DNA of 64,000 nt from Rhodothermales bacterium (GTDB lineage Bacteria > Bacteroidota > Rhodothermia > Rhodothermales > VXPQ01). Below, piece by piece: positions 1 to 64,000 of this stretch (the stretch's first letter is position 1; each line of letters starts with the position of its first letter). The position numbers were made by a program, and so were the translations under genes. Below the pieces are notes generated by a model. The model made no database searches, was not told the origin of the DNA, and was given only the letters and a program-made list of their open reading frames with translations. The stretch lies in NCBI GenBank assembly GCA_040904565.1, contig JBBDTI010000061.1, positions 42,477 to 106,476 on the forward strand, in the 5' to 3' direction.

Positions 1-129
1 GATGTCGGGAGATATGGCGTTATGCCGTTCGCACAGGATTCGTGCCGTTCGCAGGGCCCTCATGCGTTTCATTGCGAAGGCGTTTCTTTATCTGCTCCCG
101 GCCTATATGTTAATGTAATTGAAATAGGC

Positions 130-270
130 CAGGCGGGCCGGCCTCTCGGCGATCGCGAAGACGCCATACTGTTTCTCGCCGCCGCCTTTTTCTTCACGCT
201 GGCGGGCGCCGGCCGCTATTCCTTCGATCGCTTTGTCGACGGAAATCCACGCATGACGACGCAGGTATGA
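130..270 (+). pseudogene. DoxX-family membrane protein, C-terminal remnant
   Basis: EDAILFLAAAFFFTLAGAGRYSFD matches the DoxX C-terminal GAGrySlD motif; the N-terminus is unrelated or missing. Confidence 0.45.
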
Positions 271-388
271 TGAGGCAGGCGGCCGTGCCCAGCGCGCGTT
301 GTACCTGGGTGAGACCGCTGTAGGTGCCGTCGGAATTTTCGAGCACCGTCAGCGTCGGTCGTCCCCATAGCGGCTAGAAGAAACGCCT

Positions 389-1522
389 ATGTCAGACAAC
401 AAACAGACGAAGTCTTCCTCTGATGATGGAGAGAGGAACGCCCGGTCGGATGGTAGCGGCCGGGTCATGCACCGGCGCAGGTGGTTTGAAGCGACGGTCA
501 TCGTTTCGTTCTGGGCCGTGGTCGCGCTTCTCGACATCGCTCAGAATACGTTCGACCCACACCGGCAGTGAAGGAGGCATCCGCCCAGGCGAAGGCCTGT
601 ACACCCTCCTGGAGTACGGGCTCTGATACGTCGCGACGCCGCTCATATTCCGGCTGGCGGGGCGTTTTAAGCTGGATAAAGGGATATGGGGACGGCACCT
701 GCTGCTGCTCCTCGCGGCGGGCGTCGTCCTCTCCGCCGCCATCGATTTGGCGAATCACGCGTTCTGGAACGCGCTCGTAGAAGGGCCTGAACGCGTGGTA
801 TCCCTGACTGCGGTGCTCGGCGGCCTGCACATCCTCCCCGAGCTCGTGCTGTTTCTCGTTGTTTTACTCGCCGGCTTCGCGCGAGATTACTTCATTCGCT
901 ACAACCATCGCGTTGAGGAAGCGGCGCGGCTGCGAGCGGAGGCGGCCGACGCATGATTGCCCGCCTGAGCGAGTTGCTGCGGTATGCGCTCGAGAAGACG
1001 GACGTACGAGAAGTGCCGCTGCGCCAGGAACTCAGCTTTGTCGACGCCTACCTCGAGATCCAACAGATTCGGTTCAACGAACGTCTGTCGATCGACCGAA
1101 ACGTCGACCAGGACGTCCTCGAGGCGATGGTGCCAAACCTTATTCTGCAGCCGCTGGTCGAAAACGCCATCAAGCACGGCATCGGGCGTTTGGAAAGCGG
1201 TGGGCGCGTCGAGATCGGTGCGTGGCGTGAAAGCACTCGGCTGCACTTGACGGTAAGGGGCAATGGTCCCGGACCTGCACCGTCGTTCGTGGATGGAGAC
1301 GACTCGCCTTCCTTCGGCGTGGGACTTCGCAATACGCGCGACCGTCTCGAAAGCATGTATGGATCCGATTACGAATTAACGCTGGAACCGGCCGATGGAA
1401 ACGGTGCCGTCGCACACATCGCCATTCCGTTCCGTCGCCGGCCGAATGTCGGCGTGAGTTCGCCTACGGCCACGTCAAACCGCAGCGCCGATCAAGACAT
1501 CCCCGTTGACCCGGCGAATTGA
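389..1522 (+). pseudogene. LytS/YehU-type sensor histidine kinase, disrupted
   Basis: TM N-terminus split by a frameshift near 565 and a TGA at 624; C-terminal HATPase (LQPLVENAIKHG, GNGPG, GVGLRNTRDRL) at 953-1522; the NPHFLFN phospho-His box is absent. Confidence 0.8.
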
Positions 1523-2031
1523 GCAACGATATCGATGGCGGCATGAAGGTACTTATCGTAGACGACGAGCGATTCGATCAGGCTCTCGAGCGCGCACGTT
1601 CTACGCTAGCTTCACGGACGCTCGATGAGTTTCAGAGCCGGCTGGAATCGCTTCTCGACACGACGGTCCGCCGTCCGGATGGCGGCTCCCGCTATCAAGA
1701 GCGCATCGGCGTCGAGCTGCGCGGACAGATTCGCGTCGTTCCCGTGGATCGCATCGACTACATCGCCGCGAGCGGTGCGTACGCCGAGGTACACACGGGG
1801 GACGAAACCTTTCTGATCAACGATCAGATGCAGGAGCTCGAAGAGCGGCTCGACCCCAACCGATTCTTTCGCATCCACCGAAGCACGATCGTTCAGCTAG
1901 ATCGCGTCGAAAGTCTGCACTACAAGCCCGGCGGGGATTATTACGTGGAGCTTCGCGACGGCCACATACTGCGCGTCAGCCGCGGCCGGTACGAAGACCT
2001 GCAACGGCGGCTCGGACTGGATCCGTCATGA
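1519..2031 (+). pseudogene. LytTR response regulator with most of the receiver domain deleted
   Basis: MKVLIVDDE joined directly to RFDQALERAR; intact LytTR domain (FFRIHRSTIV, LRVSRGR). Confidence 0.8.
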
Positions 2032-2546
2032 AGGCACGCCATCACGTGATCCTCGCTCTCAGTTCATCGACCAGCCGCTTAGATCAGGATACGACAGCTT
2101 CCTTCGGCAACTCGATGGTCAGGCGGTATCGACCGTTCGGATCCCCGGAATCGCCCGGGTCATCCGTAGGTTTTGTGGAGGTGCGCTCCCAGGATGCGAT
2201 TTCGCTGACACGTACGCAGAACTGATAGTCACTCGGGTCAGCTTTCCCGGGACAGCAGAAGAAGGTTTCGGTGCCACCCGCCGCGCTGCTCACATCGTCG
2301 AAGGTCGCGGTGTTACACGTAAAGCACCGCCCGTTTTTCAAACATATCCTTACAGCCATCTGCACATCCCTCGTTTGTGATCGGAATGGCAGAAGGTATG
2401 GACTGGACGTGTGGCCAACCCGGAAATAATCGAGATGAAAGGATCAATACCGGGCGTCCTGGCAGCCACTTTCAGGCGGCTATCACCGAGATAGCCGCCG
2501 CCAGGCTACCAGATAATGCACATTAGGTCCGCGACCAACGAACCGT

Positions 2547-3290
2547 TTATTCCAGCATCCAGTCGAACGCGTTCCGAACGATTAGATTGATGGCCGGATG
2601 TTCGATCGTTGCCTGGCGGTGGCCCGGCACGAGCACGACGACCTTGCCGTCGCCGTACATGTGCGCCCATCCCTGCGGGGAGCGACCGTTCTCGCGCGAG
2701 TGACTTTCGAGAAAGACGTTCGTCTCGCTCTCATCCATCTGCACCTTGTACTCCTCGTCGGAGACGACGAACGGCCCGACGCCTTCCGTAATCTCCGGCA
2801 TCTTGCCCGTCGTCGTCACCTCGATCTGTGTGATGGGCGGATGGCTGATGAAGCAGGATCGGGCGATCAACGCCGGACCGAAATCGCACGGATAGTTGCC
2901 GAAACCGTCGTGGTAGAGCAGCATCCGCCCGCCGTTGCGCACGTACTCTTCGAACCGAAGCGACTCCTCTTTCGTGAGCCAGTAGCCGCGCTCGTGGTCC
3001 GGGTCGACGTCGCGAAGCCGGTAGTTCTCTATGAACTCGTGGCCCTCGCGGCTGAGAATGATGAGATCGTACTCATCGAAATCCTCCCACGGCACGTCGT
3101 AGTCCATGATGACGACCGCTTGCCAGCCATCGTTACGCAGTTTGCCGACGAGATGTCGGTCGAGGGGAGCGACGCGATGCCAGCCGTCGCCCAGGATGGC
3201 GAGGACGCGCTTCTGGTCGGCATCCTGCGCCCTGGAGTCTGTGGGCGTGATGCAGAACAGTGCGATGAACAAAATGACAAGCAGTCTCAT
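2547..3290 (-). CDS. ThuA-like (class I GATase-fold) secreted protein
   Basis: Signal peptide; GDGWH, DEEY, WAHMYGDGKVVVLVPGH motifs. Confidence 0.8.
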   Translation of the reverse strand: MRLLVILFIALFCITPTDSRAQDADQKRVLAILGDGWHRVAPLDRHLVGKLRNDGWQAVVIMDYDVPWEDFDEYDLIILSREGHEFIENYRLRDVDPDHERGYWLTKEESLRFEEYVRNGGRMLLYHDGFGNYPCDFGPALIARSCFISHPPITQIEVTTTGKMPEITEGVGPFVVSDEEYKVQMDESETNVFLESHSRENGRSPQGWAHMYGDGKVVVLVPGHRQATIEHPAINLIVRNAFDWMLE

Positions 3291-3418
3291 CTCTTTCTCT
3301 CTTCCCAGGTCTACATCTGACGGATAGTTCGATCGGCGTCAGGCGGGCCTAGCGGTTGCGCCTGACAAGACGCAATATAGGGACTTTAACGTACGGTCGT
3401 AAGGGGAGTCCCGGAACG

Positions 3419-4774
3419 TCACCTTCCGGCATCGATAAACGCAACCCGCGAGCCGACATCCGGTTCGTTCGGGAGCGGCGGCGGCCGGTCGTCGACGAAG
3501 TTCAATATAGCCTGCCGCGTCAGCCGCATTCCGTCTGCATCTCCCCAGACCACGTGGCCGACTCCTGGGATAACGTGACTGCGATCGATGGGCAGGACGT
3601 CGAAATAATCCATCGCGAAGCCGCGTGGGACGTAGCTGCACGCTCCGAGCAAGAGCAGTGTCGGGAGGTCGAGGCCGGATAGATCCGGCCGCTTCGCCGT
3701 CCAGAATCCGTCCGTGATGGTTCGATTGGCGAGGATATTCACCCGCAGGTTTTCGAAATCGGGTACCGGATCGTCGGCGCAGAACGCAGCGGCTACGATG
3801 CGATCTTGCTTTTCCGGTCCCACGAGGTTCATCAGCTCCTCCTGACCGACGAACTGATTGTCGGCCGGAAGCAGCATCGCCAGTAAAAAGCGGGGCGAGT
3901 CGATCAGATCGGCCGGACCGGGTGATGGCCAGCTCGGGGAGCTGGTCGTCTTCTCGGCGTAGTGCGGATGGTCCTCCGGCGGTTCCATGCCCGGCACGGG
4001 AGAGGGTTCGATGAGGATCACGTGGCTGATGGTGCCGTTGCCGTTCTCGTAATACTGATCCAGATAGGAGGCCACGACGCCCGCACCGTACGACTGGCCG
4101 ATGAGAATGACGGGAAGGTCGATGCGGTCGATGACACCGGCCAGATCGGACACGTTGGCTTCGTGCGTATATGCCGGCACCTCGACCACGTCGGAGAGGC
4201 CGGCCCCGACCTGGTCGTACGTGTACACTTCGAAGCCTTCCCGGACGAATACGGCCCAGAACTCCCGATCGAAGTCCCGCACGTAAGCCCCCGGCCCGCC
4301 GTGAACGAAAAGCAGGGCCCGGTCACGCCGGGCCACAGAGTCCAGCAGCGTATCCAGCACCGTGTCCGGCAGCGTATCCGGCACCGTATCCAACAGAGTA
4401 TGGCGAGACACGGCCACGACGCGCCCGTCGCCGACCGTCCATCGTTCGATTCCCGGCCGATCCGAAACCGGCTCGAGGCTGTCAGGCGCCAGCGGTATCA
4501 TCGACCAGGCCACGATGAGGAGGGCCAACGTCGTCGGCGCTAGGCGGAGCAGGAGTCCGCCGACCGAGTGCGACCGCCGCACGGCCCACCAGAGCGTCAG
4601 CCCGGCCGCCACGAACGCCCCAATCAAGGCAGGAAATCCGCCGAACGCTCCTCCCGTCATCCACAACATGCCCACGAATGCGGACAGAGCGAGCACGCCC
4701 GAAACCATCCAACCCAGTACGATGAAAAGATACTTAAACCATCTCAGGGCGGTGGATTTAACCATCAAAGGCAA
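3419..4774 (-). CDS. membrane-anchored alpha/beta hydrolase (proline iminopeptidase-like)
   Basis: Three N-terminal TM segments; HGGPG, YDQVGAGLS, GQSYG nucleophile, GVGH catalytic His. Confidence 0.85.
   Translation of the reverse strand: MPLMVKSTALRWFKYLFIVLGWMVSGVLALSAFVGMLWMTGGAFGGFPALIGAFVAAGLTLWWAVRRSHSVGGLLLRLAPTTLALLIVAWSMIPLAPDSLEPVSDRPGIERWTVGDGRVVAVSRHTLLDTVPDTLPDTVLDTLLDSVARRDRALLFVHGGPGAYVRDFDREFWAVFVREGFEVYTYDQVGAGLSDVVEVPAYTHEANVSDLAGVIDRIDLPVILIGQSYGAGVVASYLDQYYENGNGTISHVILIEPSPVPGMEPPEDHPHYAEKTTSSPSWPSPGPADLIDSPRFLLAMLLPADNQFVGQEELMNLVGPEKQDRIVAAAFCADDPVPDFENLRVNILANRTITDGFWTAKRPDLSGLDLPTLLLLGACSYVPRGFAMDYFDVLPIDRSHVIPGVGHVVWGDADGMRLTRQAILNFVDDRPPPLPNEPDVGSRVAFIDAGR
4340..4399. 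repeat. five imperfect 12-bp tandem units inside the hydrolase gene
   Basis: gtccagcagcgt / atccagcaccgt / gtccggcagcgt / atccggcaccgt / atccaacagagt, encoding TLLD-TVPD-TLPD-TVLD-TLLD. Confidence 0.85.
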
Positions 4775-4868
4775 GGGGACGCGTAGAATACCAGGTGATA
4801 GCTATTGTTGAAGGTTCTATGGTTCAAAGGCGGTGAAACGGATTTCACTCCGCCACAGGACGACGCGG

Positions 4869-7790
4869 TTAAGGGATAAGATCCGGCATCCCCCAGCGCG
4901 TTACCAGTGCCCGCAGGTGATCCAGCGTACTGATCGAAACGTTCTCGTGCAACGCCTTGAGGACGACGCGCTGTTCGGCTGAAAGCGACGGCGGCGCGGC
5001 TTCCGGCCAGTTGTTCGCGATCGCTTCCAGATAGGCCTCGGCCAACGCCGGATCGGCCGTCTCCAGGTCGACCACCAGTTCTACGAGGAAGTCGGCAAGG
5101 ACTTCCGCCGCATGATGGGCTGCCACGGTACCGACCGCGCCGCGGAGGTTGGCGACGTAACTCGAATCCGTGCGCCGCGCTCCGAGATCCTCCTGGAGTA
5201 CGCGCCGGAGAAATCCTTCGCCATGCCGCGCGCCGGCAATTGCCGCGGCATCACGGATCCAGCGGTCCGTCGCATTCGCCGGCCGCAGAAGCAATTCCGC
5301 CACCGATTCACCCGCCTGGACCGACGCCGGCGCGTCGGCGATGGCGAGCAGCACGGCCAGGCGCAGCTGCGGGTCGGCGGGGTGGAGACCGGCCTCTTGA
5401 ATCGCCTCGAAGGTCTCAGGCGTCGGGGGCAGTACCATCAATGCCGTTCGGCGTACGGCCGTGGACGGGTGATGAAGCGCACCGGTAGCCACCGCCAGGG
5501 CCTCGTCGTCGCGTCCGTCCAGCGCCCCCAGACCGTGCATCGTCCAGAGGGCATGGATCGCACCCGGGTTGAGGGCCAGATCATCCACCCGCAGGTCGTT
5601 TACGAGCCGGTACAGCTGGGGCAGAACGTCGGACTCACCGCGCTCGACGAGCAGGCGTTGGGCGATCAGACGCCAGTGCATGTTGTCATTCCCCAGCGCT
5701 AGGACCAGCTCCTCGGGGGTTGCGTCGCCCAGATCGGAGATCCCGGACGTCGTCGTCGCGTCTTCATGGACGATCCGGTAGATTCGGCTGTGCCGGCGGT
5801 CTCTGAGCGCCGTCTCATACGCATTGCCTTCACCGGTGTCGTAGTCCGGCGGGGTTGGGTTGTGCTGGATGATGAGGTTGTACCAGTCGATGATCCAGAG
5901 CGCCCCATCCGGTCCGACGCGGGCCTGAATGGGCGCGAACCATGCATCACGGCTCGCTGCCAGATTCGCCTCGTTCTGCGCGCGAAAACCACTCCCGTCA
6001 GGCTCCAGAAAAAATCGGCCCAGCAGGTGTCCCGTCGGCCCGGCGACGAAAGCCGCTCGGTTCCAGTACGCACGCGGGAAGGCACGTGCCGTGTACAGTT
6101 CATGTCCGGCAGCCGACGTATAGGCCCCGTGGTGATCGACCTGACGGACCTCCTCCGCAAAAGGAAAGAAGACCGCGTGTTCCGCGATCGGTGGAAGGAC
6201 CGGCACGTTTCCGCGCGCATTATCATCCGGTGCAAATTCGCCCTTCAGACGGGCGTAGTAACGGCTCGGAATGGCCACGAAGTTGCTCGGATTACCGTTC
6301 GCCGTCGATCCGAAGGCGTGCCCTTCTTCGCTGAAACCCAGTCCCCACGTGTTGTTGTTCGTCAGGGCGACCTGCTCCAACCGCGATCCGTCCGGCCAAA
6401 ACCGATGGAGGCCCTGCGTGAGCCGCATCGAATCTCCATCGACGGCGCCGGAAAAGCCCGAATAGCCGACCGCACCCCAGATGTGGTTGTCAAAACCATA
6501 CCTGAGGTTGCTGGGTCCGGCATGCGTGTCGAACGTACCCCAGCCCGTGAAGAGCACCTCCCGTACGTCCGCCCGATCGTCCCCGTCGGTATCCTTCAGA
6601 AAGAGCATGTCGGGCGCCTGAGCCACGATGACGCCGCCGTTCGAGAGCACGAGACTCGTGGGGATGTTCAGGCTGTCGGCAAATACGGTAAACGCATCCG
6701 CCCTACCGTCCCCGTCCGTATCCTCCAGAATCTTGATCCGATCCGTACCGCGTCGACCCGGTTCGAAGTCGTTGGGATAATCGAGCGTTTCGACGATCCA
6801 GAGACGCCCGCGCTCGTCCCATTTCATGTCGATCGGATTCACGACGTCCGGCTCGGAAGCGAACAATTCGAGCCGGAAACCAGGCTCGAGTGACGTTTGC
6901 TGCATGGACGCAGCCGGGGACAGCGGCAGTTGCAGCCGGGTAATCGGGTCGCCCGTGACGCCCCAACCTACACCGGGCGGGTAATACGGCGCACTTCCCT
7001 CCATGCCGTATTCGAGTGGCGGCGGCGCGAGTTCAGCCGTCAGGGCCCAGTCGCCGGCCGACCACCGAATGCCTCGTTCGATCAGATCGTGAAACGCCGC
7101 ATTCGACCACGTCCGTTCGTCGTGTCCCCATGCCGTGTAGAAGACGCCTCCGGCGCCGTGCCTCCGCACCCAGGTCCACGGTTCTTCGTGATCGCCATCG
7201 ACTCGAACGGAGAGCACCTCTTTATCCGGATTATGCCGGTCGTGTACGTACGTCTCATCCCAGCTTACTACATTCGACACACCCCGCATAACGGGATGAT
7301 CGGGACGTACGATGTCGGTCCCGAAACTGTCCACGCCGTGGCTCTCGAACGCACCACCCACGAGGCTCACGTAGGCGTCCGAATTGCCGAACATCGCGGA
7401 TGCGGAGTGGACGGCCACGAGCCCGCCACCGCCGGCGACAAAATTGAGCAATGCGACTTCTCGCCCGCGGGACAGGTGCGGGCTATTCCCGTACAACATG
7501 ACCACGTCGTAGCGGCCGAGCGTTTCCGGCTCAAACACCTCAAGGCGCTCCGTATAGAACAGATTGATCCCCCGGTCCGCCATGCGGGGCAGGATCTGCT
7601 TCACGCGCGCTGCGGGCTGGTGAAAGCTGTCATCCCCAAAAAAGAGGACGTCGACGCGGTCCGACGGAGCAGGCTGCGCGCCGGCTGGACGTGGGCCGAT
7701 ACATCCAAGAAGAAGGCCCATGCAACCGAAGAGGAGGCCGAACACCATCCCAATTTTCGAAACCCGGTTGCGTGTGGATCGAGCAGACAT
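4869..7790 (-). CDS. ThuA domain + PVC-type membrane-bound dehydrogenase (beta-propeller) + HEAT-like repeats
   Basis: N-terminal ThuA (DETYVH, FYTAWGHD); LFASEPDVVNPIDMKWDERGRLW, LEDTDGDGRAD, DTHAGPSNL typical of TIGR02604-type proteins. Confidence 0.85.
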   Translation of the reverse strand: MSARSTRNRVSKIGMVFGLLFGCMGLLLGCIGPRPAGAQPAPSDRVDVLFFGDDSFHQPAARVKQILPRMADRGINLFYTERLEVFEPETLGRYDVVMLYGNSPHLSRGREVALLNFVAGGGGLVAVHSASAMFGNSDAYVSLVGGAFESHGVDSFGTDIVRPDHPVMRGVSNVVSWDETYVHDRHNPDKEVLSVRVDGDHEEPWTWVRRHGAGGVFYTAWGHDERTWSNAAFHDLIERGIRWSAGDWALTAELAPPPLEYGMEGSAPYYPPGVGWGVTGDPITRLQLPLSPAASMQQTSLEPGFRLELFASEPDVVNPIDMKWDERGRLWIVETLDYPNDFEPGRRGTDRIKILEDTDGDGRADAFTVFADSLNIPTSLVLSNGGVIVAQAPDMLFLKDTDGDDRADVREVLFTGWGTFDTHAGPSNLRYGFDNHIWGAVGYSGFSGAVDGDSMRLTQGLHRFWPDGSRLEQVALTNNNTWGLGFSEEGHAFGSTANGNPSNFVAIPSRYYARLKGEFAPDDNARGNVPVLPPIAEHAVFFPFAEEVRQVDHHGAYTSAAGHELYTARAFPRAYWNRAAFVAGPTGHLLGRFFLEPDGSGFRAQNEANLAASRDAWFAPIQARVGPDGALWIIDWYNLIIQHNPTPPDYDTGEGNAYETALRDRRHSRIYRIVHEDATTTSGISDLGDATPEELVLALGNDNMHWRLIAQRLLVERGESDVLPQLYRLVNDLRVDDLALNPGAIHALWTMHGLGALDGRDDEALAVATGALHHPSTAVRRTALMVLPPTPETFEAIQEAGLHPADPQLRLAVLLAIADAPASVQAGESVAELLLRPANATDRWIRDAAAIAGARHGEGFLRRVLQEDLGARRTDSSYVANLRGAVGTVAAHHAAEVLADFLVELVVDLETADPALAEAYLEAIANNWPEAAPPSLSAEQRVVLKALHENVSISTLDHLRALVTRWGMPDLIP

Positions 7791-7815
7791 AGGCTATTGC
7801 AGCAAAGCGTGATAT

Positions 7816-8688
7816 TTAGTGAGGGCCGGTATGCTCCATTCCGTGCCCAGGGAAGAGTGAGCGGAGAAAGCGCAGTCCGTCGCGCGCCAGCGTGTCGGGG
7901 TCCGGGGCCAGGGGCCGCCAGATGGACGCCGCACGAGCGATGGCTTCGACACGCTCTGAAAACGTTTCGATGACGATCTTGCCGTCGTACTCGATCTCCC
8001 GCAGCGCCGCTGCGATGTCCGACCAGGGCAGGTGACCCGTCCCCGGCGTGCCGCGGTCGTTTTCCGCGAGCTGCACGTGAACGAGCCGCTTACCGGCATC
8101 GCGGAGGGCGTCGGCTGGATTTTTCTCCTCGATCCCGGCATGAAACAGATCGAGGCTGAGTCCGACGGACGGATGATCCACCCTGTCGACCAGTTCGATC
8201 GCCTGTGCCGTCGTGTTGAGGAAACTCGTCTCATACCGGTTGAGCGGTTCGATCCCCAGGGTGATTCCATAGGTCGCCGCCCGTTCACCGAGAGCGCGCA
8301 GGATGTCGACGAGCCGCGCCACGTCCAGCTCCCGTTCCTCCGGCGTCGACCGCCAGCACCTGCCGACGGCTGAATACAAGGGGCCTACGAGCGTGGGCGA
8401 TCCCGCCGCGTCGGCCGTCTCGAGACACGCCTGCAGATACGCGATGCCCCTGTCGGACTCCTCCGGAAGGAGGAGATCGCGCCCCGGACCGATGACGGCA
8501 CAGATGGAAAGATCGAGTCCATGCCCGTCAGCGAGGTTTCGTGCTCGCGAAACGTCGAAATCGCCCGGTGCCTCGACGGGCAGCTCGACCGCGTCGTAGC
8601 CCATTTCTGCGATATGCGGAAGGAGCGTTTCCAGCTTCTCGGTCGTAGCCGGAGACACCCAGACCCAGGTGCTGATGCCGAGCTTCAT
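7816..8688 (-). CDS. sugar phosphate isomerase/epimerase (D-psicose/tagatose 3-epimerase family)
   Basis: EPLNRYET, LDLFHAGIEE, ENDRGTPGTGH, IETF motifs; start trimmed to MKLGIS. Confidence 0.9.
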   Translation of the reverse strand: MKLGISTWVWVSPATTEKLETLLPHIAEMGYDAVELPVEAPGDFDVSRARNLADGHGLDLSICAVIGPGRDLLLPEESDRGIAYLQACLETADAAGSPTLVGPLYSAVGRCWRSTPEERELDVARLVDILRALGERAATYGITLGIEPLNRYETSFLNTTAQAIELVDRVDHPSVGLSLDLFHAGIEEKNPADALRDAGKRLVHVQLAENDRGTPGTGHLPWSDIAAALREIEYDGKIVIETFSERVEAIARAASIWRPLAPDPDTLARDGLRFLRSLFPGHGMEHTGPH

Positions 8689-8980
8689 GCGTGTTCGCAT
8701 TCGATTGAATCGCGTCCGTCGCTTGAATATAGGTCTTCTTGCGGTGTCAGTCAGGCACCCTCGGGCTCGATCGAAGCTGCCCCAGAAAAATGAACGGGAC
8801 TGCACTTCCCGGTACATCACGCGCGGAACGCCTGAAACACGCGATCTGCCTGAACCCGTGCGCGCCAGAACCGCGTGGCATAGACCGGATCGTACGCAGC
8901 ACGTGGCAGCGACGTGCACCCGCCCAACGCCTTTACGGGTCAGTTTCCGGGATGGACGCGGTATCTCTCCCGTCGACACC

Positions 8981-9373
8981 TCAAAACCCGCTCCCAACCG
9001 GCTCCCAGAGCTCGAAGCGATGACCCTCGGGATCGGTGGCCCATCCGAAACGACCGTACTCATACTTGTCGACGCGATCATCCACCTCGACGCCCGCCGC
9101 ACGCAGCTGATCGAGCATCGCATCGAGATCCGCGACGCGAAAATTGATCATAAACGGGAACGTGCTTGGGGCAAAATACTTCGTATCCTCGGGAAAGGTG
9201 GACCACACAGTTTGCTCTCGGGACCCGGACCTGCCCGCCGTAAACGTCGCGTAGGTTTGTCCGGTCTCCACCGGCACACCAAGATGCTCGCGGTACCACC
9301 TGGCCAGCGCTACGGGATCGCCCGCCTTGAAGAAAATTCCTCCGATGCCGGTCACCTTCTCTTTACCGGTCAT
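8981..9373 (-). CDS. VOC/glyoxalase family protein
   Basis: KVTGIGGIFFKAGDP...INFRVADLD...DPEGHRFELWEP. Confidence 0.9.
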   Translation of the reverse strand: MTGKEKVTGIGGIFFKAGDPVALARWYREHLGVPVETGQTYATFTAGRSGSREQTVWSTFPEDTKYFAPSTFPFMINFRVADLDAMLDQLRAAGVEVDDRVDKYEYGRFGWATDPEGHRFELWEPVGSGF

Positions 9374-9436
9374 AGTTTAACCACGCCATTGTATTTCGGA
9401 TATACGACGATAGAATGCGGCTATGCCATGACGAAG

Positions 9437-9892
9437 CTATGTCGTTTCAACTTTCGCACGCCGCTCGGCCTCCACTTTTAGCGCCGCCACACCCTTTTGA
9501 AGCGCATCTTCGAGCATCCTCTGCATGGGGCCGGACAGAACCCGCGCGATCAATCCCTCGAACGATTCTTCGGTCCGAACGAGCGTACCCCCGTCCTTCG
9601 AGGCAAACGACCACGTATGGACGGCTCGGATGCCCAGCGGCGCCCTGCCCGTCCACCCGATGCGACGCTCCGGTTCGACCTCCCGAAGCACGGAGCGTAT
9701 CGGCAGCCCGCCCGACTTCCAGCGAAACTCCGTACCCGGCGCGAGCGGACCGCTGAGGTGAAGCGACGATACATCCGGATTCCACGCCGGCCATGCGTCG
9801 AGCTCGCTCTGGACGGTCCACACGACCGAGCGCGGCGCGTCAATGAACGCTTCGTACGTGGCGACGACAGGTGCGTCTCGATGAATGTCCAT
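9437..9892 (-). CDS. SRPBCC/START-like family protein
   Basis: IDAPRSVVWTVQSELDAWPAWNP, C-terminal helix ALKVEAE. Confidence 0.85.
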   Translation of the reverse strand: MDIHRDAPVVATYEAFIDAPRSVVWTVQSELDAWPAWNPDVSSLHLSGPLAPGTEFRWKSGGLPIRSVLREVEPERRIGWTGRAPLGIRAVHTWSFASKDGGTLVRTEESFEGLIARVLSGPMQRMLEDALQKGVAALKVEAERRAKVETT

Positions 9893-9969
9893 GTATGGAT
9901 ATCGATTGTTGCGAGGGAAGCTTCCTGCCGGCGTCATGCCGGCCGGGTAACGGGCGTCATGCCGGCGGG

Positions 9970-11247
9970 TTACGGTCCGGCCATGTTCTCGATTACCGCA
10001 ACCGCACGGGCTACGCCGTCTTCGCTGCGAATCTTTTCTCCGATCTCTTCAGCCCGCTGACGAATGGTATGATTCGTCGTGACTTCCCGGAGCGCCGCGG
10101 CCAACGTCTCAGCGGTCAATTTCTTCTGTGGAATCGGAGCGCTCCCAAGCCCCAGGTCGTGTACGCGCCTGCCCCAGAACGGCTGGTCGCCGAAAAACGG
10201 GCAGATGACTGTAGGACATCCCGCCCGCAATCCGGCGGCGGTGGTTCCGGCACCCCCGTGATGTACGACGGCCGACATTCGTGGAAACAGCCAGTCATGC
10301 GGCGCGTGGTCGAGCAAGAAGACCGTCGATGGAATCGCCTGCGCCTTCATTCCGCCCCATCCCGTCGCCAGGACGCCCCTCAAATCCGCCTGCTGCAACG
10401 CGGCCGTTACGATGCGCGCCGTACGCTCCGGCTTACGCCCCGACATACTGCCGAATCCGACATACACCGGCGGGTCGCCGGATTTCAGAAATCGCTCCAG
10501 ATCGGCGGGGGGTTCCCACTCGTCGTGACGATCCAGAAACCAGTAACCGGTGGTGATTGCCTCCTCAGGCCAGTCGGGCGGCTCAGGGACGACGTGCCGG
10601 CTGAACGCATGCAGAACGGGGATGCGGGATCCGTCGCTTCGGTGGAGAATATCCGCCCCAGGAGGCTCCGGAGGCAGGTCATGTGCCGATCGCCATTCCC
10701 GGACGTACTTGCCCCCGATTCGCTCTGCGATGGCGAGGACGATGCGGTAGGTCGCCCGGTTGTACCACGCCCCGAGCTTCCAATTCGGAAAGCCGAGGGA
10801 AGGAAACGACTTCGTGGGTACGAATTGTGGAAACGGAACGGCCAGCACGACGGGAATACCGAGCTTATCGGCGTAGTGCGGGGCGCCGCCCATTTTCGAG
10901 TTGTATACGATGAGGTCCGGTTCGACCTCCACGGCCGCTTGCCATCCTTCTTGCAGCAGCGACCGCTGGATGGGGCCCGTGTCTTTAACAAGCCTGACCC
11001 CCGTCTTAATCCCCGAGAAGAGGCCCCCCATATCTTCGAAAATACCCTGCCCCTCCACGGTATCGAGAATCGCGAGAAGATCGTCGTTCAGATAGGCGTA
11101 CGCGAGGCCGTGCTCTGCGACGAACGCCTCGAACCGGACACTCGTGCACACCGTGACGTCGTGGCCGGCTGCCTTGAGCCCCTTACCCAGCGCCACATAG
11201 GGCTGGACGTCGCCGCGCGATCCGATCGTGGCGATGAGAAACTTCAT
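9970..11247 (-). CDS. GT1 glycosyltransferase (sterol glucosyltransferase-like)
   Basis: GSRGDVQPYVALG, VYVGFGSM, HHGGAGTTAAGL, PFFGDQPFWG. Confidence 0.92.
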   Translation of the reverse strand: MKFLIATIGSRGDVQPYVALGKGLKAAGHDVTVCTSVRFEAFVAEHGLAYAYLNDDLLAILDTVEGQGIFEDMGGLFSGIKTGVRLVKDTGPIQRSLLQEGWQAAVEVEPDLIVYNSKMGGAPHYADKLGIPVVLAVPFPQFVPTKSFPSLGFPNWKLGAWYNRATYRIVLAIAERIGGKYVREWRSAHDLPPEPPGADILHRSDGSRIPVLHAFSRHVVPEPPDWPEEAITTGYWFLDRHDEWEPPADLERFLKSGDPPVYVGFGSMSGRKPERTARIVTAALQQADLRGVLATGWGGMKAQAIPSTVFLLDHAPHDWLFPRMSAVVHHGGAGTTAAGLRAGCPTVICPFFGDQPFWGRRVHDLGLGSAPIPQKKLTAETLAAALREVTTNHTIRQRAEEIGEKIRSEDGVARAVAVIENMAGP

Positions 11248-11383
11248 GGGCGCATTCGAACCTCACCTAAGCTGTCGGTCGCTGTGGCGCGGCTGCCGGC
11301 GGCGATGGTGGCGACGCCGTATCTGCTCGCTGTACATGGCTGTCAGGGTGTCCCGACTCACACTACCTTCGGGGCACGCAAGC

Positions 11384-13243
11384 TCAGTGGCTGTGCCGCG
11401 GCAGTCCTTTCGTTTCGGCGATGCGCTGGTACTTGACGGCGGGCTTCAGCACCATCCCTTCCGACAGCTCGTCGACCATCCCGCGCTGGATCTCCTGCCA
11501 GGGAGTCTGGTGCTCCGGGATGGGGTAGCCCCCTTCGCGTTCGAGCTGGGCGCGCCGCTTCTCGTATTCCTCCTCATCGATCAGCACGTCGGCGCTGCGC
11601 CTATTCAGGTCGATCCGAACGCGATCCCCCGTTTTCAGGATCGCCAGCCCACCACCGGTGGCCGCCTCCGGCGACGCGTTCAGGATGGATGGCGAGCCGG
11701 ACGTGCCCGACTGGCGCCCGTCGCCCATGCAGGGCAGCTCCCGCACGCCGCGTTTGATGAGTTTCCCGGGCGGCTGCATGTTCACCACTTCGGCCGATCC
11801 GGGATACCCCACCGGCCCGGTGCCTCGAATAATGAGGATGCACGTCTCGTCGATATCCAGCGACGGATCGTCGATACGCTCGTGGTACTCTTCCGGGCCA
11901 TCGAACACGATCGCCCGCCCCTCGAACGCATTCGGATCGTCCGGATTCGACAGATATTGAGCGCGGAATGCGTCCGAGATCACGCTCGTCTTCATGATGG
12001 CACTATCGAACAGATTTCCCGACATATTGAGAAAGCCGGCGTTCTTCACGAGCGGTCGATCGTACGAACGAATCACGTCCTCGTCCAGAATCGGCCTCTC
12101 CGCACAGTTCTCCCCGATCGTACGGCCGTTCACCGTGAGCGCGTCCTCGCGAATCCGTCCCTTGCGCATCAGCTCGTGTATCACGGCGGGTACGCCTCCG
12201 GCCCGGAAGAATTCCTCTCCCAGATATTCACCGGCCGGCTGCAGATTCACCAGCAGCGGTACGTCGTAACCTACCTGCTCCCAGTCGACGATATTCAGCT
12301 CGACGCCCACGTGCCGCGCGATGGCATTGACGTGAATCGGCGCATTGCTGGAACCGCCGATCGCCGAGTTGACCGCGATGGCATTTTCGAAGGCTTCACG
12401 CGTCAGGATCTGCGACGGGCGAAGGTCCCCCCAGACCATGTCGACGATCCGCCGTCCCGTCTCATAGGCGATCTGTCCGCGTTCCTTCAAGGGCGCGGGA
12501 ATCGCCGCGCATCCGGGAAGCGACATCCCCAGTGCTTCGGCCATCGAGTTCATCGTCGTGGCCGTTCCCATCGTGTTGCAGTGACCGACCGACGGCGCGG
12601 AGGATGCGACGAGTTCGAGAAATTCCTGCTGGTCGATGTCGCCGGCCGCAAGCATCCTCCGCGCCTCCCACATGACCGTACCCGAGCCGGCGCGCTCTCC
12701 GCGAAACCAGCCGTTCAGCATGGGGCCGCCCGAGAGCACGATCGCCGGGAGATCTACCGTCGCGGCCGCCATCAGCTGCGACGGCGTCGTCTTGTCGCAC
12801 CCGGTCGTAAGCACGATCCCGTCGATAAAATAGCCGTGGAGGATCTCGACGAGCCCGAGATACGCCAGGTTGCGGTCGACGGCCGCGGTCGGACGCTTCC
12901 CCGTCTCCTGAATCGGATGCACGGGGAATTCGAACGCGACACCGCCCGCCTCGCGAATGCCCTCACGTACGCGCTTGGCAAGGTCGAGGTGGTGACGGTT
13001 GCACGGAGACAGGTCGGACCCCGACTGCGCGATGCCGATGATGGGCTTGCCCGATTGCAGCTCTTCGAGCGTGAGCCCGTAATTCATGTACCGCTCGAGG
13101 TACAGCGCCGTCATATCCGGGTTATCGGGATCGTCGAACCACGCGCGCGACCGGAGCGTGGACGGATCCTTTCGGCGTGCCGTGGTCTTCTTGCCGCTTC
13201 CCACGGCTCTCGTTTCGGCGTCGTTCGTGTTCGTATTACTCAT
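11384..13243 (-). CDS. IlvD/Edd family dehydratase (probable sugar-acid, e.g. xylonate/arabinonate, dehydratase)
   Basis: [40 protein letters not shown] motifs. Confidence 0.93.
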
Positions 13244-13404
13244 GCTGACAGGCGTCGATCGTTGCGTCTTTTCGCGAAAACTGATGATGTATCGGAGTCC
13301 GTATACTCTTTCCGACACTCAGTGTGCCTGGATCGCAGACGCGCAGGCAAATTATTAACGCAGGTCGTGATTCGTTTCTTCGATTCACGGAACGGTAACG
13401 ACCG

Positions 13405-13944
13405 CTATCCAGTGCCTCCCGATTGCACGACCGTGTAGTCGAGCAGCACGATCCCACAGTCGTACGATTTCGTCGACTGTAAATCTAGCTTCATCTGATC
13501 GATATTCTCACGAAAGATCGGTATCCCTGGCCCAAAAACGACAGGATTCAGCTTGACGGTGACTCGATCGATCAAACCGGAATTGGCGAGAAGTGAGGCC
13601 ACCTCAGATCCGCCGCAAAGCCATATGGGGGCAGCTGCCCGGAACTTACACGCGCGCACAAATTCCACAACGTCGTCTCGAACCAGTTCTACGGCAGCGT
13701 CGGGACTCCCCTCCATCGTCCTCGAGAAGACAACCTGGCGCATGGACGGATAGGGGCTCGTCTTTCCCTCGCGAAGGCCGACCTCGTAGGTTTTTCGTCC
13801 CATCAGAACGGTCCCGAACTCCTTCAGATCGGAGAAGAAATCCGACACGACCTCATCATCCCATTCGAATCCATCGAACGAACCGTCTTCGTGCGCGATG
13901 AACCCGTCGAGAGTCGAGGCGACGTAGTAGACGAGCTCGGCCAA
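13405..13944 (-). CDS. dihydrofolate reductase/RibD C-terminal family protein
   Basis: YVASTLDGFIA, MGRKTYE, IWLCGG, NPVVFGPGIPIF. Confidence 0.88.
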   Translation of the reverse strand: MAELVYYVASTLDGFIAHEDGSFDGFEWDDEVVSDFFSDLKEFGTVLMGRKTYEVGLREGKTSPYPSMRQVVFSRTMEGSPDAAVELVRDDVVEFVRACKFRAAAPIWLCGGSEVASLLANSGLIDRVTVKLNPVVFGPGIPIFRENIDQMKLDLQSTKSYDCGIVLLDYTVVQSGGTG

Positions 13945-14259
13945 TGGTCTTGGAGGTTACGATATCTGATTATGTGCCTGTACGGCGTAACGAACAGCCG
14001 TTCGGCAGAATGCGGCTAGGCGGAGTAAACGGCAATGTAAACTGACGTTGTGCCCGAGGCAACCAACGTGACCTGACAACCGGTGCAGCGGCCGGCCTTG
14101 CATCCTCAATCGATGCCGCCATTTTGATTCAACCGTGCGATCAAGTCCGTAGCATCCTCACGGCAAAGTGCATGGCCGTTTTTTCTAGATAGAGGCAGAA
14201 TGTAGGACAACTTGGCCGGCGTCAAGGCCTCGGTGATTCCAAGAACCGCGGAGATGCAG

Positions 14260-14400
14260 GTCCGCGGGCCATCAGCAATAATGTGAACCATCATTACAGC
14301 CAGAACATTCCGCTTCCACATGTAGAGAGCCGTGAGAAAGGTGTCAAGCGGAACACCCACCTCGACTACGTGGCTCAGGTTGCCGCCCGGCAGAAACGCG
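14260..14400 (-). pseudogene. CPBP (CAAX-type) intramembrane protease, C-terminal remnant
   Basis: FLTALYMWKRNVLAVMMVHIIAD resembles CPBP motif 4; rest of the gene is missing; bounds approximate. Confidence 0.45.
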
Positions 14401-14426
14401 CTTATCGGTTCGTCTCAACAACCACC

Positions 14427-14849
14427 CTATCGCGGTATCGACGCCGCGCCGAGCTGTTGCATCAGATCAAGAAGGTCAAAAACTACGCGGCGCTCCACGA
14501 TTTGACGCTCTGCGATGCGTTCGATCGTCATCACCGTTACCGAAAACTGCCTGCCGATCGGTGGAATTTCCAGAAAGTCGCCTTCGCTATGGACGCCCCC
14601 CAGGCTGACATAGGTCGCGACCACGTCGCGCTCAGCGATCAGGTGTTCGATCCCGAAATGCAGATCGCTAAAAGCGGCCTTCCAACCCTGGATGATGTCC
14701 AGAAACGCCTCACGGTTCACCGGTTCATCGTCGCCGGGCAGATAGATTACGATTTCAGGAGCCAGGAGCGCTTTGAGGGTGTCCCGGTCGTTCGCTTCAA
14801 AGGCTTCGAAGAACCGGCGGACAATGGCTTTATTTTTATCGGTCGACAT
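14427..14849 (-). CDS. ester cyclase/SnoaL-like protein (copy 1)
   Basis: MSTDKNKAIVRRFFEAF, AFSDLHF, GVHSEGDFLEIPPIGR, DLLDLMQQLG; GGAG-like RBS region upstream. Confidence 0.88.
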   Translation of the reverse strand: MSTDKNKAIVRRFFEAFEANDRDTLKALLAPEIVIYLPGDDEPVNREAFLDIIQGWKAAFSDLHFGIEHLIAERDVVATYVSLGGVHSEGDFLEIPPIGRQFSVTVMTIERIAERQIVERRVVFDLLDLMQQLGAASIPR

Positions 14850-14922
14850 GGAGATTACTCCATATGAATCAAGAATTGCGGGACACCCTCGTGAGCGAAT
14901 AGATCCGTATTGAATCTCTGCG

Positions 14923-15367
14923 TCAGACGGATTCCCTGTAGTCCTTGACGAGCCGTTTGATCTTCTTAAGGCGCAGATTGTACTTCCCGTCGGCCGGAAA
15001 CTCATCGACGGGATGATTGCAGTACGTTGCCCCGTCCAGGCCAAGCCGGTCCGTAATCTTCGCGCGCCACCAGGCCTCGAGACTCCAGGCCGTTCGCTCG
15101 CCGCGTCGCATATCCGTCCAGCAGATCGGTGTCCAGCTCCATGCCTAAGGGCACGCCTCGCCCATCGTGCTTGAAGTCCTTGCACTTGATGCGCGTCTTT
15201 GTGCGGCCGTTGAAATGGCGGGCGAACGCCTTGCCTTTTCGCCCCTGCACGTCGAACCATTCCTGCACGATGTCATAGTTCTTGCGAATGAGCACGTAGG
15301 CTTTATCAATCGCGTCGTGGTAATCCGAGCAGTTGTCGAATAGTACGTAGAAGTCGGTCCGGATCAT
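14923..15367 (-). pseudogene. hypothetical protein, frameshifted near 15110
   Basis: AGGAGG RBS before ATG at 15367; protein-like sequence continues in another frame (WSLEAWWRAKITDRLG...) to a stop at 14923. Confidence 0.55.
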
Positions 15368-15469
15368 CGGGGACTCCTCCTGTTTTGTGGACGGATTTTT
15401 TACATGAGCAGCTACGAAGCCCGTATCAGGGTCGTAGCACTGGGACGCTTGATCGGCGCACGATCGCTA

Positions 15470-15690
15470 TCTGAACACTTAGCTTCAATTCACGTCCCGT
15501 ACATCGAAACACGCGAGTAGTACTCCGTTACTCCATACCGACCCTTCCTGCCCGCCGGCCGCGCGTGTGCCCTGAGCCGAACGTATGCCCCCTATAAAAT
15601 ACGTGCTTTCTTCCTGGATATATGCGGGACCTCCGCTGTCACATGGACCACTGACTCCTTCCAGACGAGTGGCGCTATCGGATCCGTCGT
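15470..15690 (-). pseudogene. trypsin-like serine protease, C-terminal remnant
   Basis: My translation: SATRLEGVSGPCDSGGPAYIQEESTYFIGGI (DSGGP catalytic Ser motif), then frameshifted YGVTEYYSRVS; bounds approximate. Confidence 0.6.
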
Positions 15691-15724
15691 GGCGCCCGGT
15701 GATCGCACGAATACGTATAGACTT

Positions 15725-16060
15725 TCATTCCGTCACCTCCAGCACCTTTATATTGGCTTTCTCGGCGGCTACCTTCAATCGCCCGTCCAGTGTAATAAGC
15801 GCGGCACGGTGCCGCTGAGCATAGTCGAGCATCTACGCATCGGACGCAAAGATCCCAAAAGCGTCAGCGAGTCCGAGCGAAGCATCCATATCGATTTCCA
15901 CGAATTGCACCGGTATACGACGGTACTGCGCAATGGCACGCTGAGCCTCCTTCGATAAGAGCCGACCGCGCTTGAACGTGGCGGAGAACACGTTTCCAAT
16001 TTCGATCGACAGCGACATTGGCGCGATTAACTCCGCGTCACCCGTCCGCGTAACGAATAT
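15725..16060 (-). pseudogene. PIN-domain (VapC-like) toxin with internal stop, followed by the first codons of a Phd/YefM-like antitoxin
   Basis: EIGNVFSATFKRGRL...GIFASDA*MLDYAQRHRAALITLDGRLKVAAEKANIKVLEVTE; in-frame TAG at 15833; stop overlaps an ATG giving MKVYTYS, then truncated. Confidence 0.7.
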
Positions 16061-16187
16061 TCCTGCCGGACGGAGTGTTCGCCGGTGAACGGCGCATGTC
16101 CGGTCACGGACTTACTGAATGAATCGCGTTTCCGACCGGACAGCGCGTCCTCTACCTTATAAAAAAACGTCGTTCACGAAGAGCACC

Positions 16188-17192
16188 ATGAGACCATTCC
16201 TCCCGATTGCAGTCGTCTCGCTTCTCTTTCTCTTCGTCGCGTGCCGTTCCGACGCCCCTCTCTCGGCCCATGAGGACGGCTATCTCGTCGGTGCCGACAG
16301 CGCCAAATTGTTCTATCGCGTTGCGGGCACCGGTGAGGACACGCTTGTGATTGTGCACGGAGGGCCGGGGGCGGGAATGAATACGGTGTTTCCGTCCATC
16401 ATACCGTTGGCAGACCGGTATGTATTGATCTTTTTTGACCAGCGGGGCGGCGGCCGCTCGACGTTGCCTGCCGACACCTCGAAGCTCCGCCCAGAATACT
16501 TCGTCGCGGATCTCGATTCGGTGCGCCGCCATTTCGGCCTCGATCGAATGAATGTGATTACGCATTCGTTCGGATCGGTCTTGCTCGCGCGCTACGCTCT
16601 GACTCATCCGGATCGGCTTGGACGCGTCGTATTGCACGGAGCCACCGGGCCGCGCCGTGCGGAAGCGGGAAGAATCATCAGGGCAAGAGCAGCGGCGGCT
16701 CCGCCTTCCCCGGATACGACGCTATCGAACCGAGCCGCCGAACTGCTGCGGGATCTTCTGAACGGAACGGCATCAAATGCGGTCCAAACATGCCGTGAGT
16801 ACGAGGAGATTACCAGGATGCTTGCGATCGCTCGGGGTGAACGAGTTACCCATACCGGAAGTGAATGCGACGCTCCTCCGGACGCCGTCGCCTACTATTA
16901 TCGCCATACGGCGCAGCTTGCACCGAAGTACTTCGGTGATTGGAATTTCACGGCCGGGCTTGAAGATTTTACAGCTCCACTTCTGGTGGTGTATGGAGAA
17001 ATGGATTCGCTCGCCATTTCAGAGCAGCGGGATTGGGCATCAGCCGTGGCGAAGGGCCGTCTTCTTCTGGTACCTGTTGCCGGAAAGCCGGCGTTTTCGG
17101 ACAATCCGGATTTCGTTTTTCCTGCAATCGATACCTTCTTCCGTGGAGCATGGCCCGCGGCCGCTCAGAAGGTCGACGGTTCGCAGCCGTAA
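16188..17192 (+). CDS. alpha/beta hydrolase lipoprotein
   Basis: Lipobox FVAC; HGGPG, FDQRGGGRS, HSFGS nucleophile. Confidence 0.85.
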   Translation: MRPFLPIAVVSLLFLFVACRSDAPLSAHEDGYLVGADSAKLFYRVAGTGEDTLVIVHGGPGAGMNTVFPSIIPLADRYVLIFFDQRGGGRSTLPADTSKLRPEYFVADLDSVRRHFGLDRMNVITHSFGSVLLARYALTHPDRLGRVVLHGATGPRRAEAGRIIRARAAAAPPSPDTTLSNRAAELLRDLLNGTASNAVQTCREYEEITRMLAIARGERVTHTGSECDAPPDAVAYYYRHTAQLAPKYFGDWNFTAGLEDFTAPLLVVYGEMDSLAISEQRDWASAVAKGRLLLVPVAGKPAFSDNPDFVFPAIDTFFRGAWPAAAQKVDGSQP

Positions 17193-17236
17193 GCTCTCCT
17201 GTTAGGCGATTATTAATGTGTCATCTACTTTCGGAA

Positions 17237-18766
17237 ATGCAGAAACTCATTTTTGTAGTCTTTCTTGTGCTGATGCCGGCGATCGACGCCGACGCCCAGC
17301 TTTCCGACGCCATCCGCATCGAGACGGGGCTGATCTCCGGCTACGGTGCGGCAGACGCCGAACTTCGCGTGTTCAGGGGGATCCCGTACGCGGCGCCTCC
17401 GGTGGGCGCATTGCGCTGGCACGCGCCGCATCCGGCGGACGCCTGGAGCGGCGTGCGACCCGCCGATGCGTTCGGTCCCACGTGCATGCAGGACCCTCCA
17501 CCTCCCGGCAGCTTCTATCAGGTCGAGTTCTTCGAAGATCTCGAGCCGATGAGTGAGGATTGCCTGTACCTCAACCTATGGACGGCAGCCTCTTCAGCGG
17601 ACGAACGGCGGCCGGTCATGATGTGGATTCATGGGGGCGCATTCCGGCAGGGCTCCGGGTCGATGCCGAGCTTCGACGGCACCACCCTCGCCGAAAAAGG
17701 CGTCGTGCTAGTCACCATCAACTATCGGCTGGGCGTGTTCGGACTCATGGCCCATCCGGACCTGACCGAGGAAACGCTGCACAGCGCATCGGGCAACTAT
17801 GGTCTGCTCGACCAGATCGCCGCGCTGCAGTGGATCCGGCGCAACATCTCGGCATTCGGGGGCGACCCTTCGAACGTGACCGTCTTCGGCCAGTCGTCCG
17901 GCGCGGCGAGCGTGAATCAGCTCATGGCCTCGCCCCTCGCGGATGGGCTGTTCCACAAGGCCGTATTGCAGAGCGGGTCGGCATTCGCGTTCGATGAGAG
18001 TCCTTCTCTCGAGGCCGCCGAGCAGACAGGTTTCGAATTTGCCGCCTCGCTGGGCGCGTCGTCCATATACGCCTTGCGAGCGCTGCCGGCGGACACGATA
18101 CATGCGCGAGGCCGCGGTATAGGATTCAGTCCGAACGTCGACGGGTACGTTCTGGAGGACCCTGTCCGAATGGTTTTCCGTGAGGGCCGCCAGGCCGCCG
18201 TCCCAGTGCTTGCCGGCTCAACGTCCGACGAAGGGACGCCGATGTTCGGCCCGGGTCTGACGGCGGATGTCTACAGGGAGATGTCCGTCCGAAACTACGG
18301 CGACGACGTAGAAAAATATCTTTCGCTCTATCCGGCCGATTCGGATGAGCAGGCCGGGCGCAGCTTTAGCGACGCGTTCAGCGACCGCCTGGCCTGGGGA
18401 GCGCACACGCTGGCGCGCCTGCACGATCGGGACGACGTGTTTCTCTATCTCTTTTCCCGCATTCCGCCCGGCCGCGATCCAGATCGGTATCGAGCCTATC
18501 ATTCGGCCGAACTGGTGTACGTGTTCGATGCACTGGAGGGTGTGGATCGACCGTGGACGCCCGTCGATCGACAGATTGCCGATCGGATGTCGTCGTACTG
18601 GGCAACCTTCGCGGCCACGGGAAACCCGAACGGCACCGGATCTTCGGAATGGCCTGTCTACGACCCGGCCACGCGAATCGGCATGGAGATCGGCGATGAA
18701 ATTCGACCGGTTGTACTTCTCGATCGCGAAGTGATCGATTTCTACGACGAACGGGCGCAGCGTTAG
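17237..18766 (+). CDS. carboxylesterase type B (pNB esterase-like), secreted
   Basis: FRGIPYAAPPVGALRW, SEDCLYLNLW, WIHGGAF, FGQSSGA, YHSAEL. Confidence 0.93.
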   Translation: MQKLIFVVFLVLMPAIDADAQLSDAIRIETGLISGYGAADAELRVFRGIPYAAPPVGALRWHAPHPADAWSGVRPADAFGPTCMQDPPPPGSFYQVEFFEDLEPMSEDCLYLNLWTAASSADERRPVMMWIHGGAFRQGSGSMPSFDGTTLAEKGVVLVTINYRLGVFGLMAHPDLTEETLHSASGNYGLLDQIAALQWIRRNISAFGGDPSNVTVFGQSSGAASVNQLMASPLADGLFHKAVLQSGSAFAFDESPSLEAAEQTGFEFAASLGASSIYALRALPADTIHARGRGIGFSPNVDGYVLEDPVRMVFREGRQAAVPVLAGSTSDEGTPMFGPGLTADVYREMSVRNYGDDVEKYLSLYPADSDEQAGRSFSDAFSDRLAWGAHTLARLHDRDDVFLYLFSRIPPGRDPDRYRAYHSAELVYVFDALEGVDRPWTPVDRQIADRMSSYWATFAATGNPNGTGSSEWPVYDPATRIGMEIGDEIRPVVLLDREVIDFYDERAQR

Positions 18767-19091
18767 CAATTCGACTCAGCGCGTGCGCGGCGTCTCGTCA
18801 TTCGTATCGGAGACTATCTACAAGATCGGCGGTCGCGGCCCGGAGGGCCTGATATCTCACCATCAGCACGGCGATGACGACCGCGCAGCTTCTTGCACCG
18901 ACGTCTCACCTTGGAAACTTTCCATTACCAGCGCGGCCCGACGCTTCGCCGTCCACCGCAGAACCTGACTGTTCTCTTCCATGTGCCATCTCCAAGACGT
19001 GTTCGTTCATCAAACGCCTTTTTGGTGGTCCTGATTCTGAAGGGAGCAGTATACGACAAACGATCAAACCATAATTCGATTACGTCTCTTA

Positions 19092-19205
19092 TCAAGCAGG
19101 CCAGAACATCAGAATCAGCGGCGTGCCTAAAATCACTATGATTATCTCAAGTGGCAGCCCCATACGCCAGTAATCCCTGAATTTGTACCCTCCCGGACCC
19201 ATACA
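19092..19205 (-). pseudogene. SLC13/di-tricarboxylate permease, C-terminal remnant
   Basis: MGPGGYKFRDYWRMGLPLEIII...PLILMFWP. Confidence 0.7.
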
Positions 19206-19396
19206 AGATAGCCTGGTTACACCGCCCCGTCTCAACGAGCTAGACGTAATGGATCTTCTACGCCAAAACGAGTTGCCTCGGAGAGCTAAGGACGAACACG
19301 ATCGTACTAGCCCGAACCGACGAATTAGGCGGCCGCATCCTGCCACGCGGGCCTCCACAGCAGTCTCATGAATCCGCTTGGTCAGGGCGTCAAAGC

Positions 19397-19951
19397 TTAT
19401 TTCTCCCCTCCAACATGTGCATTCACCTTTTCCGAACGGTGATCGAAGCTCAACACTCGGGCGAGCTTCCATGTGCCGTCCTGCTTCCGCCAGAGGTGGA
19501 CGAACTTGGCGATCGTACTCGTCGACATGCCGCGTTCGTCGAAACGGTGTATCCCGGTTTGGACTGCCCCATAGTCTCGGATGGGATAGACGTGCATGCT
19601 GCCCTCCACCAGCGTGCGCGTGATACCCTTCTCGCCAGGACAGGACTCGGCAAGCCTCCGTGTATTCTCCCGCGTCTCCTCGCTCGACTGAAACCCCGTC
19701 AGGTCGTGGTAGAATTCGACGTCGTCGGCAAAGATTGAATTGGCAAGCTGAGCGTCACAGGAGACAAACGAGGCGTCGAAGAGAATGCTGTCCATCTGGG
19801 CCAGTTCTTCGAACAACGTCCCGGAACTCGAACGATCAGATCCGACTGTATCCAGTGCGGTCTGCGCTCGAAGTTCGGCAGGCGTAAGCACGACAATCAC
19901 GGCGAAAGCGCACCGGAGAAGGCGCACATCATTACAGCTGAAAATACGCAT
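19397..19951 (-). CDS. NTF2-like (DUF4440) secreted protein
   Basis: DSILFDASFVSCD, DDVEFYHDLTG, AKFVHLW, WKLARVLSFDH. Confidence 0.85.
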   Translation of the reverse strand: MRIFSCNDVRLLRCAFAVIVVLTPAELRAQTALDTVGSDRSSSGTLFEELAQMDSILFDASFVSCDAQLANSIFADDVEFYHDLTGFQSSEETRENTRRLAESCPGEKGITRTLVEGSMHVYPIRDYGAVQTGIHRFDERGMSTSTIAKFVHLWRKQDGTWKLARVLSFDHRSEKVNAHVGGEK

Positions 19952-20095
19952 CTATCGGCGTCGTCTCGAAAACTGGGCAGAGCGGAACTTGCGGTTGCTA
20001 GATCTTACTGTAAGTCCTACGGGCAAGTTACAAATCACATAAGTCCGCGCCTCCTCCAAATTGCGAACGGACTCCTGTCATGCAATTGAAGGGCG

Positions 20096-20156
20096 GCGCA
20101 ACGCCCTCGGCATCAGCGGCCGCGCGAAGCGCCGTCCGCCGAGGCCGTTATTAGCC
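20096..20156 (-). mobile_element. integron attC site (short, slightly degenerate)
   Basis: Minus strand GGCTAAT...GCGGACGGCGCTTCGCGCGGCCGCTGATGCCGAG...GTTGCGC; the stop codon of the upstream gene lies in the R'' box. Confidence 0.7.
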
Positions 20157-20564
20157 GGCGTTCTCCCCTTCGGATGTGAATTGCATCGTCCGCCAGACAA
20201 CCTTCCACTCGCCTGCACTTCGTGAAAACACCAGGAGGTCGTGCCCATGCTCACGATGGGTCGCCCCGTCGATCTCGTACATGATACTGAATGGGCTTAC
20301 CGCCACGGCCACGTCACCAACGATGTCAACCTCCGGATCACCCGCCGAGAATTCTAGCGTCGTTGCGGCTTCGTCATAGTCGCGGTAGGACTGCACGTAG
20401 GCACTGCGGCCGCGCACACGAGAACCGAATCCAGATGGGGCGATGGTGGCTCCGTCTGCCAGCAAGGCCCCGATTCGGTCGTACTGCTTCGCTTGCCAGT
20501 GCTCGTTAATCGTGCGCACGGCACTCTGAATGGCCTCGTTTTCGGATTGTGCTTGATGGTCCAT
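20151..20564 (-). CDS. NTF2-like (DUF4440) protein, integron cassette gene (copy 1)
   Basis: SnoaL/NTF2-like sequence (VDIVGDVAVA, GHDLLVF, WKVVWRTM); attC on both sides. Confidence 0.88.
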   Translation of the reverse strand: MDHQAQSENEAIQSAVRTINEHWQAKQYDRIGALLADGATIAPSGFGSRVRGRSAYVQSYRDYDEAATTLEFSAGDPEVDIVGDVAVAVSPFSIMYEIDGATHREHGHDLLVFSRSAGEWKVVWRTMQFTSEGENAG

Positions 20565-20579
20565 GTCCTGGTCCAGTCC

Positions 20580-20667
20580 GGCTAACGGCTCAGGGCTTAA
20601 GCGGCGAGGCGACCAACGTTAATGGGTGCAAAAACGCAAAATCGTCCGCTTGAAGCCCTTGTTAGAC
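20580..20667 (-). mobile_element. integron attC site
   Basis: GTCTAAC...GTTAGCC on minus; arms agggcttaagcggcga / tcgTccgcttGaagccct pair with extrahelical G and T on the bottom strand. Confidence 0.88.
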
Positions 20668-20692
20668 TTCGCGCAAACGTCCCCAAAAGGGG

Positions 20693-21017
20693 TCACACGT
20701 CCAGGCGGTGTTCATAGTTCACGTTGTTCTCGGGATTGGTGTAGTCGACAAATACTGCTGGGGCTGTCCTGTTGAGCCACTCCTCGATATTCGTGTACCC
20801 GTCGCCATCTTTATCCTCTGGGGCATCGGAGGCGTCCTGCGGATCAAGCCCGTACGTTAGCTCCCATTCGTCAGGCATGCCGTCACCGTCGCTGCCCGTC
20901 GGCGCGGGCAGACTCTTGAGTTCCGGCCAACCGCCCACGTCGCTCGGACTGCTGATAATACCATTGTCGCCATAGGTCGCGGTGCCATTGCGGACTTTCT
21001 CAATAATGCGGGCATCT
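20693..21017 (-). pseudogene. pectate lyase-type protein, C-terminal remnant
   Basis: DARIIEKVRNGT...DVGGWPEL...DGDGMPDEWE...DGDGYTNIEEWLN; catalytic N-terminal part absent. Confidence 0.7.
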
Positions 21018-21136
21018 ATTTACTCTTCTGATATAAGCCGCCCCTGCATCATTGTAAAGTGTCCCGAATAAGTACATATATATGGATATATTGGGAATTA
21101 TAAATATAATTATATATTACCTTTTTTATTATCAAA

Positions 21137-22633
21137 TCAATTCCTTGTATTTTCTTTAACTACTTCCACTAAAGCTACATAAGATTCATTGCCCGGAGTC
21201 TTTAAGGTTATCATTCCACGGTGCCCCCAGTTTGACCTGTCTCCATCCCATTGAACCCCAAATACCTCTGGTTCCGACCAGGACAACTCTTCAATGTCCA
21301 GCCAGCGGACTCTAACCTGTTCGACATACTTCCACGGGTCAAGGTCGATCATGAAACGGCCTCGCGGGAAATACACGGCATACTTGTTTCCAATATCAGC
21401 CGTAACATAGGCTTCAGCCGCGCTTCGGGCCGCTGCAACCCTGTGGCGTAAAAGATCGTTATGCGGCGAGGCGGAAAAGATATCAAATTCCTCCAGCAGC
21501 ATATCCATGGCCTTGAGATTGGTCTGAACGCGCTCATTCAGCCCCGAACCCCATACTCGCGGCAGGGCAGGACGGTGAAAGCGGCTTGAGGCGCAACCTG
21601 CAAAAATATTGCGCCAAAAACGGTTGATTGCTTCTGTTTCCGTGCCTGCAGAATAGTTTACCCCATCTGCACCGCCGTACACTTTTTCGTTGTTCATCGG
21701 CATCGGATCAGAGGCCAGTTTCTGCCTCCAGTTCATAATATTATCCCAGTGTCCCTGTCCTCTCGCCCCTCTCGAATCCTGGTTATTCTGGGATATTTCC
21801 ACAAAGCTGTAGATATCACGGTATGTCATTGCAGCCCTCACAGAATTGGTGGGATCAAACTGCATGGTGGTCACATACACCTGGCGATCGTGTTCCTGAC
21901 CAGCCTGGGTGACAAACTGTGCCCAATAGTTCTCCCACTGCTCACTCTCGCTGCTCTCATTGTTGATGTTGTAGAGCACATTACCATGACTGAGGCTGAC
22001 CGACAGGAGCTTGTCTATAAACTGCCGTTGATACTGCAACCCTTCCTCATCGTTATTATCGACCGTAGCGTAGAAATCTTCGCGGTCGTCCCAGGCACCT
22101 GTTTCCATATTTATATTATTCTCAGGATTCCACGGATGCTCTTCCCACTCACTCGATCCCAGATCGAACTGATCCCACAGGGAAAGCTGGACGATGATTC
22201 CGCGTTCCTCTGCCTCGCTAAGTAAAAACTCGATACGGTCCCAATACTCATCATTCCACTGGTCGAGCTCGTATATGCCGTCTTCATTCTGCCCGAAGGC
22301 GTAGACGTTGCCTTCATCTCGGTCAGACATCGTATTGCGCACATAATTGCCCCCCACCGATACGAGGAGATCGAGATGATCGGTTAGCTTGTCGCCTGTC
22401 CACTGAAACAGATTATCGTCATCGGTGCCGCCTCGCAACAGAATCGGCTCACCCTCATACTCCCAATACCACGGGTTCTCATCATATGGTTGAATGGGAG
22501 AAGAGGCCAGAGTATCACCAGTTGGTTCATGCCCGGGCGCCTCGGCAGTATCACCAAACAGTACCGTTCCCTCGGGCAGCAAAATAAATAAAGTTAATAT
22601 CAATACCTGGCTTAACGTATTAATAGACATCAT
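21137..22633 (-). CDS. secreted putative glycoside hydrolase-like TIM-barrel protein (low GC)
   Basis: Signal peptide; PWYWEYEGEPILL, GGNYVRNTMSDRD, NVLYNINNE, NNEKVYGG; GC visibly lower than flanks. Confidence 0.7.
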   Translation of the reverse strand: MMSINTLSQVLILTLFILLPEGTVLFGDTAEAPGHEPTGDTLASSPIQPYDENPWYWEYEGEPILLRGGTDDDNLFQWTGDKLTDHLDLLVSVGGNYVRNTMSDRDEGNVYAFGQNEDGIYELDQWNDEYWDRIEFLLSEAEERGIIVQLSLWDQFDLGSSEWEEHPWNPENNINMETGAWDDREDFYATVDNNDEEGLQYQRQFIDKLLSVSLSHGNVLYNINNESSESEQWENYWAQFVTQAGQEHDRQVYVTTMQFDPTNSVRAAMTYRDIYSFVEISQNNQDSRGARGQGHWDNIMNWRQKLASDPMPMNNEKVYGGADGVNYSAGTETEAINRFWRNIFAGCASSRFHRPALPRVWGSGLNERVQTNLKAMDMLLEEFDIFSASPHNDLLRHRVAAARSAAEAYVTADIGNKYAVYFPRGRFMIDLDPWKYVEQVRVRWLDIEELSWSEPEVFGVQWDGDRSNWGHRGMITLKTPGNESYVALVEVVKENTRN

Positions 22634-22791
22634 ATTCGTATTTTTATTAATGATTACTTTATAGCCCAACAAACAAGCAGCAACCACACCGTCTTTTGTT
22701 TTTCACAATATGTGATGCATGGCAAGAGCACTTTGCTAACTGGCATTTTTGACTTTATCCTCATGTCTTTGGGGTGATATTCCGGAAACGA

Positions 22792-23000
22792 TTATTGCAT
22801 CAACAGATTGTTGTTGGCTCTCCACTGAGGATACTCCTGCTCCAACAGTTCACGCGGCCAGGTGCCGTACCAGCGATAACCGATACGACGCTCCCGTTCG
22901 ATCTCCGACAGCTCATACTTGATCACACCATCGCGTCCACTGAAGATCGGCAGGACACGGATCCTCACTTTCTCTCTAATCAGTTTGTACTTCTTTCTAA
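22792..23000 (-). pseudogene. PL10 (PelA-type) pectate lyase, C-terminal remnant
   Basis: PIFSGRDGVIKYELSEIERERRIGYRWYGTWP; bounds approximate. Confidence 0.7.
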
Positions 23001-23077
23001 GCATGGGTAATGGCTTGGGAGTTACTCCGATCCGTGGCCGGGAGAAACGTGCGTCGCGGTTTTTCTCTACAACCATC

Positions 23078-23500
23078 CTACTGCAGTATAGTCGTTGCGC
23101 CAAGCTGGTGCATCAGATCTAGAAGGTTGAAAACAACCCGGCGCTCAACAATCTGACTCTCTGCGATGCGTTCGAGCGTCATCACCGTGACCGCAAACGG
23201 CCTGCCGCTCGGTGGAATATCCAGAAAATCGCCATCGCTATGGACGCCGCTCAGGATGACGTGCGTCGCGACCATATCGCGCTCTGCGATCAGGTGTTCG
23301 ATCTCGAAATGTAGATCGCTAAAAGCAGCCTCCCAACCCTGGATGATGTCCAGAAACGCATCACGGTTCACTGGCTCATCGTTTCCGGGCAGATAGACAA
23401 CGATTTCAGCAGCCGGGATCGCTTTGAGGGTGTCCCGGTCGTTCGCTTCAAAGGCTTCGAAGAACCGGCGGACAATGGCCTTATTTTCCTCGGTTGACAT
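23078..23500 (-). CDS. ester cyclase/SnoaL-like protein (copy 2)
   Basis: Close paralog of 14427-14849; GAGGAG RBS. Confidence 0.9.
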   Translation of the reverse strand: MSTEENKAIVRRFFEAFEANDRDTLKAIPAAEIVVYLPGNDEPVNRDAFLDIIQGWEAAFSDLHFEIEHLIAERDMVATHVILSGVHSDGDFLDIPPSGRPFAVTVMTLERIAESQIVERRVVFNLLDLMHQLGATTILQ

Positions 23501-23645
23501 GGATATTGCTCCTCATGAATCAATAATCGCTGGATGGCCTGGTGATCGAAACGATGCTTGGTGAATCCCGACGGCCAAGTCGGTATCGCCGGACGGCTCG
23601 CCCGACGCCGTGGTATGGCTTTGACTACCCTTTTGGCCGTGACAC

Positions 23646-24509
23646 TTAAGGTGCCAGTCGGCGGATAAACTCCATTGAAAAGGAGGCGGAAGCACTGGAC
23701 ATAGAGGCGAGAACGATCCGAGCAAACGTCCACCGTCTCAAACGTTCACGATCGACTCCGGCATGCTCACTGAAGCGGGCAATCGTTCCGAAGGGATCGC
23801 TCGTTAGCCGCGCTGTACAATTGAGCAGGTGCTGCGTCGTATCATAAGCTGGATCGCCGACGAACGGCTTCGGATCGATGACGAGCCACGGCTCTCGCTC
23901 GGCTCGCAGCACGTTCCCCGCGTGCACATCGGTCGCGAGCAGCACGTCCCGTTCCGATGGCGCCGCAAGCTCTTTCAGTAGGCGTAGCGCCTCATCCAGG
24001 AGACCTCCGTCTTCGAAATCCGCCTTTCTTTCGGCCTCGTCCGACCAGACGATCATCATCTCTTCGAGCGTACGAAATGGGGGGCCCATAGGCGGCTTGC
24101 GCCAGAGACGTCTCAGAAGCCTCGCGATCACTTCGTCTTGCTCATCCTCCGGCAGCTTCCGAAGCGACGTACCTGGTATGCATCGCTCGAGAAGCATCGC
24201 GTTGTGATTCGGATCCGACTCCAGCAGGCGCACGGTCGGGTCGCCGTTCCAGAATCGAAGCCCGTCGATTTCGTCGCGACCTTCAAAGTGTGGCATCCCG
24301 ATTTTCAGAACGGCCGGGCTGCGATCTCTACGAACAACAGGAGCAACCCACGCGCAGCTCACGTCAGGTCCGTCAAACGGTGAGCCTATCGAGATGGACC
24401 ATCGTTCCTGCACATCACGAATCGTCTCCGGCAGTCTCTCCAGCCACTGCTGCTGGCGCGCTTCATTCGAGCAGGCAGAGACGAGCCGTTCCGGTATCGC
24501 GAATGTCAC
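23646..24509 (-). CDS. aminoglycoside/hydroxyurea phosphotransferase, APH(6)/StrB-like
   Basis: AVLKIG, MLLERCIPG, LLATDVHAGNVL, WLVIDPKPFVGDPAYD. Confidence 0.88.
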   Translation of the reverse strand: MTFAIPERLVSACSNEARQQQWLERLPETIRDVQERWSISIGSPFDGPDVSCAWVAPVVRRDRSPAVLKIGMPHFEGRDEIDGLRFWNGDPTVRLLESDPNHNAMLLERCIPGTSLRKLPEDEQDEVIARLLRRLWRKPPMGPPFRTLEEMMIVWSDEAERKADFEDGGLLDEALRLLKELAAPSERDVLLATDVHAGNVLRAEREPWLVIDPKPFVGDPAYDTTQHLLNCTARLTSDPFGTIARFSEHAGVDRERLRRWTFARIVLASMSSASASFSMEFIRRLAP

Positions 24510-25057
24510 CGCCGCACCTCATACGTCAACACCGCAAAGACGTCGCCATGCTGCTTAACGTCAACCAGCCTCAGCGGCGGCGCCGTGATCCGATGTGGCA
24601 GGAGCGGCGCGCCCGATCCGAGCGTGACGGGGGCAACGCTGAGGATGATCTCGTCGAGCAGGCCGTGGGCGTGAAACTGCCCCACCAGGTCACCCCCACC
24701 GACGAGCCAGACGTTCTTGCCGCCCGCTGCCTCCACCATGTCGGCGTGCACGGGTGCGACATCCCCCTGTACGAACCGAATGTCGGCACCATCCACGACC
24801 GGCAGCTTCCGGCTGCTGAATACCCAGGTCGGAATCTCATACGGCCATCTCTCCGGATGCTGGATCATGTTCTCGTGTTCGACCACCCACTCGTAGGTCG
24901 TCGAGCCCATGGCCGCGGCGCCGACCTGTTCTATGAAGCGCGGGTAGTCGTCTTTCATGCTCGGTACCGCTCCAAACTGAAAGAGCCAATCGAGCGAATT
25001 ATCCGCGTCGGCGATATACCCGTCGACGCTCGTTGCCGTGTAGTACTGGGTTTTCAT
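24506..25057 (-). CDS. dihydrofolate reductase/RibD C-terminal family protein
   Basis: YYTATSVDGYIAD, MGSTTYEW, VWLVGGGDL, PVTLGSGAPLL. Confidence 0.9.
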   Translation of the reverse strand: MKTQYYTATSVDGYIADADNSLDWLFQFGAVPSMKDDYPRFIEQVGAAAMGSTTYEWVVEHENMIQHPERWPYEIPTWVFSSRKLPVVDGADIRFVQGDVAPVHADMVEAAGGKNVWLVGGGDLVGQFHAHGLLDEIILSVAPVTLGSGAPLLPHRITAPPLRLVDVKQHGDVFAVLTYEVRR

Positions 25058-25142
25058 CGTTCCAATCGCTCGTATTCGGGGGCATCGTGGCTGCATGACG
25101 CCGGGCTCGGCTTCCGGCAAACCACTAAAGCGGCGTAATTGC

Positions 25143-25463
25143 TCACCGCGGTCCCCACAGGATGATGGCGGCTCCCATCAAGCAGAGGAGTCCGCCGATT
25201 AGATCCCATCGATCCGGTGGTATGCCCTCGACCATAAGAAGCCAGATAATTGACGCGATGATATACACGCCACCGTACGCCGCGTACGCCCGACCCGCGT
25301 ACGCTGAATCCACCTGCGTCAGCGCAAGGGCGAACAGGACGAGGCTGCCGGCTCCCACCCCACCGAGCCAGGCTGCTCGATCGAGACGAATCCACGCCCA
25401 GAATGCAAAACACCCCGCAATCTCAAAAAAAGCGGCGGCAATGTAGAAGAAGACCGTCTGCAT
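25143..25463 (-). CDS. ynfA: YnfA/UPF0060 small membrane protein
   Basis: [36 protein letters not shown]. Confidence 0.92.
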
Positions 25464-25532
25464 GGGGTCTAGTTAGTTGGATTCGATCAACGCCACATTT
25501 CAGTCCAGAATGTACGTATATGCGACGGGCTC

Positions 25533-26369
25533 CTAAAAGAAGAGTGTCTGCCCAAGAAGAACCGCATACGCCAGTGTTACCAGTACCGATATGGATATGA
25601 CCCCCCATCGCCGGCGGATCTCCAGGGGTGGATTCCTCTCTTTCTCGAACATCCTGGCCTGAAACCACTCCGACATCCATAGCAGTGGTGACAGCGCGCC
25701 GGCTACAGCGAAAAGTCCCGCTACCACGGGGAGACTCAGGAATCCGGAAGGGTGAAAAAACCCGGCCAAAACAACGACACCGAGCGACGTCACATAGGAA
25801 ATACTGCCAAGCTTTCTGGCGCGAGGTAGTTGGTCTTCAGCTTCTCCACCGATAAACTTTCCCAGCTCTCGCAACGCCTGCCAGACGAAATACAGAAAGA
25901 GAAGTGAGCCGACAAGGAACATCGCAGATCGCCAGAGCCAATGCGGCTCGAGTCCACGTATTACGACAGACCAGTCACCGATATTGGCAGCACCGGAGAA
26001 CATCCAATATCCGGCACCATAAAGCCAATTCATCAGCATGAAGAGCCAGAAGAAAAATTTGAGCTCCGATGAGCCCGATCTACCGCGGCTCAAGACAAAC
26101 CAAAAAATCGTACCGAGCAACAGATTCGCTATGGAAGCACTACCGGCTTCTACATTCCGCTGCCAATCAGAAACGTGGTTGCAGACGACGTGCAGCGCCG
26201 AGAACTCCCGCAATTCACCCCCGACACCAGCACATGCTGTTGCGTGTACCCCCTCATGAAAGGCCACCGTCAAGCTAATTGCGACCGCGGCGATCGCTGC
26301 AACGGTTAGCCAGTCAAGAGGTGGACCTGTCGCATCTCTATCTTGCATGTGCTCTTCGTCTCCAGTCAT
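25533..26369 (-). CDS. multi-pass membrane protein (possible M50-like HExxH motif)
   Basis: Several TM helices; FHEGVHA; ATGA overlap with the upstream VOC gene. Confidence 0.7.
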   Translation of the reverse strand: MTGDEEHMQDRDATGPPLDWLTVAAIAAVAISLTVAFHEGVHATACAGVGGELREFSALHVVCNHVSDWQRNVEAGSASIANLLLGTIFWFVLSRGRSGSSELKFFFWLFMLMNWLYGAGYWMFSGAANIGDWSVVIRGLEPHWLWRSAMFLVGSLLFLYFVWQALRELGKFIGGEAEDQLPRARKLGSISYVTSLGVVVLAGFFHPSGFLSLPVVAGLFAVAGALSPLLWMSEWFQARMFEKERNPPLEIRRRWGVISISVLVTLAYAVLLGQTLFF

Positions 26370-26740
26370 CTTTTTTCTTCCATGAGCCCAACCAGATTGC
26401 CATCGGGGTCGCGGAGGAAACCGGTCCAAAGTTCATGGTCGGGCATCCTGGCGGCCAGTGCCGGTGCTCGTTCGCTCTCCGCGCCCTGATTGACGAGCGC
26501 AGCGTGGACGGACGTGATGTTCTCGACGGCGAAGTAGAGGATCGAGTTCTTACCTACCTCTCCGGCTCCCTGGGGTGTACTCAGCATCAAGCGAACGCCG
26601 TCCGCATCCAGGAACGCCAGATTCGGTCCAGGACTGAACAGGAAGGTGATGCCCAGAACGTCACGATAGAATTCCAGGGCACGCTCAACGTCACTCACCG
26701 TAATCGAAATCTGTCGGATGGTTGAAAGCTTCGGATCCAT
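26366..26740 (-). CDS. VOC/glyoxalase family protein
   Basis: QISITVSDVERALEFYRDVLG, FLRDPDGNLVGLMEE; GGAGG RBS. Confidence 0.9.
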   Translation of the reverse strand: MDPKLSTIRQISITVSDVERALEFYRDVLGITFLFSPGPNLAFLDADGVRLMLSTPQGAGEVGKNSILYFAVENITSVHAALVNQGAESERAPALAARMPDHELWTGFLRDPDGNLVGLMEEKR

Positions 26741-27268
26741 TCGCGTACCTCCATGGCGTAGATGTCGGGGGTCTTGTTGCCGGCGAGGCGGACCGATCAC
26801 GTCGTCAACCTGCAGTCCGACCGTGGCTTTGGTGTGGTAGTCATTGGCTGTTTAATCGTCAGTGGGTGCGTGCAGACAGGGAGAATGCCCCTTCTCGATT
26901 ATCTCCAGATGGAACGAGCGACGTGCGACCGCCGGCCGGTATCTGTCATCCGCCGTCTAAATCTACAAAAGTGCGGTGCCTTTCACTGGCGGATCCCACG
27001 GACTGATCGCCCCTGCCAGGTCGGACTCCACCGATTTTGCTCCCTCCTTCGATGCCTACGGCATCCCATCAAAGATGTATTGAAGGCTAAAGATGTATCG
27101 CCTGACCGTCGATTGATAATAGCACAGGGGTCGCTGTATCATCCGTGCAGATTGATATGTAGTCTCTCCGGTAGAGCCCTAGCATCCGGCACAATACGTA
27201 GCCCGGTTATATCGCCCGGTATATTCGATCACAGAAATGCGGTCACGTCGGAACCATGAAGAGCAAAC

Positions 27269-28408
27269 ATGGAAAGCCGAATGAAACAGCATACACGTCA
27301 CACCCAGGAATACACCGGGGACGCTCACGTCATATCCGAGATTGTGGGTACGCCCGCGCGACCGATCTGGATGGCCGTCCTGCTCGTGGTTGGACTCTTC
27401 GCCAGCGGCTGTTCCGAAAACCCCGTCGCGGACCAGGCCGATCTAGATGACGACTTCGTGTACGAAAGGTCCATTCCGACCGTCACAAAAGCCATCCTGA
27501 TCCCCGGCACGCAGGACCTGGAAACGATGTTGACGCGGGATGTGGACGGAGCGAGGGCATTGAGCGCAAATACGATCTATGTGTATGCGGACTATTCCTA
27601 CTACGACGGCGACTTTCGTTACACCCACGTGGGACGGTTCGGCGAGACTGCTGAGCAGCAGACGTAGATAGAAGAGCAGATCCTTCGCGTGATCAAACTG
27701 GCAAAACAGTCCGGTTTCGCCGTGCACCTCGCGATCGCCTTCGGTGGCGGCGCAAACTCGGCCTTCGACGTGCCGTTGGATCAGTTTCTTGCAAACGCCA
27801 GAGCGGTGGATCTTAAGTGGGCCGAGATTGGCGAGCAATACAAGGTGGAATCGTTCGCTCCGTCGAGCGAGGTCGACTTTCAGATCTTCCGCGAGTACTA
27901 CAACACCGACTGGGAAGATGAGGCGGCCCATCGAGAGGCCGCCGAGCTGTCGAACGAATACCACGCCGACATCCTGCCCGCGCTTCGGAACGTCTTCAAC
28001 GGCCGCTTGATCTATCAGGCCGGTCTCTACAGTCCGTACCTGGGATCACCGGGGTACGACGTGTTCGGTACCGGCGTCAACTCGGTTGGGGCCGAGCTCG
28101 ATACCTTCGCAGACCTCGTGCTGGAGATCTTCAGCTATGCCCAGACGAACGCCGATCGACAAGGAAGCGATTGGATGGTCACGGAGTTGTGGCTCCCTAC
28201 CGAGAGAAACGGCGAGACCATGTACACGCCGTCGGGCACACCCGTCAGCGAAATCCGACCTGATCTCTTTCGCATCGCGTTCGAAGAATATCAGAAGGTT
28301 ACCGATCGGCCACCGATCGGACTCGGTTACACCTCTGAATACGACGATCGTGAAGGGCGGGACACCGAATCGGAGCAAGTTATTTCGGCGTTTTTTGGGT
28401 CGCTGTGA
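27269..28408 (+). pseudogene. lipoprotein (possible GH-like TIM barrel) split by one in-frame TAG
   Basis: Lipobox FASGC; ORFs 27269-27667 and 27689-28408 share a frame and are separated only by TAG 27665-27667 (QQT*IEEQILRVIK). Confidence 0.7.
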
Positions 28409-28507
28409 GTTGGGAAATTGACTGACGCGTCACTCTTTTCTCGGCAGCAGGAAGGGGAAGAAAGTAGCTGCCGTTCACGGCGGCGTCTGAGCGGTACCTA
28501 CCGTCGT

Positions 28508-29242
28508 TCATCGGCGGATCAAGCTGTTAAACAGCCGAAGAAATGCTATGATCGCCACCACGTTTACGACGAATCCGGCTGCCGCGATTCCTGCGATCGG
28601 CTGACCCGACGCGGACAGCCATACCAGCTTGATCGGCCAGTAGGCCGGCACGACCCCGGCGAATAGCTGCCAGGGCATGGCCACGAAATAGGCGGCGATC
28701 GGAAGCACGTTAATCGTGTTTAGCACCTTCGTGAGCGCGAAGCCCGATACTTTGTTATCCGCCGTGACGGCCAGAAACAGCGCACTGACCGGCCCCGTCA
28801 GCGATCCCATCAGAGCCACGACAAGAAGGTCACCGAACGGAATCGGTGCCAGGCCGGCGATCGGGTATCCGGCCAGCGTCACGACAAATCCCACGACCAG
28901 CGGCGCCGTGATCTTGTATGACAGATACGCTCCGAACGGCATCGGCGTCACGAGCAAGGCCGTCAGGATCCGATCGTCGCGCTCGTCGAGCAGCAGGAAT
29001 CCCGTCACCATCCCAACCATGGATGGCGCCATCACGACGAAACTGCTCATGATGAGCGGATAGTACGGCGTGAGATCGAAATCGAAGCTGCCGGCCAGCC
29101 ACCCCGATAGTGGAGGGACGCCGAAACGGAACAGCAGCGCAATCAGAAAAGGTAGGCCGATCACCCAGGCAAGAAAATCGTCACGCCGGACGTTGCGCAG
29201 ATCCACCGGACCTACCCTCCTGATGATGTCGATTGCCCGCAT
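28508..29242 (-). CDS. ABC-2 type exporter permease
   Basis: Six TM segments; LLLDERDDRILTALLVTP; resembles fluoroquinolone-export Rv2686c-type permeases. Confidence 0.85.
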   Translation of the reverse strand: MRAIDIIRRVGPVDLRNVRRDDFLAWVIGLPFLIALLFRFGVPPLSGWLAGSFDFDLTPYYPLIMSSFVVMAPSMVGMVTGFLLLDERDDRILTALLVTPMPFGAYLSYKITAPLVVGFVVTLAGYPIAGLAPIPFGDLLVVALMGSLTGPVSALFLAVTADNKVSGFALTKVLNTINVLPIAAYFVAMPWQLFAGVVPAYWPIKLVWLSASGQPIAGIAAAGFVVNVVAIIAFLRLFNSLIRR

Positions 29243-29245
29243 AGC

Positions 29246-29959
29246 CTACCTCTCTTGTGCCGATCGTACCGCGAACCACTTAAACCGTCGCCGCGCCCAA
29301 ACAAGGCCAAGGCCCGTCCATACGATCGATCCCCCAATGCCGTATGCGACATCCGGCACACTGCTTCCGGAATACGCCGCCCGCAGAAGTACCATCGCCG
29401 GTTCGAGCGGATGAAGCCAGGTTACTCCCTCGCCCACCATCCCAAAATGGGCCACCAGTGGCAGTATCAAGACGGCCACGGTGACCGCCGACGGCATGAT
29501 CCACTCGTTGATCGAATCGTGGCCGACGACCGAGATGAATCCGGCGAGTACGTAGAGCGCACCCAGAAACAGTGTGCCGGTAATTAGAACGAGGAGATGG
29601 GAGGGGAGGCCGAATAGAAGAATCACGATCAGCAGGCTTTCGACGAGCCCCAACATGCTCAGCGTCACGATCTTCGAAGTTAAATACTCCAGGTCCCGAA
29701 GCGGCGTCACGACGAGCGCCGCGAGCATCCCTTCCGACCGTTCGAGAAGGACCAGCGCACCCATAAAGTAAAAGGTCGTCACGATCAGATTGACGAGTAC
29801 GAAAGCCGGCACCACCACGTCGTCGTCGACCCAGCCCGTCCTAAGAACGAATTTCAGCAATCCGCCCCAGACAAGCACCATCAACAGACTGACCGCGTAG
29901 AATCGGTATCGATTCTGCAGGATCACGTCTCTGCGCAGCGTGGCGGCCAATCGTCTCAC
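29246..29959 (-). CDS. ABC-2 type exporter permease
   Basis: LLERSEGMLAALVVTPLRDLEYLTSK. Confidence 0.85.
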   Translation of the reverse strand: MRRLAATLRRDVILQNRYRFYAVSLLMVLVWGGLLKFVLRTGWVDDDVVVPAFVLVNLIVTTFYFMGALVLLERSEGMLAALVVTPLRDLEYLTSKIVTLSMLGLVESLLIVILLFGLPSHLLVLITGTLFLGALYVLAGFISVVGHDSINEWIMPSAVTVAVLILPLVAHFGMVGEGVTWLHPLEPAMVLLRAAYSGSSVPDVAYGIGGSIVWTGLGLVWARRRFKWFAVRSAQER

Positions 29960-30810
29960 GTCAGCGCGCTCCCCGTCACCTGGATGAAAATCTCTTCCAG
30001 TGTCGCCTCCTGTGTGTGGATCGCCTCGATGGTGCCCGACTTCAGGAGATCGAGGAAGGGACGCTCTTCGGACAGTCCGTCTAGAGCGAATTCATGCTCG
30101 ACCAACCGGCCCTCGCCCCGCGTCTCCACTCGCACGGTCCGCTCACCATATTGCAGCTTCAAGTTGCGAGGCGCCTCGATCAGCGCGATCCGGCCCTCCA
30201 CGAGAAACGCCACGCGATCGCAGAGGTCGTCCGCGGCCACCATGTCGTGCGTCGTGAGAAAAATCGTCGCTCCTTCCTTGCGTTTGCGTCGAATCAGCTC
30301 GCGAACGACGCGGCTCGTACCCGGGTCAAGACCCGCCGTTGGCTCATCAAGGAATAGCAACTTCGGCCTGTGCACCAGTGCCCGGGCCAGGCTGAGCCGC
30401 ACGCGCATCCCCTTTGAGTACTGGGCGACTGGTTTCTCCGCATCTTCGGCCAGTCGCAGATCCTGCAGCAACTCATGCGGGTCCTCCGTCTGCCCCGCAT
30501 ACAGCGAGGCGAAGTAGCGAAGATTCTCCAGAGCAGTGAGCTTGAGATAGTGGTTCGGAAATTCGAACGCTATGCCGACATGCTCGTAGAGCTCCGGCCC
30601 CCACACATCGAGGTCCTGGCCGAGAACGCGCACGCTGCCGCGGTAGTCGCGCAGCAGGCCGATTAAGATGTTCTGCGTCGTGCTTTTCCCGGCGCCGCTC
30701 GGCCCCAGGAAACCGAATATCTCTCCGTCTTCGACGTCGAAATCGATTCCATCCACGGCGGGCCGATGGCCTTCACCGTACGTGTAAGAAAGCGCATCGA
30801 CACTGATCAT
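29956..30810 (-). CDS. ABC exporter ATP-binding protein
   Basis: GPSGAGKST Walker A, YSKGM signature, LFLDEPT Walker B. Confidence 0.93.
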   Translation of the reverse strand: MISVDALSYTYGEGHRPAVDGIDFDVEDGEIFGFLGPSGAGKSTTQNILIGLLRDYRGSVRVLGQDLDVWGPELYEHVGIAFEFPNHYLKLTALENLRYFASLYAGQTEDPHELLQDLRLAEDAEKPVAQYSKGMRVRLSLARALVHRPKLLFLDEPTAGLDPGTSRVVRELIRRKRKEGATIFLTTHDMVAADDLCDRVAFLVEGRIALIEAPRNLKLQYGERTVRVETRGEGRLVEHEFALDGLSEERPFLDLLKSGTIEAIHTQEATLEEIFIQVTGSALT

Positions 30811-31098
30811 GGGGGTGAATCGGATTAAGGAGCCGTGCGGCAAAAGCATTCCGAAAAACAGCGACAAACGTGAGAACGACGGACGTCTTCTGCCGCAGTC
30901 TAGACGCGCGGTGTACTCTCATGAGCCCTACATCGATGATAACGTGCCAGGGGGTATATCGGACGGCGCTTGGCGGCGCCGTATCTACGTCATTCAAGCA
31001 CCGGCAATGTAGATGCCTGGTTCGGACTTCGGCAAGTCGCTCTAGCGGCATCCGCCGCAGGGCTGCATTCAGGCGCTGGGTATGCGTAGCACAACAAT

Positions 31099-31218
31099 AT
31101 GTCCTACTTATATAGGACATAAACCAGCTTTACCGTCCTATCTTAATAGGACACAAGAAACCATATTGTCCTATAATAGTAGGTCATATTAAATCCGAAC
31201 GTACTATTATAATAGGAC
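31099..31218. promoter_or_regulatory. four 18-bp palindromic operator-like sites GTCCTA-N6-TAGGAC
   Basis: 31101 gtcctacttatataggac; 31135 gtcctatcttaataggac; 31168 gtcctataatagtaggtc; 31201 gtactattataataggac; periods 34, 33, 33 bp; AT-rich; directly upstream of an HTH gene. Confidence 0.85.
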
Positions 31219-31224
31219 GAGACG

Positions 31225-31689
31225 GTGATGAGCAAGATGGATGACCTGCGCATCCGTCAACTTGACGCGGCGCTAAATGAATATGCCCCCCTTCGGAACA
31301 GGCCTGTACCTGACGACGGTTGGCTTAGGACTATTCGCGATGCCCTCGGTATGTCCGTTCGTCAGCTGGCGGCTCGTACCGGAATGTCTAAGACTAGCGT
31401 GAACAACGCCGAGCACACAGAACGCAGAGGAACGGTACAGCTGGATACGCTGCGTCGCATCGCCGACGGTCTTGACTGCGACCTGGTTTATGCAATCGTC
31501 CCGAGGCGTTCCCTGCTGCATACGTTGGAGTGTCAGGCCGAGCGCATTGCCATGGAACTCGTCGGCCGCGTATCAGAATCGATGGAGCTGGAAGAGCAAG
31601 GCGTATCAGACGACGAAAGCTGCCGACAATTAGAAACATTGGCAGCAGAGATTCTAAGGGATCGCGGCCGCGATTATTGGGATGTTTGA
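31225..31689 (+). CDS. mobile mystery protein A (XRE-family HTH)
   Basis: PDDGWLRTIRDALGMSVRQLAARTG, TLRRIADGLDCDLVYAIVP, SMELEEQGV. Confidence 0.9.
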   Translation: MMSKMDDLRIRQLDAALNEYAPLRNRPVPDDGWLRTIRDALGMSVRQLAARTGMSKTSVNNAEHTERRGTVQLDTLRRIADGLDCDLVYAIVPRRSLLHTLECQAERIAMELVGRVSESMELEEQGVSDDESCRQLETLAAEILRDRGRDYWDV

Positions 31690-31790
31690 GGATGAGCCAG
31701 AAGACGCGACTCCGCTCGACGACGACGGCATGTACTGGATCGAAAACGACACCTATTCGATCGACGAGGCCGCACTTCGTCTACAAACCG
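31682..31790 (+). pseudogene. mobile mystery protein B (Fic family) remnant
   Basis: MFEDEPEDATPLDDD fused directly to GMYWIENDTYSIDEAALRL, then unrelated sequence; Fic HPFxxGNGR motif missing. Confidence 0.75.
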
Positions 31791-31825
31791 CTTTTCGACC
31801 TCTACCGTGCCCGTCGATAGGGCAT

Positions 31826-32719
31826 CTATTCCTGCCCCCGCTCGGTAGCCAGCCTCCGTGCGAGCTGTTCACGGGCCGATGCGGCGTAGCGCCCGCATGC
31901 GCCGGGATCGACGAGTCCCTCCGGACCCGCACGCCGTTCCCAGAAACTGGATGCCGAAGGATGCGGCGTGATCAGGATATCACACGGAAGATCTTCGAGC
32001 GTTGCATAGCCGCGCTCGAAACGCGCCAGGTCCAAACGGTCACTGAAGCGATAACCATCGGCCGAGACGGGAGTCTGACTATCCGCATAGACATGGTTCA
32101 GGCATTCTCCCGCCTCGCAGGCTCTCCACGACCACGTTGTGCCGCCCAACGTGTGAGCCGGCGTCGAGTGCGGCGTGATTGAAAGGTCGCCCAGCACGAT
32201 CGCCTCTCCGAACGCGAACTCCTCCACGCTCATCACGGGTGGATAATCGAAGAGCAGTCCATACTGGGGATCGTCGGCTCCGGCGTTGCCATGTCGGATC
32301 TCTGCCGCGCTCGGTCCGCTCGCCATCACCGTCGCACCGGAACTACGCTGCAGGGCCGCGATCCCTCCCGAATGATCGAAGTGGGCATGCGAGTTCAGGA
32401 TGAGCTCCACGTCAGCGATGTCGAAGCCCAGGGCACTCACGTTCTCCTCGATCAACGGCGCCGAGTCAGGCAGACCGCCGTCGATCAGCACGTGTCCGGT
32501 CGCGGATGTGATCAGGACGGTGGCGAGCCCCTCCGTGCCGACATAGTAGGTGTTTCCGAAGATCTGGAACGGTGCGTGGCGCACGTTCCACACCATGCAA
32601 CTCGGGCAAACGTCCTCCGCATATCCCCGGGTCAAGGGATCGCTCGAGGGCGGCGCGTCGCAACCTCCGAAAAGGAACAGCGAGAGACCCAGGAGGACTA
32701 TGTATTTTGGTTCCGTCAT
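31826..32719 (-). CDS. subclass B3 metallo-beta-lactamase (lipoprotein)
   Basis: PFQIFGNTYYVGT, SHAHFDHSGG (HxHxDH), PAHTLGGTTW, PCDILITPHP, C-terminal Cys. Confidence 0.9.
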   Translation of the reverse strand: MTEPKYIVLLGLSLFLFGGCDAPPSSDPLTRGYAEDVCPSCMVWNVRHAPFQIFGNTYYVGTEGLATVLITSATGHVLIDGGLPDSAPLIEENVSALGFDIADVELILNSHAHFDHSGGIAALQRSSGATVMASGPSAAEIRHGNAGADDPQYGLLFDYPPVMSVEEFAFGEAIVLGDLSITPHSTPAHTLGGTTWSWRACEAGECLNHVYADSQTPVSADGYRFSDRLDLARFERGYATLEDLPCDILITPHPSASSFWERRAGPEGLVDPGACGRYAASAREQLARRLATERGQE

Positions 32720-32852
32720 TTCCTACCGAAGAGAACATGGTCGGCTCGAGCACATGCCGCAACCGAGCGCATTGCCTGCGGCATAGCACTCTGGTCGGCG
32801 GGCGGCGCAGCGAGCGGTCCGTTGCCACCGGCATTGCAGACGGTCAAACGAA

Positions 32853-33131
32853 TCAAATCCAACACCGTACCGATTGGCGAGAGCGCGGATAGGCGTCTGG
32901 AAACAGCTGTTCCAGGCATGCCTCCTCCTTCGGCACGACATGAAGCTGCATGACGAGCATCGCCAGCGGTATGGAAAGAAGTATCCATGGCGTGTTCAAC
33001 GCCAATGCGAATCCCCCGAGCAAGATAGAAAGCCCAACGTACACGGGATTCCTTGAGAACTGGAACGGACCCGTCGTGATGAGCGGGGACGCGAACGACG
33101 CACTCCTCTGGAATTTGCCGGCCGATGTCAC
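32853..33131 (-). pseudogene. isoprenylcysteine carboxylmethyltransferase family remnant
   Basis: LITTGPFQFSRNPVYVG...VPKEEACL...VRCWI; N-terminus degraded. Confidence 0.7.
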
Positions 33132-33364
33132 CGGCTTGATCTCCTACCATAGCGACGTGCCTCGGAATGTGAACGTGTTGCTGCACTTAGGTCGACTACG
33201 TCCGCGGTGGGATCGGTCGGCACCATTTCCAAAATGTAGGAAACCGTGTTGAGCGGTGCACGGCGATAATGGATCTGCGAAAATGGATGCTGCCTTGTCC
33301 ATCGTCAGGCGCACCAATATGTTAGAACGCGTCTATGTGATATCGCCTATGATATAACGCGTCA

Positions 33365-34231
33365 TTAATCGGTCCCGCCATTGGATATCCACCGCGCGAT
33401 GAAGTCCATTGCATCCTCACGGAAAAGAGCGTGGCCATTGTTGCGAAATAGAAGGAGGCTGTACGGCATAGGATCGAAGTCCCCAACGGTTCGCAAGAAT
33501 TCCCAGGCATCGGAATCCGGTTCCGTAGGAAAGCCCTTTACGATGTCCGCTTCACGCAGCGCGCCACGTTTTGCCCCAGCTAATAAATCAGAATACGCTC
33601 TCCAGTGCTGACCCGTCAGAGCATAGCTGGCGGCGTGCTCGTGCAGACTATGTACAGTGTTCAACGCCTCTTTAGAAAGGCCCTCGCGTTCTCCCATCAA
33701 GCGAAGCTCGTCACCGATCTGTTCGAGGATCGGCACGACGGAACCAGACACGTTGATGACGAAAGCGGCGGAAGAACGAATCGTCGCCACAGGTGCAATG
33801 TGGCCACCCTGGCTAAATCCGACGAAGCCAACACGCGTGCTGTCAATCAACTCGTTTGTATAAAGAATGTCGAGAGCAGCGACGGCATCCTGGGCCAGCT
33901 CATCGAAGCCGGCCTCTCTCCAATCACCTCCGGATTCGCCCGATCCGCGCTTGTCCGGATGGACTACGGCAACGCCTCTCTCGACAAGTGCAGACGCGTA
34001 AGCCGACGTCCAAGGGTTAGATCTGTCACTGGATCCGGAGCCATGAATCAGCACCACGCCGGGAAAGGGAGATTTGCCGGCGGGAATATGCAGCGTTGCT
34101 GCAAGCTCTACGCTTGCGCTAGAAAATGTGAGCTCATGAGATAGAGCTGCATTTACGTGGGATGGCTGAGCATAAGATGCCGATGTCAGTGCAGCAAGGC
34201 ACAGCAGCGAGAATACGGCGCAGCGGGACAT
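33365..34231 (-). CDS. secreted alpha/beta hydrolase (S9-like), probably with an internal C-terminal deletion
   Basis: VLIHGSG, DKRGSGESGG, GFSQGG; DFDPMPY joined directly to SLLLFRNNGH with no catalytic-Asp strand between. Confidence 0.7.
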   Translation of the reverse strand: MSRCAVFSLLCLAALTSASYAQPSHVNAALSHELTFSSASVELAATLHIPAGKSPFPGVVLIHGSGSSDRSNPWTSAYASALVERGVAVVHPDKRGSGESGGDWREAGFDELAQDAVAALDILYTNELIDSTRVGFVGFSQGGHIAPVATIRSSAAFVINVSGSVVPILEQIGDELRLMGEREGLSKEALNTVHSLHEHAASYALTGQHWRAYSDLLAGAKRGALREADIVKGFPTEPDSDAWEFLRTVGDFDPMPYSLLLFRNNGHALFREDAMDFIARWISNGGTD

Positions 34232-34374
34232 GGAGCTAACTTGGAAGTGAGTTACTGAGATACCGAGGGCACCTCAATGACGACCCACTAGCTCTCAGTG
34301 TTACAGCGAGGCGCGAGGACGCACAACGGCCTGCCGACCGGCGGCGTCAGGCATGTTCATGGTGCGCGCGAGCC

Positions 34375-34752
34375 CTATGCGCTCATTTCGTCCATCTTCT
34401 TGAAGACGTTCGCGAGCACCTCGTCCGTCTCCTTCGTAGGACTGAAGTCAATAAATTTCAGGTCTTTGTCTACGATAGCCGTATGGCCGGCGGGCGCATA
34501 GAACACGTCGCCGGTCTCGAAGACCTCTTCGCTCCCGTCATCATAAATGAAGCGGAAGGCGCCCTGCAGAATGTAGCCCCAATGAGGACAGTGGCAGCTG
34601 TCGTTACCGAGGCCTTTCAGGAAGGGGGTGAAATCCGTACCCTCCGGCAATTCATGGTACACCACCGTCATCTCTCCGAAGTCCGGCTGGGCGCGCATGA
34701 TCATGCCGGGGGCCTGCATGATGACCGGGATGTCTTCCTTTCTCAGTTTCAT
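34375..34752 (-). CDS. cupin domain protein
   Basis: CHCPHWGYILQG, GDVFYAPAGH, DFSP. Confidence 0.85.
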   Translation of the reverse strand: MKLRKEDIPVIMQAPGMIMRAQPDFGEMTVVYHELPEGTDFTPFLKGLGNDSCHCPHWGYILQGAFRFIYDDGSEEVFETGDVFYAPAGHTAIVDKDLKFIDFSPTKETDEVLANVFKKMDEMSA

Positions 34753-34967
34753 CGGTTTTCTCTGCTTGATGGTTACGGGGTAGTGGTGAACTGGGCGATC
34801 TGGCACAGCCAGGTCAACAGCTAGATTCACCGGCGCAAAGTCCATGTTTACTGCATCTCATACAGCTGATACGAGCCATGCCCGGTATCGCGAATCGACC
34901 GCAGGTATGCCTCACTCCTGGGCAGAGCGGCGCGCATCCCGCCTTGAACAGCTGCTTTGCTACTCGA

Positions 34968-35594
34968 TCACTGCCCATTCACCGGCATGCTGACGGCGTT
35001 CCCCTCGACAGGGATCATCACATGGGCGAACGGAGTGCCGCCCCACATCACGTAGGGGCCGCCCCCTGACGGCTCCGTCGGGATTCCCACCAGAGTGGCG
35101 GGGTCAGGGGAAATTAGCATGAGGTGGGGCCCCGTTACCACCCACTCGTTCTCCTGCGTGAACTCGGTGGCGAAGGGGTCGGTGTTGCTCGCCCCAGCGT
35201 CGCCCCGGAGCATGTAGGCGAGCCCGACCGAGGTCGCTTCGAACTCATCGTTCCCGCTCATTAAAGCACCAACAAGTGCCATCCACTGTTGGTCCACGCA
35301 CATCGGGGCCTGCGGCACCGCCATACATGTCCATTCGTTTGTGCCCTCGCGGAGGACGTTGCCGTTCGCGTCAAGTATGGTGGCCTCCGCGGCAATTTCC
35401 GGGATCCCGGCGCTCTCGGCGTAGGCGATGGGGTCGTCCATGCCGGGAGCGTCGTCAGCTCCGTCTGGAGCGCCGAGGCTGTCGCTGCAGCCTATAAGTA
35501 GGATCGCGCACGCGGCGAGACCGATGAGACGGAGAGAGAAGCGTGTGCGCGACCCTGGCATGAAGGTAAGGTCGGCGCTGAGTAAATTCGTCAT
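34968..35594 (-). CDS. conserved hypothetical lipoprotein
   Basis: Lipobox LIGC; LREGTNEWTC, PMCVD, GLAYMLRGD, GPHLML, PYVMWGGTPFAHVMIP. Confidence 0.75.
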   Translation of the reverse strand: MTNLLSADLTFMPGSRTRFSLRLIGLAACAILLIGCSDSLGAPDGADDAPGMDDPIAYAESAGIPEIAAEATILDANGNVLREGTNEWTCMAVPQAPMCVDQQWMALVGALMSGNDEFEATSVGLAYMLRGDAGASNTDPFATEFTQENEWVVTGPHLMLISPDPATLVGIPTEPSGGGPYVMWGGTPFAHVMIPVEGNAVSMPVNGQ

Positions 35595-35736
35595 GGCAGT
35601 ATGCCCCAGCAGAGTAATGGAAAGGCCCCCCCAGATCGTCTGGACGGGCGGATGAACTGCTGGCAACCTAGAGGTGGAGAAGGCCGCGAACCTGCCATTC
35701 TAGTGCCGTCTAGCCCGTGGCAGGTTTGTACCCCGC

Positions 35737-38700
35737 TTATGGCAGGTCTGCGCCGGCCTCGTCGGAGGGGACGTGACCGAACGTCTGCCGGAAGAGGCGG
35801 GAGAAGTACTTCGCGCTTTTGAAGCCTACGGCGTAGGCTATTTCCGAGACGCGCCCCGCATCTTGCCTCAGGAGGTGTGCAGCCCGCTCGAGGCGCATCA
35901 TTCGGATGTAGCCGGCGGGCGTAAGGTCCGCCGTCTCCTTCACGCGCCGGTACAGCTGGCGCTCGCTCAGCCCCAGTTCCTCGGCCATGCGGCTGACGCC
36001 GAAGTCGCTCGCGCCCATGTGCGTCTCTACCACATCGCGCATCCTTTCGACAAAGGCGGCATCCGCGGAGGAGACAAGGATCTCCTCCGGACCCAGGCGC
36101 ACGCTGTCGCTGAAGCGCTCGCGCAGGCGCCGCCGGATTTCGACGAGGTTCTCTACGCGCGCCGTCAGCTCCTCCAGGTTGAACGGCTTGGGCAGGTAGT
36201 CGTCCGCTCCGGCGCCCAGCCCCAAGATCCGGCTCTCTTTGTCGGCCCGTGCGGTAAGCAGAACGACGGGGATGTGACTGAGCACCGCGTCGTCCTTGAT
36301 GGCCTTGCAGAGCGTGAATCCGTCCATCCCCGGCATCATCACGTCGGAGATGACGAGATCGGGCTGGTACTCCTGCGCCTTCCGGAGGCCCTCTGCGCCA
36401 TCCTCCGCCTCCAGGAGGCGGTATTCGCTCGCGAGGTGTAACCGCAGGTAGCTGCGCAGGTCGGCGTTGTCCTCGACGATCAGGATCAGCGGTGCGCTCG
36501 GTGGAGCTTCCACTTCTCCCTGCGGGCGCCCATCGGCCTCCCGCGTCTCTTCGACGACCGGTACCGGGTCGTCGTGCTCGCCGTTCGGCTGCTCCCTGAA
36601 GGATACTTCCGCTGGATCCGCCGTGTCATCCGCTCCGCCATCGTCGGCGGCCGTTCGCAGCAGCGGAAGGCGCACCGTGAAGGTCGAACCGAAGCCGCGT
36701 TCGCTTTCGAGTGTGATCGTGCCGCCGTGCAACTCCACGAGTTCCTTGGTGAGCGAGAGACCGATACCGGTGCCCTGGTGCTGGCGGGTGGACGAGTATT
36801 CGACCTGGTAGAAGCGATCGAAGACGCGAGGCACGTCCTCTGCCGCCACGCCCTCTCCCGTGTCGCGGACCGTGATCTCGGCGTCGTCGTCGAGCTGCCT
36901 GACGACGACACGGATCCGCCCGCCCGTGGGCGTGAACTTGAATGCGTTGGACAGGAGGTTCGAGATGACCTTTTCCATCTTGTCTGCATCGAAGACCATG
37001 TCGATCACCTCCGGCTCGGCGGTGAACGTGAGAGCGACGCCGTCCCGCTCGGCGCGGGAGGTGAAGGCGAGCACGTGCGTTCGCAGGAACGCCGCCAGGT
37101 CCCGGCGCCGCGCGTAGAGCAGCATCCCGCCTGCCTCCAGCCGCGAAAGATCCAGGAGCTGGTTGATGAGCCCGAGGAGGCGCTCGGCATTGCGGCGCAT
37201 CATAGGCGCCTGGGCGGCGAGACCAAGCGGATCGATCCGTCCCTCGATGTGGTCCCGTAGAGGTCCCAACAGGAGCGTCAGCGGAGTGCGGAACTCGTGG
37301 GAGATGTTGGCAAAGAAGCGGCTCTTGGCCTGGTCCAGGGCCTCGAGGTAGTGGGACTGCCCTTCGGCCAGTTCGGCGCGCAGCTGAGCCTCCCGCACGG
37401 TGGCGCGTCTCTGCTCGGCCTCCCGGAGGCGCCGCCGCTGCAAGCGATCTACCGCTACGACGCCGCCGATGAAGAGCAACACATACCCCAGGTAGGCCCA
37501 GCCGGTGCGCCACCACGGCGGCAACACCGTCAGCTTCACGGCTGCGCCCCCCTCGTTCCACACCCCGTCGCTGTTCGCTGCCTTCACCCGGAAGGTGTAC
37601 TGGCCGGGCGGCACCTTGTAGTAGTCGGCCTGCCGCTCTGTACCGGCTGCACGCCACGTATCGTCGTAACCCTCCAGCATGTAGGCATAGCGGTTCTCCG
37701 CCGGGTCTTCGAAGTGCAGCCCCACGAAGCCCAGCGAGAACGTATTCTGGTCGTGCGGGAGCCTGACGCGCTCCCGGAGCGGGCGCATCAGTGAACCCTC
37801 CCGACCCGGCCTGACGGCTTGATGGGGGAACGTGAGGCCGGTGAGCACCACCTGCGGCGGGTGGGCGTTCGGCGGCGTGCTCCTGACCAGCTCCTCCGGA
37901 GAGAAGGCGACGAACCCGTTGTCTCCGCCGAAGAAGAACGCGTCGGCGCGGCGCGCATACGTGCCGGGAATCGTCGTCCCACTTGGAAAGTCGAGTTCCA
38001 GATCGTAGGTGTAGAACGTGCCCTGCTCGGGCGCGAACCGGGTCAGTTTGCTGTCGGTGCCCATGCCAGTGCTCATCCACAGGTGGCCCTCCGCATCCCC
38101 GAGGATGCCGCTGACCCGATCATCGGGGAGGGTGCTGTTGGCCGTGGTGAAATGCGTGAAGCGGCCGGTGCTCGGGTCGAATCGATTGAGGCCGCCGTTA
38201 TGGGTCCCGATCCAGAGCGTGCCCCCGCCGGCTTCGTAGATGCTGGTGACGAAACCATCGCTCAAGCCGGTCGAGTCGGCCACGGGGTACGGGTACCGCG
38301 TGAAACGTCCCCGGCGGGGATCGAAGCGGTTGATGCCTCCCCGGAGCGTGCCGATCCAGAGCATCCCCTCACGGTCTTCGTGGACGGCTATGACGTCATC
38401 GTCGCTGAGGCTATTGGGGCGGTCCGGGTCGTGGAGGTACCGTGTGAAGCGGCCCGTCCTCGGATCGAAACGGCTCAGTCCCCCGCCATAGACCCCCACC
38501 CAGAGCGCGCCCCGGCGGTCTTCGCAGAGGGATGAGACCGGTCCGGCTCCCAGGCTACCTGGATCCTCAGGATCGTGCCGGTACCGCGTAATATGGCCCG
38601 TCCAAGGGTCCAGCCGATCCAGCCCGCTCGTGGTCCCTACCCAGATCTCCCCGTCCCGGCCCTCGTAGAGGGAAAGCACGTTGTCATCACTCAAGCTGTG

Positions 38701-40017
38701 TTGATCGCCGGGCGCGTGCAGATATCGCCTCGTCGGCTCTATCCGGTCGTTGGCCGACCACGCGCCGTCGCCCCCGTCGAAGCGGATCAGTCCGCCGGCC
38801 TCCGTGCCGACCCAGAAGGTACCCCTGCTGTCTTCGAGAAAAGCCGTGACCAGGTTGACGCCCCCGGCCTCGAGAGATTCCAGCATCTGGTGCCGAAGCG
38901 CGTTTTGCCGCGGGACGATCTTGAAAAGGCCATCCCAGGTCACTACCCAACGCACCCCCTCGCGCGATTCAAAGACTCCACTGACCAGCGTAGAGCCAAG
39001 AGGACCGGGGGGGTCTTCGTAGTGGATAAGCCGACCGGTGGCGGGATCGTACTGGTTGAGGCCACCGTTTATCGCACCGATCCAGAGCGCGCCGGAGCGG
39101 TCTTCATGCACGACCGAAACGTAGGCCGGCCCCGTAAATTCATCGAGATGGGGCATGCTGAGTCGGTGCGGATCGGTGGGGTCATACAGGTGGCGCGTGA
39201 AGGTCCCCGCATTCCGGTCCATGCTGTGCAGCCCGTCGCCGCCCGAGGTCCCGACCCAGAACGTGCCACGCGCGTCCTCGTAGAGGGCCGTCACGTGGCT
39301 CCCGCTCAAGCTGTTGGGGCTGGCCGGGTCATGGAGGTACCGCGAGAAGGTCTCCGTCTCCGGGTCAAACCGATTCAGCCCGCCGGCTCCAGGCGGAGAC
39401 TCACGGCCCCAGGGACTTCCGGTGCCGATCCAGAGGGTGCCCTCGCGATCCTCGTAGAGCGCCCGCACCTGGTCGTTGCTCAGGCTCAACGGGTCGCCGG
39501 GATCGTGGCGGAATCGGGTGAAAGTGCCGGCCTCGCGATCCATCCGGTTGAGCCCCTGATGCGTGCCCACCCAGAACGTGCCGTCCCGGCTCTCCAGCAT
39601 CACGGTGACGGTATCGCCGCTCAGGCTGGTCGGGTTAGCCGGTTCGTGGGCGAAATGGGTGAAGGTCTCCGACGCTGGATGGAAGCGGTCCAGCCCGCCG
39701 CCGTGGGTGCCCACCCAGAGCGTCCCTTCCCGATCCACGTAGACCGACTCGACCCACTTGGAAGCAGCGAGGGAAGTTGGATCCTCAGGATCGTGACGGT
39801 AGGTCGTGGTATCGTAGCCATCGAATTTGATGAGCCATGCGCGGGTAGCCAGCCAGAGAAACCCCTGCCGGTCCTGCGCTATGCCGGTTACGAAATTAGA
39901 CGTCGATCCACCGGGTATCCGCACCTGCTCGAACGCGACATCCTGCGGTTGGGCCTGCACGAGCGGGGCCAACCATCCGCTGAACGTCAGAAGGGCAAAC
40001 ATCCATAGACCTTTCAT
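35737..40017 (-). CDS. hybrid two-component system (beta-propeller sensor, Y_Y_Y, HK, receiver, AraC HTH)
   Basis: Repeated EDRxGxLWxGT propeller units; FFANISHEFRTPLT; NLLSNAFKFT; GTGIGL; SDVMMPGMDG; C-terminal AraC (IAYAVGF..YFSRLF). Confidence 0.95.
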   Translation of the reverse strand: MKGLWMFALLTFSGWLAPLVQAQPQDVAFEQVRIPGGSTSNFVTGIAQDRQGFLWLATRAWLIKFDGYDTTTYRHDPEDPTSLAASKWVESVYVDREGTLWVGTHGGGLDRFHPASETFTHFAHEPANPTSLSGDTVTVMLESRDGTFWVGTHQGLNRMDREAGTFTRFRHDPGDPLSLSNDQVRALYEDREGTLWIGTGSPWGRESPPGAGGLNRFDPETETFSRYLHDPASPNSLSGSHVTALYEDARGTFWVGTSGGDGLHSMDRNAGTFTRHLYDPTDPHRLSMPHLDEFTGPAYVSVVHEDRSGALWIGAINGGLNQYDPATGRLIHYEDPPGPLGSTLVSGVFESREGVRWVVTWDGLFKIVPRQNALRHQMLESLEAGGVNLVTAFLEDSRGTFWVGTEAGGLIRFDGGDGAWSANDRIEPTRRYLHAPGDQHSLSDDNVLSLYEGRDGEIWVGTTSGLDRLDPWTGHITRYRHDPEDPGSLGAGPVSSLCEDRRGALWVGVYGGGLSRFDPRTGRFTRYLHDPDRPNSLSDDDVIAVHEDREGMLWIGTLRGGINRFDPRRGRFTRYPYPVADSTGLSDGFVTSIYEAGGGTLWIGTHNGGLNRFDPSTGRFTHFTTANSTLPDDRVSGILGDAEGHLWMSTGMGTDSKLTRFAPEQGTFYTYDLELDFPSGTTIPGTYARRADAFFFGGDNGFVAFSPEELVRSTPPNAHPPQVVLTGLTFPHQAVRPGREGSLMRPLRERVRLPHDQNTFSLGFVGLHFEDPAENRYAYMLEGYDDTWRAAGTERQADYYKVPPGQYTFRVKAANSDGVWNEGGAAVKLTVLPPWWRTGWAYLGYVLLFIGGVVAVDRLQRRRLREAEQRRATVREAQLRAELAEGQSHYLEALDQAKSRFFANISHEFRTPLTLLLGPLRDHIEGRIDPLGLAAQAPMMRRNAERLLGLINQLLDLSRLEAGGMLLYARRRDLAAFLRTHVLAFTSRAERDGVALTFTAEPEVIDMVFDADKMEKVISNLLSNAFKFTPTGGRIRVVVRQLDDDAEITVRDTGEGVAAEDVPRVFDRFYQVEYSSTRQHQGTGIGLSLTKELVELHGGTITLESERGFGSTFTVRLPLLRTAADDGGADDTADPAEVSFREQPNGEHDDPVPVVEETREADGRPQGEVEAPPSAPLILIVEDNADLRSYLRLHLASEYRLLEAEDGAEGLRKAQEYQPDLVISDVMMPGMDGFTLCKAIKDDAVLSHIPVVLLTARADKESRILGLGAGADDYLPKPFNLEELTARVENLVEIRRRLRERFSDSVRLGPEEILVSSADAAFVERMRDVVETHMGASDFGVSRMAEELGLSERQLYRRVKETADLTPAGYIRMMRLERAAHLLRQDAGRVSEIAYAVGFKSAKYFSRLFRQTFGHVPSDEAGADLP

Positions 40018-40477
40018 TGATGCCCTCCTAGACTGAAAACGCTGCTTCACCAAACGACGAAGCCTTCCCAAGATAGGGTGCGGGAATCCCGGATGTTACT
40101 CCGTCCGTATCGGTGTTCTTCGAACCCAACCCGGAGCGCTTTGAACATATCTGACGTGCCCCATTCGCTTTAAAGGGAACGGCTGGTCTAGCCTGCGCCA
40201 TCTGCGGGTGCTGCACTGGAGGTCCATGCCATAGCGTCCGGAGTGGTTGATCTGGTTTGAATGTGGCATACGAGCTGCCACCCTACATGGTAAGAGCGTG
40301 GGCCGGAAGTATATGTAACCGCTCGGCGCTCAGCGGCGCCGCTGGTAGTTCTTCGTTCGGTTTCAGCAATTTAGATGTCGTCGTCACTCAAGGTAAGATG
40401 CTCGTGCGCGTCCGCTGCAGTCGCTGGGCACTGAACTCTGCGCGAAGGCGGCTGATATTAGACCGGAAGTCATCCGC

Positions 40478-40770
40478 GTGATCCTAACGGGCCATTCCGA
40501 CGGGAAGCTGCGCAAGAAGGTGTTTGAGCGAACGCGGCAGGTGACCGATCTAAATCAGCAGCTAACGTCAAACTTCCACGGCACCGTCGATCTCGTTTGC
40601 CGGCTTTCGAACATGCACAGTCAGATGCTCGGGCACCATTCAAGGCGCGTGGCCGACCTTTCTGTCAAGATTGTCCAACGGCGCGGACTGAACGACAACC
40701 TAGTTCAAGACCTGGAGACGTCGGCGAAGCAGCAGCACGATGTCGGCAAGATCGGCATGGATCCTATTGT
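40478..40770 (+). pseudogene. HD-GYP/response regulator remnant
   Basis: GHHSRRVADLS...HDVGKIGM; fragmentary. Confidence 0.6.
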
Positions 40771-40963
40771 GGAGGGGCCGTATATCTACAGGCGGGGGTG
40801 GACCACCAACGGCGAGTCGGAATAGGCTCTGGACAATCCCATTTCGACCCCGATCCAGCCCTACCGGCCGCAGCATGACGTAAATCAGCGCAGACAGCAC
40901 GGCGTCGCAAAGAAACGCGACGAGATCGGTTGCGAACCCCAGGCGGAAGAGGAAGTGCGTTCG

Positions 40964-41256
40964 TCTCCCTGGAGTGGCTCTCCAGAAAGACGTTCGTCTC
41001 GCTCTCCTCCATCTGTACCTTGTACTCCTCGTCGGAGACGACGAAGGGGCCGACGCCCTCGGTCAGCTCCGCCATCTTTCCGGTCGGCGTGACCTCGATC
41101 TGAGTGATGGGAGGATGGCTTATGAAGCAAGAACAGGCGATCAGCGCCGGTCCGAAATCACACGGATAGTTGCCGAAGCCGTCGTGGTAGAGCAGCATGC
41201 TCCCCCCATTACTGACAAACTCCTCAAAGTTGAGCGACTCTTCCTTCGGCAGCCAG
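40964..41256 (-). pseudogene. internal fragment of a paralog of the ThuA-like gene at 2547-3290
   Basis: LLYHDGFGNYPCDFGPALIA..FISHPPITQIEV..DEEYKVQM..NVFLESHSRE nearly identical to the full gene; no N- or C-terminus. Confidence 0.85.
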
Positions 41257-41327
41257 CGGGCGCCCGGCACACGGCGCAGATTCGGATCGCGATGTGTGCC
41301 TACGAAGCGCCGGACAGGTTTCGGCCT

Positions 41328-42125
41328 TCAAAAGGCCGGTCCTTCGTCCGCGCGTCGCCAGAACACGCCGTGCCCATCTATAGACACGATCTCCTCGTCT
41401 ACGCCGCGCCTGCGGCGATAGTCCTCCACCGCCGCCGAACACGCTTCGAGGTGATAATCATCAACGATGCAGATCCCGCCGCGCGAGAGCTTCGAATAAA
41501 GGGCCTCGAGTGCTTGATACGTGGATTCGTAGAGATCGCCGTCCAGGCGGAGGATCGCGAGTCGCTCAATTGGAGCCGTTGACAGTGTATTCGCGAACCA
41601 TCCTTCCAGCAAACGAACCTGTGCGTCCAGCAGCCCGTACCGCTCGAAATTCCGGCGCACCTCATCGGCGGATACACCCATGATCGGACGAAACGGCGTC
41701 AGGTCGAGTCCTTCATCCGCGGGATAATGCTCCACGTCGGGCTGCGGGAACCCCTCGAAGGAGTCGGCCACCCAGACGGTGCGATCCGTTATTCCGTACG
41801 CCTTCAAGACGGCCCGCATGAAGATGCACGCTCCGCCTCGCCAGGCTCCCGTCTCGATGAGATCGCCGGGAACGCGCCCGTCGATCACTTCCCTGACGCA
41901 CTCGTGCAAGTGGTCCATACGACGCAGGCCGATCATGGAAAAGGCCCTGCTGGGCCAGTCCTGTCCGGCCCTCCGAAGATCGGGTCGATACGCCGTCGGT
42001 GCGAAATCGGCGCCGCCAACGTCGAAAGAATCGAACGTCGCCAGCGGGATATCCTCGTGAATCAGGCCGAGAAGGCTCTTCTTGACAAGCTCCAGGTACA
42101 GGGAGCGGAGCGATGATTTATCCAT
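41328..42125 (-). CDS. TylF/MycF/NovP family sugar O-methyltransferase
   Basis: SMIGLRRM, GDLIETGAWRGG, VWVADSFEG, GWFANTL, LRLDGDLYEST, IVDDY. Confidence 0.93.
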   Translation of the reverse strand: MDKSSLRSLYLELVKKSLLGLIHEDIPLATFDSFDVGGADFAPTAYRPDLRRAGQDWPSRAFSMIGLRRMDHLHECVREVIDGRVPGDLIETGAWRGGACIFMRAVLKAYGITDRTVWVADSFEGFPQPDVEHYPADEGLDLTPFRPIMGVSADEVRRNFERYGLLDAQVRLLEGWFANTLSTAPIERLAILRLDGDLYESTYQALEALYSKLSRGGICIVDDYHLEACSAAVEDYRRRRGVDEEIVSIDGHGVFWRRADEGPAF

Positions 42126-42214
42126 GGCGATCGTGGAATGCGCTTCGTCGAGAATCGATAGATAAGGAGTGGGAGGCCCTCCAGCGAACGTGATTGGACG
42201 GTTTCACCGGCCGG

Positions 42215-43408
42215 TCAGGGTTGATGTTCGAGCGGCTTCTTTCGACGTCCAACCTCTTCGATGAGGCAAGCAGCTGCCTCCGGACCGTCGAGCGCTTCCA
42301 TCTCTCGTTGAATCCGTCGGGCCCCCTGACGGTACCGTGGGTCGTCGAGCACGGCGCGGACAGCACGGCGAACGTCCGCTCTCTTCAGATCGGCGCGGCG
42401 CAGCGTCAATCCCGCGTGGAGGTCGGAAAACCGCTGCGCGTTCACCGGATGATCGGCCGCAAGGGGAACGAAGACGACCGGCACGCCGGAGCCGAGCATT
42501 GTCAGCGTCGATGTCAGGCCGCCGTGCAGTATGGCCGCGTCGACGTAGGTTGCAACCCGACTGAAGGGGAGATAGGGTTCGACGTGCACGCTCGGCGGCA
42601 GGTCCCCCAGGAGGGACGGATCTAGGTCGCGCCCTGCAGCAACGATGACATGCATCGACTCGTCACGCAAGCCTTCCACAAGTACGCGAAATAGATCGAT
42701 GTCGCGGTTGAACACCGAGCCCAGTGATATCAGCAGCGTCGGCGCTCCATCCAGATGCTCGAAATAGGCGGGCAGGCCGCTGTCGACGGTCTCGTCGTGG
42801 ACAACGGGACGGACTGAACGGGTGACAGCAGGCAGCAGCGGATCCGGCATCCGGTAGCTGGGCGGCACGAAGTCGAGTCGGAGGAACGCGAACAGCCGAC
42901 TCAGATCTTCGTCAGGCGGGAGCGCGAACGTTCTCCTCACGTCGCTCAACACCGGGCCAAGGGATGCCCGCAGCCAGACCATCGGAACGGTTACGATCCC
43001 GCTGATACCCAGCGTCACGTGAGGAATCCCGAGCGCCTCCGCAGCGACGTAGCCGCCGAACTCGAGCAGGTCGTGAATCACTACGTCGAACGGCCACTCC
43101 TCAGCAAGATCCACCAGATCACGGGCCATCGGGGGCGTACACTGGCGGACGAAAATGTCTTCCAGTAGAACGCGTCCTCGATCCTCATTCGGAACGGACC
43201 GAATTTCCGGGAACGCCTCTTCGTATGCGTCGGCGGACCAGTCGAGGCCGGCCGGGCAGCAGCGGAAGCCCGCCCCTTCTACAACCGGTGCGAAGGTGGC
43301 CGCGGTGGCGATGCGCACGTCATGTCCACGATCACAGAGGGCGCGCGCCTGCGGGGCGACCAGGTGGAAATGTGCCAGCGCCGGCTGCACGGTAAAGAGA
43401 CATCGCAT
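42215..43408 (-). CDS. GT1 glycosyltransferase (MGT/EryCIII-like natural-product type)
   Basis: N-terminal catalytic His (LAHFH), GHDVRIAT, SLGSVF, HGGLTST, PLAADHPVNA. Confidence 0.9.
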   Translation of the reverse strand: MRCLFTVQPALAHFHLVAPQARALCDRGHDVRIATAATFAPVVEGAGFRCCPAGLDWSADAYEEAFPEIRSVPNEDRGRVLLEDIFVRQCTPPMARDLVDLAEEWPFDVVIHDLLEFGGYVAAEALGIPHVTLGISGIVTVPMVWLRASLGPVLSDVRRTFALPPDEDLSRLFAFLRLDFVPPSYRMPDPLLPAVTRSVRPVVHDETVDSGLPAYFEHLDGAPTLLISLGSVFNRDIDLFRVLVEGLRDESMHVIVAAGRDLDPSLLGDLPPSVHVEPYLPFSRVATYVDAAILHGGLTSTLTMLGSGVPVVFVPLAADHPVNAQRFSDLHAGLTLRRADLKRADVRRAVRAVLDDPRYRQGARRIQREMEALDGPEAAACLIEEVGRRKKPLEHQP

Positions 43409-43432
43409 ACGAGGAACTGGTTTGGACGGGTG

Positions 43433-44242
43433 TCAGCCAGTACGGTAACGTGAAGGCGCAGCCTCATCAACGGCACCCGCTGTGGAGAGGTGAAGTCGGA
43501 CGGCTTCCAGACGATCGACATAGTCCCGGACCGGTTCAGGAAGGGCCCAGGTATCGAGGGCCCAGCCGACGTCGGGCCGTTGTTGGCGCAGCACGCTCGG
43601 AAAAAGCAGGCCGAGTCCGTGAAATCCGGGAACGAAGATGTAGTCCAGATCCAACGACGTGCCTTCAAGGAAGTCCTCCACCGCCGTCCACACCCCGTTG
43701 CGAGGGGTACCCTCTTCCACAGCATGAAACAGGTGGGCGTTGTAGCCGCCGGCTGCCTGAAGCGCCGCATCGCCAAGCCGAAGCCCTTTCTGCGCATATG
43801 GATGGCGATAGTCTGCCGGGATGGAGTCGGGATCGTAGTAGAGGTCGCGCCGACCGTACGGCCATGCCACGTCGTGAAGCATGACCAGGGGAAACGATCG
43901 CTCCGCCAATCGGGAGTCCGCTTCGATGCGCTTTAGTTCGTGAAAAACCGTGAACCAGTTGTGATCGCCGTCGATGAGTACCATGTCGTAAGCGGGTAGG
44001 CCGGGCAGGGCGTCCAGACTTCGACCCTGATGTACGACGAGCCGCGGGCCGTGCAGCTTCGTCCACAGCGGGACATCGAACTGCGGCGACGGGTCGATAG
44101 TGTGGAGCACCGCGTCGTGGCGATGGCAGAATCCGAGCAGGTGCCGAGTGTGCTCTCCGCGCTCAGCACCGATTTCGACGAGTACCCGCGGCCCAAACAG
44201 ACGCAGCAGCGGGTGTGTCAGTACGTCCCAGTAGGCGTGCAT
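43433..44242 (-). CDS. class I SAM-dependent methyltransferase (Methyltransf_24-like)
   Basis: VEIGAERG, IDGDHNWFTV, MLHDVAWPYGRRD, NGVWTAVEDFL; start trimmed to MHAYWD. Confidence 0.85.
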   Translation of the reverse strand: MHAYWDVLTHPLLRLFGPRVLVEIGAERGEHTRHLLGFCHRHDAVLHTIDPSPQFDVPLWTKLHGPRLVVHQGRSLDALPGLPAYDMVLIDGDHNWFTVFHELKRIEADSRLAERSFPLVMLHDVAWPYGRRDLYYDPDSIPADYRHPYAQKGLRLGDAALQAAGGYNAHLFHAVEEGTPRNGVWTAVEDFLEGTSLDLDYIFVPGFHGLGLLFPSVLRQQRPDVGWALDTWALPEPVRDYVDRLEAVRLHLSTAGAVDEAAPSRYRTG

Positions 44243-44511
44243 TCGATGTGCAACACTGGCGGAATGATGGCGCGGCGGGGGCGAGGAGGCGGGACGGCAA
44301 GAGCGTACCCTTGGAACCGGGTTAAGATAAGGCCGGGCGATTAGAATAGCAGGACCAGGATACGTCGCTTTGCGCAGCACCTGAGTTGCTCCCAGACGAG
44401 GCAGGGAGTACCTTGGCCACACGGAGTTCGGCGGCGATCGTATCGAGTAAATAGGGAGGTGACGTATGCACGAATCCGGACATCCAGCCAAACGAACGAG
44501 GAGCTGAGACG

Positions 44512-45444
44512 ATGAGCGCACGTTTCCCGATGGGCCATCCGTACGGGTGGTTTCACGCCGCCTTTTCCGACGAACTGATGCCGGGCGACGTAGTCCCCAA
44601 GAAGTACTTCGGGCGCGACCTCGTGCTTTTTCGTACGGAGAGTGGACAGGCCCGGGTGCTGGACGCCTTCTGCCCTCATCTCGGGGCACATCTGGGATAC
44701 GGTGGAACGGTCGAAGGCGACATCCTCGCGTGCCCGTTCCACTCCTGGCGCTTCGACGGCGAGGGCGTCCTCGTGGAGGTGCCGTACGCCAAGACCCAGC
44801 CGGATGTGCTCGGGCGCCGCTGTCTGAAGTCGTGGCCCGTCGTGGAGACCAATCGTTCCATCTACGTCTGGTATCATCCCCGCAATCAGCAGCCTGCGTT
44901 CGACGTCACGCACATGCCTGAATTGATGGAAGCGGGAGAGGAATGGACGGCGTTGATTACCCGGCAGTGGACTGTCCACTGCCACATTCAGGAGGCCCAT
45001 GAGAATATTCTCGATGCCGCGCACTTCAGATACGTCCACGGCGTGGACCCCGATTTGCAGGCCGACTTCACCGGTCACCAGAGCTATATCTCCATGGCGG
45101 CGAAGAAACCGGATGGAAACGGAGCCGCCACGATCACGGAGCACAACGGCCCGGGCCAGACCTGGTCTCGCTACACGGGGTTTCCGGAGTTTATCATGTT
45201 GAATCCGGTCACGCCGATTGACGACGAGATCGCGGAGTTTCACGTCGGTGTGGCTTTCAAACGTGTCATCGCCGACAAGATGCCGCAGGTGATCGATATG
45301 GTGCTGGAGAAAATCTGGGAGCAGATCGACAGCGACATCCCGATCTTCGAGCACAAGATCTACCGGACCAGCCCGCTTTACTGCGACGGGGACGGGCCGA
45401 TCGAGCCGTTTCGGCAGTGGTATGCGCAGTTCTACGCGGCGTAG
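44512..45444 (+). CDS. Rieske non-heme iron oxygenase (KshA-like)
   Basis: CPHLGAHL and CPFHSWRF Rieske ligands; ENILDAAHFRYVH Fe site; DIPIFEHK; GAGGAG RBS. Confidence 0.93.
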   Translation: MSARFPMGHPYGWFHAAFSDELMPGDVVPKKYFGRDLVLFRTESGQARVLDAFCPHLGAHLGYGGTVEGDILACPFHSWRFDGEGVLVEVPYAKTQPDVLGRRCLKSWPVVETNRSIYVWYHPRNQQPAFDVTHMPELMEAGEEWTALITRQWTVHCHIQEAHENILDAAHFRYVHGVDPDLQADFTGHQSYISMAAKKPDGNGAATITEHNGPGQTWSRYTGFPEFIMLNPVTPIDDEIAEFHVGVAFKRVIADKMPQVIDMVLEKIWEQIDSDIPIFEHKIYRTSPLYCDGDGPIEPFRQWYAQFYAA

Positions 45445-45453
45445 GGCCAGCCG

Positions 45454-47043
45454 TCACACGAGTTGCTGCGTGGGCTCCGGCAGCAGTGCCGCGCAGGCGT
45501 CGACGCGAGGCCCAAAGTGGTCGTGGATCTCCGTGATTTCGTGCTCGAGAACCTCCTCGCCCGGGCGTCTGCACGCGGCCTCGATGAGGGCTCGGAAGTA
45601 GTCGAACTCCGCCTGGGCAACCGCCCGCCCGTAGGCACGATACGCGGCCCCCAGATCGGTGAAGCCGGCGTGCTCGAGGCGAGGCACGAAGAGCCAAAGC
45701 GCCTCGGGCCGCGGGACGGCCCGAACCCGTTCGACGTAGGCGCGCCGAATGCCCTTGAAGAACCGGCGTACCTCGGCGTCGACGAAATCGTACTCGTATC
45801 GATAAAAGCATCCCGGGCGCTGCCGAAGCAGGCCGGCATCATCCAGGAGATCGTAGAACGCCGTTCCTCGCCGCGGGATCAGGGCGCCGGCGAAAACGGG
45901 GAAGTTTGCACTGCCGAGTTGATCCTGGATGCGTATCTGATCCAGCAGGTCCACGTGCTCGGCCGCTTCATCGAGGGTAATCCACGGGTCCCAGAAGATG
46001 ACATTCGTCTGGAAGTCGAGCGGGAGTTCGCGGGCGATCTCCACGGCGCGGAAGATGTCCGTCTGCTTGTACCCCTTGTTGTACAGCTTGAGCTGACGAG
46101 GCAGCATCGACTCCATCCCGAGCGAGATGTGACTCAGACCGACGTCGCAGAAATCGCGCAGGAGCTCGGAGCCTCTCACCACGTCGGCCACACGAAGCTC
46201 CACCCCCCAGTGAATATCGAGATCGCGCTCCTTCAGGCAGTCCAGAAAGGCCGCACACCACGCCCGCTCCCGTTTGGATGACAGGCCGAAATCGTCGTCG
46301 TATATCATGAACTCCGTGCTTCCGTTGTCGACGCAGTAGGCGATTTCGTCGACGACGTCCTCGGGCGCGCGCTGGCGAAGTATCGGGCCCAGTTTGAGGT
46401 CGTAGAACGGCACCATGGAACAGAAGGCGCACCGGCTCATGCAGCCTCGGCGCGTGACGATGGGCGTAACATCCCCCGATTCAGGCCACTGCCGTCGCGG
46501 CCAGGAAATGGTGGTGACATCCGTCAGAGCGGCTTCCGGATTCGAACGAATGGAATCCCCATCACGGTAGACGAGGTTGGGCACCTCTTCGACGGGAATA
46601 TCTCCTTCGAGATGTGCCACCAGGGCACGCAGCGCAGTCTCGCCCTCACGAACGATCACGTAGTCGACCTCGGGCCAAGCGCGAAGAATGTCCTCAGCGT
46701 GAAAGGTGGCCGTGTAGCCGCCGACGACGATGGGCCCGTCATACGCGAGGCGGAGCAGGGAAAGCGTATGGTGCGTCGGTTCCATCGTGACGTCGTACAG
46801 CGTGAAGCCGACGAGCGACGGGTTCTGCGCGTTGATCTTCGACGCGAGCATCAGCGGCGGTGTGCCTTCGTACTGTTCGTCGAACGTCACGACGGGGTAG
46901 CCGGCGTCTTCAAGCACGCCGGCGAGGTACATGATGCCGATGTTGGGCATCCTACCGAGGAAGCCCTGCACCGCATATCCCTCGCGTTGCTGCGCCGGTT
47001 CGGGCGCGACAGCCAGCACGACGGGATGGGGTTGAGAAGACAT
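45454..47043 (-). CDS. B12-binding radical SAM enzyme (class B methyltransferase-like)
   Basis: N-terminal cobalamin-binding domain (GIMYLAGVL, VVGGYTAT, VREGE); RGCMSRCAFC; DDDF. Confidence 0.92.
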   Translation of the reverse strand: MSSQPHPVVLAVAPEPAQQREGYAVQGFLGRMPNIGIMYLAGVLEDAGYPVVTFDEQYEGTPPLMLASKINAQNPSLVGFTLYDVTMEPTHHTLSLLRLAYDGPIVVGGYTATFHAEDILRAWPEVDYVIVREGETALRALVAHLEGDIPVEEVPNLVYRDGDSIRSNPEAALTDVTTISWPRRQWPESGDVTPIVTRRGCMSRCAFCSMVPFYDLKLGPILRQRAPEDVVDEIAYCVDNGSTEFMIYDDDFGLSSKRERAWCAAFLDCLKERDLDIHWGVELRVADVVRGSELLRDFCDVGLSHISLGMESMLPRQLKLYNKGYKQTDIFRAVEIARELPLDFQTNVIFWDPWITLDEAAEHVDLLDQIRIQDQLGSANFPVFAGALIPRRGTAFYDLLDDAGLLRQRPGCFYRYEYDFVDAEVRRFFKGIRRAYVERVRAVPRPEALWLFVPRLEHAGFTDLGAAYRAYGRAVAQAEFDYFRALIEAACRRPGEEVLEHEITEIHDHFGPRVDACAALLPEPTQQLV

Positions 47044-47063
47044 GGGACGGGACTTTGAGAGTG

Positions 47064-47960
47064 CTACGTGGGCTGGATGGGTGAAGCCGGCTCGTTGAAG
47101 CTGCGCAGCCAGGCCTCGCCGGTCTCCAGAAAGAGAGTCTTAACAAGGGCGACCGCTTCCGCCTCCGTCATGTCCCGATCCCGGGCCAGCCGGCGAGCGA
47201 GGTGCGTGTGCAGCTCGACGAGGGCACGCGGCAAGCCCATGGTAGGTGCGTGCAGCTTCAAAAGCTCGTTGGCGCCGTGAATGCGGTACGTCACCAGAGG
47301 CACGGGGAGCATGCCGAGGGGTCGCCGCGCGGCCATGCACGCCCACATCAACCAGTCCGACGTGCCCCTCAGGGCAGGCTCAAACCCACCCTGCTCCTGC
47401 AGCGCAGCCTTGCGCGCGACGACACCTGACATACAGAAGAGGCATCCGGCAACAAAGTCGCCCAGGCCGAGCGCCGCCGCACGATCGGCGTCCAGTCGAT
47501 AGATCATCCTGGCCCAGTCTTCGAGAAAAGGCATGGCCGGCACCCCGTCGAAAAAGAGCTCCGGCCAACAGCCGACCGCATCCAGACGTGGACGTTCGCT
47601 GATGAATTCGGCCTGCAGAGCGAGCTTGTCGGGCATCCAGACATCATCCTGATCGAGGAACGCAATCCAGGGGGCGCGGGCGGCGGCGACGCCAGCATTC
47701 CGCGAAGCGGCCACGCGGCGGCGGGCGCCCCCCTCGTGATGAATGAGCACTGCCCGCTGCGACTGGTCCTGTATCCACGAGCGCGCAATGTCGGCGGAGG
47801 CGTCGGATGATCCGTCGTCGATGATGCAGCACTCCCATCCGGGGAACGACTGCGCCGTGATGCTTGCGAGAGCTTCCTCAAGATAGTTGGCGCCATCGTG
47901 CACGGGCACGACCACCGTGAAGAAGGGAGCGGGAAGAGAGCGGTTCGCCTGCATGCGCAT
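47064..47960 (-). CDS. GT2 glycosyltransferase
   Basis: VVVPVHD, IIDDGSSD, SRNAG, FLDQDD (DxD), YRIH. Confidence 0.92.
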   Translation of the reverse strand: MRMQANRSLPAPFFTVVVPVHDGANYLEEALASITAQSFPGWECCIIDDGSSDASADIARSWIQDQSQRAVLIHHEGGARRRVAASRNAGVAAARAPWIAFLDQDDVWMPDKLALQAEFISERPRLDAVGCWPELFFDGVPAMPFLEDWARMIYRLDADRAAALGLGDFVAGCLFCMSGVVARKAALQEQGGFEPALRGTSDWLMWACMAARRPLGMLPVPLVTYRIHGANELLKLHAPTMGLPRALVELHTHLARRLARDRDMTEAEAVALVKTLFLETGEAWLRSFNEPASPIQPT

Positions 47961-47973
47961 CGAGGGGCGGTCG

Positions 47974-48903
47974 TTAGAAGGACGCTTTCCAGAAGGACTT
48001 CAGTTCCGTGCGCATCATGCGCATGCAGAGATCGCACTCGGTAGCGTACCGCTCCCCTTCAACTTCACGCGCCACCGCGCGGCGGCCTTCTTCCGTAAGC
48101 CCATCGAGAAATCCACGGCGTCGCATTTTCTGGAACAGCGGGGAGGCTTCCAGGCGGTTGAAGGCCTCGGGGAGCGACGCGGCACCATCGGTTGCCGGAA
48201 CGGAAAATGGCGACGCCTCTACGGCCGTGGACCAGCAGCACCCATGCAGTGCGGCATCGTCATCGATGAAGACATTCCCCAGCACGCATCCGCGAGGGAT
48301 ACGATCGAGGTCCGCGGCATCCTGCACCGTCACCTCTTCGGCATCGAGCACGGAGTGGACGGCGTTGCCTACACTCACGGTGCGCATCGGATAGATGTGC
48401 GTGGCGAGCACTTTCATGCCGCCGAGCTGCGTGATGAGTGACTCCTTTTCTTCCTCCCTCGTGTACGCAATTTCGAACACCAGCTTGATGCCGTGCTGCA
48501 CGGCACTCATGGCGGCGTGACGGTAGTGCTCGAGCGTAAGGAATTCGAGGTGGTACGCGTCGTAGCTGAGAATGAGCAGGTCGAGGCCCTTTACCCGGTC
48601 AAGAAAGCGGTCGGCCGACGCCATTCTGGACGCCCACACTGGCGCGCTCACAATGGCGCTCAGGAGGCCCGCCTCGTCGCAGGCTTCAATGCCGGCGCGG
48701 ATCAGGTGCGGGCTCAGCGAAGGCTCGCCGCCGGCCATGAGGATGACGTCATACACGTCGGGATCCACACTGCGAATGAGACCCGCGAGATCCTCCTGCG
48801 TGAGATGCAGATCCTCTCCCTTGAAATCCTCGCTGAAACCGATCGAACAGTGCTTGCACTTGAGCGGGCACCGCTTGTTTATGTTGATCGAAACGGTTCG
48901 CAT
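47974..48903 (-). CDS. radical SAM protein with C-terminal Cys cluster (twitch-like)
   Basis: CPLKCKHC, GGEP, SYDAYH, GC..HGCC..ECDLC. Confidence 0.9.
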   Translation of the reverse strand: MRTVSININKRCPLKCKHCSIGFSEDFKGEDLHLTQEDLAGLIRSVDPDVYDVILMAGGEPSLSPHLIRAGIEACDEAGLLSAIVSAPVWASRMASADRFLDRVKGLDLLILSYDAYHLEFLTLEHYRHAAMSAVQHGIKLVFEIAYTREEEKESLITQLGGMKVLATHIYPMRTVSVGNAVHSVLDAEEVTVQDAADLDRIPRGCVLGNVFIDDDAALHGCCWSTAVEASPFSVPATDGAASLPEAFNRLEASPLFQKMRRRGFLDGLTEEGRRAVAREVEGERYATECDLCMRMMRTELKSFWKASF

Positions 48904-48956
48904 GAGCGGGGCCCGGTTGAAGGAACGCAGTGCCGCACACTGGGTGCGGCCGGAGG

Positions 48957-50210
48957 TCAGGCGAGGAAGCCATGTACGACGTCGGCGGCGGACGGCAGGG
49001 CGGCCACCTGCTTAAGGTATCCCTCTTGCCGATCCGCCATGGCCTGCCGGGCGTCGGCATCGTCAAGCAGCAGGCGGCATCGCGCCAGCACGACCGCCTC
49101 GTCGAGCAGTTCGACGCGATCGAGGGCTTCGCAGTACGGATTGTTTTCCAGCAGCGGATGCAGGAACTCGTGATAACCCAGCGGCCAGAGAGAAAACGCG
49201 TAGATCGGAAGGGCGTCTTTCAACAGGCTCTCGGCTCGCGGCGTGAGACGTCCTCCGAAGACCGCATGCGCGTCATCGATCGTGTTCAGCGGCCTCGAAT
49301 TCTCCAGTACGAGAACAGGAACGCGCAGATGGAAGGCACGCGTGATGGTCGTCGCCGAGATATTGGCCGAAAGGAAGAGGTCCGTGCACCGTAGGAGCTC
49401 GTTAAATGCTGTGTGGCCGAGCGGTGCCAGCCAGTGATAGTTCTCACCCAGGCTCGAAACGAGTGGGTACGGCTCGGGACCCACGTGGACGAGGTGCACG
49501 TCCGGGCCGAGCTGCCGGAAGTACTCACCGATGAGCGCGGGCAGCACGTCCGCGAGGCGCTTCCGGTCGGCAGGCCCGTCCGCATGCTGCTGCCACGGGG
49601 CCGTACAGAAGAGGACCAGGCGGTCGCGATCGGGAATGCACAACCGGCTGCGCCAGTTCGATGCAGTGGAAGGCACTGTCAGCGTCGGCAGACATGCGAA
49701 TTTGCCGGGGCGCTGATCGCCAGGCGCCATCGGCACGGGAATCAATCGATGATCGATCCGCTCAAACTCCTCCAGACGCTGCGCAATGTCACCATAGATG
49801 AGCGAGCCCTCAGTGCCGCCGTAGAGATCGATCCGATGTCCTGTCGACTGATAGTCCCAGGTGTCCAATGACATGACGGCACTGTCGTACTCCAGAAGAA
49901 AAGACGTGTCGCTAATGCCGCGATAGTGGAGGTAGTTGGCCGTGTTGAAATAGTCGAAATAGATGACGGTCGTCGGCTTGAGGCGGCGCATGCACGTATC
50001 CAGCATCAGCCGGACAAGGCCATCGAGATGATCGACCACGTAGTCGAATGAGAAGCCGGCGGCCTGGAAAATTGGGCGCAGTGCATCGTGGATAAGGAGA
50101 AACACCTCATCACCGGCGGCCCGGAGATCCTGCGCGACGCGAAGGGCCATGGCCGCACGTCCCCACGAATGGGGATGCAGGGCGACAAGGAGATGACTAT
50201 TCGTACGCAT
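48957..50210 (-). CDS. GT-B-like protein (DUF6365-like), paralog 2
   Basis: Shares VLFCTAxWQ, VHLVHVGP, DLxxSANxSATT, WPxGY..LxPLLxxNPYC with 51068-52285; family name from recollection only. Confidence 0.7.
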   Translation of the reverse strand: MRTNSHLLVALHPHSWGRAAMALRVAQDLRAAGDEVFLLIHDALRPIFQAAGFSFDYVVDHLDGLVRLMLDTCMRRLKPTTVIYFDYFNTANYLHYRGISDTSFLLEYDSAVMSLDTWDYQSTGHRIDLYGGTEGSLIYGDIAQRLEEFERIDHRLIPVPMAPGDQRPGKFACLPTLTVPSTASNWRSRLCIPDRDRLVLFCTAPWQQHADGPADRKRLADVLPALIGEYFRQLGPDVHLVHVGPEPYPLVSSLGENYHWLAPLGHTAFNELLRCTDLFLSANISATTITRAFHLRVPVLVLENSRPLNTIDDAHAVFGGRLTPRAESLLKDALPIYAFSLWPLGYHEFLHPLLENNPYCEALDRVELLDEAVVLARCRLLLDDADARQAMADRQEGYLKQVAALPSAADVVHGFLA

Positions 50211-50227
50211 AACTGTGTGGACGCGCG

Positions 50228-51058
50228 CTAGCGGCCGTTTGCATGGATGTCGTCGATCTCGCCATCAACGGGCCGCGGCCGGTCCGCATCGGCGTGCCCG
50301 TTCCCAGAGCGGCCGAACAGGGCAGCGAGGCCTTCACGCGTGCCGAGATCAGTGAAACGACCTTCAGGGAAATGAACGGCCCGAACGGAAAGCCCGCGGC
50401 GGCAGGCGTCATCAAAGACCGCTCCCAGAATCACCTCCTCGCTGGCCGAATCCATGCAGTGCTGGCGGAGGAGCTCTGTAAAGCGAGGAGTCCACGCAGC
50501 AAGCGCCCAGGTATTGAAGTGTTTCGGTTGCCGCGGCTTGTCGAAAACGGCTCCGACCGTGCCGTCGGCCCTCACGGCCACGGGTCCCAGTTCGTTCGGC
50601 CGCCGCGTGGGAAAGACGCCCAGAACAAGATCCGCCTCGCAGCGGACGAGCTCATCATAGACCTGCTGGAGAGCATCCTGAGGTTCAAAGAGCGTGTCGG
50701 GCATCGCCATGCAGCAGTCGGTCTCGAAAGGAGCCGCCCAACGACAGGCCTGCTCGACCGCATGGGCAAGACCCAGCGGTTTCTCCTGCACGACGTAGGC
50801 AAGCTGCAGGCCGTGGGCCGAGCCGTCGCCGAGATACCGCATGATGTCGGCCTTGGCGTCGGAAACCACAACGATGCAGCGGGTAGCGTCCGCCTGACGT
50901 GCAGCCTGAAGAACATGTTCGATGACAAGCTGCGGTCGTACCTCGCGTCCATCAACGCTCCACGCGTAGCTCACCGGAAGGAGTTCTTTCGGGTAGCGAA
51001 ACGGGCGCAGCCGGGAGCTGAGTCCGGCGGCAGGAACGATGCCTATCACGTGACGCAT
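50228..51058 (-). CDS. sugar-1-phosphate nucleotidyltransferase (RmlA-like)
   Basis: GIVPAAGLSSRLRP..PKELLPV, YVVQEKPLGLAHAV, MPD, DKP, DLGT. Confidence 0.9.
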   Translation of the reverse strand: MRHVIGIVPAAGLSSRLRPFRYPKELLPVSYAWSVDGREVRPQLVIEHVLQAARQADATRCIVVVSDAKADIMRYLGDGSAHGLQLAYVVQEKPLGLAHAVEQACRWAAPFETDCCMAMPDTLFEPQDALQQVYDELVRCEADLVLGVFPTRRPNELGPVAVRADGTVGAVFDKPRQPKHFNTWALAAWTPRFTELLRQHCMDSASEEVILGAVFDDACRRGLSVRAVHFPEGRFTDLGTREGLAALFGRSGNGHADADRPRPVDGEIDDIHANGR

Positions 51059-51067
51059 GAAATCTCC

Positions 51068-52285
51068 TCAAACGTATTCCGAGATAATGTTCGATACAAG
51101 ATGACCTGCCGTGGGAAGTTGGCGTGTCTGATCGACGTACTCCCGCTGCCGTTCGAGATGACGCGCGCGGGTATCCCCATCGAAAAGGAGGCCGTTGAGC
51201 GAGGCGAGGACTGTCTCCTCGTCGAAGATCTCAAGGAGCGGAACGACGTCGCAGTACGGGTTGCCATCGAGCAGCGGCTGGAGGAACACCTGATAACCCA
51301 CGGGCCACATGTAGAACGGGTAGATCGGCGCGGCCTCGCGAATCCATGCGGCCAGCGTATCGGACACCTGCCGATCTCCCAACTCGCCCAGGTCCGTCAG
51401 CGCCGTCGTATTGGTCAACACCACGGAGGGCACGTCGGCAACGAGGGCTCTGGCGATCGTCGTCGCCGACACATTTGCGCTGACAAGCAGATCCATCGAC
51501 GCCAGTAGCAGCGCAAACTTGTCAGGGGGCAGAGAGGGCAGCCAGTGGTAGCGATCACCCAGCTCCGCGGGGAAGGCGGCGGGACCGACGTGAACCAGGT
51601 GCACGGGCCCGTCGAGCCGTGCGACGTACTGTGCGATGAGCACTGGCAGCAAGCGGGCCAGCCGGTTTCCGTGGTCACTTGTGAAACGCGCGTGCTGCCA
51701 CGCAGCAGTACAGAACAGCACCACCGGCTCGTCTGGAGGGATGCCAAGATCCCGTCGAATGTGGCGCCGCACCTTCTTGTGGACGTTTTCAGGGACCGGC
51801 AGCGTGCAGTACTTGTCCTTCGTGTCCCCTGGTGGAGCGATGGGGACCGGAATCAGCCGGTAGTCGAGCAGAGCCGACCAGTCATCAAAATCACGGCGGC
51901 CGTTCCCAAAAACGTCGATGGTGGTCCCGCTGCGCCGCATGTCCCATGTATCGATCATGCCGACCGGAACGTCGAGCTGCGTGAGAAACGAAGGGTCCAG
52001 CCGAGCGCGCTCGAACGCCAGGTCGGTCGTGAAGTAGTCGGAAAGGATGACGGAGTCCGGCTTCGACTTCTGAACGCGCGTGAGCAAAATCGCTTTCAGG
52101 AGTCCGAGCGCGTGGTCAGTGACCTTCATGTGCCGAAACGGCGTGTCCACAAGGAGCGGAAGGGCCGACTCGTGCACGAGGAAGTTGCACTCGTGTCCGG
52201 CCTCGTGCAGCTCCCGGGCGACACGGATTCCGAGAATCGTCTCGCCGTAGCCTTTCGCGCTGAGCGCGACGAACAGATACTTCAT
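51068..52285 (-). CDS. GT-B-like protein (DUF6365-like), paralog 1
   Basis: MKYLFVALSAKGYGETILG..GHECNFL GT-B-type N-terminus; conserved blocks shared with 48957-50210. Confidence 0.7.
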   Translation of the reverse strand: MKYLFVALSAKGYGETILGIRVARELHEAGHECNFLVHESALPLLVDTPFRHMKVTDHALGLLKAILLTRVQKSKPDSVILSDYFTTDLAFERARLDPSFLTQLDVPVGMIDTWDMRRSGTTIDVFGNGRRDFDDWSALLDYRLIPVPIAPPGDTKDKYCTLPVPENVHKKVRRHIRRDLGIPPDEPVVLFCTAAWQHARFTSDHGNRLARLLPVLIAQYVARLDGPVHLVHVGPAAFPAELGDRYHWLPSLPPDKFALLLASMDLLVSANVSATTIARALVADVPSVVLTNTTALTDLGELGDRQVSDTLAAWIREAAPIYPFYMWPVGYQVFLQPLLDGNPYCDVVPLLEIFDEETVLASLNGLLFDGDTRARHLERQREYVDQTRQLPTAGHLVSNIISEYV

Positions 52286-52298
52286 ATCGGGTCGGCTT

Positions 52299-53360
52299 TC
52301 AGTGCACGGCGGCCGGGGCAAACCCGGCCGGCGAAGCGCCGGCAAGGACGTCCGGTTCGAGCGGAGGTTCTTTGAAGTGAAGCGCCAGCCGGACGTTGAT
52401 GCGGAGCAGTACGTCGGGTCGATGCGCGAAGTCGGTCAGGCAGCGCCGGCCTTCGGGCGTGGACAGGACCGAGAAGCAGAGATCACACGGGCCCGTGAAT
52501 CCGTCTCGATCCATCACGGCTGTCAGCTCCGGATACTCGACCAACAGCTGGGCGACGCCCCTGGGGCCGTGCGTGCGCAGGTACTGGTACGGCACGTTCA
52601 GCCGTGCCTGCTCCATGATGGCCGCAAACGACTGCTGCCGGAGGTTTCCCAGGTAGTACGGCAGGTCGGACATGTCCCCGTGCGCGCCGACCTTCCCCGC
52701 GTGGCAGGCAAAGACGTAGCCGTCCGGATTGATGATCGGCGTCTCCAGCCAGCACGTCGATTCGTAGTTCTCCGGAACGGGCCTCACCATCGGATCCTGG
52801 TCCTTTATCGCACGCCGAATAAACCGCGTCGGGATGACACGCGACTCATAGAAGCGGACGCGGTCCCCATAGCGTTCGTAGTTCGCGCGCACCTCGGCGC
52901 GCTCCTTCTCCGACGAATAGGTAATGCACAGTGTGATGTCCGGAATCGAAAGGATGTCGGCCGCGGCAATGACGTTGTGGATGTACTCGTACGGGATCCG
53001 CTTTTGATGGAAGGAGTCGGTACTCAAGTAGAGATGCTCGACGCCCCGGAGCTGCCGCAGCGTTTCCACACCGGTCGGCACGGATGTCGCCCAGTACGAG
53101 CTCGTGAACACCCAGCTCGGCACGCCGAGATCGGCAGCGGCGTGCGTGCCCTGTTTGAGCACGTCGAACCGTTCAAACGGCTCGCCCCCCGTAAAAATGA
53201 CGGCGGGGATTCCATATCGACAGGCCTGCTGCACCCAGGCCACCAGCTCGCCAGCATTCGTTTCTCGATCCCGCTTCGATCCGATGAATCCACAGTGCGC
53301 ACAACCAACGTGGCACCCCTCTGTAACACTGACGAGTATGGACGTAAACGAAGGGTTCAT
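52299..53360 (-). CDS. radical SAM protein with C-terminal Cys cluster (YydG/twitch-like)
   Basis: CHVGCAHC, FTGGEPF, TSSYWATS, STDSFH, INPDGYVFACH, LGNL, PCDLC; ATGA overlap with the upstream gene. Confidence 0.92.
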   Translation of the reverse strand: MNPSFTSILVSVTEGCHVGCAHCGFIGSKRDRETNAGELVAWVQQACRYGIPAVIFTGGEPFERFDVLKQGTHAAADLGVPSWVFTSSYWATSVPTGVETLRQLRGVEHLYLSTDSFHQKRIPYEYIHNVIAAADILSIPDITLCITYSSEKERAEVRANYERYGDRVRFYESRVIPTRFIRRAIKDQDPMVRPVPENYESTCWLETPIINPDGYVFACHAGKVGAHGDMSDLPYYLGNLRQQSFAAIMEQARLNVPYQYLRTHGPRGVAQLLVEYPELTAVMDRDGFTGPCDLCFSVLSTPEGRRCLTDFAHRPDVLLRINVRLALHFKEPPLEPDVLAGASPAGFAPAAVH

Positions 53361-54292
53361 GAGAGCGGCACCAGTCCTTCGACGAGATTTAACGGGACGG
53401 CGTCCGCACTGAACTCCTCCCAACCAAAGTAATCGATGTATTCAGGGTAGACTCCTCCGCAGATCGAACGGACGCTACAGTCACTGCAGGGCGCTCCGAA
53501 TACGCTCATCTTATCCCTCATGAAGTTGTCGTAGCTCTCGAGAACCTGGCCGCGAACGAGGAGCTTGATGTGGCGATACTCGTTCGTCAGGTGCAGCTGC
53601 TCGCGGCCACCGTCGATGCTGCAGTAGGGAAAGCCCTCGAGCGTCACGGTCCGACCGCACGCGATCGCATGATCGACGGCCGGATAAAGATGCCGTCGAA
53701 TCGCTGCCAGATCGGGCATGATGCGGGCCCGAGAGAAACGCGCGCTGCCGACCGGGTGCAGATTCGAGAAGTTGATATGATGGACGCCGAGGTCGCAGGC
53801 CAGCTCGGAGATCGCCGTGAGACGATCGAGGTTTTGCCGGGTGATCACCGTATTGGTGCGCACGTGGGCGCCATGGTCCTTCGCGTTGCGAATGCCTTCG
53901 ATGGTCTTCGCAAATCCCCCCGGACTGAACGTCTGGCTGTCGTGGTACTCCGCTTCGTCGCCGTGGAGCGAGACGATGAACTTGGTCACGTTTCGCTCGA
54001 CAAGGGTCTTGACGAAACGCTCCCGGGCGAGACGGATGCCGTTCGTCTGGAGATGGACCTCCGAATATCCAAGCTCACGGATGTAGTCGAGGACCTCCAC
54101 GAAGTGCGGGTGAATGGTCGGCTCTCCCCCGTGGAGGTTCACGGCGCCGTACCCCTCGTGCTGATGGTCCTCAAGAAACGAAAGGACCTCATCGTAGCGT
54201 ACGCTGTCCGTCGTATACAACGGCGATCCCACGACGCAAAAGGTGCACTCACTATTACAGAGATCGGTCAGGTGTATGCTCAGGCACTTCAT
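53357..54292 (-). CDS. radical SAM protein, HxsC-like
   Basis: CNSECTFC, HGGEPT, QTNG, SLHG..HD, EGFPYC, C-terminal CSDCSVRSICGGVYPEY...GWEEF. Confidence 0.92.
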   Translation of the reverse strand: MKCLSIHLTDLCNSECTFCVVGSPLYTTDSVRYDEVLSFLEDHQHEGYGAVNLHGGEPTIHPHFVEVLDYIRELGYSEVHLQTNGIRLARERFVKTLVERNVTKFIVSLHGDEAEYHDSQTFSPGGFAKTIEGIRNAKDHGAHVRTNTVITRQNLDRLTAISELACDLGVHHINFSNLHPVGSARFSRARIMPDLAAIRRHLYPAVDHAIACGRTVTLEGFPYCSIDGGREQLHLTNEYRHIKLLVRGQVLESYDNFMRDKMSVFGAPCSDCSVRSICGGVYPEYIDYFGWEEFSADAVPLNLVEGLVPLS

Positions 54293-54339
54293 ACCAGTCT
54301 CGCAGGTGGGAATGCACGCGATAAACGGTCTCGGCGGTT

Positions 54340-54400
54340 GGCGGCCGGACGTGGAACGTCCCGCCGGACGCCTGTCCGGTCGATACGGTGACAGGCGCCC
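54340..54400. promoter_or_regulatory. two GC-rich stem-loops between the precursor genes and the first maturase
   Basis: ggacgt-gga-acgtcc with ggcg/cgcc extension; cgcctgtc...gacaggcg 8-bp stem; no U tract. Confidence 0.45.
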
Positions 54401-54472
54401 GTGGGCAACCGATATCAGAGACAGAGGGAGTAGTAAGGCGCCGCAGACGTCGGGGTCGAAGCCCGGCGGGAG

Positions 54473-54706
54473 CTATTCGTACCCTCCATCATCCGCTTGG
54501 AGATCGCCAATCGATTCTTCAATCGCGCGGATCTCCGTGTCGCGAAGACTGAAGAGGTCCTGAAACTTCGTGGGTTCGGAAATGAGCGCCTTGGCAAAGC
54601 GTTCATCCGTGACCGCAAGACGCAGGGCGTCGTTTGCATCGAGCGCGCCGGAAGCAGGGCGATTTTCTTTTAGCGTCTCGGGAATCCTTTTCTTTTTTGA
54701 AGCCAT
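54473..54706 (-). CDS. candidate RiPP precursor peptide (NHLP-clan-like leader, tail DDGGYE)
   Basis: 77 aa; GAGG RBS; DALRLAVTDERFAKALISEP..F.L...EIRAI motif shared with both halves of the upstream gene. Confidence 0.8.
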   Translation of the reverse strand: MASKKKRIPETLKENRPASGALDANDALRLAVTDERFAKALISEPTKFQDLFSLRDTEIRAIEESIGDLQADDGGYE

Positions 54707-54751
54707 GAACGTACCTCAAGCACGTTGATTTGGGAGATTACGGGTGGTGAC

Positions 54752-55183
54752 TCAGCTGGCGTACGCCGCTGTATCGGAAAGGTCGGCCAATGACTCGACC
54801 TTGCGAATGGCCTCTACCTGATTCTTCGTCAGGTTGAAGGGTCCTTCGAAGTCGTCTGGGTGCGCCAGCACGGCTTGAGCGAATTCATTGTCTGCGGCAG
54901 CGAGCCGCAGTACGTCCTGCAAGTCGAGTACGACTTTTTCGTCGGTTGTCTGGTTTTCCATAAGTTTATTCAGTGATGTGAGCGCTTCTTTTGAGGTCTG
55001 CTCCCCTGCCGCCCGCACGGCATTCACCTGGTCGGGCTTCAGATTGAACGGACGGACGAAGTGCTCGGGTTGCTGGAGTAACGTGCGCGCAAATGCGTCA
55101 TCCGCGCCAGCCAATCGAAGAGCATCCTTGAAACTGAGTTGGATGGGCTCCTGCGTAGATCGGCCGTACACGTCGGGTGCCAT
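54752..55183 (-). CDS. candidate RiPP precursor or accessory protein with tandem-duplicated NHLP-clan-like domain (tail DTAAYAS)
   Basis: DALRLAGADDAFARTLLQQPEHFVRPFNLKPDQVNAVR and DVLRLAAADNEFAQAVLAHPDDFEGPFNLTKNQVEAIR. Confidence 0.8.
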   Translation of the reverse strand: MAPDVYGRSTQEPIQLSFKDALRLAGADDAFARTLLQQPEHFVRPFNLKPDQVNAVRAAGEQTSKEALTSLNKLMENQTTDEKVVLDLQDVLRLAAADNEFAQAVLAHPDDFEGPFNLTKNQVEAIRKVESLADLSDTAAYAS

Positions 55184-56051
55184 GATAGATCAGTTGGTGT
55201 GTGGAGGAAGACTCGCTTCATCGCCGACCGGCCCATTTACATGAACCGGATCACGTGAGAGGACTCAGGTGAAACGGCTAACATTATACAACACGGCCGA
55301 TACGAAGCTATGTGCTCGCATACAGGACACCCGTGAGCATCAGTACTGCTTTACTGAATCAAGCGTCACGAACTGCTCTATCCGCGAGCAGGCGCTAGAG
55401 AAATGGCGTAACGCGCCATCCAGACATCGAGGGTCGAGAACATCTGGTTCATCCCAGGAAAAGCGGGTACAAACAACCCTCGATTGAAATGATAGGCCGG
55501 GTTTGGTTGATTGTCAAGGGATCGGCATTCGCTGATAGCAGAATCGACTTCACATACTGGATGCCGACGCGCGCAGCACCTCGTTAACGTGCTCCAGAAT
55601 CCACAGATACCCGGCGTCGGGCACCGCCTCGGCCCTACAGTGTGGGATGGTATCACAGATGTGGCGCCCCATGGCGGGCGAAACGCTACGGTCGAGCCGG
55701 CACGACCACGAATGGACGGGTACGCTGATCTCATCCGGCGGAAATCCCCACGGGCGTCCATGATTGGCCCTCAGGTCATCCACCATTCGGTGCGACCCGC
55801 TGCGCACGGCCGAAGAGAAAATCGAGTAAGGCCTGTCGAACGAGAACGCTTCTAGAAACACCTTCTTCTGCACCACCCTCGTCGAGGGCAACTTTGACAT
55901 CCTCGGGAAGGCTTATCGATACCGTTTCACGTATTACCTACCTCGAGTTGCTGGCTTGCTGTGTCAATTATCAACACAGCGCCGAAAAGAAAGGTTGCCG
56001 CGAGCACGGCGCCTCCCGGCGGAGAAAAACGGGCCCTGCAATCGAGGCGCC

Positions 56052-56108
56052 GTGTAACGACTCGGCAATAAGCGGTGGGCGGAGCCCGTCCGCTCCGCCT
56101 TGTTAGCA
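56052..56108 (-). mobile_element. integron attC site (short)
   Basis: Minus strand TGCTAAC AAGGCGGAGCGGACGGGCTCCGCCCACCGCTTATTGCCGAGTC GTTACAC; gene stop TAA within R''. Confidence 0.75.
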
Positions 56109-56516
56109 GGCATTCTCCCCGTCGGATGAGAATTGCATGGTCCGCCAGACAACCTTCCACTCGCCAGCACATCGTGAAAACACCAGGAGGTCGTGCCCAT
56201 GCTCACGATGGGTCACCCCGTCGATCTCGTACATGACACTGAACGAGCATACTGCCACGGCCACGTCACCAACGATGTCAACCTCCGGACCACCCGCCGA
56301 GAATTCTAGCGTCGTTACGGCTTCGTCGTAGTCGCGGTAGGACTGCACGTAGGCGCCGCGACCGCGCACACGAGAACCGAATCCAGATGGGGCGGGCGTG
56401 CCTCCGTCTGCCAGCAAGGCCCCGATTCGGTCGTATTGCTTCGCTCGCCAGCGCTCGTTCATCGTGCGCACGGCACTCCGAATGGCCTCGTGTTCGGTTT
56501 GTGCTTGGTTGTCCAT
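56103..56516 (-). CDS. NTF2-like (DUF4440) protein, integron cassette gene (copy 2)
   Basis: Same length (414 nt) and near-identical to 20151-20564. Confidence 0.88.
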   Translation of the reverse strand: MDNQAQTEHEAIRSAVRTMNERWRAKQYDRIGALLADGGTPAPSGFGSRVRGRGAYVQSYRDYDEAVTTLEFSAGGPEVDIVGDVAVAVCSFSVMYEIDGVTHREHGHDLLVFSRCAGEWKVVWRTMQFSSDGENAC

Positions 56517-56537
56517 ACCCATGTCCTGGTCCAGTTC

Positions 56538-56657
56538 GGCTAACGGCTCGCACCTCAGCCGCACCGCAACATATCCGTTCTTTCGAGGCAATGTACACGC
56601 CAGTGCTACTTGAGGCAATTCGTTCGTGCGGCGTTCGCCTGCAGCGTGTTGTTATGT
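56538..56657 (-). mobile_element. integron attC site (long)
   Basis: Minus strand ACATAAC AACACGCTGCAGGCGAACGCCGCA...GCGGTGCGGCTGAGGTGCGAGCC GTTAGCC. Confidence 0.8.
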
Positions 56658-56664
56658 GGGGCTT

Positions 56665-57360
56665 TCATAGGGCGTGATAAGCCACAACAACGTATGGCCG
56701 ACACTCTTCTTCTGGCTCTGCGAAGTCCGCCGGGAGCAACACGAACTCCACGTCGCGGAAGCCTGCACTTTTGAGTGCCTGAAGCACTGGCGTTTCGTCT
56801 TCGAGCTGCATGAATGGAAGTGAGGCTCTGACATCTGGGCTGTAATAGTGAGCGAAGAACTGCTCCTCATCAGTCTGCGGATCCACGTCAGGCGAAGCCT
56901 GTAACGCATCGATCGCCAGCAAACGCCCACTTGGCCGAAGGATGCGATACCAACGCGCTACCGCTTCAGTGGCGTCCGGCAGCGTCCAGAGGGCATTCCT
57001 GCATGTAATGACGGAAGCTCTCGGCGTCGAACGATGGCGCCACAGAGTCCGCCTCGACAAACGCCACGGCCAATCCTCGATCCTCTGCTATCTTACGAGC
57101 AATCGTAAGCATTCCGGAGCTAAATCTGCACCGGTAACCGTGTGGCCACTGGCGGCGCAGATCAGGGTCCCAAAGCCGGTACCAGTGGAAAGATCCAAGA
57201 CATCTGAGGGTGAATCCGGAAGGAATCGCCTGTAAAGGCTCACCCAGCGCTCATATTCGGGAGAGCCCGCGGGCACAGTATTTCCAGGATGATTCTCATA
57301 AAGGGGCGCTACTTTGTTCCAGAACTGCGTAATCGCTGCTTGGCTAGCACTATTGCTCAT
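56665..57360 (-). pseudogene. class I SAM methyltransferase cassette gene, split
   Basis: N-part VLDLSTGTGFG..GADLA (57088-57360) and C-part CRNALWTLPD..RILRPSGRLL (56665-57060); ends 8 nt before an attC. Confidence 0.8.
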
Positions 57361-57414
57361 TTTCCATCCTGTCTATGTTCGCCGCCTTACACCGCTCCGC
57401 AACTACTTTCTACT

Positions 57415-58345
57415 TACCAGTCCCGATTTATGTGTAAAAGCGGCTTTCCGCTAGGATTACATTTTGGTCATGCGGCTCTGGCGATCGGTTCGGGCTCTTC
57501 GAAGGATCTCTTCCATTCGTAGAAGCCGTCCATGTTGAAGTACCGCCTCCCGGTGGACCACTCTTCGTGTTGTTCGGCGCAGCGGGCTCCGATGAGCCGC
57601 CAGGCCGATCGCACGTTCGGGAAGATGCGGATCACCTTCTCACGCCGCCGTATTTCCTCGATATAGCGCTCGACGCTGTTGGTGGTACGAAGCCTGCGCC
57701 GGTACTTCTCCGGCAGCGTAAGAACCGCTGTCGCATCCTCAAAGCCGTTCTCGAGCTTCTCGAGGGCCCGGTCAGCCTTGCCGCCGAGGGCCTCCTGCGC
57801 CTCCGTGAGCGCCTCGCGTGCAGCCGCCGGGGAGTCGGCCTCCAGGATGGCATCGAGCCACTCGTGAACGTCGTCTCGATGGGTCTCGGGCGTAGCGTCG
57901 CTCACGTTGCGTCGGAAGTGGGCCTGGCACCGCTGCCAGACCGCTCCGGGGAAGCGTTCGCGCAGCGCCTGGGTGAGCCCTTCGTGGGCGTCGCTCGCGG
58001 CGAACTCCACCCCGCGCAGGCCGCGGTCTCGGAGCTGCTGCAGGAAGTCCGCCCAGGCCTCGCCGGTCTCCTTGAAGGACAGATCGATGCCGAGGATCTC
58101 ACGGTAGCCCCCTTCATTGACGCCGATCGCGAGCATCACCGTCGTCGACCGCACCGCGCCCTGACGTCTCACCTTTACGTGCATCGCATCTACCATCAGG
58201 AACGGATACGTCGTGGCGCCCAGCGGCCGCTCCGCCCAGGCCTCCACCCGTGCGTCGAGCTGCTTGCAGAGCCGGCTCACGGTCGACTTCGAGAAGGCCC
58301 GTCCGCAGAGCTTCTCGGTGATCTTCTTCACCCGCCGCGTCGAGA
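57415..58345 (-). mobile_element. IS256 family element, 5'-truncated
   Basis: Transposase remnant plus an IRR-like end (minus strand TTTTACACATAAATCGGGAC near 57420-57439); left end and N-terminus missing; bounds approximate. Confidence 0.8.
57468..58331 (-). pseudogene. IS256 family transposase, N-terminally truncated
   Basis: STRRVKKITEKLCG, VDAMHVKVR, SDAHEGL, WQRCQAHFRRN, LRTTNSVER..EIRRR. Confidence 0.9.
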
Positions 58346-58476
58346 CGATTCTAAAGCGTCGAGAACTGGGCGAAGTCTTGGATTCTTACCATGGTGACAC
58401 CGTGCCAGTTCTATCCACTTGTTAAGGTCAAGATAGATGAACTGCATTAGGTTGAATTGGTCCGTGTAACGACTGT

Positions 58477-58947
58477 CTACTGCGTATTACTGTTACTAAT
58501 TAGTCGTGAAATTTTCCATTGCCCCTCAGGCTCTCGAACATAAATGACAACTTGTTTGACATCCACAGAAACAATCTCATTTGAGCCATGAACGTCAACT
58601 TCACCAGTTACTCTGGTGCGAGCAAATGCCCAATCCCCATGACCTTTAATTTCAATAGCTTTAATTGAAATTGACGCTTGATGTTTAAAACCTGCTTCTG
58701 CCGTTTCTATTAGTTCTTCCCTGGTAGTTAGAGCAGGTGAACCCGGGGGCATATACACTGCATCAGTGGCAAACAAGTTTACCCACTTGTCAACGGCGCT
58801 GGCATTATTATAAGTTTCTGTTTTCTGAATAATCTTTTTAATTGCAGTTTTATCATTTTCAGACAAACTATTTTTCTGACCGTACGATGTCAGTGGATTT
58901 CCCATTAGAAATAACATGGTGAAGAGATATAAAAAAAATGTTTTCAT
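58477..58947 (-). CDS. YybH/DUF4440 NTF2-like secreted protein (AT-rich cassette gene)
   Basis: AAGGAGG RBS; FATDAVYMPPG, GDWAF, GQWKISRLISN; begins just downstream of an attC. Confidence 0.85.
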   Translation of the reverse strand: MKTFFLYLFTMLFLMGNPLTSYGQKNSLSENDKTAIKKIIQKTETYNNASAVDKWVNLFATDAVYMPPGSPALTTREELIETAEAGFKHQASISIKAIEIKGHGDWAFARTRVTGEVDVHGSNEIVSVDVKQVVIYVREPEGQWKISRLISNSNTQ

Positions 58948-58974
58948 CGATTCCTCCTTTTTAGTTGGTTTGCT

Positions 58975-59097
58975 GCCTAACGGCTCGCGCCTCAGCCGCC
59001 GCGTAAGTGCAGGGTACGGACACCGCGGGCGCGAACCCATTCGTTTGTCAACATCGGTGCCTTCATCGCGCGGCCGGCCTGCAGGCGTTTGTTATAC
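58975..59097 (-). mobile_element. integron attC site (long)
   Basis: Minus strand GTATAAC AAACGCCTGCAGGCCGGCCGCGCG...CGCGGCGGCTGAGGCGCGAGCC GTTAGGC. Confidence 0.85.
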
Positions 59098-59123
59098 GCA
59101 TCTGTTCCGAGTAACGGCCAGGT

Positions 59124-59657
59124 TCATGATTCCCATGATTGTTCAGCAAGTATTTGGGCGATCTTCGCTGCGAAGACGCGTCTTGCCTTGTCAACCGTGA
59201 GACCTGTCACGTCGCACGTGTGACTTGACCTCTCGTACAGCTTCAGGCGGTGGCCAGAATATTCAACATTGATATACTGATCGACTGAGCGATTTGCATT
59301 TCGGTTGCCGCCACGATCGTAGACTTCCTCTGGTGGAGCCAGTATGGCTATCGTCGGACCAGGATGGGCGTCTAACCAAGCGACTGCCATTCTCGACTGG
59401 AGAGCGCCAGCCCCAACAGCAACAGCGGCAATATTCCGAGACCTAAACTCCGACAACGACTCCACTTGCGCTCGACAAAGGCGAAGAAAGTCATCGTCGT
59501 TTCCGACTCGAGGAAGCAGTGCGCTAGCAGCTTCACCGTAATACTCACTCACCATCTTGTCGAGATCGTACGCACGGCATCTTCCTACTGTAGTACCGGC
59601 ATACTCACAATAGTCGGTCTTGCCTACGCCGGAGGGTCCAATAGCCAAAATAACCAT
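59124..59657 (-). CDS. P-loop kinase-like protein (shikimate/NMP kinase fold), cassette gene
   Basis: IGPSGVGKT Walker A, DLDKMV, VAVGAGAL; followed by an attC. Confidence 0.7.
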   Translation of the reverse strand: MVILAIGPSGVGKTDYCEYAGTTVGRCRAYDLDKMVSEYYGEAASALLPRVGNDDDFLRLCRAQVESLSEFRSRNIAAVAVGAGALQSRMAVAWLDAHPGPTIAILAPPEEVYDRGGNRNANRSVDQYINVEYSGHRLKLYERSSHTCDVTGLTVDKARRVFAAKIAQILAEQSWES

Positions 59658-59702
59658 TTGGAGTTAGATCCTGATCACTGACGGCGTAAAATAGCGCTGG
59701 AT

Positions 59703-59822
59703 GCGTATTGGCTCGGCAATAAGCGGCAGGTGCGGCGCCGACGCTCGGGAAATTTACAGAGGCGCGGCGTCGAATACAGCGGAGCGGTCGTGCGCCTGTC
59801 CGACTTCATTGCTTTGATATTC
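59703..59822 (-). mobile_element. degenerate attC site
   Basis: gcgtatt-ggctcggcaataagcggcagg...cctgtccgacttcattgcttt-gatattc: attC-like arms, both R boxes mutated. Confidence 0.55.
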
Positions 59823-60519
59823 CCAAGAAGGCCCCCTGCCTCCGAAATTGGAGTGCAGTTCAACAGAAAACAGGAGGCACTTCCATGGAAACGATTTACT
59901 ACACCGGAATCGATCAGCACAAGCGATCGAGCTATCTGACCACTGTCGGCGCAGCTCCGACCGCGCGTCATCATGATATCACGCATTTCGGCGAATAACG
60001 AATGCACGTGCCCGTAAAACGTGCATGCTCTCCTGCGTACGCACGGTGAACTCGAACCCTATACAGCACGATTGGCTATCCGATGCGCATTTTCCCAAGG
60101 CGATCTCCGTTGCCAGGATGGCGGTCCAACCGAGATTATCTGTTGTCGTGACGCTGTAGTGCACGATCGAGCGTATTGGCACCGGCGTCCGAGTCGCGGA
60201 CACCGCGGATCTCTTCTCATTGGCGGGTCCCTGCGCTAAGCCCTCGCCGTGCACGCTGCCTAGCCAAACTTTACAGGTACTCCCATCCAGCTTTACGGAT
60301 ACCGACTTCCTCCTTACTCCCTTCGATAGTGCTGGTGCAACGCCGGCGCGTGGCAGGCCATGCGCTACAGAGCAGACGGTAGACACCGGGTACCCTGTCG
60401 CTGCATTAAGGGTACTTTCCGCGCGACGGCCCATACATCCTCGCGCGCACTCTCATATCGCGAACCTCGTACGTCGCTCTCGGCGCGCATCATCGGCCAT
60501 TGCCATCGACCGCCGGAGC

Positions 60520-60660
60520 GTCCCGCCGATCTTGAAGCCGAGTCCCGCGTCGATCCGGTAGGCGCGCCCGGTGATGAAGCCGGCATCGTAGCTCGCGAGT
60601 TAAGCAATAAAGTTCGAGATCTGCTCCGGCTGCCCGATGCGGTCAACGAGGTGCGCGTGC
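60520..60660 (-). pseudogene. SDR oxidoreductase, C-terminal remnant
   Basis: My translation: GQPEQISNFIA*LASYDAGFITGRAYRIDAGLG; bounds approximate. Confidence 0.55.
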
Positions 60661-60759
60661 CGTACGTCGTAGTGGTCAGTTGGCAATAGTGCGTTGGAAG
60701 CGGTCTGTTGCTGGCTGTCAGTTAGCCGATAACAGTAGGAAGCTCGGAGCTCTCACTGC

Positions 60760-62868
60760 TCACTTCGCCGGCTCGAAATGGAGCAACTCGGTTGCGCCAG
60801 CAGCGGCGTATACATCCTCTAGCCACGTACGGAAGGGACCCGGCGGCAGGCCCCGCACTTCGAGCCGCGCCGGCACGGTCAGTACGACCGCGGTGCGTAC
60901 GTCCCCGGCACGGCGCACACCCGGCACGAAAAGGGCATCCAGAAACTCAGTGTCAGAGGCATCAATGGACGTGTCGTCGAGGTCGCCGAACGAAAATTCG
61001 AATTCTCTTCCACTCAGGTCAATCACGGTCCGCCCGACGTCATCGACCAGCCCCCGCGCGAGCAGTGTCCACATGCCGGCCTCGCCCATTCCGACGAGGT
61101 CAACGGCGTCGATGTCTAACCGCGCCCGGATGCCTTCGACGGTCTGCCGAATCGCATCGACCCGGCGCGCTGGCGTCGTGGCGTTGTAGGTGGCCCAGTG
61201 GGCGATCTCGGTCGGCACGGAATAGGGTTCGGGCTGGGGCGTGACGACGAACGCCGCCGTACCGGCCGCCATCGAGTCCTGGGCCGCGAGCAAGGCCGCG
61301 TCGCGGTCCGCCGCGGCAGCTGCGATCACGACGGCGCGGCCGGCGCCTGTGCGATCGACCGGCAGGAATTCAGCGACGGAGCGGCTGGAGACGCTGCGTC
61401 CCATTTCGAACGCGTGGCCGTAGGCGTCGCCGAACTTTTTCCGATACTTCAGAATGCCAACCCAATCCATGGGCTTCGCGGCCTCAATCTCGTCCACGGC
61501 GCGCCGGCGCCAGCCTGCAAACAGTTCGTCGACGGATGGGGCCGATGGCGGCAGTTCAAGATGCGAATCGACCACCTCGACGTCCGAGATGGACGGCTCA
61601 AGCGGCACTGCCGTGGCCGGCGGCACGCCATTCCGATCGAGCGCGCCCGGATCCAGCAGCCAACGCGCGAACCAGTCGTATACCGCAGCCCGGCTGTCGG
61701 CGTTGTAGTTGTGGGGATAGTCCAGATGCACGTTGTGCACGCGGTCGCCCGCACTGAAGAGACCGTAAATCGACCGCATCGCCGGGTACTCCTCCTTCTG
61801 CGTGGCGGTGGTCCAGTCGCCGCTCGTTGACACCATGAGAAGGGGACGCGGCGCGGTGAGTCCGCCGAACTCCACATTATTCGCGTCCAGACGAAGTAGC
61901 GGGGCATTCTCACAGACGCAGCCGCCCTGCATCCGCAGGGAGATCATGTTGACCGGCGCGGCCACCCTGATGCGGTCGTCTACGGCCGTCAACAGGAACG
62001 TCTGCGTGCCGCCGCCCGACGCCCCCGTCATCCCGATGCGCCCGGCATCCACCCCCTCCAGCTCACTCAGAAAATCCAGCGCGCGCAGGCTGTTCCAGAG
62101 CTGGAGGCCCGTCGCACCGAAGCCCCAGAGTGCATGGCGTTCGTCGTAGAACCGATGCGGCAGCTGGTCTTCTCCTTCGTTGTATCCGATCATGGAATAC
62201 GACAGGACTACGAAGCCCATCCGCGCGAAGTGGGCGCCGCGGGCCGGTACGGATCCGAGGTCCCGGTGTTCGAAGCGGCCGTGCTCCCAATGACCGTGTG
62301 GAGAGAGCACGGCGGGATACCTGCGAGCCTCCTCCGCCGATGACGCGGAAACAGCCGACGAGGGAGAGGCATCAGAACCGGTGGAAGCACTACCGGCCAC
62401 CGGCGCCCCCTCCGGACGATAGACGGTCCCGAAGAGATAGAACCCGGGCAGGGTTTCCAGCCGGACGTGCTGCACGGTGTAGCCGACCATCTCTACTGGC
62501 GGGCTCCACTGCGGCGACAGCGGCGTCCGCTGAGGCCGCGGCGACAGCCCCGTACTGACCCAAATGTGGGTCCGCAGGGAATCGGCCCGCCCCAGCCACT
62601 CGGCCATGCTCACGTACGTGCGCGGTGTCCGGCGTTCATCCAGGTGGAAAACGGCGTCGGCGCTCGGCTCGACGACGGCTGGTGGGCCGTCCTGCGCCCA
62701 CGCGTAGCCCGCGGCAAGTAGGCCGGCAGCGACGAGACCGGAGATGAGCAGACCGGTAAAGAAGAAACTGGCGAGTATCTGCGCAATCAACCCGGCGGCG
62801 CGGGACGACGTACGCGACGAGGTGTCTGGCGACGTGCGTGACGCGGCGCGGTAAGGCGTGAAGGGCAT
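60760..62868 (-). CDS. secreted acetylxylan esterase-like alpha/beta hydrolase
   Basis: LETLPGFYL, PAVLSPHGHW, GASGGGTQT nucleophile, QGGCVCEN, HNYN. Confidence 0.85.
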   Translation of the reverse strand: MPFTPYRAASRTSPDTSSRTSSRAAGLIAQILASFFFTGLLISGLVAAGLLAAGYAWAQDGPPAVVEPSADAVFHLDERRTPRTYVSMAEWLGRADSLRTHIWVSTGLSPRPQRTPLSPQWSPPVEMVGYTVQHVRLETLPGFYLFGTVYRPEGAPVAGSASTGSDASPSSAVSASSAEEARRYPAVLSPHGHWEHGRFEHRDLGSVPARGAHFARMGFVVLSYSMIGYNEGEDQLPHRFYDERHALWGFGATGLQLWNSLRALDFLSELEGVDAGRIGMTGASGGGTQTFLLTAVDDRIRVAAPVNMISLRMQGGCVCENAPLLRLDANNVEFGGLTAPRPLLMVSTSGDWTTATQKEEYPAMRSIYGLFSAGDRVHNVHLDYPHNYNADSRAAVYDWFARWLLDPGALDRNGVPPATAVPLEPSISDVEVVDSHLELPPSAPSVDELFAGWRRRAVDEIEAAKPMDWVGILKYRKKFGDAYGHAFEMGRSVSSRSVAEFLPVDRTGAGRAVVIAAAAADRDAALLAAQDSMAAGTAAFVVTPQPEPYSVPTEIAHWATYNATTPARRVDAIRQTVEGIRARLDIDAVDLVGMGEAGMWTLLARGLVDDVGRTVIDLSGREFEFSFGDLDDTSIDASDTEFLDALFVPGVRRAGDVRTAVVLTVPARLEVRGLPPGPFRTWLEDVYAAAGATELLHFEPAK

Positions 62869-63010
62869 GGTTTTCAGTGTTTCTGATGGAAAGAAAGGGG
62901 GCATAGCCGCGCCGGAGCGCCACACTGCAGCACGAGGAAACCCACAGGCCGGTCAGCGAGTGCCCGCAGGCTGGTCGCCTTCAGCGAATCGTTGGGCAGC
63001 ACACCAGCTG

Positions 63011-63475
63011 TTAGGGACAGCTCACCCGCGCATACCGGAAGTCGATCCCTCCTGTCTGGCCAGAGCGGATTCCCTCTACGCGGGCGATCAGCGAATCCGC
63101 TCCCGCCCGCTGATACCGTATCCGCTGTGGGAAATCGTGCTCCGGATTGGAGAAGACCACGGCGCCCACGCCCACCTGGTCTGCGACGAATTCTACCGCT
63201 GCTTGTCCTGAGGGCTGCGCGATAAAGACGAGCTGTCCCTCTCGATCAATGATGCGCATCAGCTCAGACGCAACGGTCTTGTCTCCACGGATAGTACGGT
63301 TCATCCCGAGCATGGAGCCACCGCGCGGTCGCAGCCACATCTCTTCGACGCTCCTCTCGGCTGAGGCTGCCTGCCAGCAGCCAGCCATCCAACTCAGCTG
63401 CTCCAGAGGATCCGGTCGATGCGTTGGGTCGGCACCGAGAGCCATAGAGAGGAAAAGGGGGATGAGAATGCGCAT
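63011..63475 (-). CDS. conserved secreted protein (DUF6265-like)
   Basis: LSWMAGCW, EEMW..PRGGSMLG, FSNPEHDFPQRIRY. Confidence 0.8.
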   Translation of the reverse strand: MRILIPLFLSMALGADPTHRPDPLEQLSWMAGCWQAASAERSVEEMWLRPRGGSMLGMNRTIRGDKTVASELMRIIDREGQLVFIAQPSGQAAVEFVADQVGVGAVVFSNPEHDFPQRIRYQRAGADSLIARVEGIRSGQTGGIDFRYARVSCP

Positions 63476-63589
63476 GAGATCGTACGTAAGAAATCGTTGT
63501 CGTTGACCCAGGCATCCTGCTGCCATGTATCTGCACCCATCTGAGGCTACGCCCGAGTAGATGGACGGCAAGAGCCCTGACGGGACGCG

Positions 63590-63655
63590 AGCTAACGGCC
63601 TGGCCATCACCTGCGGGCCGCGCAGCCGACCGTCAGGCGCATGACCATGATAGGC
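63590..63655 (-). mobile_element. integron attC site (short, R'' degenerate)
   Basis: Minus strand GCCTATC ATGGTCATGCGCCTGACGGTCGG..CCCGCAGGTGATGGCCAGGCC GTTAGCT. Confidence 0.7.
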
Positions 63656-63685
63656 CGCCTATGAGAATCGGTTTCGAACTGAAAG

Positions 63686-64000
63686 CTATGCTTGGTATGG
63701 CTTCGCGATCTCAACAACATAGTCGATCGCCTCTTTAAGTACCTCAAGCAACTGCCGACCCTTAAAGCGGTCCTCCAAAAGACCAAATCGAATCGAAAAC
63801 CCTATCGTGCCCTCCGGCCCGGCACTCGGCGTGTCTGTCTCGATAGATATCACCCAGTCCTCCTTTTCAAGAGGTTGGTCGTTAACTGAGACCTTCACGG
63901 TACCTTCCGGAAGGTCTGTTAGCTCGGCCTCAGTACCAACTACTGAGAATACGGACATGTGAAGATGCCGATGCTTGTCGACGTTGTTCAAATAGTTAAT
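63686..64000 (-). CDS. hypothetical protein, runs off the window end (probable cassette gene)
   Basis: Frame open to the window edge; LNNVDKHR motif; stop 30 nt before an attC. Confidence 0.55.
   Translation of the reverse strand: MNYLNNVDKHRHLHMSVFSVVGTEAELTDLPEGTVKVSVNDQPLEKEDWVISIETDTPSAGPEGTIGFSIRFGLLEDRFKGRQLLEVLKEAIDYVVEIAKPYQA

Follow-up and report, generated by a model that had tools for sequence, protein, structure and literature searches.

Two small proteins with a C-terminal tyrosine, encoded beside radical SAM and sugar-transfer enzymes, as candidate precursors of a RiPP-like pathway

Here, we describe two small proteins, A and B, which head a 14-gene operon of radical SAM and sugar-transfer enzymes in a 64-kb stretch of DNA, in the following called the window. 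We think it rather likely that both are substrates of a RiPP-like pathway which has spread horizontally and has so far not been described, and in which the tail around their C-terminal tyrosine undergoes radical chemistry and glycosylation. The gene set is found in several bacterial phyla, and its product is probably an as yet undescribed peptide decorated with sugar. Direct support comes from the repeats in A and B, the conservation of the tyrosine, the gene neighbourhood, the GT-B fold of the DUF6365 proteins and the wide distribution of the enzymes. The tyrosine is suggested as the modification site because it is the only conserved nucleophile and because glycosyltransferase-fold genes are conserved as well. 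Literature searches on NHLP or RiPP in combination with radical SAM or YydG, tyrosine and glycosyltransferase returned no description of this system within the main texts covered.

Protein A (143 aa, 54752-55183) contains two copies of a leader-like domain and protein B (77 aa, 54473-54706) contains one; all window features given in this text lie on the minus strand. One motif of approximately 41 residues occurs at residues 16-56 (55016-55138) and 86-126 (54806-54928) of A, and at residues 22-62 (54521-54643) of B. These three copies had been claimed in a preliminary description of the DNA, and the observation of repeats and tails is confirmed as real. The pattern given there, however, finds no match, since its first spacing is one residue too short ('L..D' in place of 'L...D'). 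When all six frames of the window are translated and searched with the corrected pattern, these three copies in A and B are the only matches. BLASTP aligns B separately with both copies in A. The alignment with the second copy (57 columns, 40% identity, E 5e-11) continues through the tail to the tyrosine; that with the first copy covers 41 columns (39% identity, E 3e-8). Between the two copies of A, 21 of 42 positions agree, a number counted by eye on the translation and not a program result, since the self-BLAST of whole A printed the self-hit alone and no repeat alignment.

The tail of A ends in SDTAAYAS with Tyr141 (54761-54763) as the third residue from the end; the only other tyrosine of A is Tyr6. 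B ends in the unstructured stretch ADDGGYE (54476-54496), and its single tyrosine, Tyr76 (54479-54481), is the penultimate residue. Neither protein contains cysteine. A and B indeed share the tail likeness S[IL][GA]DL..D..[GA][GA]Y, but across the homologues only its tyrosine is invariant. The idea that the aligned acidic tail as a whole forms the core is not supported. In the structure model of B (pLDDT 75.8), helices span residues 24-33, 35-43, 45-48 and 56-71 and are followed by a coil tail; the ES[IL].DL stretch falls within the last domain helix, so that most of the proposed core belongs to helix 4 of the predicted leader, and approximately the last six to seven residues are left as the unstructured part.

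The earlier suggestion that the leader resembles the NHLP clan is borne out as a resemblance. NF038399 (Os1348 family of the NHLP clan) is the best NCBIfam match of both A (29.5 bits, two stretches) and B (16.1 bits) and the best or second-best match of all ten homologues tested (13.7-30.7 bits). All of these scores are below the curated cut-off of 40 bits and thus point to likeness, not to membership. Among 48,161 chains, the structure search placed Os1348 (PDB 6LK7) in the top row (Z 3.3, rmsd 3.6, 49 residues), tied with unrelated rows and not significant alone; 6LK7 is also a weak profile match (E 0.41). Foldseek gave no match for the B model at E <= 0.001, and TIGR03793 (leader_NHLP) and PF14407 (Frankia_peptide) matched neither A nor B at E <= 1. 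In the NHLP leader/Frankia_peptide test, one homologue (P0015) stays at 13.2 bits, with the cut-off at 50.9, and a structure row of the Atlas for Frankia_peptide (TM 0.49) is a lead only. Taken together, the domain appears to be a remote, sub-cut-off relative of the Os1348 family. Os1348 and its kin are likewise small helical proteins heading a modification operon. According to the available sections of PMC7726476, the operon of Pseudomonas sp. Os17 encodes a GNAT protein, a HEXXH peptidase-like protein and a SagB-type dehydrogenase, and, unlike the window, those sections list no radical SAM enzyme, DUF6365 protein or nucleotidyltransferase. An assignment as lanthipeptide precursor (cinnamycin/duramycin, DurB) was rejected: PF19398 scores 22.8 against 26.6 bits and NF033431 21.7 against 35 bits, both matches span only approximately 25 leader residues of A, and A and B are free of cysteine.

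A homologue search of 1.84 billion representatives gave 15 matches, 13 of which are credible relatives. Of the remaining two, one is the query and the other is P0010, a eukaryote-like repeat protein (1437 aa, nine matching stretches) discarded as a false positive. The profile search returned 21 matches, including both window proteins. In contrast to the leader, the spacer behind it is hypervariable in length and composition, and still the tail tyrosine is kept in all sequences of the successive alignments (8/8, 10/10 and 16/16). Among the 16 aligned single-domain homologues, no other position outside the leader is invariant, and in nine of them this residue is the sole tyrosine of the whole protein. 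It is preceded by G, D or E in 15 and followed by D or E in 12 of these sequences. The preliminary description had staked its reading on the conservation of this residue, and indeed all but one of the 22 short family proteins (21) have it, P0027 being the short homologue without it; three others extend 13-21 residues further beyond the tyrosine. Closer to home, a word search for close relatives of A found A itself only, the comparison of A and B with 60 relatives of the genome gave noise only (E >= 0.04), and the profile scan of genome contigs with the precursor alignment gave no confirmed locus.

A complication arises from relatives with three domains (184-244 aa). They are the closest to A, with 35-41% identity and E-values of 1e-24 to 1e-26, and have no tyrosine within their last 50 residues, neither in the six representatives nor in four near-identical members of one cluster. 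One of them and an enzyme orthologue 68% identical to that of the window come from records with the same longest-contig size of 32,534 bp. The domain can therefore exist without a tyrosine tail, and it is less certain for A than for B, the best candidate precursor, that the protein serves as a substrate. It is conceivable, if on the doubtful side, that B is the sole true precursor and A a degenerate or regulatory paralogue which stems from the tail-less three-domain subfamily and owes its B-like tail to chance or recombination. Apart from the kinship itself, the VESLADL stretch of A fits this view, as it matches the start of the inter-domain linker in the three-domain proteins. On the other hand, the tyrosine of A falls into the invariant alignment column, two-domain proteins with a tyrosine tail do exist (P0009, P0012 and P0016), and A has tyrosine at just one other position.

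Downstream of the two small genes follow the enzymes of the operon. The first is a radical SAM protein of 311 aa (53357-54292; PF04055, E 1.2e-20) of HxsC/BlsE/PqqE-like type, which belongs to the conserved core. It stays below every curated cut-off, its best NCBIfam matches being HxsC4 (120.7 bits, cut-off 500) and HxsC (118.9 bits, cut-off 267.9), and among solved structures BlsE comes closest (E 2.3e-13). Since BlsE acts on a sugar nucleoside, some of the radical steps may take place on a sugar and not on a peptide. The second core enzyme is a YydG-like radical SAM/SPASM protein with an ORF of 374 aa (52299-53423); its start is probably at 53360 instead of the ORF start, as the gene call of a public collection has 353 aa. 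It scores 53.3 bits with TIGR04078 (YydG; cut-off 300) and matches PDB 8AI3 over its full length in a profile comparison (E 3.6e-12), while a single-sequence search against YydG found nothing. Counted as sequence clusters, its family comprises at least 150 relatives, which besides this genome come from records of Acidobacteriota, Pseudomonadota, Myxococcota and Actinomycetota; cultured carriers include strains of Caballeronia, Pyxidicoccus and Microbispora. The 115 sequences aligned have seven invariant cysteines and a conserved C-terminal helix; the alignment with YydG is too weak in the C-terminal half to place the catalytic cysteine. Viral contigs searched with the enzyme alignment and plasmids searched by tblastn gave nothing. 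The core is continued by a first DUF6365 protein, (a) (51068-52345; PF19892, E 6.2e-69), and followed by a 276-aa nucleotidyltransferase-like protein of sugar-1-phosphate type (50228-51058; PF00483, E 7.3e-13; RmlA-long 62 bits, below the cut-off), by a paralogue of the former, DUF6365 (b) (48957-50210; PF19892, E 4.3e-64; 38% identical to (a)), and by a second YydG-like radical SAM enzyme of 309 aa (47974-48903; TIGR04078, 68.1 bits against 300).

The remaining genes are a GT2 (47064-47960), a B12-binding radical SAM enzyme (45454-47043), two overlapping ORFs with approximate boundaries, one of them with Methyltransf_24 (43433-45354), an EryCIII/macrolide-GT-like GT1 (42215-43408) and a TylF-type O-methyltransferase (41328-42125). 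All of these (41328-47960) are window-specific tailoring genes and have no counterpart in L014 or L017. With five or six additional genes for sugar or methyl tailoring, the window is the most decorated of the loci seen.

That the radical SAM context of A and B is not peculiar to this genome, as anticipated earlier, is evident from its conservation across metagenome loci. The small gene stands beside maturase genes in the window and in four distinct metagenome loci. In the longer ones, it adjoins radical SAM orthologues together with DUF6365, while two short loci carry only the SPASM enzyme and/or the nucleotidyltransferase. The orthologue of the 374-aa enzyme adjoins the precursor in L014/L015, L017 and L018 (47-52% identity), and that of the 311-aa enzyme is found in L014 (60%) and L017 (55%). 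DUF6365 orthologues, 34-39% identical to (a), are present in two copies in L014, in two in L015, where the second is broken by the contig end, and in one in L017. A nucleotidyltransferase orthologue (45-49%) directly follows the precursor in L016 and L018, and the 309-aa enzyme has an orthologue in L014 only (41%). In addition, six pairs of precursor and enzyme records share an equally long longest contig, Erythrobacter sp. JK5 (family member WP_212449793.1) among them. L014 and L017 also carry PS_pyruv_trans, PGA_cap, S8 and ThiF genes, for which the window has no equivalents. RiPP precursors are generally recognised as small genes whose linkage to maturase genes is conserved in distant genomes, and by a conserved recognition part together with a modification site; both features are found here, the latter in the form of invariant leader columns and the tyrosine, separated by a variable spacer.

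Co-folding with a radical SAM enzyme, as had been proposed as a check, turned out in favour of the leader and gave nothing for the tail. In the complex model, the C-terminal helix (residues 337-356) of the YydG-like 374-aa enzyme docks on the leader with a score of 0.67 (three runs: 0.67, 0.02 and 0.69, i.e. one of the three failed), against 0.01 for the best control. The leader domain alone is engaged, and no confident contact falls on the tail. In the calibration of the tool, 58 of 80 solved complexes attained its mark, as did 2 of 110 mismatched pairs, counts that hold only roughly here because we used our own alignments; agreement between runs was at least 0% of contacts and the pLDDT of the partner at least 60. 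The docking helix carries the motif I..RL.L..GE.P, conserved in the 115 sequences.

A modified protein need not be processed further, and A and B could be modified and yet never cleaved, the product being the whole glycosylated small protein. We hold this to be unlikely. It would agree with the window's operon, in which no protease gene is visible, with the folded leader domain of the model, and with the related Os1348, which according to the available part of PMC7726476 is a stable, crystallised dimer. Against it stand a subtilase (Peptidase_S8) gene in L017, two genes from the precursor on the opposite strand, and the spacer, which is unconserved as at leader-core junctions. Quite improbable is a role of A and B as helical adaptors or scaffolds which are no substrates and recruit or regulate enzymes acting on nucleotide sugars: the three-domain homologues without a tyrosine tail, the sugar-nucleoside decarboxylase BlsE as nearest solved relative of the 311-aa enzyme, the wealth of sugar enzymes in the operon and a docking model that touches the leader domain only would all suit it, but an invariant tyrosine past a hypervariable spacer in 16 out of 16 single-domain proteins is hard to explain this way, and the enzyme linked most tightly to the small gene resembles the peptide epimerase YydG most.

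DUF6365 belongs to the conserved gene set and is a predicted sugar-transferring enzyme. The model of DUF6365 (a) (pLDDT 78.6, from an alignment of five rows) has at least 500 PDB matches at E <= 0.001 in Foldseek. Its top structural matches are natural-product GT1 enzymes, namely the elaiophylin GT, VinC, SpnP and EryCIII (probability 1.00, TM 0.52-0.57). These matches show a GT-B fold with two Rossmann domains and make the protein a predicted glycosyltransferase. Polyubiquitin matches in the PDB sequence search were treated as an artefact of repeated chains, since no single stretch passes. DUF6365 was absent from 300 other genomes of the phylum, the scan of the genome contigs with DUF6365 (a) gave no confirmed locus, and the main texts covered on DUF6365 (PF19892) yielded no description of this system.

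From these components, the following pathway can be envisaged. The substrate would consist of one (B) or two (A) four-helix leader domains of a remote Os1348/NHLP/LigA type and a short floppy tail, in which nothing is conserved but [G/D/E]-Tyr-[D/E/x], placed at the C-terminus or close to it. According to the model, the YydG-like 374-aa enzyme would grip the leader by its own C-terminal helix, with no separate RRE domain, and may remove a hydrogen atom at or beside the tyrosine of the tail; by analogy to YydG, this could be the C-alpha hydrogen, leading to epimerisation or a cross-link. A second conserved radical step, with the tyrosine or the sugar as its target, presumably falls to the 311-aa enzyme. 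The nucleotidyltransferase would provide an NDP-sugar, which the two putative GT-B enzymes of DUF6365 type might add to the tyrosine phenol or to a hydroxyl created on the tyrosine. In the window, GT2, GT1, the TylF-type O-methyltransferase, the B12-radical SAM enzyme and another methyltransferase may then extend and methylate the glycan or the peptide. A point against this pathway is that the window's operon shows neither a protease nor an exporter gene.

To our knowledge, the yyd operon includes neither a glycosyltransferase nor a nucleotidyltransferase partner. The epipeptide system (YydF/YydG; TIGR04078; PDB 8AI1-8AI6) is otherwise comparable in its radical SAM enzyme: YydG models match the 374-aa enzyme (53 bits) and the 309-aa enzyme (68 bits) from end to end, far below the 300-bit cut-off of TIGR04078, and with the 8AI3 match indicating remote homology only. 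YydG and the window enzymes alike combine a radical SAM cluster with a Cys-rich auxiliary region and have no RRE domain. The precursor YydF, however, is unrelated to A and B.

In mycofactocin, the sugar is attached to a tyrosine-derived phenol. The likeness to the window lies in a ribosomal peptide with a C-terminal tyrosine and a radical SAM/SPASM maturase (MftA/MftC/MftF; as far as covered by the available sections of PMC3023750 and PMC7491314), and in a later glycosylation with methylated sugars, which the accessible part of PMC7491314 describes for mycofactocin. MftC (TIGR03962), in turn, gives 66.5 bits with the 311-aa enzyme against a cut-off of 265, MftF (TIGR03965) gives 51.3 bits with the GT2 against 280, and no counterparts of MftB, MftD and MftE were seen in the window operon. 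Moreover, the tyrosine of the window family is usually penultimate and not last, and its leader is a folded domain.

Proteusins combine an NHLP leader with a radical SAM epimerase and B12-radical SAM C-methyltransferases. In the window operon, too, a helical leader of NHLP type occurs together with radical SAM enzymes and a B12-radical SAM protein. In contrast to proteusins, A and B have no TIGR03793 match (E <= 1), the proposed core comprises a few residues instead of a long peptide, and the epimerase-like enzymes are YydG-like and probably not PoyD-like. The antiphage system HXS (HxsA-D; in the parts of PMC13128918 available) is touched by the sub-cut-off matches of the 311-aa enzyme to HxsC4 and HxsC, its best in NCBIfam, but A and B are free of His-Xaa-Ser repeats and the operon has no HxsB or HxsD.

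A more far-reaching reading may tentatively be put forward, which we regard as possible at best. A new RiPP class in at least five phyla would use an NHLP-like leader gripped by the C-terminal helix of the enzyme, with no RRE; only the last two to three residues, the tyrosine and an acidic residue, would become a glycosylated and methylated, tyrosine-derived small molecule similar to mycofactocin or PQQ and not a peptide antibiotic, and the tail-less multi-domain relatives would serve as enzyme-gathering scaffolds. If the proposed pathway is true, it defines a widespread, unstudied peptide modification and gives DUF6365 its first functional context, as the GT-fold enzyme of a RiPP-like pathway. 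A single tyrosine would then be a testable and very small substrate site for two uncharacterised radical SAM enzymes, and leader recognition without the usual RRE domain would be suggested. With respect to expression, the gap between B and the first enzyme gene shows neither an RNA structure signal (z -0.8) nor a terminator-like site. Approximately 300 nt upstream of A, sigma-70-like hexamers with 11 of 12 matches are located at 55489-55517, a promoter candidate by consensus match only, with one such site found against 0.6 expected.

The two putative precursor genes, A (54752-55183, minus strand, 143 aa, two leader-like domains) and B (54473-54706, minus strand, 77 aa, one such domain), are separated by 45 nt and head a long row of co-directional genes. 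In the preliminary description, a common leader motif was reported twice in A and once in B. The copies stand, the spacing of the pattern does not: written with 'L..D' it matches nothing, because 'L...D' is needed. In this corrected form the motif occurs at A 16-56, A 86-126 and B 22-62 and nowhere else in a six-frame translation of the window, and when B was searched against the whole 4.0-Mb genome in six frames, the same three places came up and no others. BLASTP aligns B with the second copy in A at 40% identity (E 5e-11), and with the first at 39% (E 3e-8); the former alignment continues along the tail as far as the Tyr and thus bears out that the tails of A and B align. Likewise, the absence of Cys was verified in both proteins. 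B has Y76 as its only Tyr; the Tyr residues of A are Y6 and Y141. With the spacing mended, the earlier observation on both genes is confirmed. A pair of sigma-70-like hexamers is found about 300 nt upstream of A.

An exhaustive phmmer search of 1.84 billion representatives with A gave 15 matches at E <=0.001, one of them A itself; a profile search, run over 5.8 billion clusters, added up to 21 hits. Of the 15, P0010 was rejected as a family member, being a eukaryote-like repeat protein. The family falls into two groups: short one- or two-domain proteins (59-143 aa), and three-domain proteins of 184-244 aa. The short group comprises 22 distinct proteins, including A, B and the genes of two metagenome loci, L016 and L018. 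The tail Tyr, proposed earlier as the modified residue, is kept at the same aligned place in 21 of these 22, the exception being P0027, which ends without Tyr. It falls among the last five residues in 17 proteins; three carry 13-21 residues beyond it, and the L016 frame continues past it. In a 16-row alignment of single-domain members (two rows, P0025 and P0032, stem from one 90% cluster), six leader residues and the tail Tyr are invariant; Tyr is the sole invariant nucleophile, and the segment that separates it from the leader is variable both in length and in composition. The tail Tyr is the only Tyr of the protein in 9 of 16 rows, is preceded by G, D or E in 15 and followed by D or E in 12. 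For the short proteins this goes against the refuting outcome named in the preliminary description, a tail Tyr not conserved in homologues. Conservation of the tail Tyr is confined to the short proteins: throughout the three-domain group (six representatives and, from one cluster, four near-identical sequences) the last 50 residues are free of Tyr. These proteins (P0002-P0007 and P0028-P0031, from other metagenomes) share the leader-like domain, and each copy is followed by a conserved helix (..AL.KV.EL..).

A is closest to this tail-less group (phmmer, 35-41% identity, E 1e-24 to 1e-26), and its 'VESLADL' is the counterpart of the start of the inter-domain linker there, which makes A a less certain candidate substrate than B. 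The alternative that A is a non-substrate draws on the same kinship, and has to be set beside the presence of Y141 in an aligned tail. In another metagenome, P0011 (183 aa) has two leader domains and, after them, a Pro-, Thr- and Tyr-rich tail of about 90 residues in which 'TPY/APY' motifs recur and which ends in ...APYTQ; it may represent a multi-Tyr substrate variant.

For the leader domain, a resemblance to the NHLP clan had been proposed. The HMM check agrees in rank and falls short in score: NF038399 ('Os1348 family NHLP clan protein') is the top NCBIfam match for A (29.5 bits, split over two stretches) and for B (16.1 bits), below its cut-off of 40. It was matched by all 10 homologues tested (13.7-30.7 bits), as top row in nine and as second for P0009. 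No Pfam model matched A or B over its cut-off, the sole notable row being the duramycin leader over about 25 leader residues of A (22.8 bits, cut-off 26.6). Against PDB sequences, the family profile gave weak rows (E 0.4-0.7) for Os1348 (6LK7), nitrile hydratase alpha and SonA/LigA-domain RiPP precursors. The AlphaFold model of B, built from the 16-row alignment, has helices at 24-33, 35-43, 45-48 and 56-71 and a coil tail (pLDDT 75.8). Foldseek found no match to it; VIA-align over 48,161 chains ranked 6LK7 first (Z 3.3, rmsd 3.6, 49 residues) and SonA third (Z 3.2), both low values tied with unrelated rows, and the ESM Atlas returned LigA and Frankia_peptide clusters with scores below 0.9, to be read as leads only. 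Taken together, these lines, each weak and only in part independent, favour an NHLP/LigA/Os1348 kind of helical leader, but every membership test by score fails. Os1348 itself is described as an 85-aa crystallised dimer at the head of a GNAT/HEXXH/SagB-type operon (PMC7726476), an enzyme set unlike the one in the window.

The genes 3' of B are tightly packed, all on the minus strand: a 311-aa radical SAM enzyme, a radical SAM/SPASM enzyme (374-aa ORF, called as 353 aa in the public collection), a DUF6365 protein, a sugar-1-phosphate nucleotidyltransferase-like protein, a second DUF6365 protein, a second YydG-like radical SAM enzyme of 309 aa, a GT2 and a B12-binding radical SAM. Two ORFs follow at 43433-45354 (minus strand), of 337 aa (no family) and 418 aa (Methyltransf_24, residues 171-273), which have about 350 nt in common, read in different frames, and whose gene boundaries are provisional; then come a GT1 of the EryCIII/macrolide type and a TylF-type O-methyltransferase, both on the minus strand. 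No curated equivalog covers any core enzyme of the operon. The family of the 374-aa enzyme gives a full-length alignment to the peptide epimerase YydG (PDB 8AI3, E 3.6e-12); among 115 sequences, C37, C41, C44 and Cys 224, 240, 313 and 316 are kept at 99-100%, as is, by conservation, a segment I..RL.L..GE.P near the C-terminus. For the 311-aa enzyme, BlsE (E 2.3e-13) is the closest relative of solved structure, followed by PqqE and SkfB, and its top NCBIfam rows, HxsC4 and HxsC, are below cut-offs; HxsC chemistry is itself still unsettled, as far as PMC13128918 describes it. The DUF6365 model (pLDDT 78.6, from a 5-row alignment) resembles GT-B natural-product glycosyltransferases (probability 1.00, TM 0.52-0.57), namely elaiophylin GT, VinC, SpnP, EryCIII, CalG3 and plant phenol UGTs.

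Co-folding of B with the 374-aa enzyme scored 0.67 (runs 0.67, 0.02 and 0.69), the best control 0.01. The alignments were custom-built; 58 of 80 solved complexes pass the tool's mark, as do 2 of 110 mismatched pairs, a calibration that is approximate here. Between runs, at least 0% of contacts are shared, and partner pLDDT is at least 60. The confident contacts run between the conserved C-terminal helix of the enzyme (residues 337-356) and leader residues 24-32, 38-42 and 57-69; the tail takes part in none. The model lends support to the idea that the enzyme may recognise the leader through its own C-terminus, and placement of the Tyr is outside its reach.

A/B-type small proteins were not found in 60 relatives of the genome, nor DUF6365 in 300 further genomes of the phylum. 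A metagenome scan with the precursor alignment found five loci, four of them distinct. L014 (identical match L015) encodes a radical SAM, the precursor (...GADYD), two DUF6365, a radical SAM, PS_pyruv_trans, a radical SAM and PGA_cap; L017 a DUF6365, a radical SAM, a radical SAM/SPASM, the precursor (...AIYFG) and PS_pyruv_trans, with an NTP_transf_3 protein, a subtilase and a ThiF-like protein on the other strand; L018 the end of a radical SAM/SPASM gene, the precursor (...AADYY) and a nucleotidyltransferase; and L016 a precursor (...AADYD) in frame into a nucleotidyltransferase. By BLASTP, orthologues of the 311-aa enzyme (60% in L014, 55% in L017), the 374-aa enzyme (47-52% in L014, L015, L017 and L018), DUF6365 (34-39%), the nucleotidyltransferase (45-49% in L016 and L018) and the 309-aa enzyme (41%, L014 only) are present. 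Judged by locus composition and this orthology, the conserved core is the precursor, the YydG-like SPASM enzyme, the 311-aa radical SAM and DUF6365, often with the nucleotidyltransferase. Compared with these loci, the GT2, GT1, TylF, B12-radical SAM and methyltransferase genes occur in the window only; L014 and L017 each carry a pyruvyl-transferase-like gene, the two being orthologous to each other, with none in the window. At L016:1729-2754, a TGG (Trp) codon at the stop position of the other loci yields a 341-aa fusion ORF, which may be either a genuine fusion or the result of a sequencing error.

The 374-aa enzyme reaches further: a profile search with it found at least 150 clusters at E <=1e-20, and the 120 matches listed all have E <1e-109. 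The records that carry names are from, among others, Caballeronia, Bradyrhizobium, Erythrobacter sp. JK5, Pyxidicoccus, Streptosporangium, Microbispora and Acidobacteriota/Vicinamibacterales MAGs. In six pairs of a precursor-family protein and an enzyme orthologue the longest contigs are equal in size (e.g., a 3,340,457-bp Erythrobacter record), one pair joining a three-domain protein and an enzyme 68% identical to the 374-aa enzyme. This suggests that the paired genes share a contig, with no adjacency implied.

From these parts we infer a RiPP-like pathway, chemical steps included, in which radical SAM chemistry and glycosylation would meet at a [G/D/E]-Tyr-[D/E] C-terminus. The partners kept across loci are a pair of radical SAM enzymes, of which one is peptide-epimerase-like, together with one or two GT-B proteins and often an NDP-sugar-forming enzyme; the additional genes of the window would serve glycan extension and methylation. 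At L017:12374-15873 (minus strand), subtilase (Peptidase_S8) and ThiF-like genes adjoin the cluster on the opposite strand and are candidates for leader removal or C-terminal activation there. Neither has a counterpart in the window; an alternative is that the product is an uncleaved modified protein. That A and B are adaptor proteins for a sugar pathway would suit the sugar-related genes and the leader-only contacts of the docking model, and would have to account for the invariant Tyr. As a class, the RiPP-like pathway falls within known radical-SAM RiPP pathways with NHLP-like leaders, as a variant. No curated family covers its core parts. In the literature searched (supplements and subscription journals lay outside), no mention of DUF6365 or PF19892 was found, and combined-topic searches returned only reviews, mycofactocin papers and unrelated RiPP work, with nothing on this system.

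About 2.3 kb upstream of the cluster sits an N-terminally truncated transposase ORF of the Mutator family (57468-58331, minus strand, profile positions 120-378 of 379). It fits the absence of the cluster in relatives and suggests a gain by transfer. Just past the cluster, on the same strand, lies a hybrid sensor kinase/response regulator of 1444 aa (35737-40071, minus strand) with Reg_prop beta-propeller repeats, Y_Y_Y and an AraC-type HTH.
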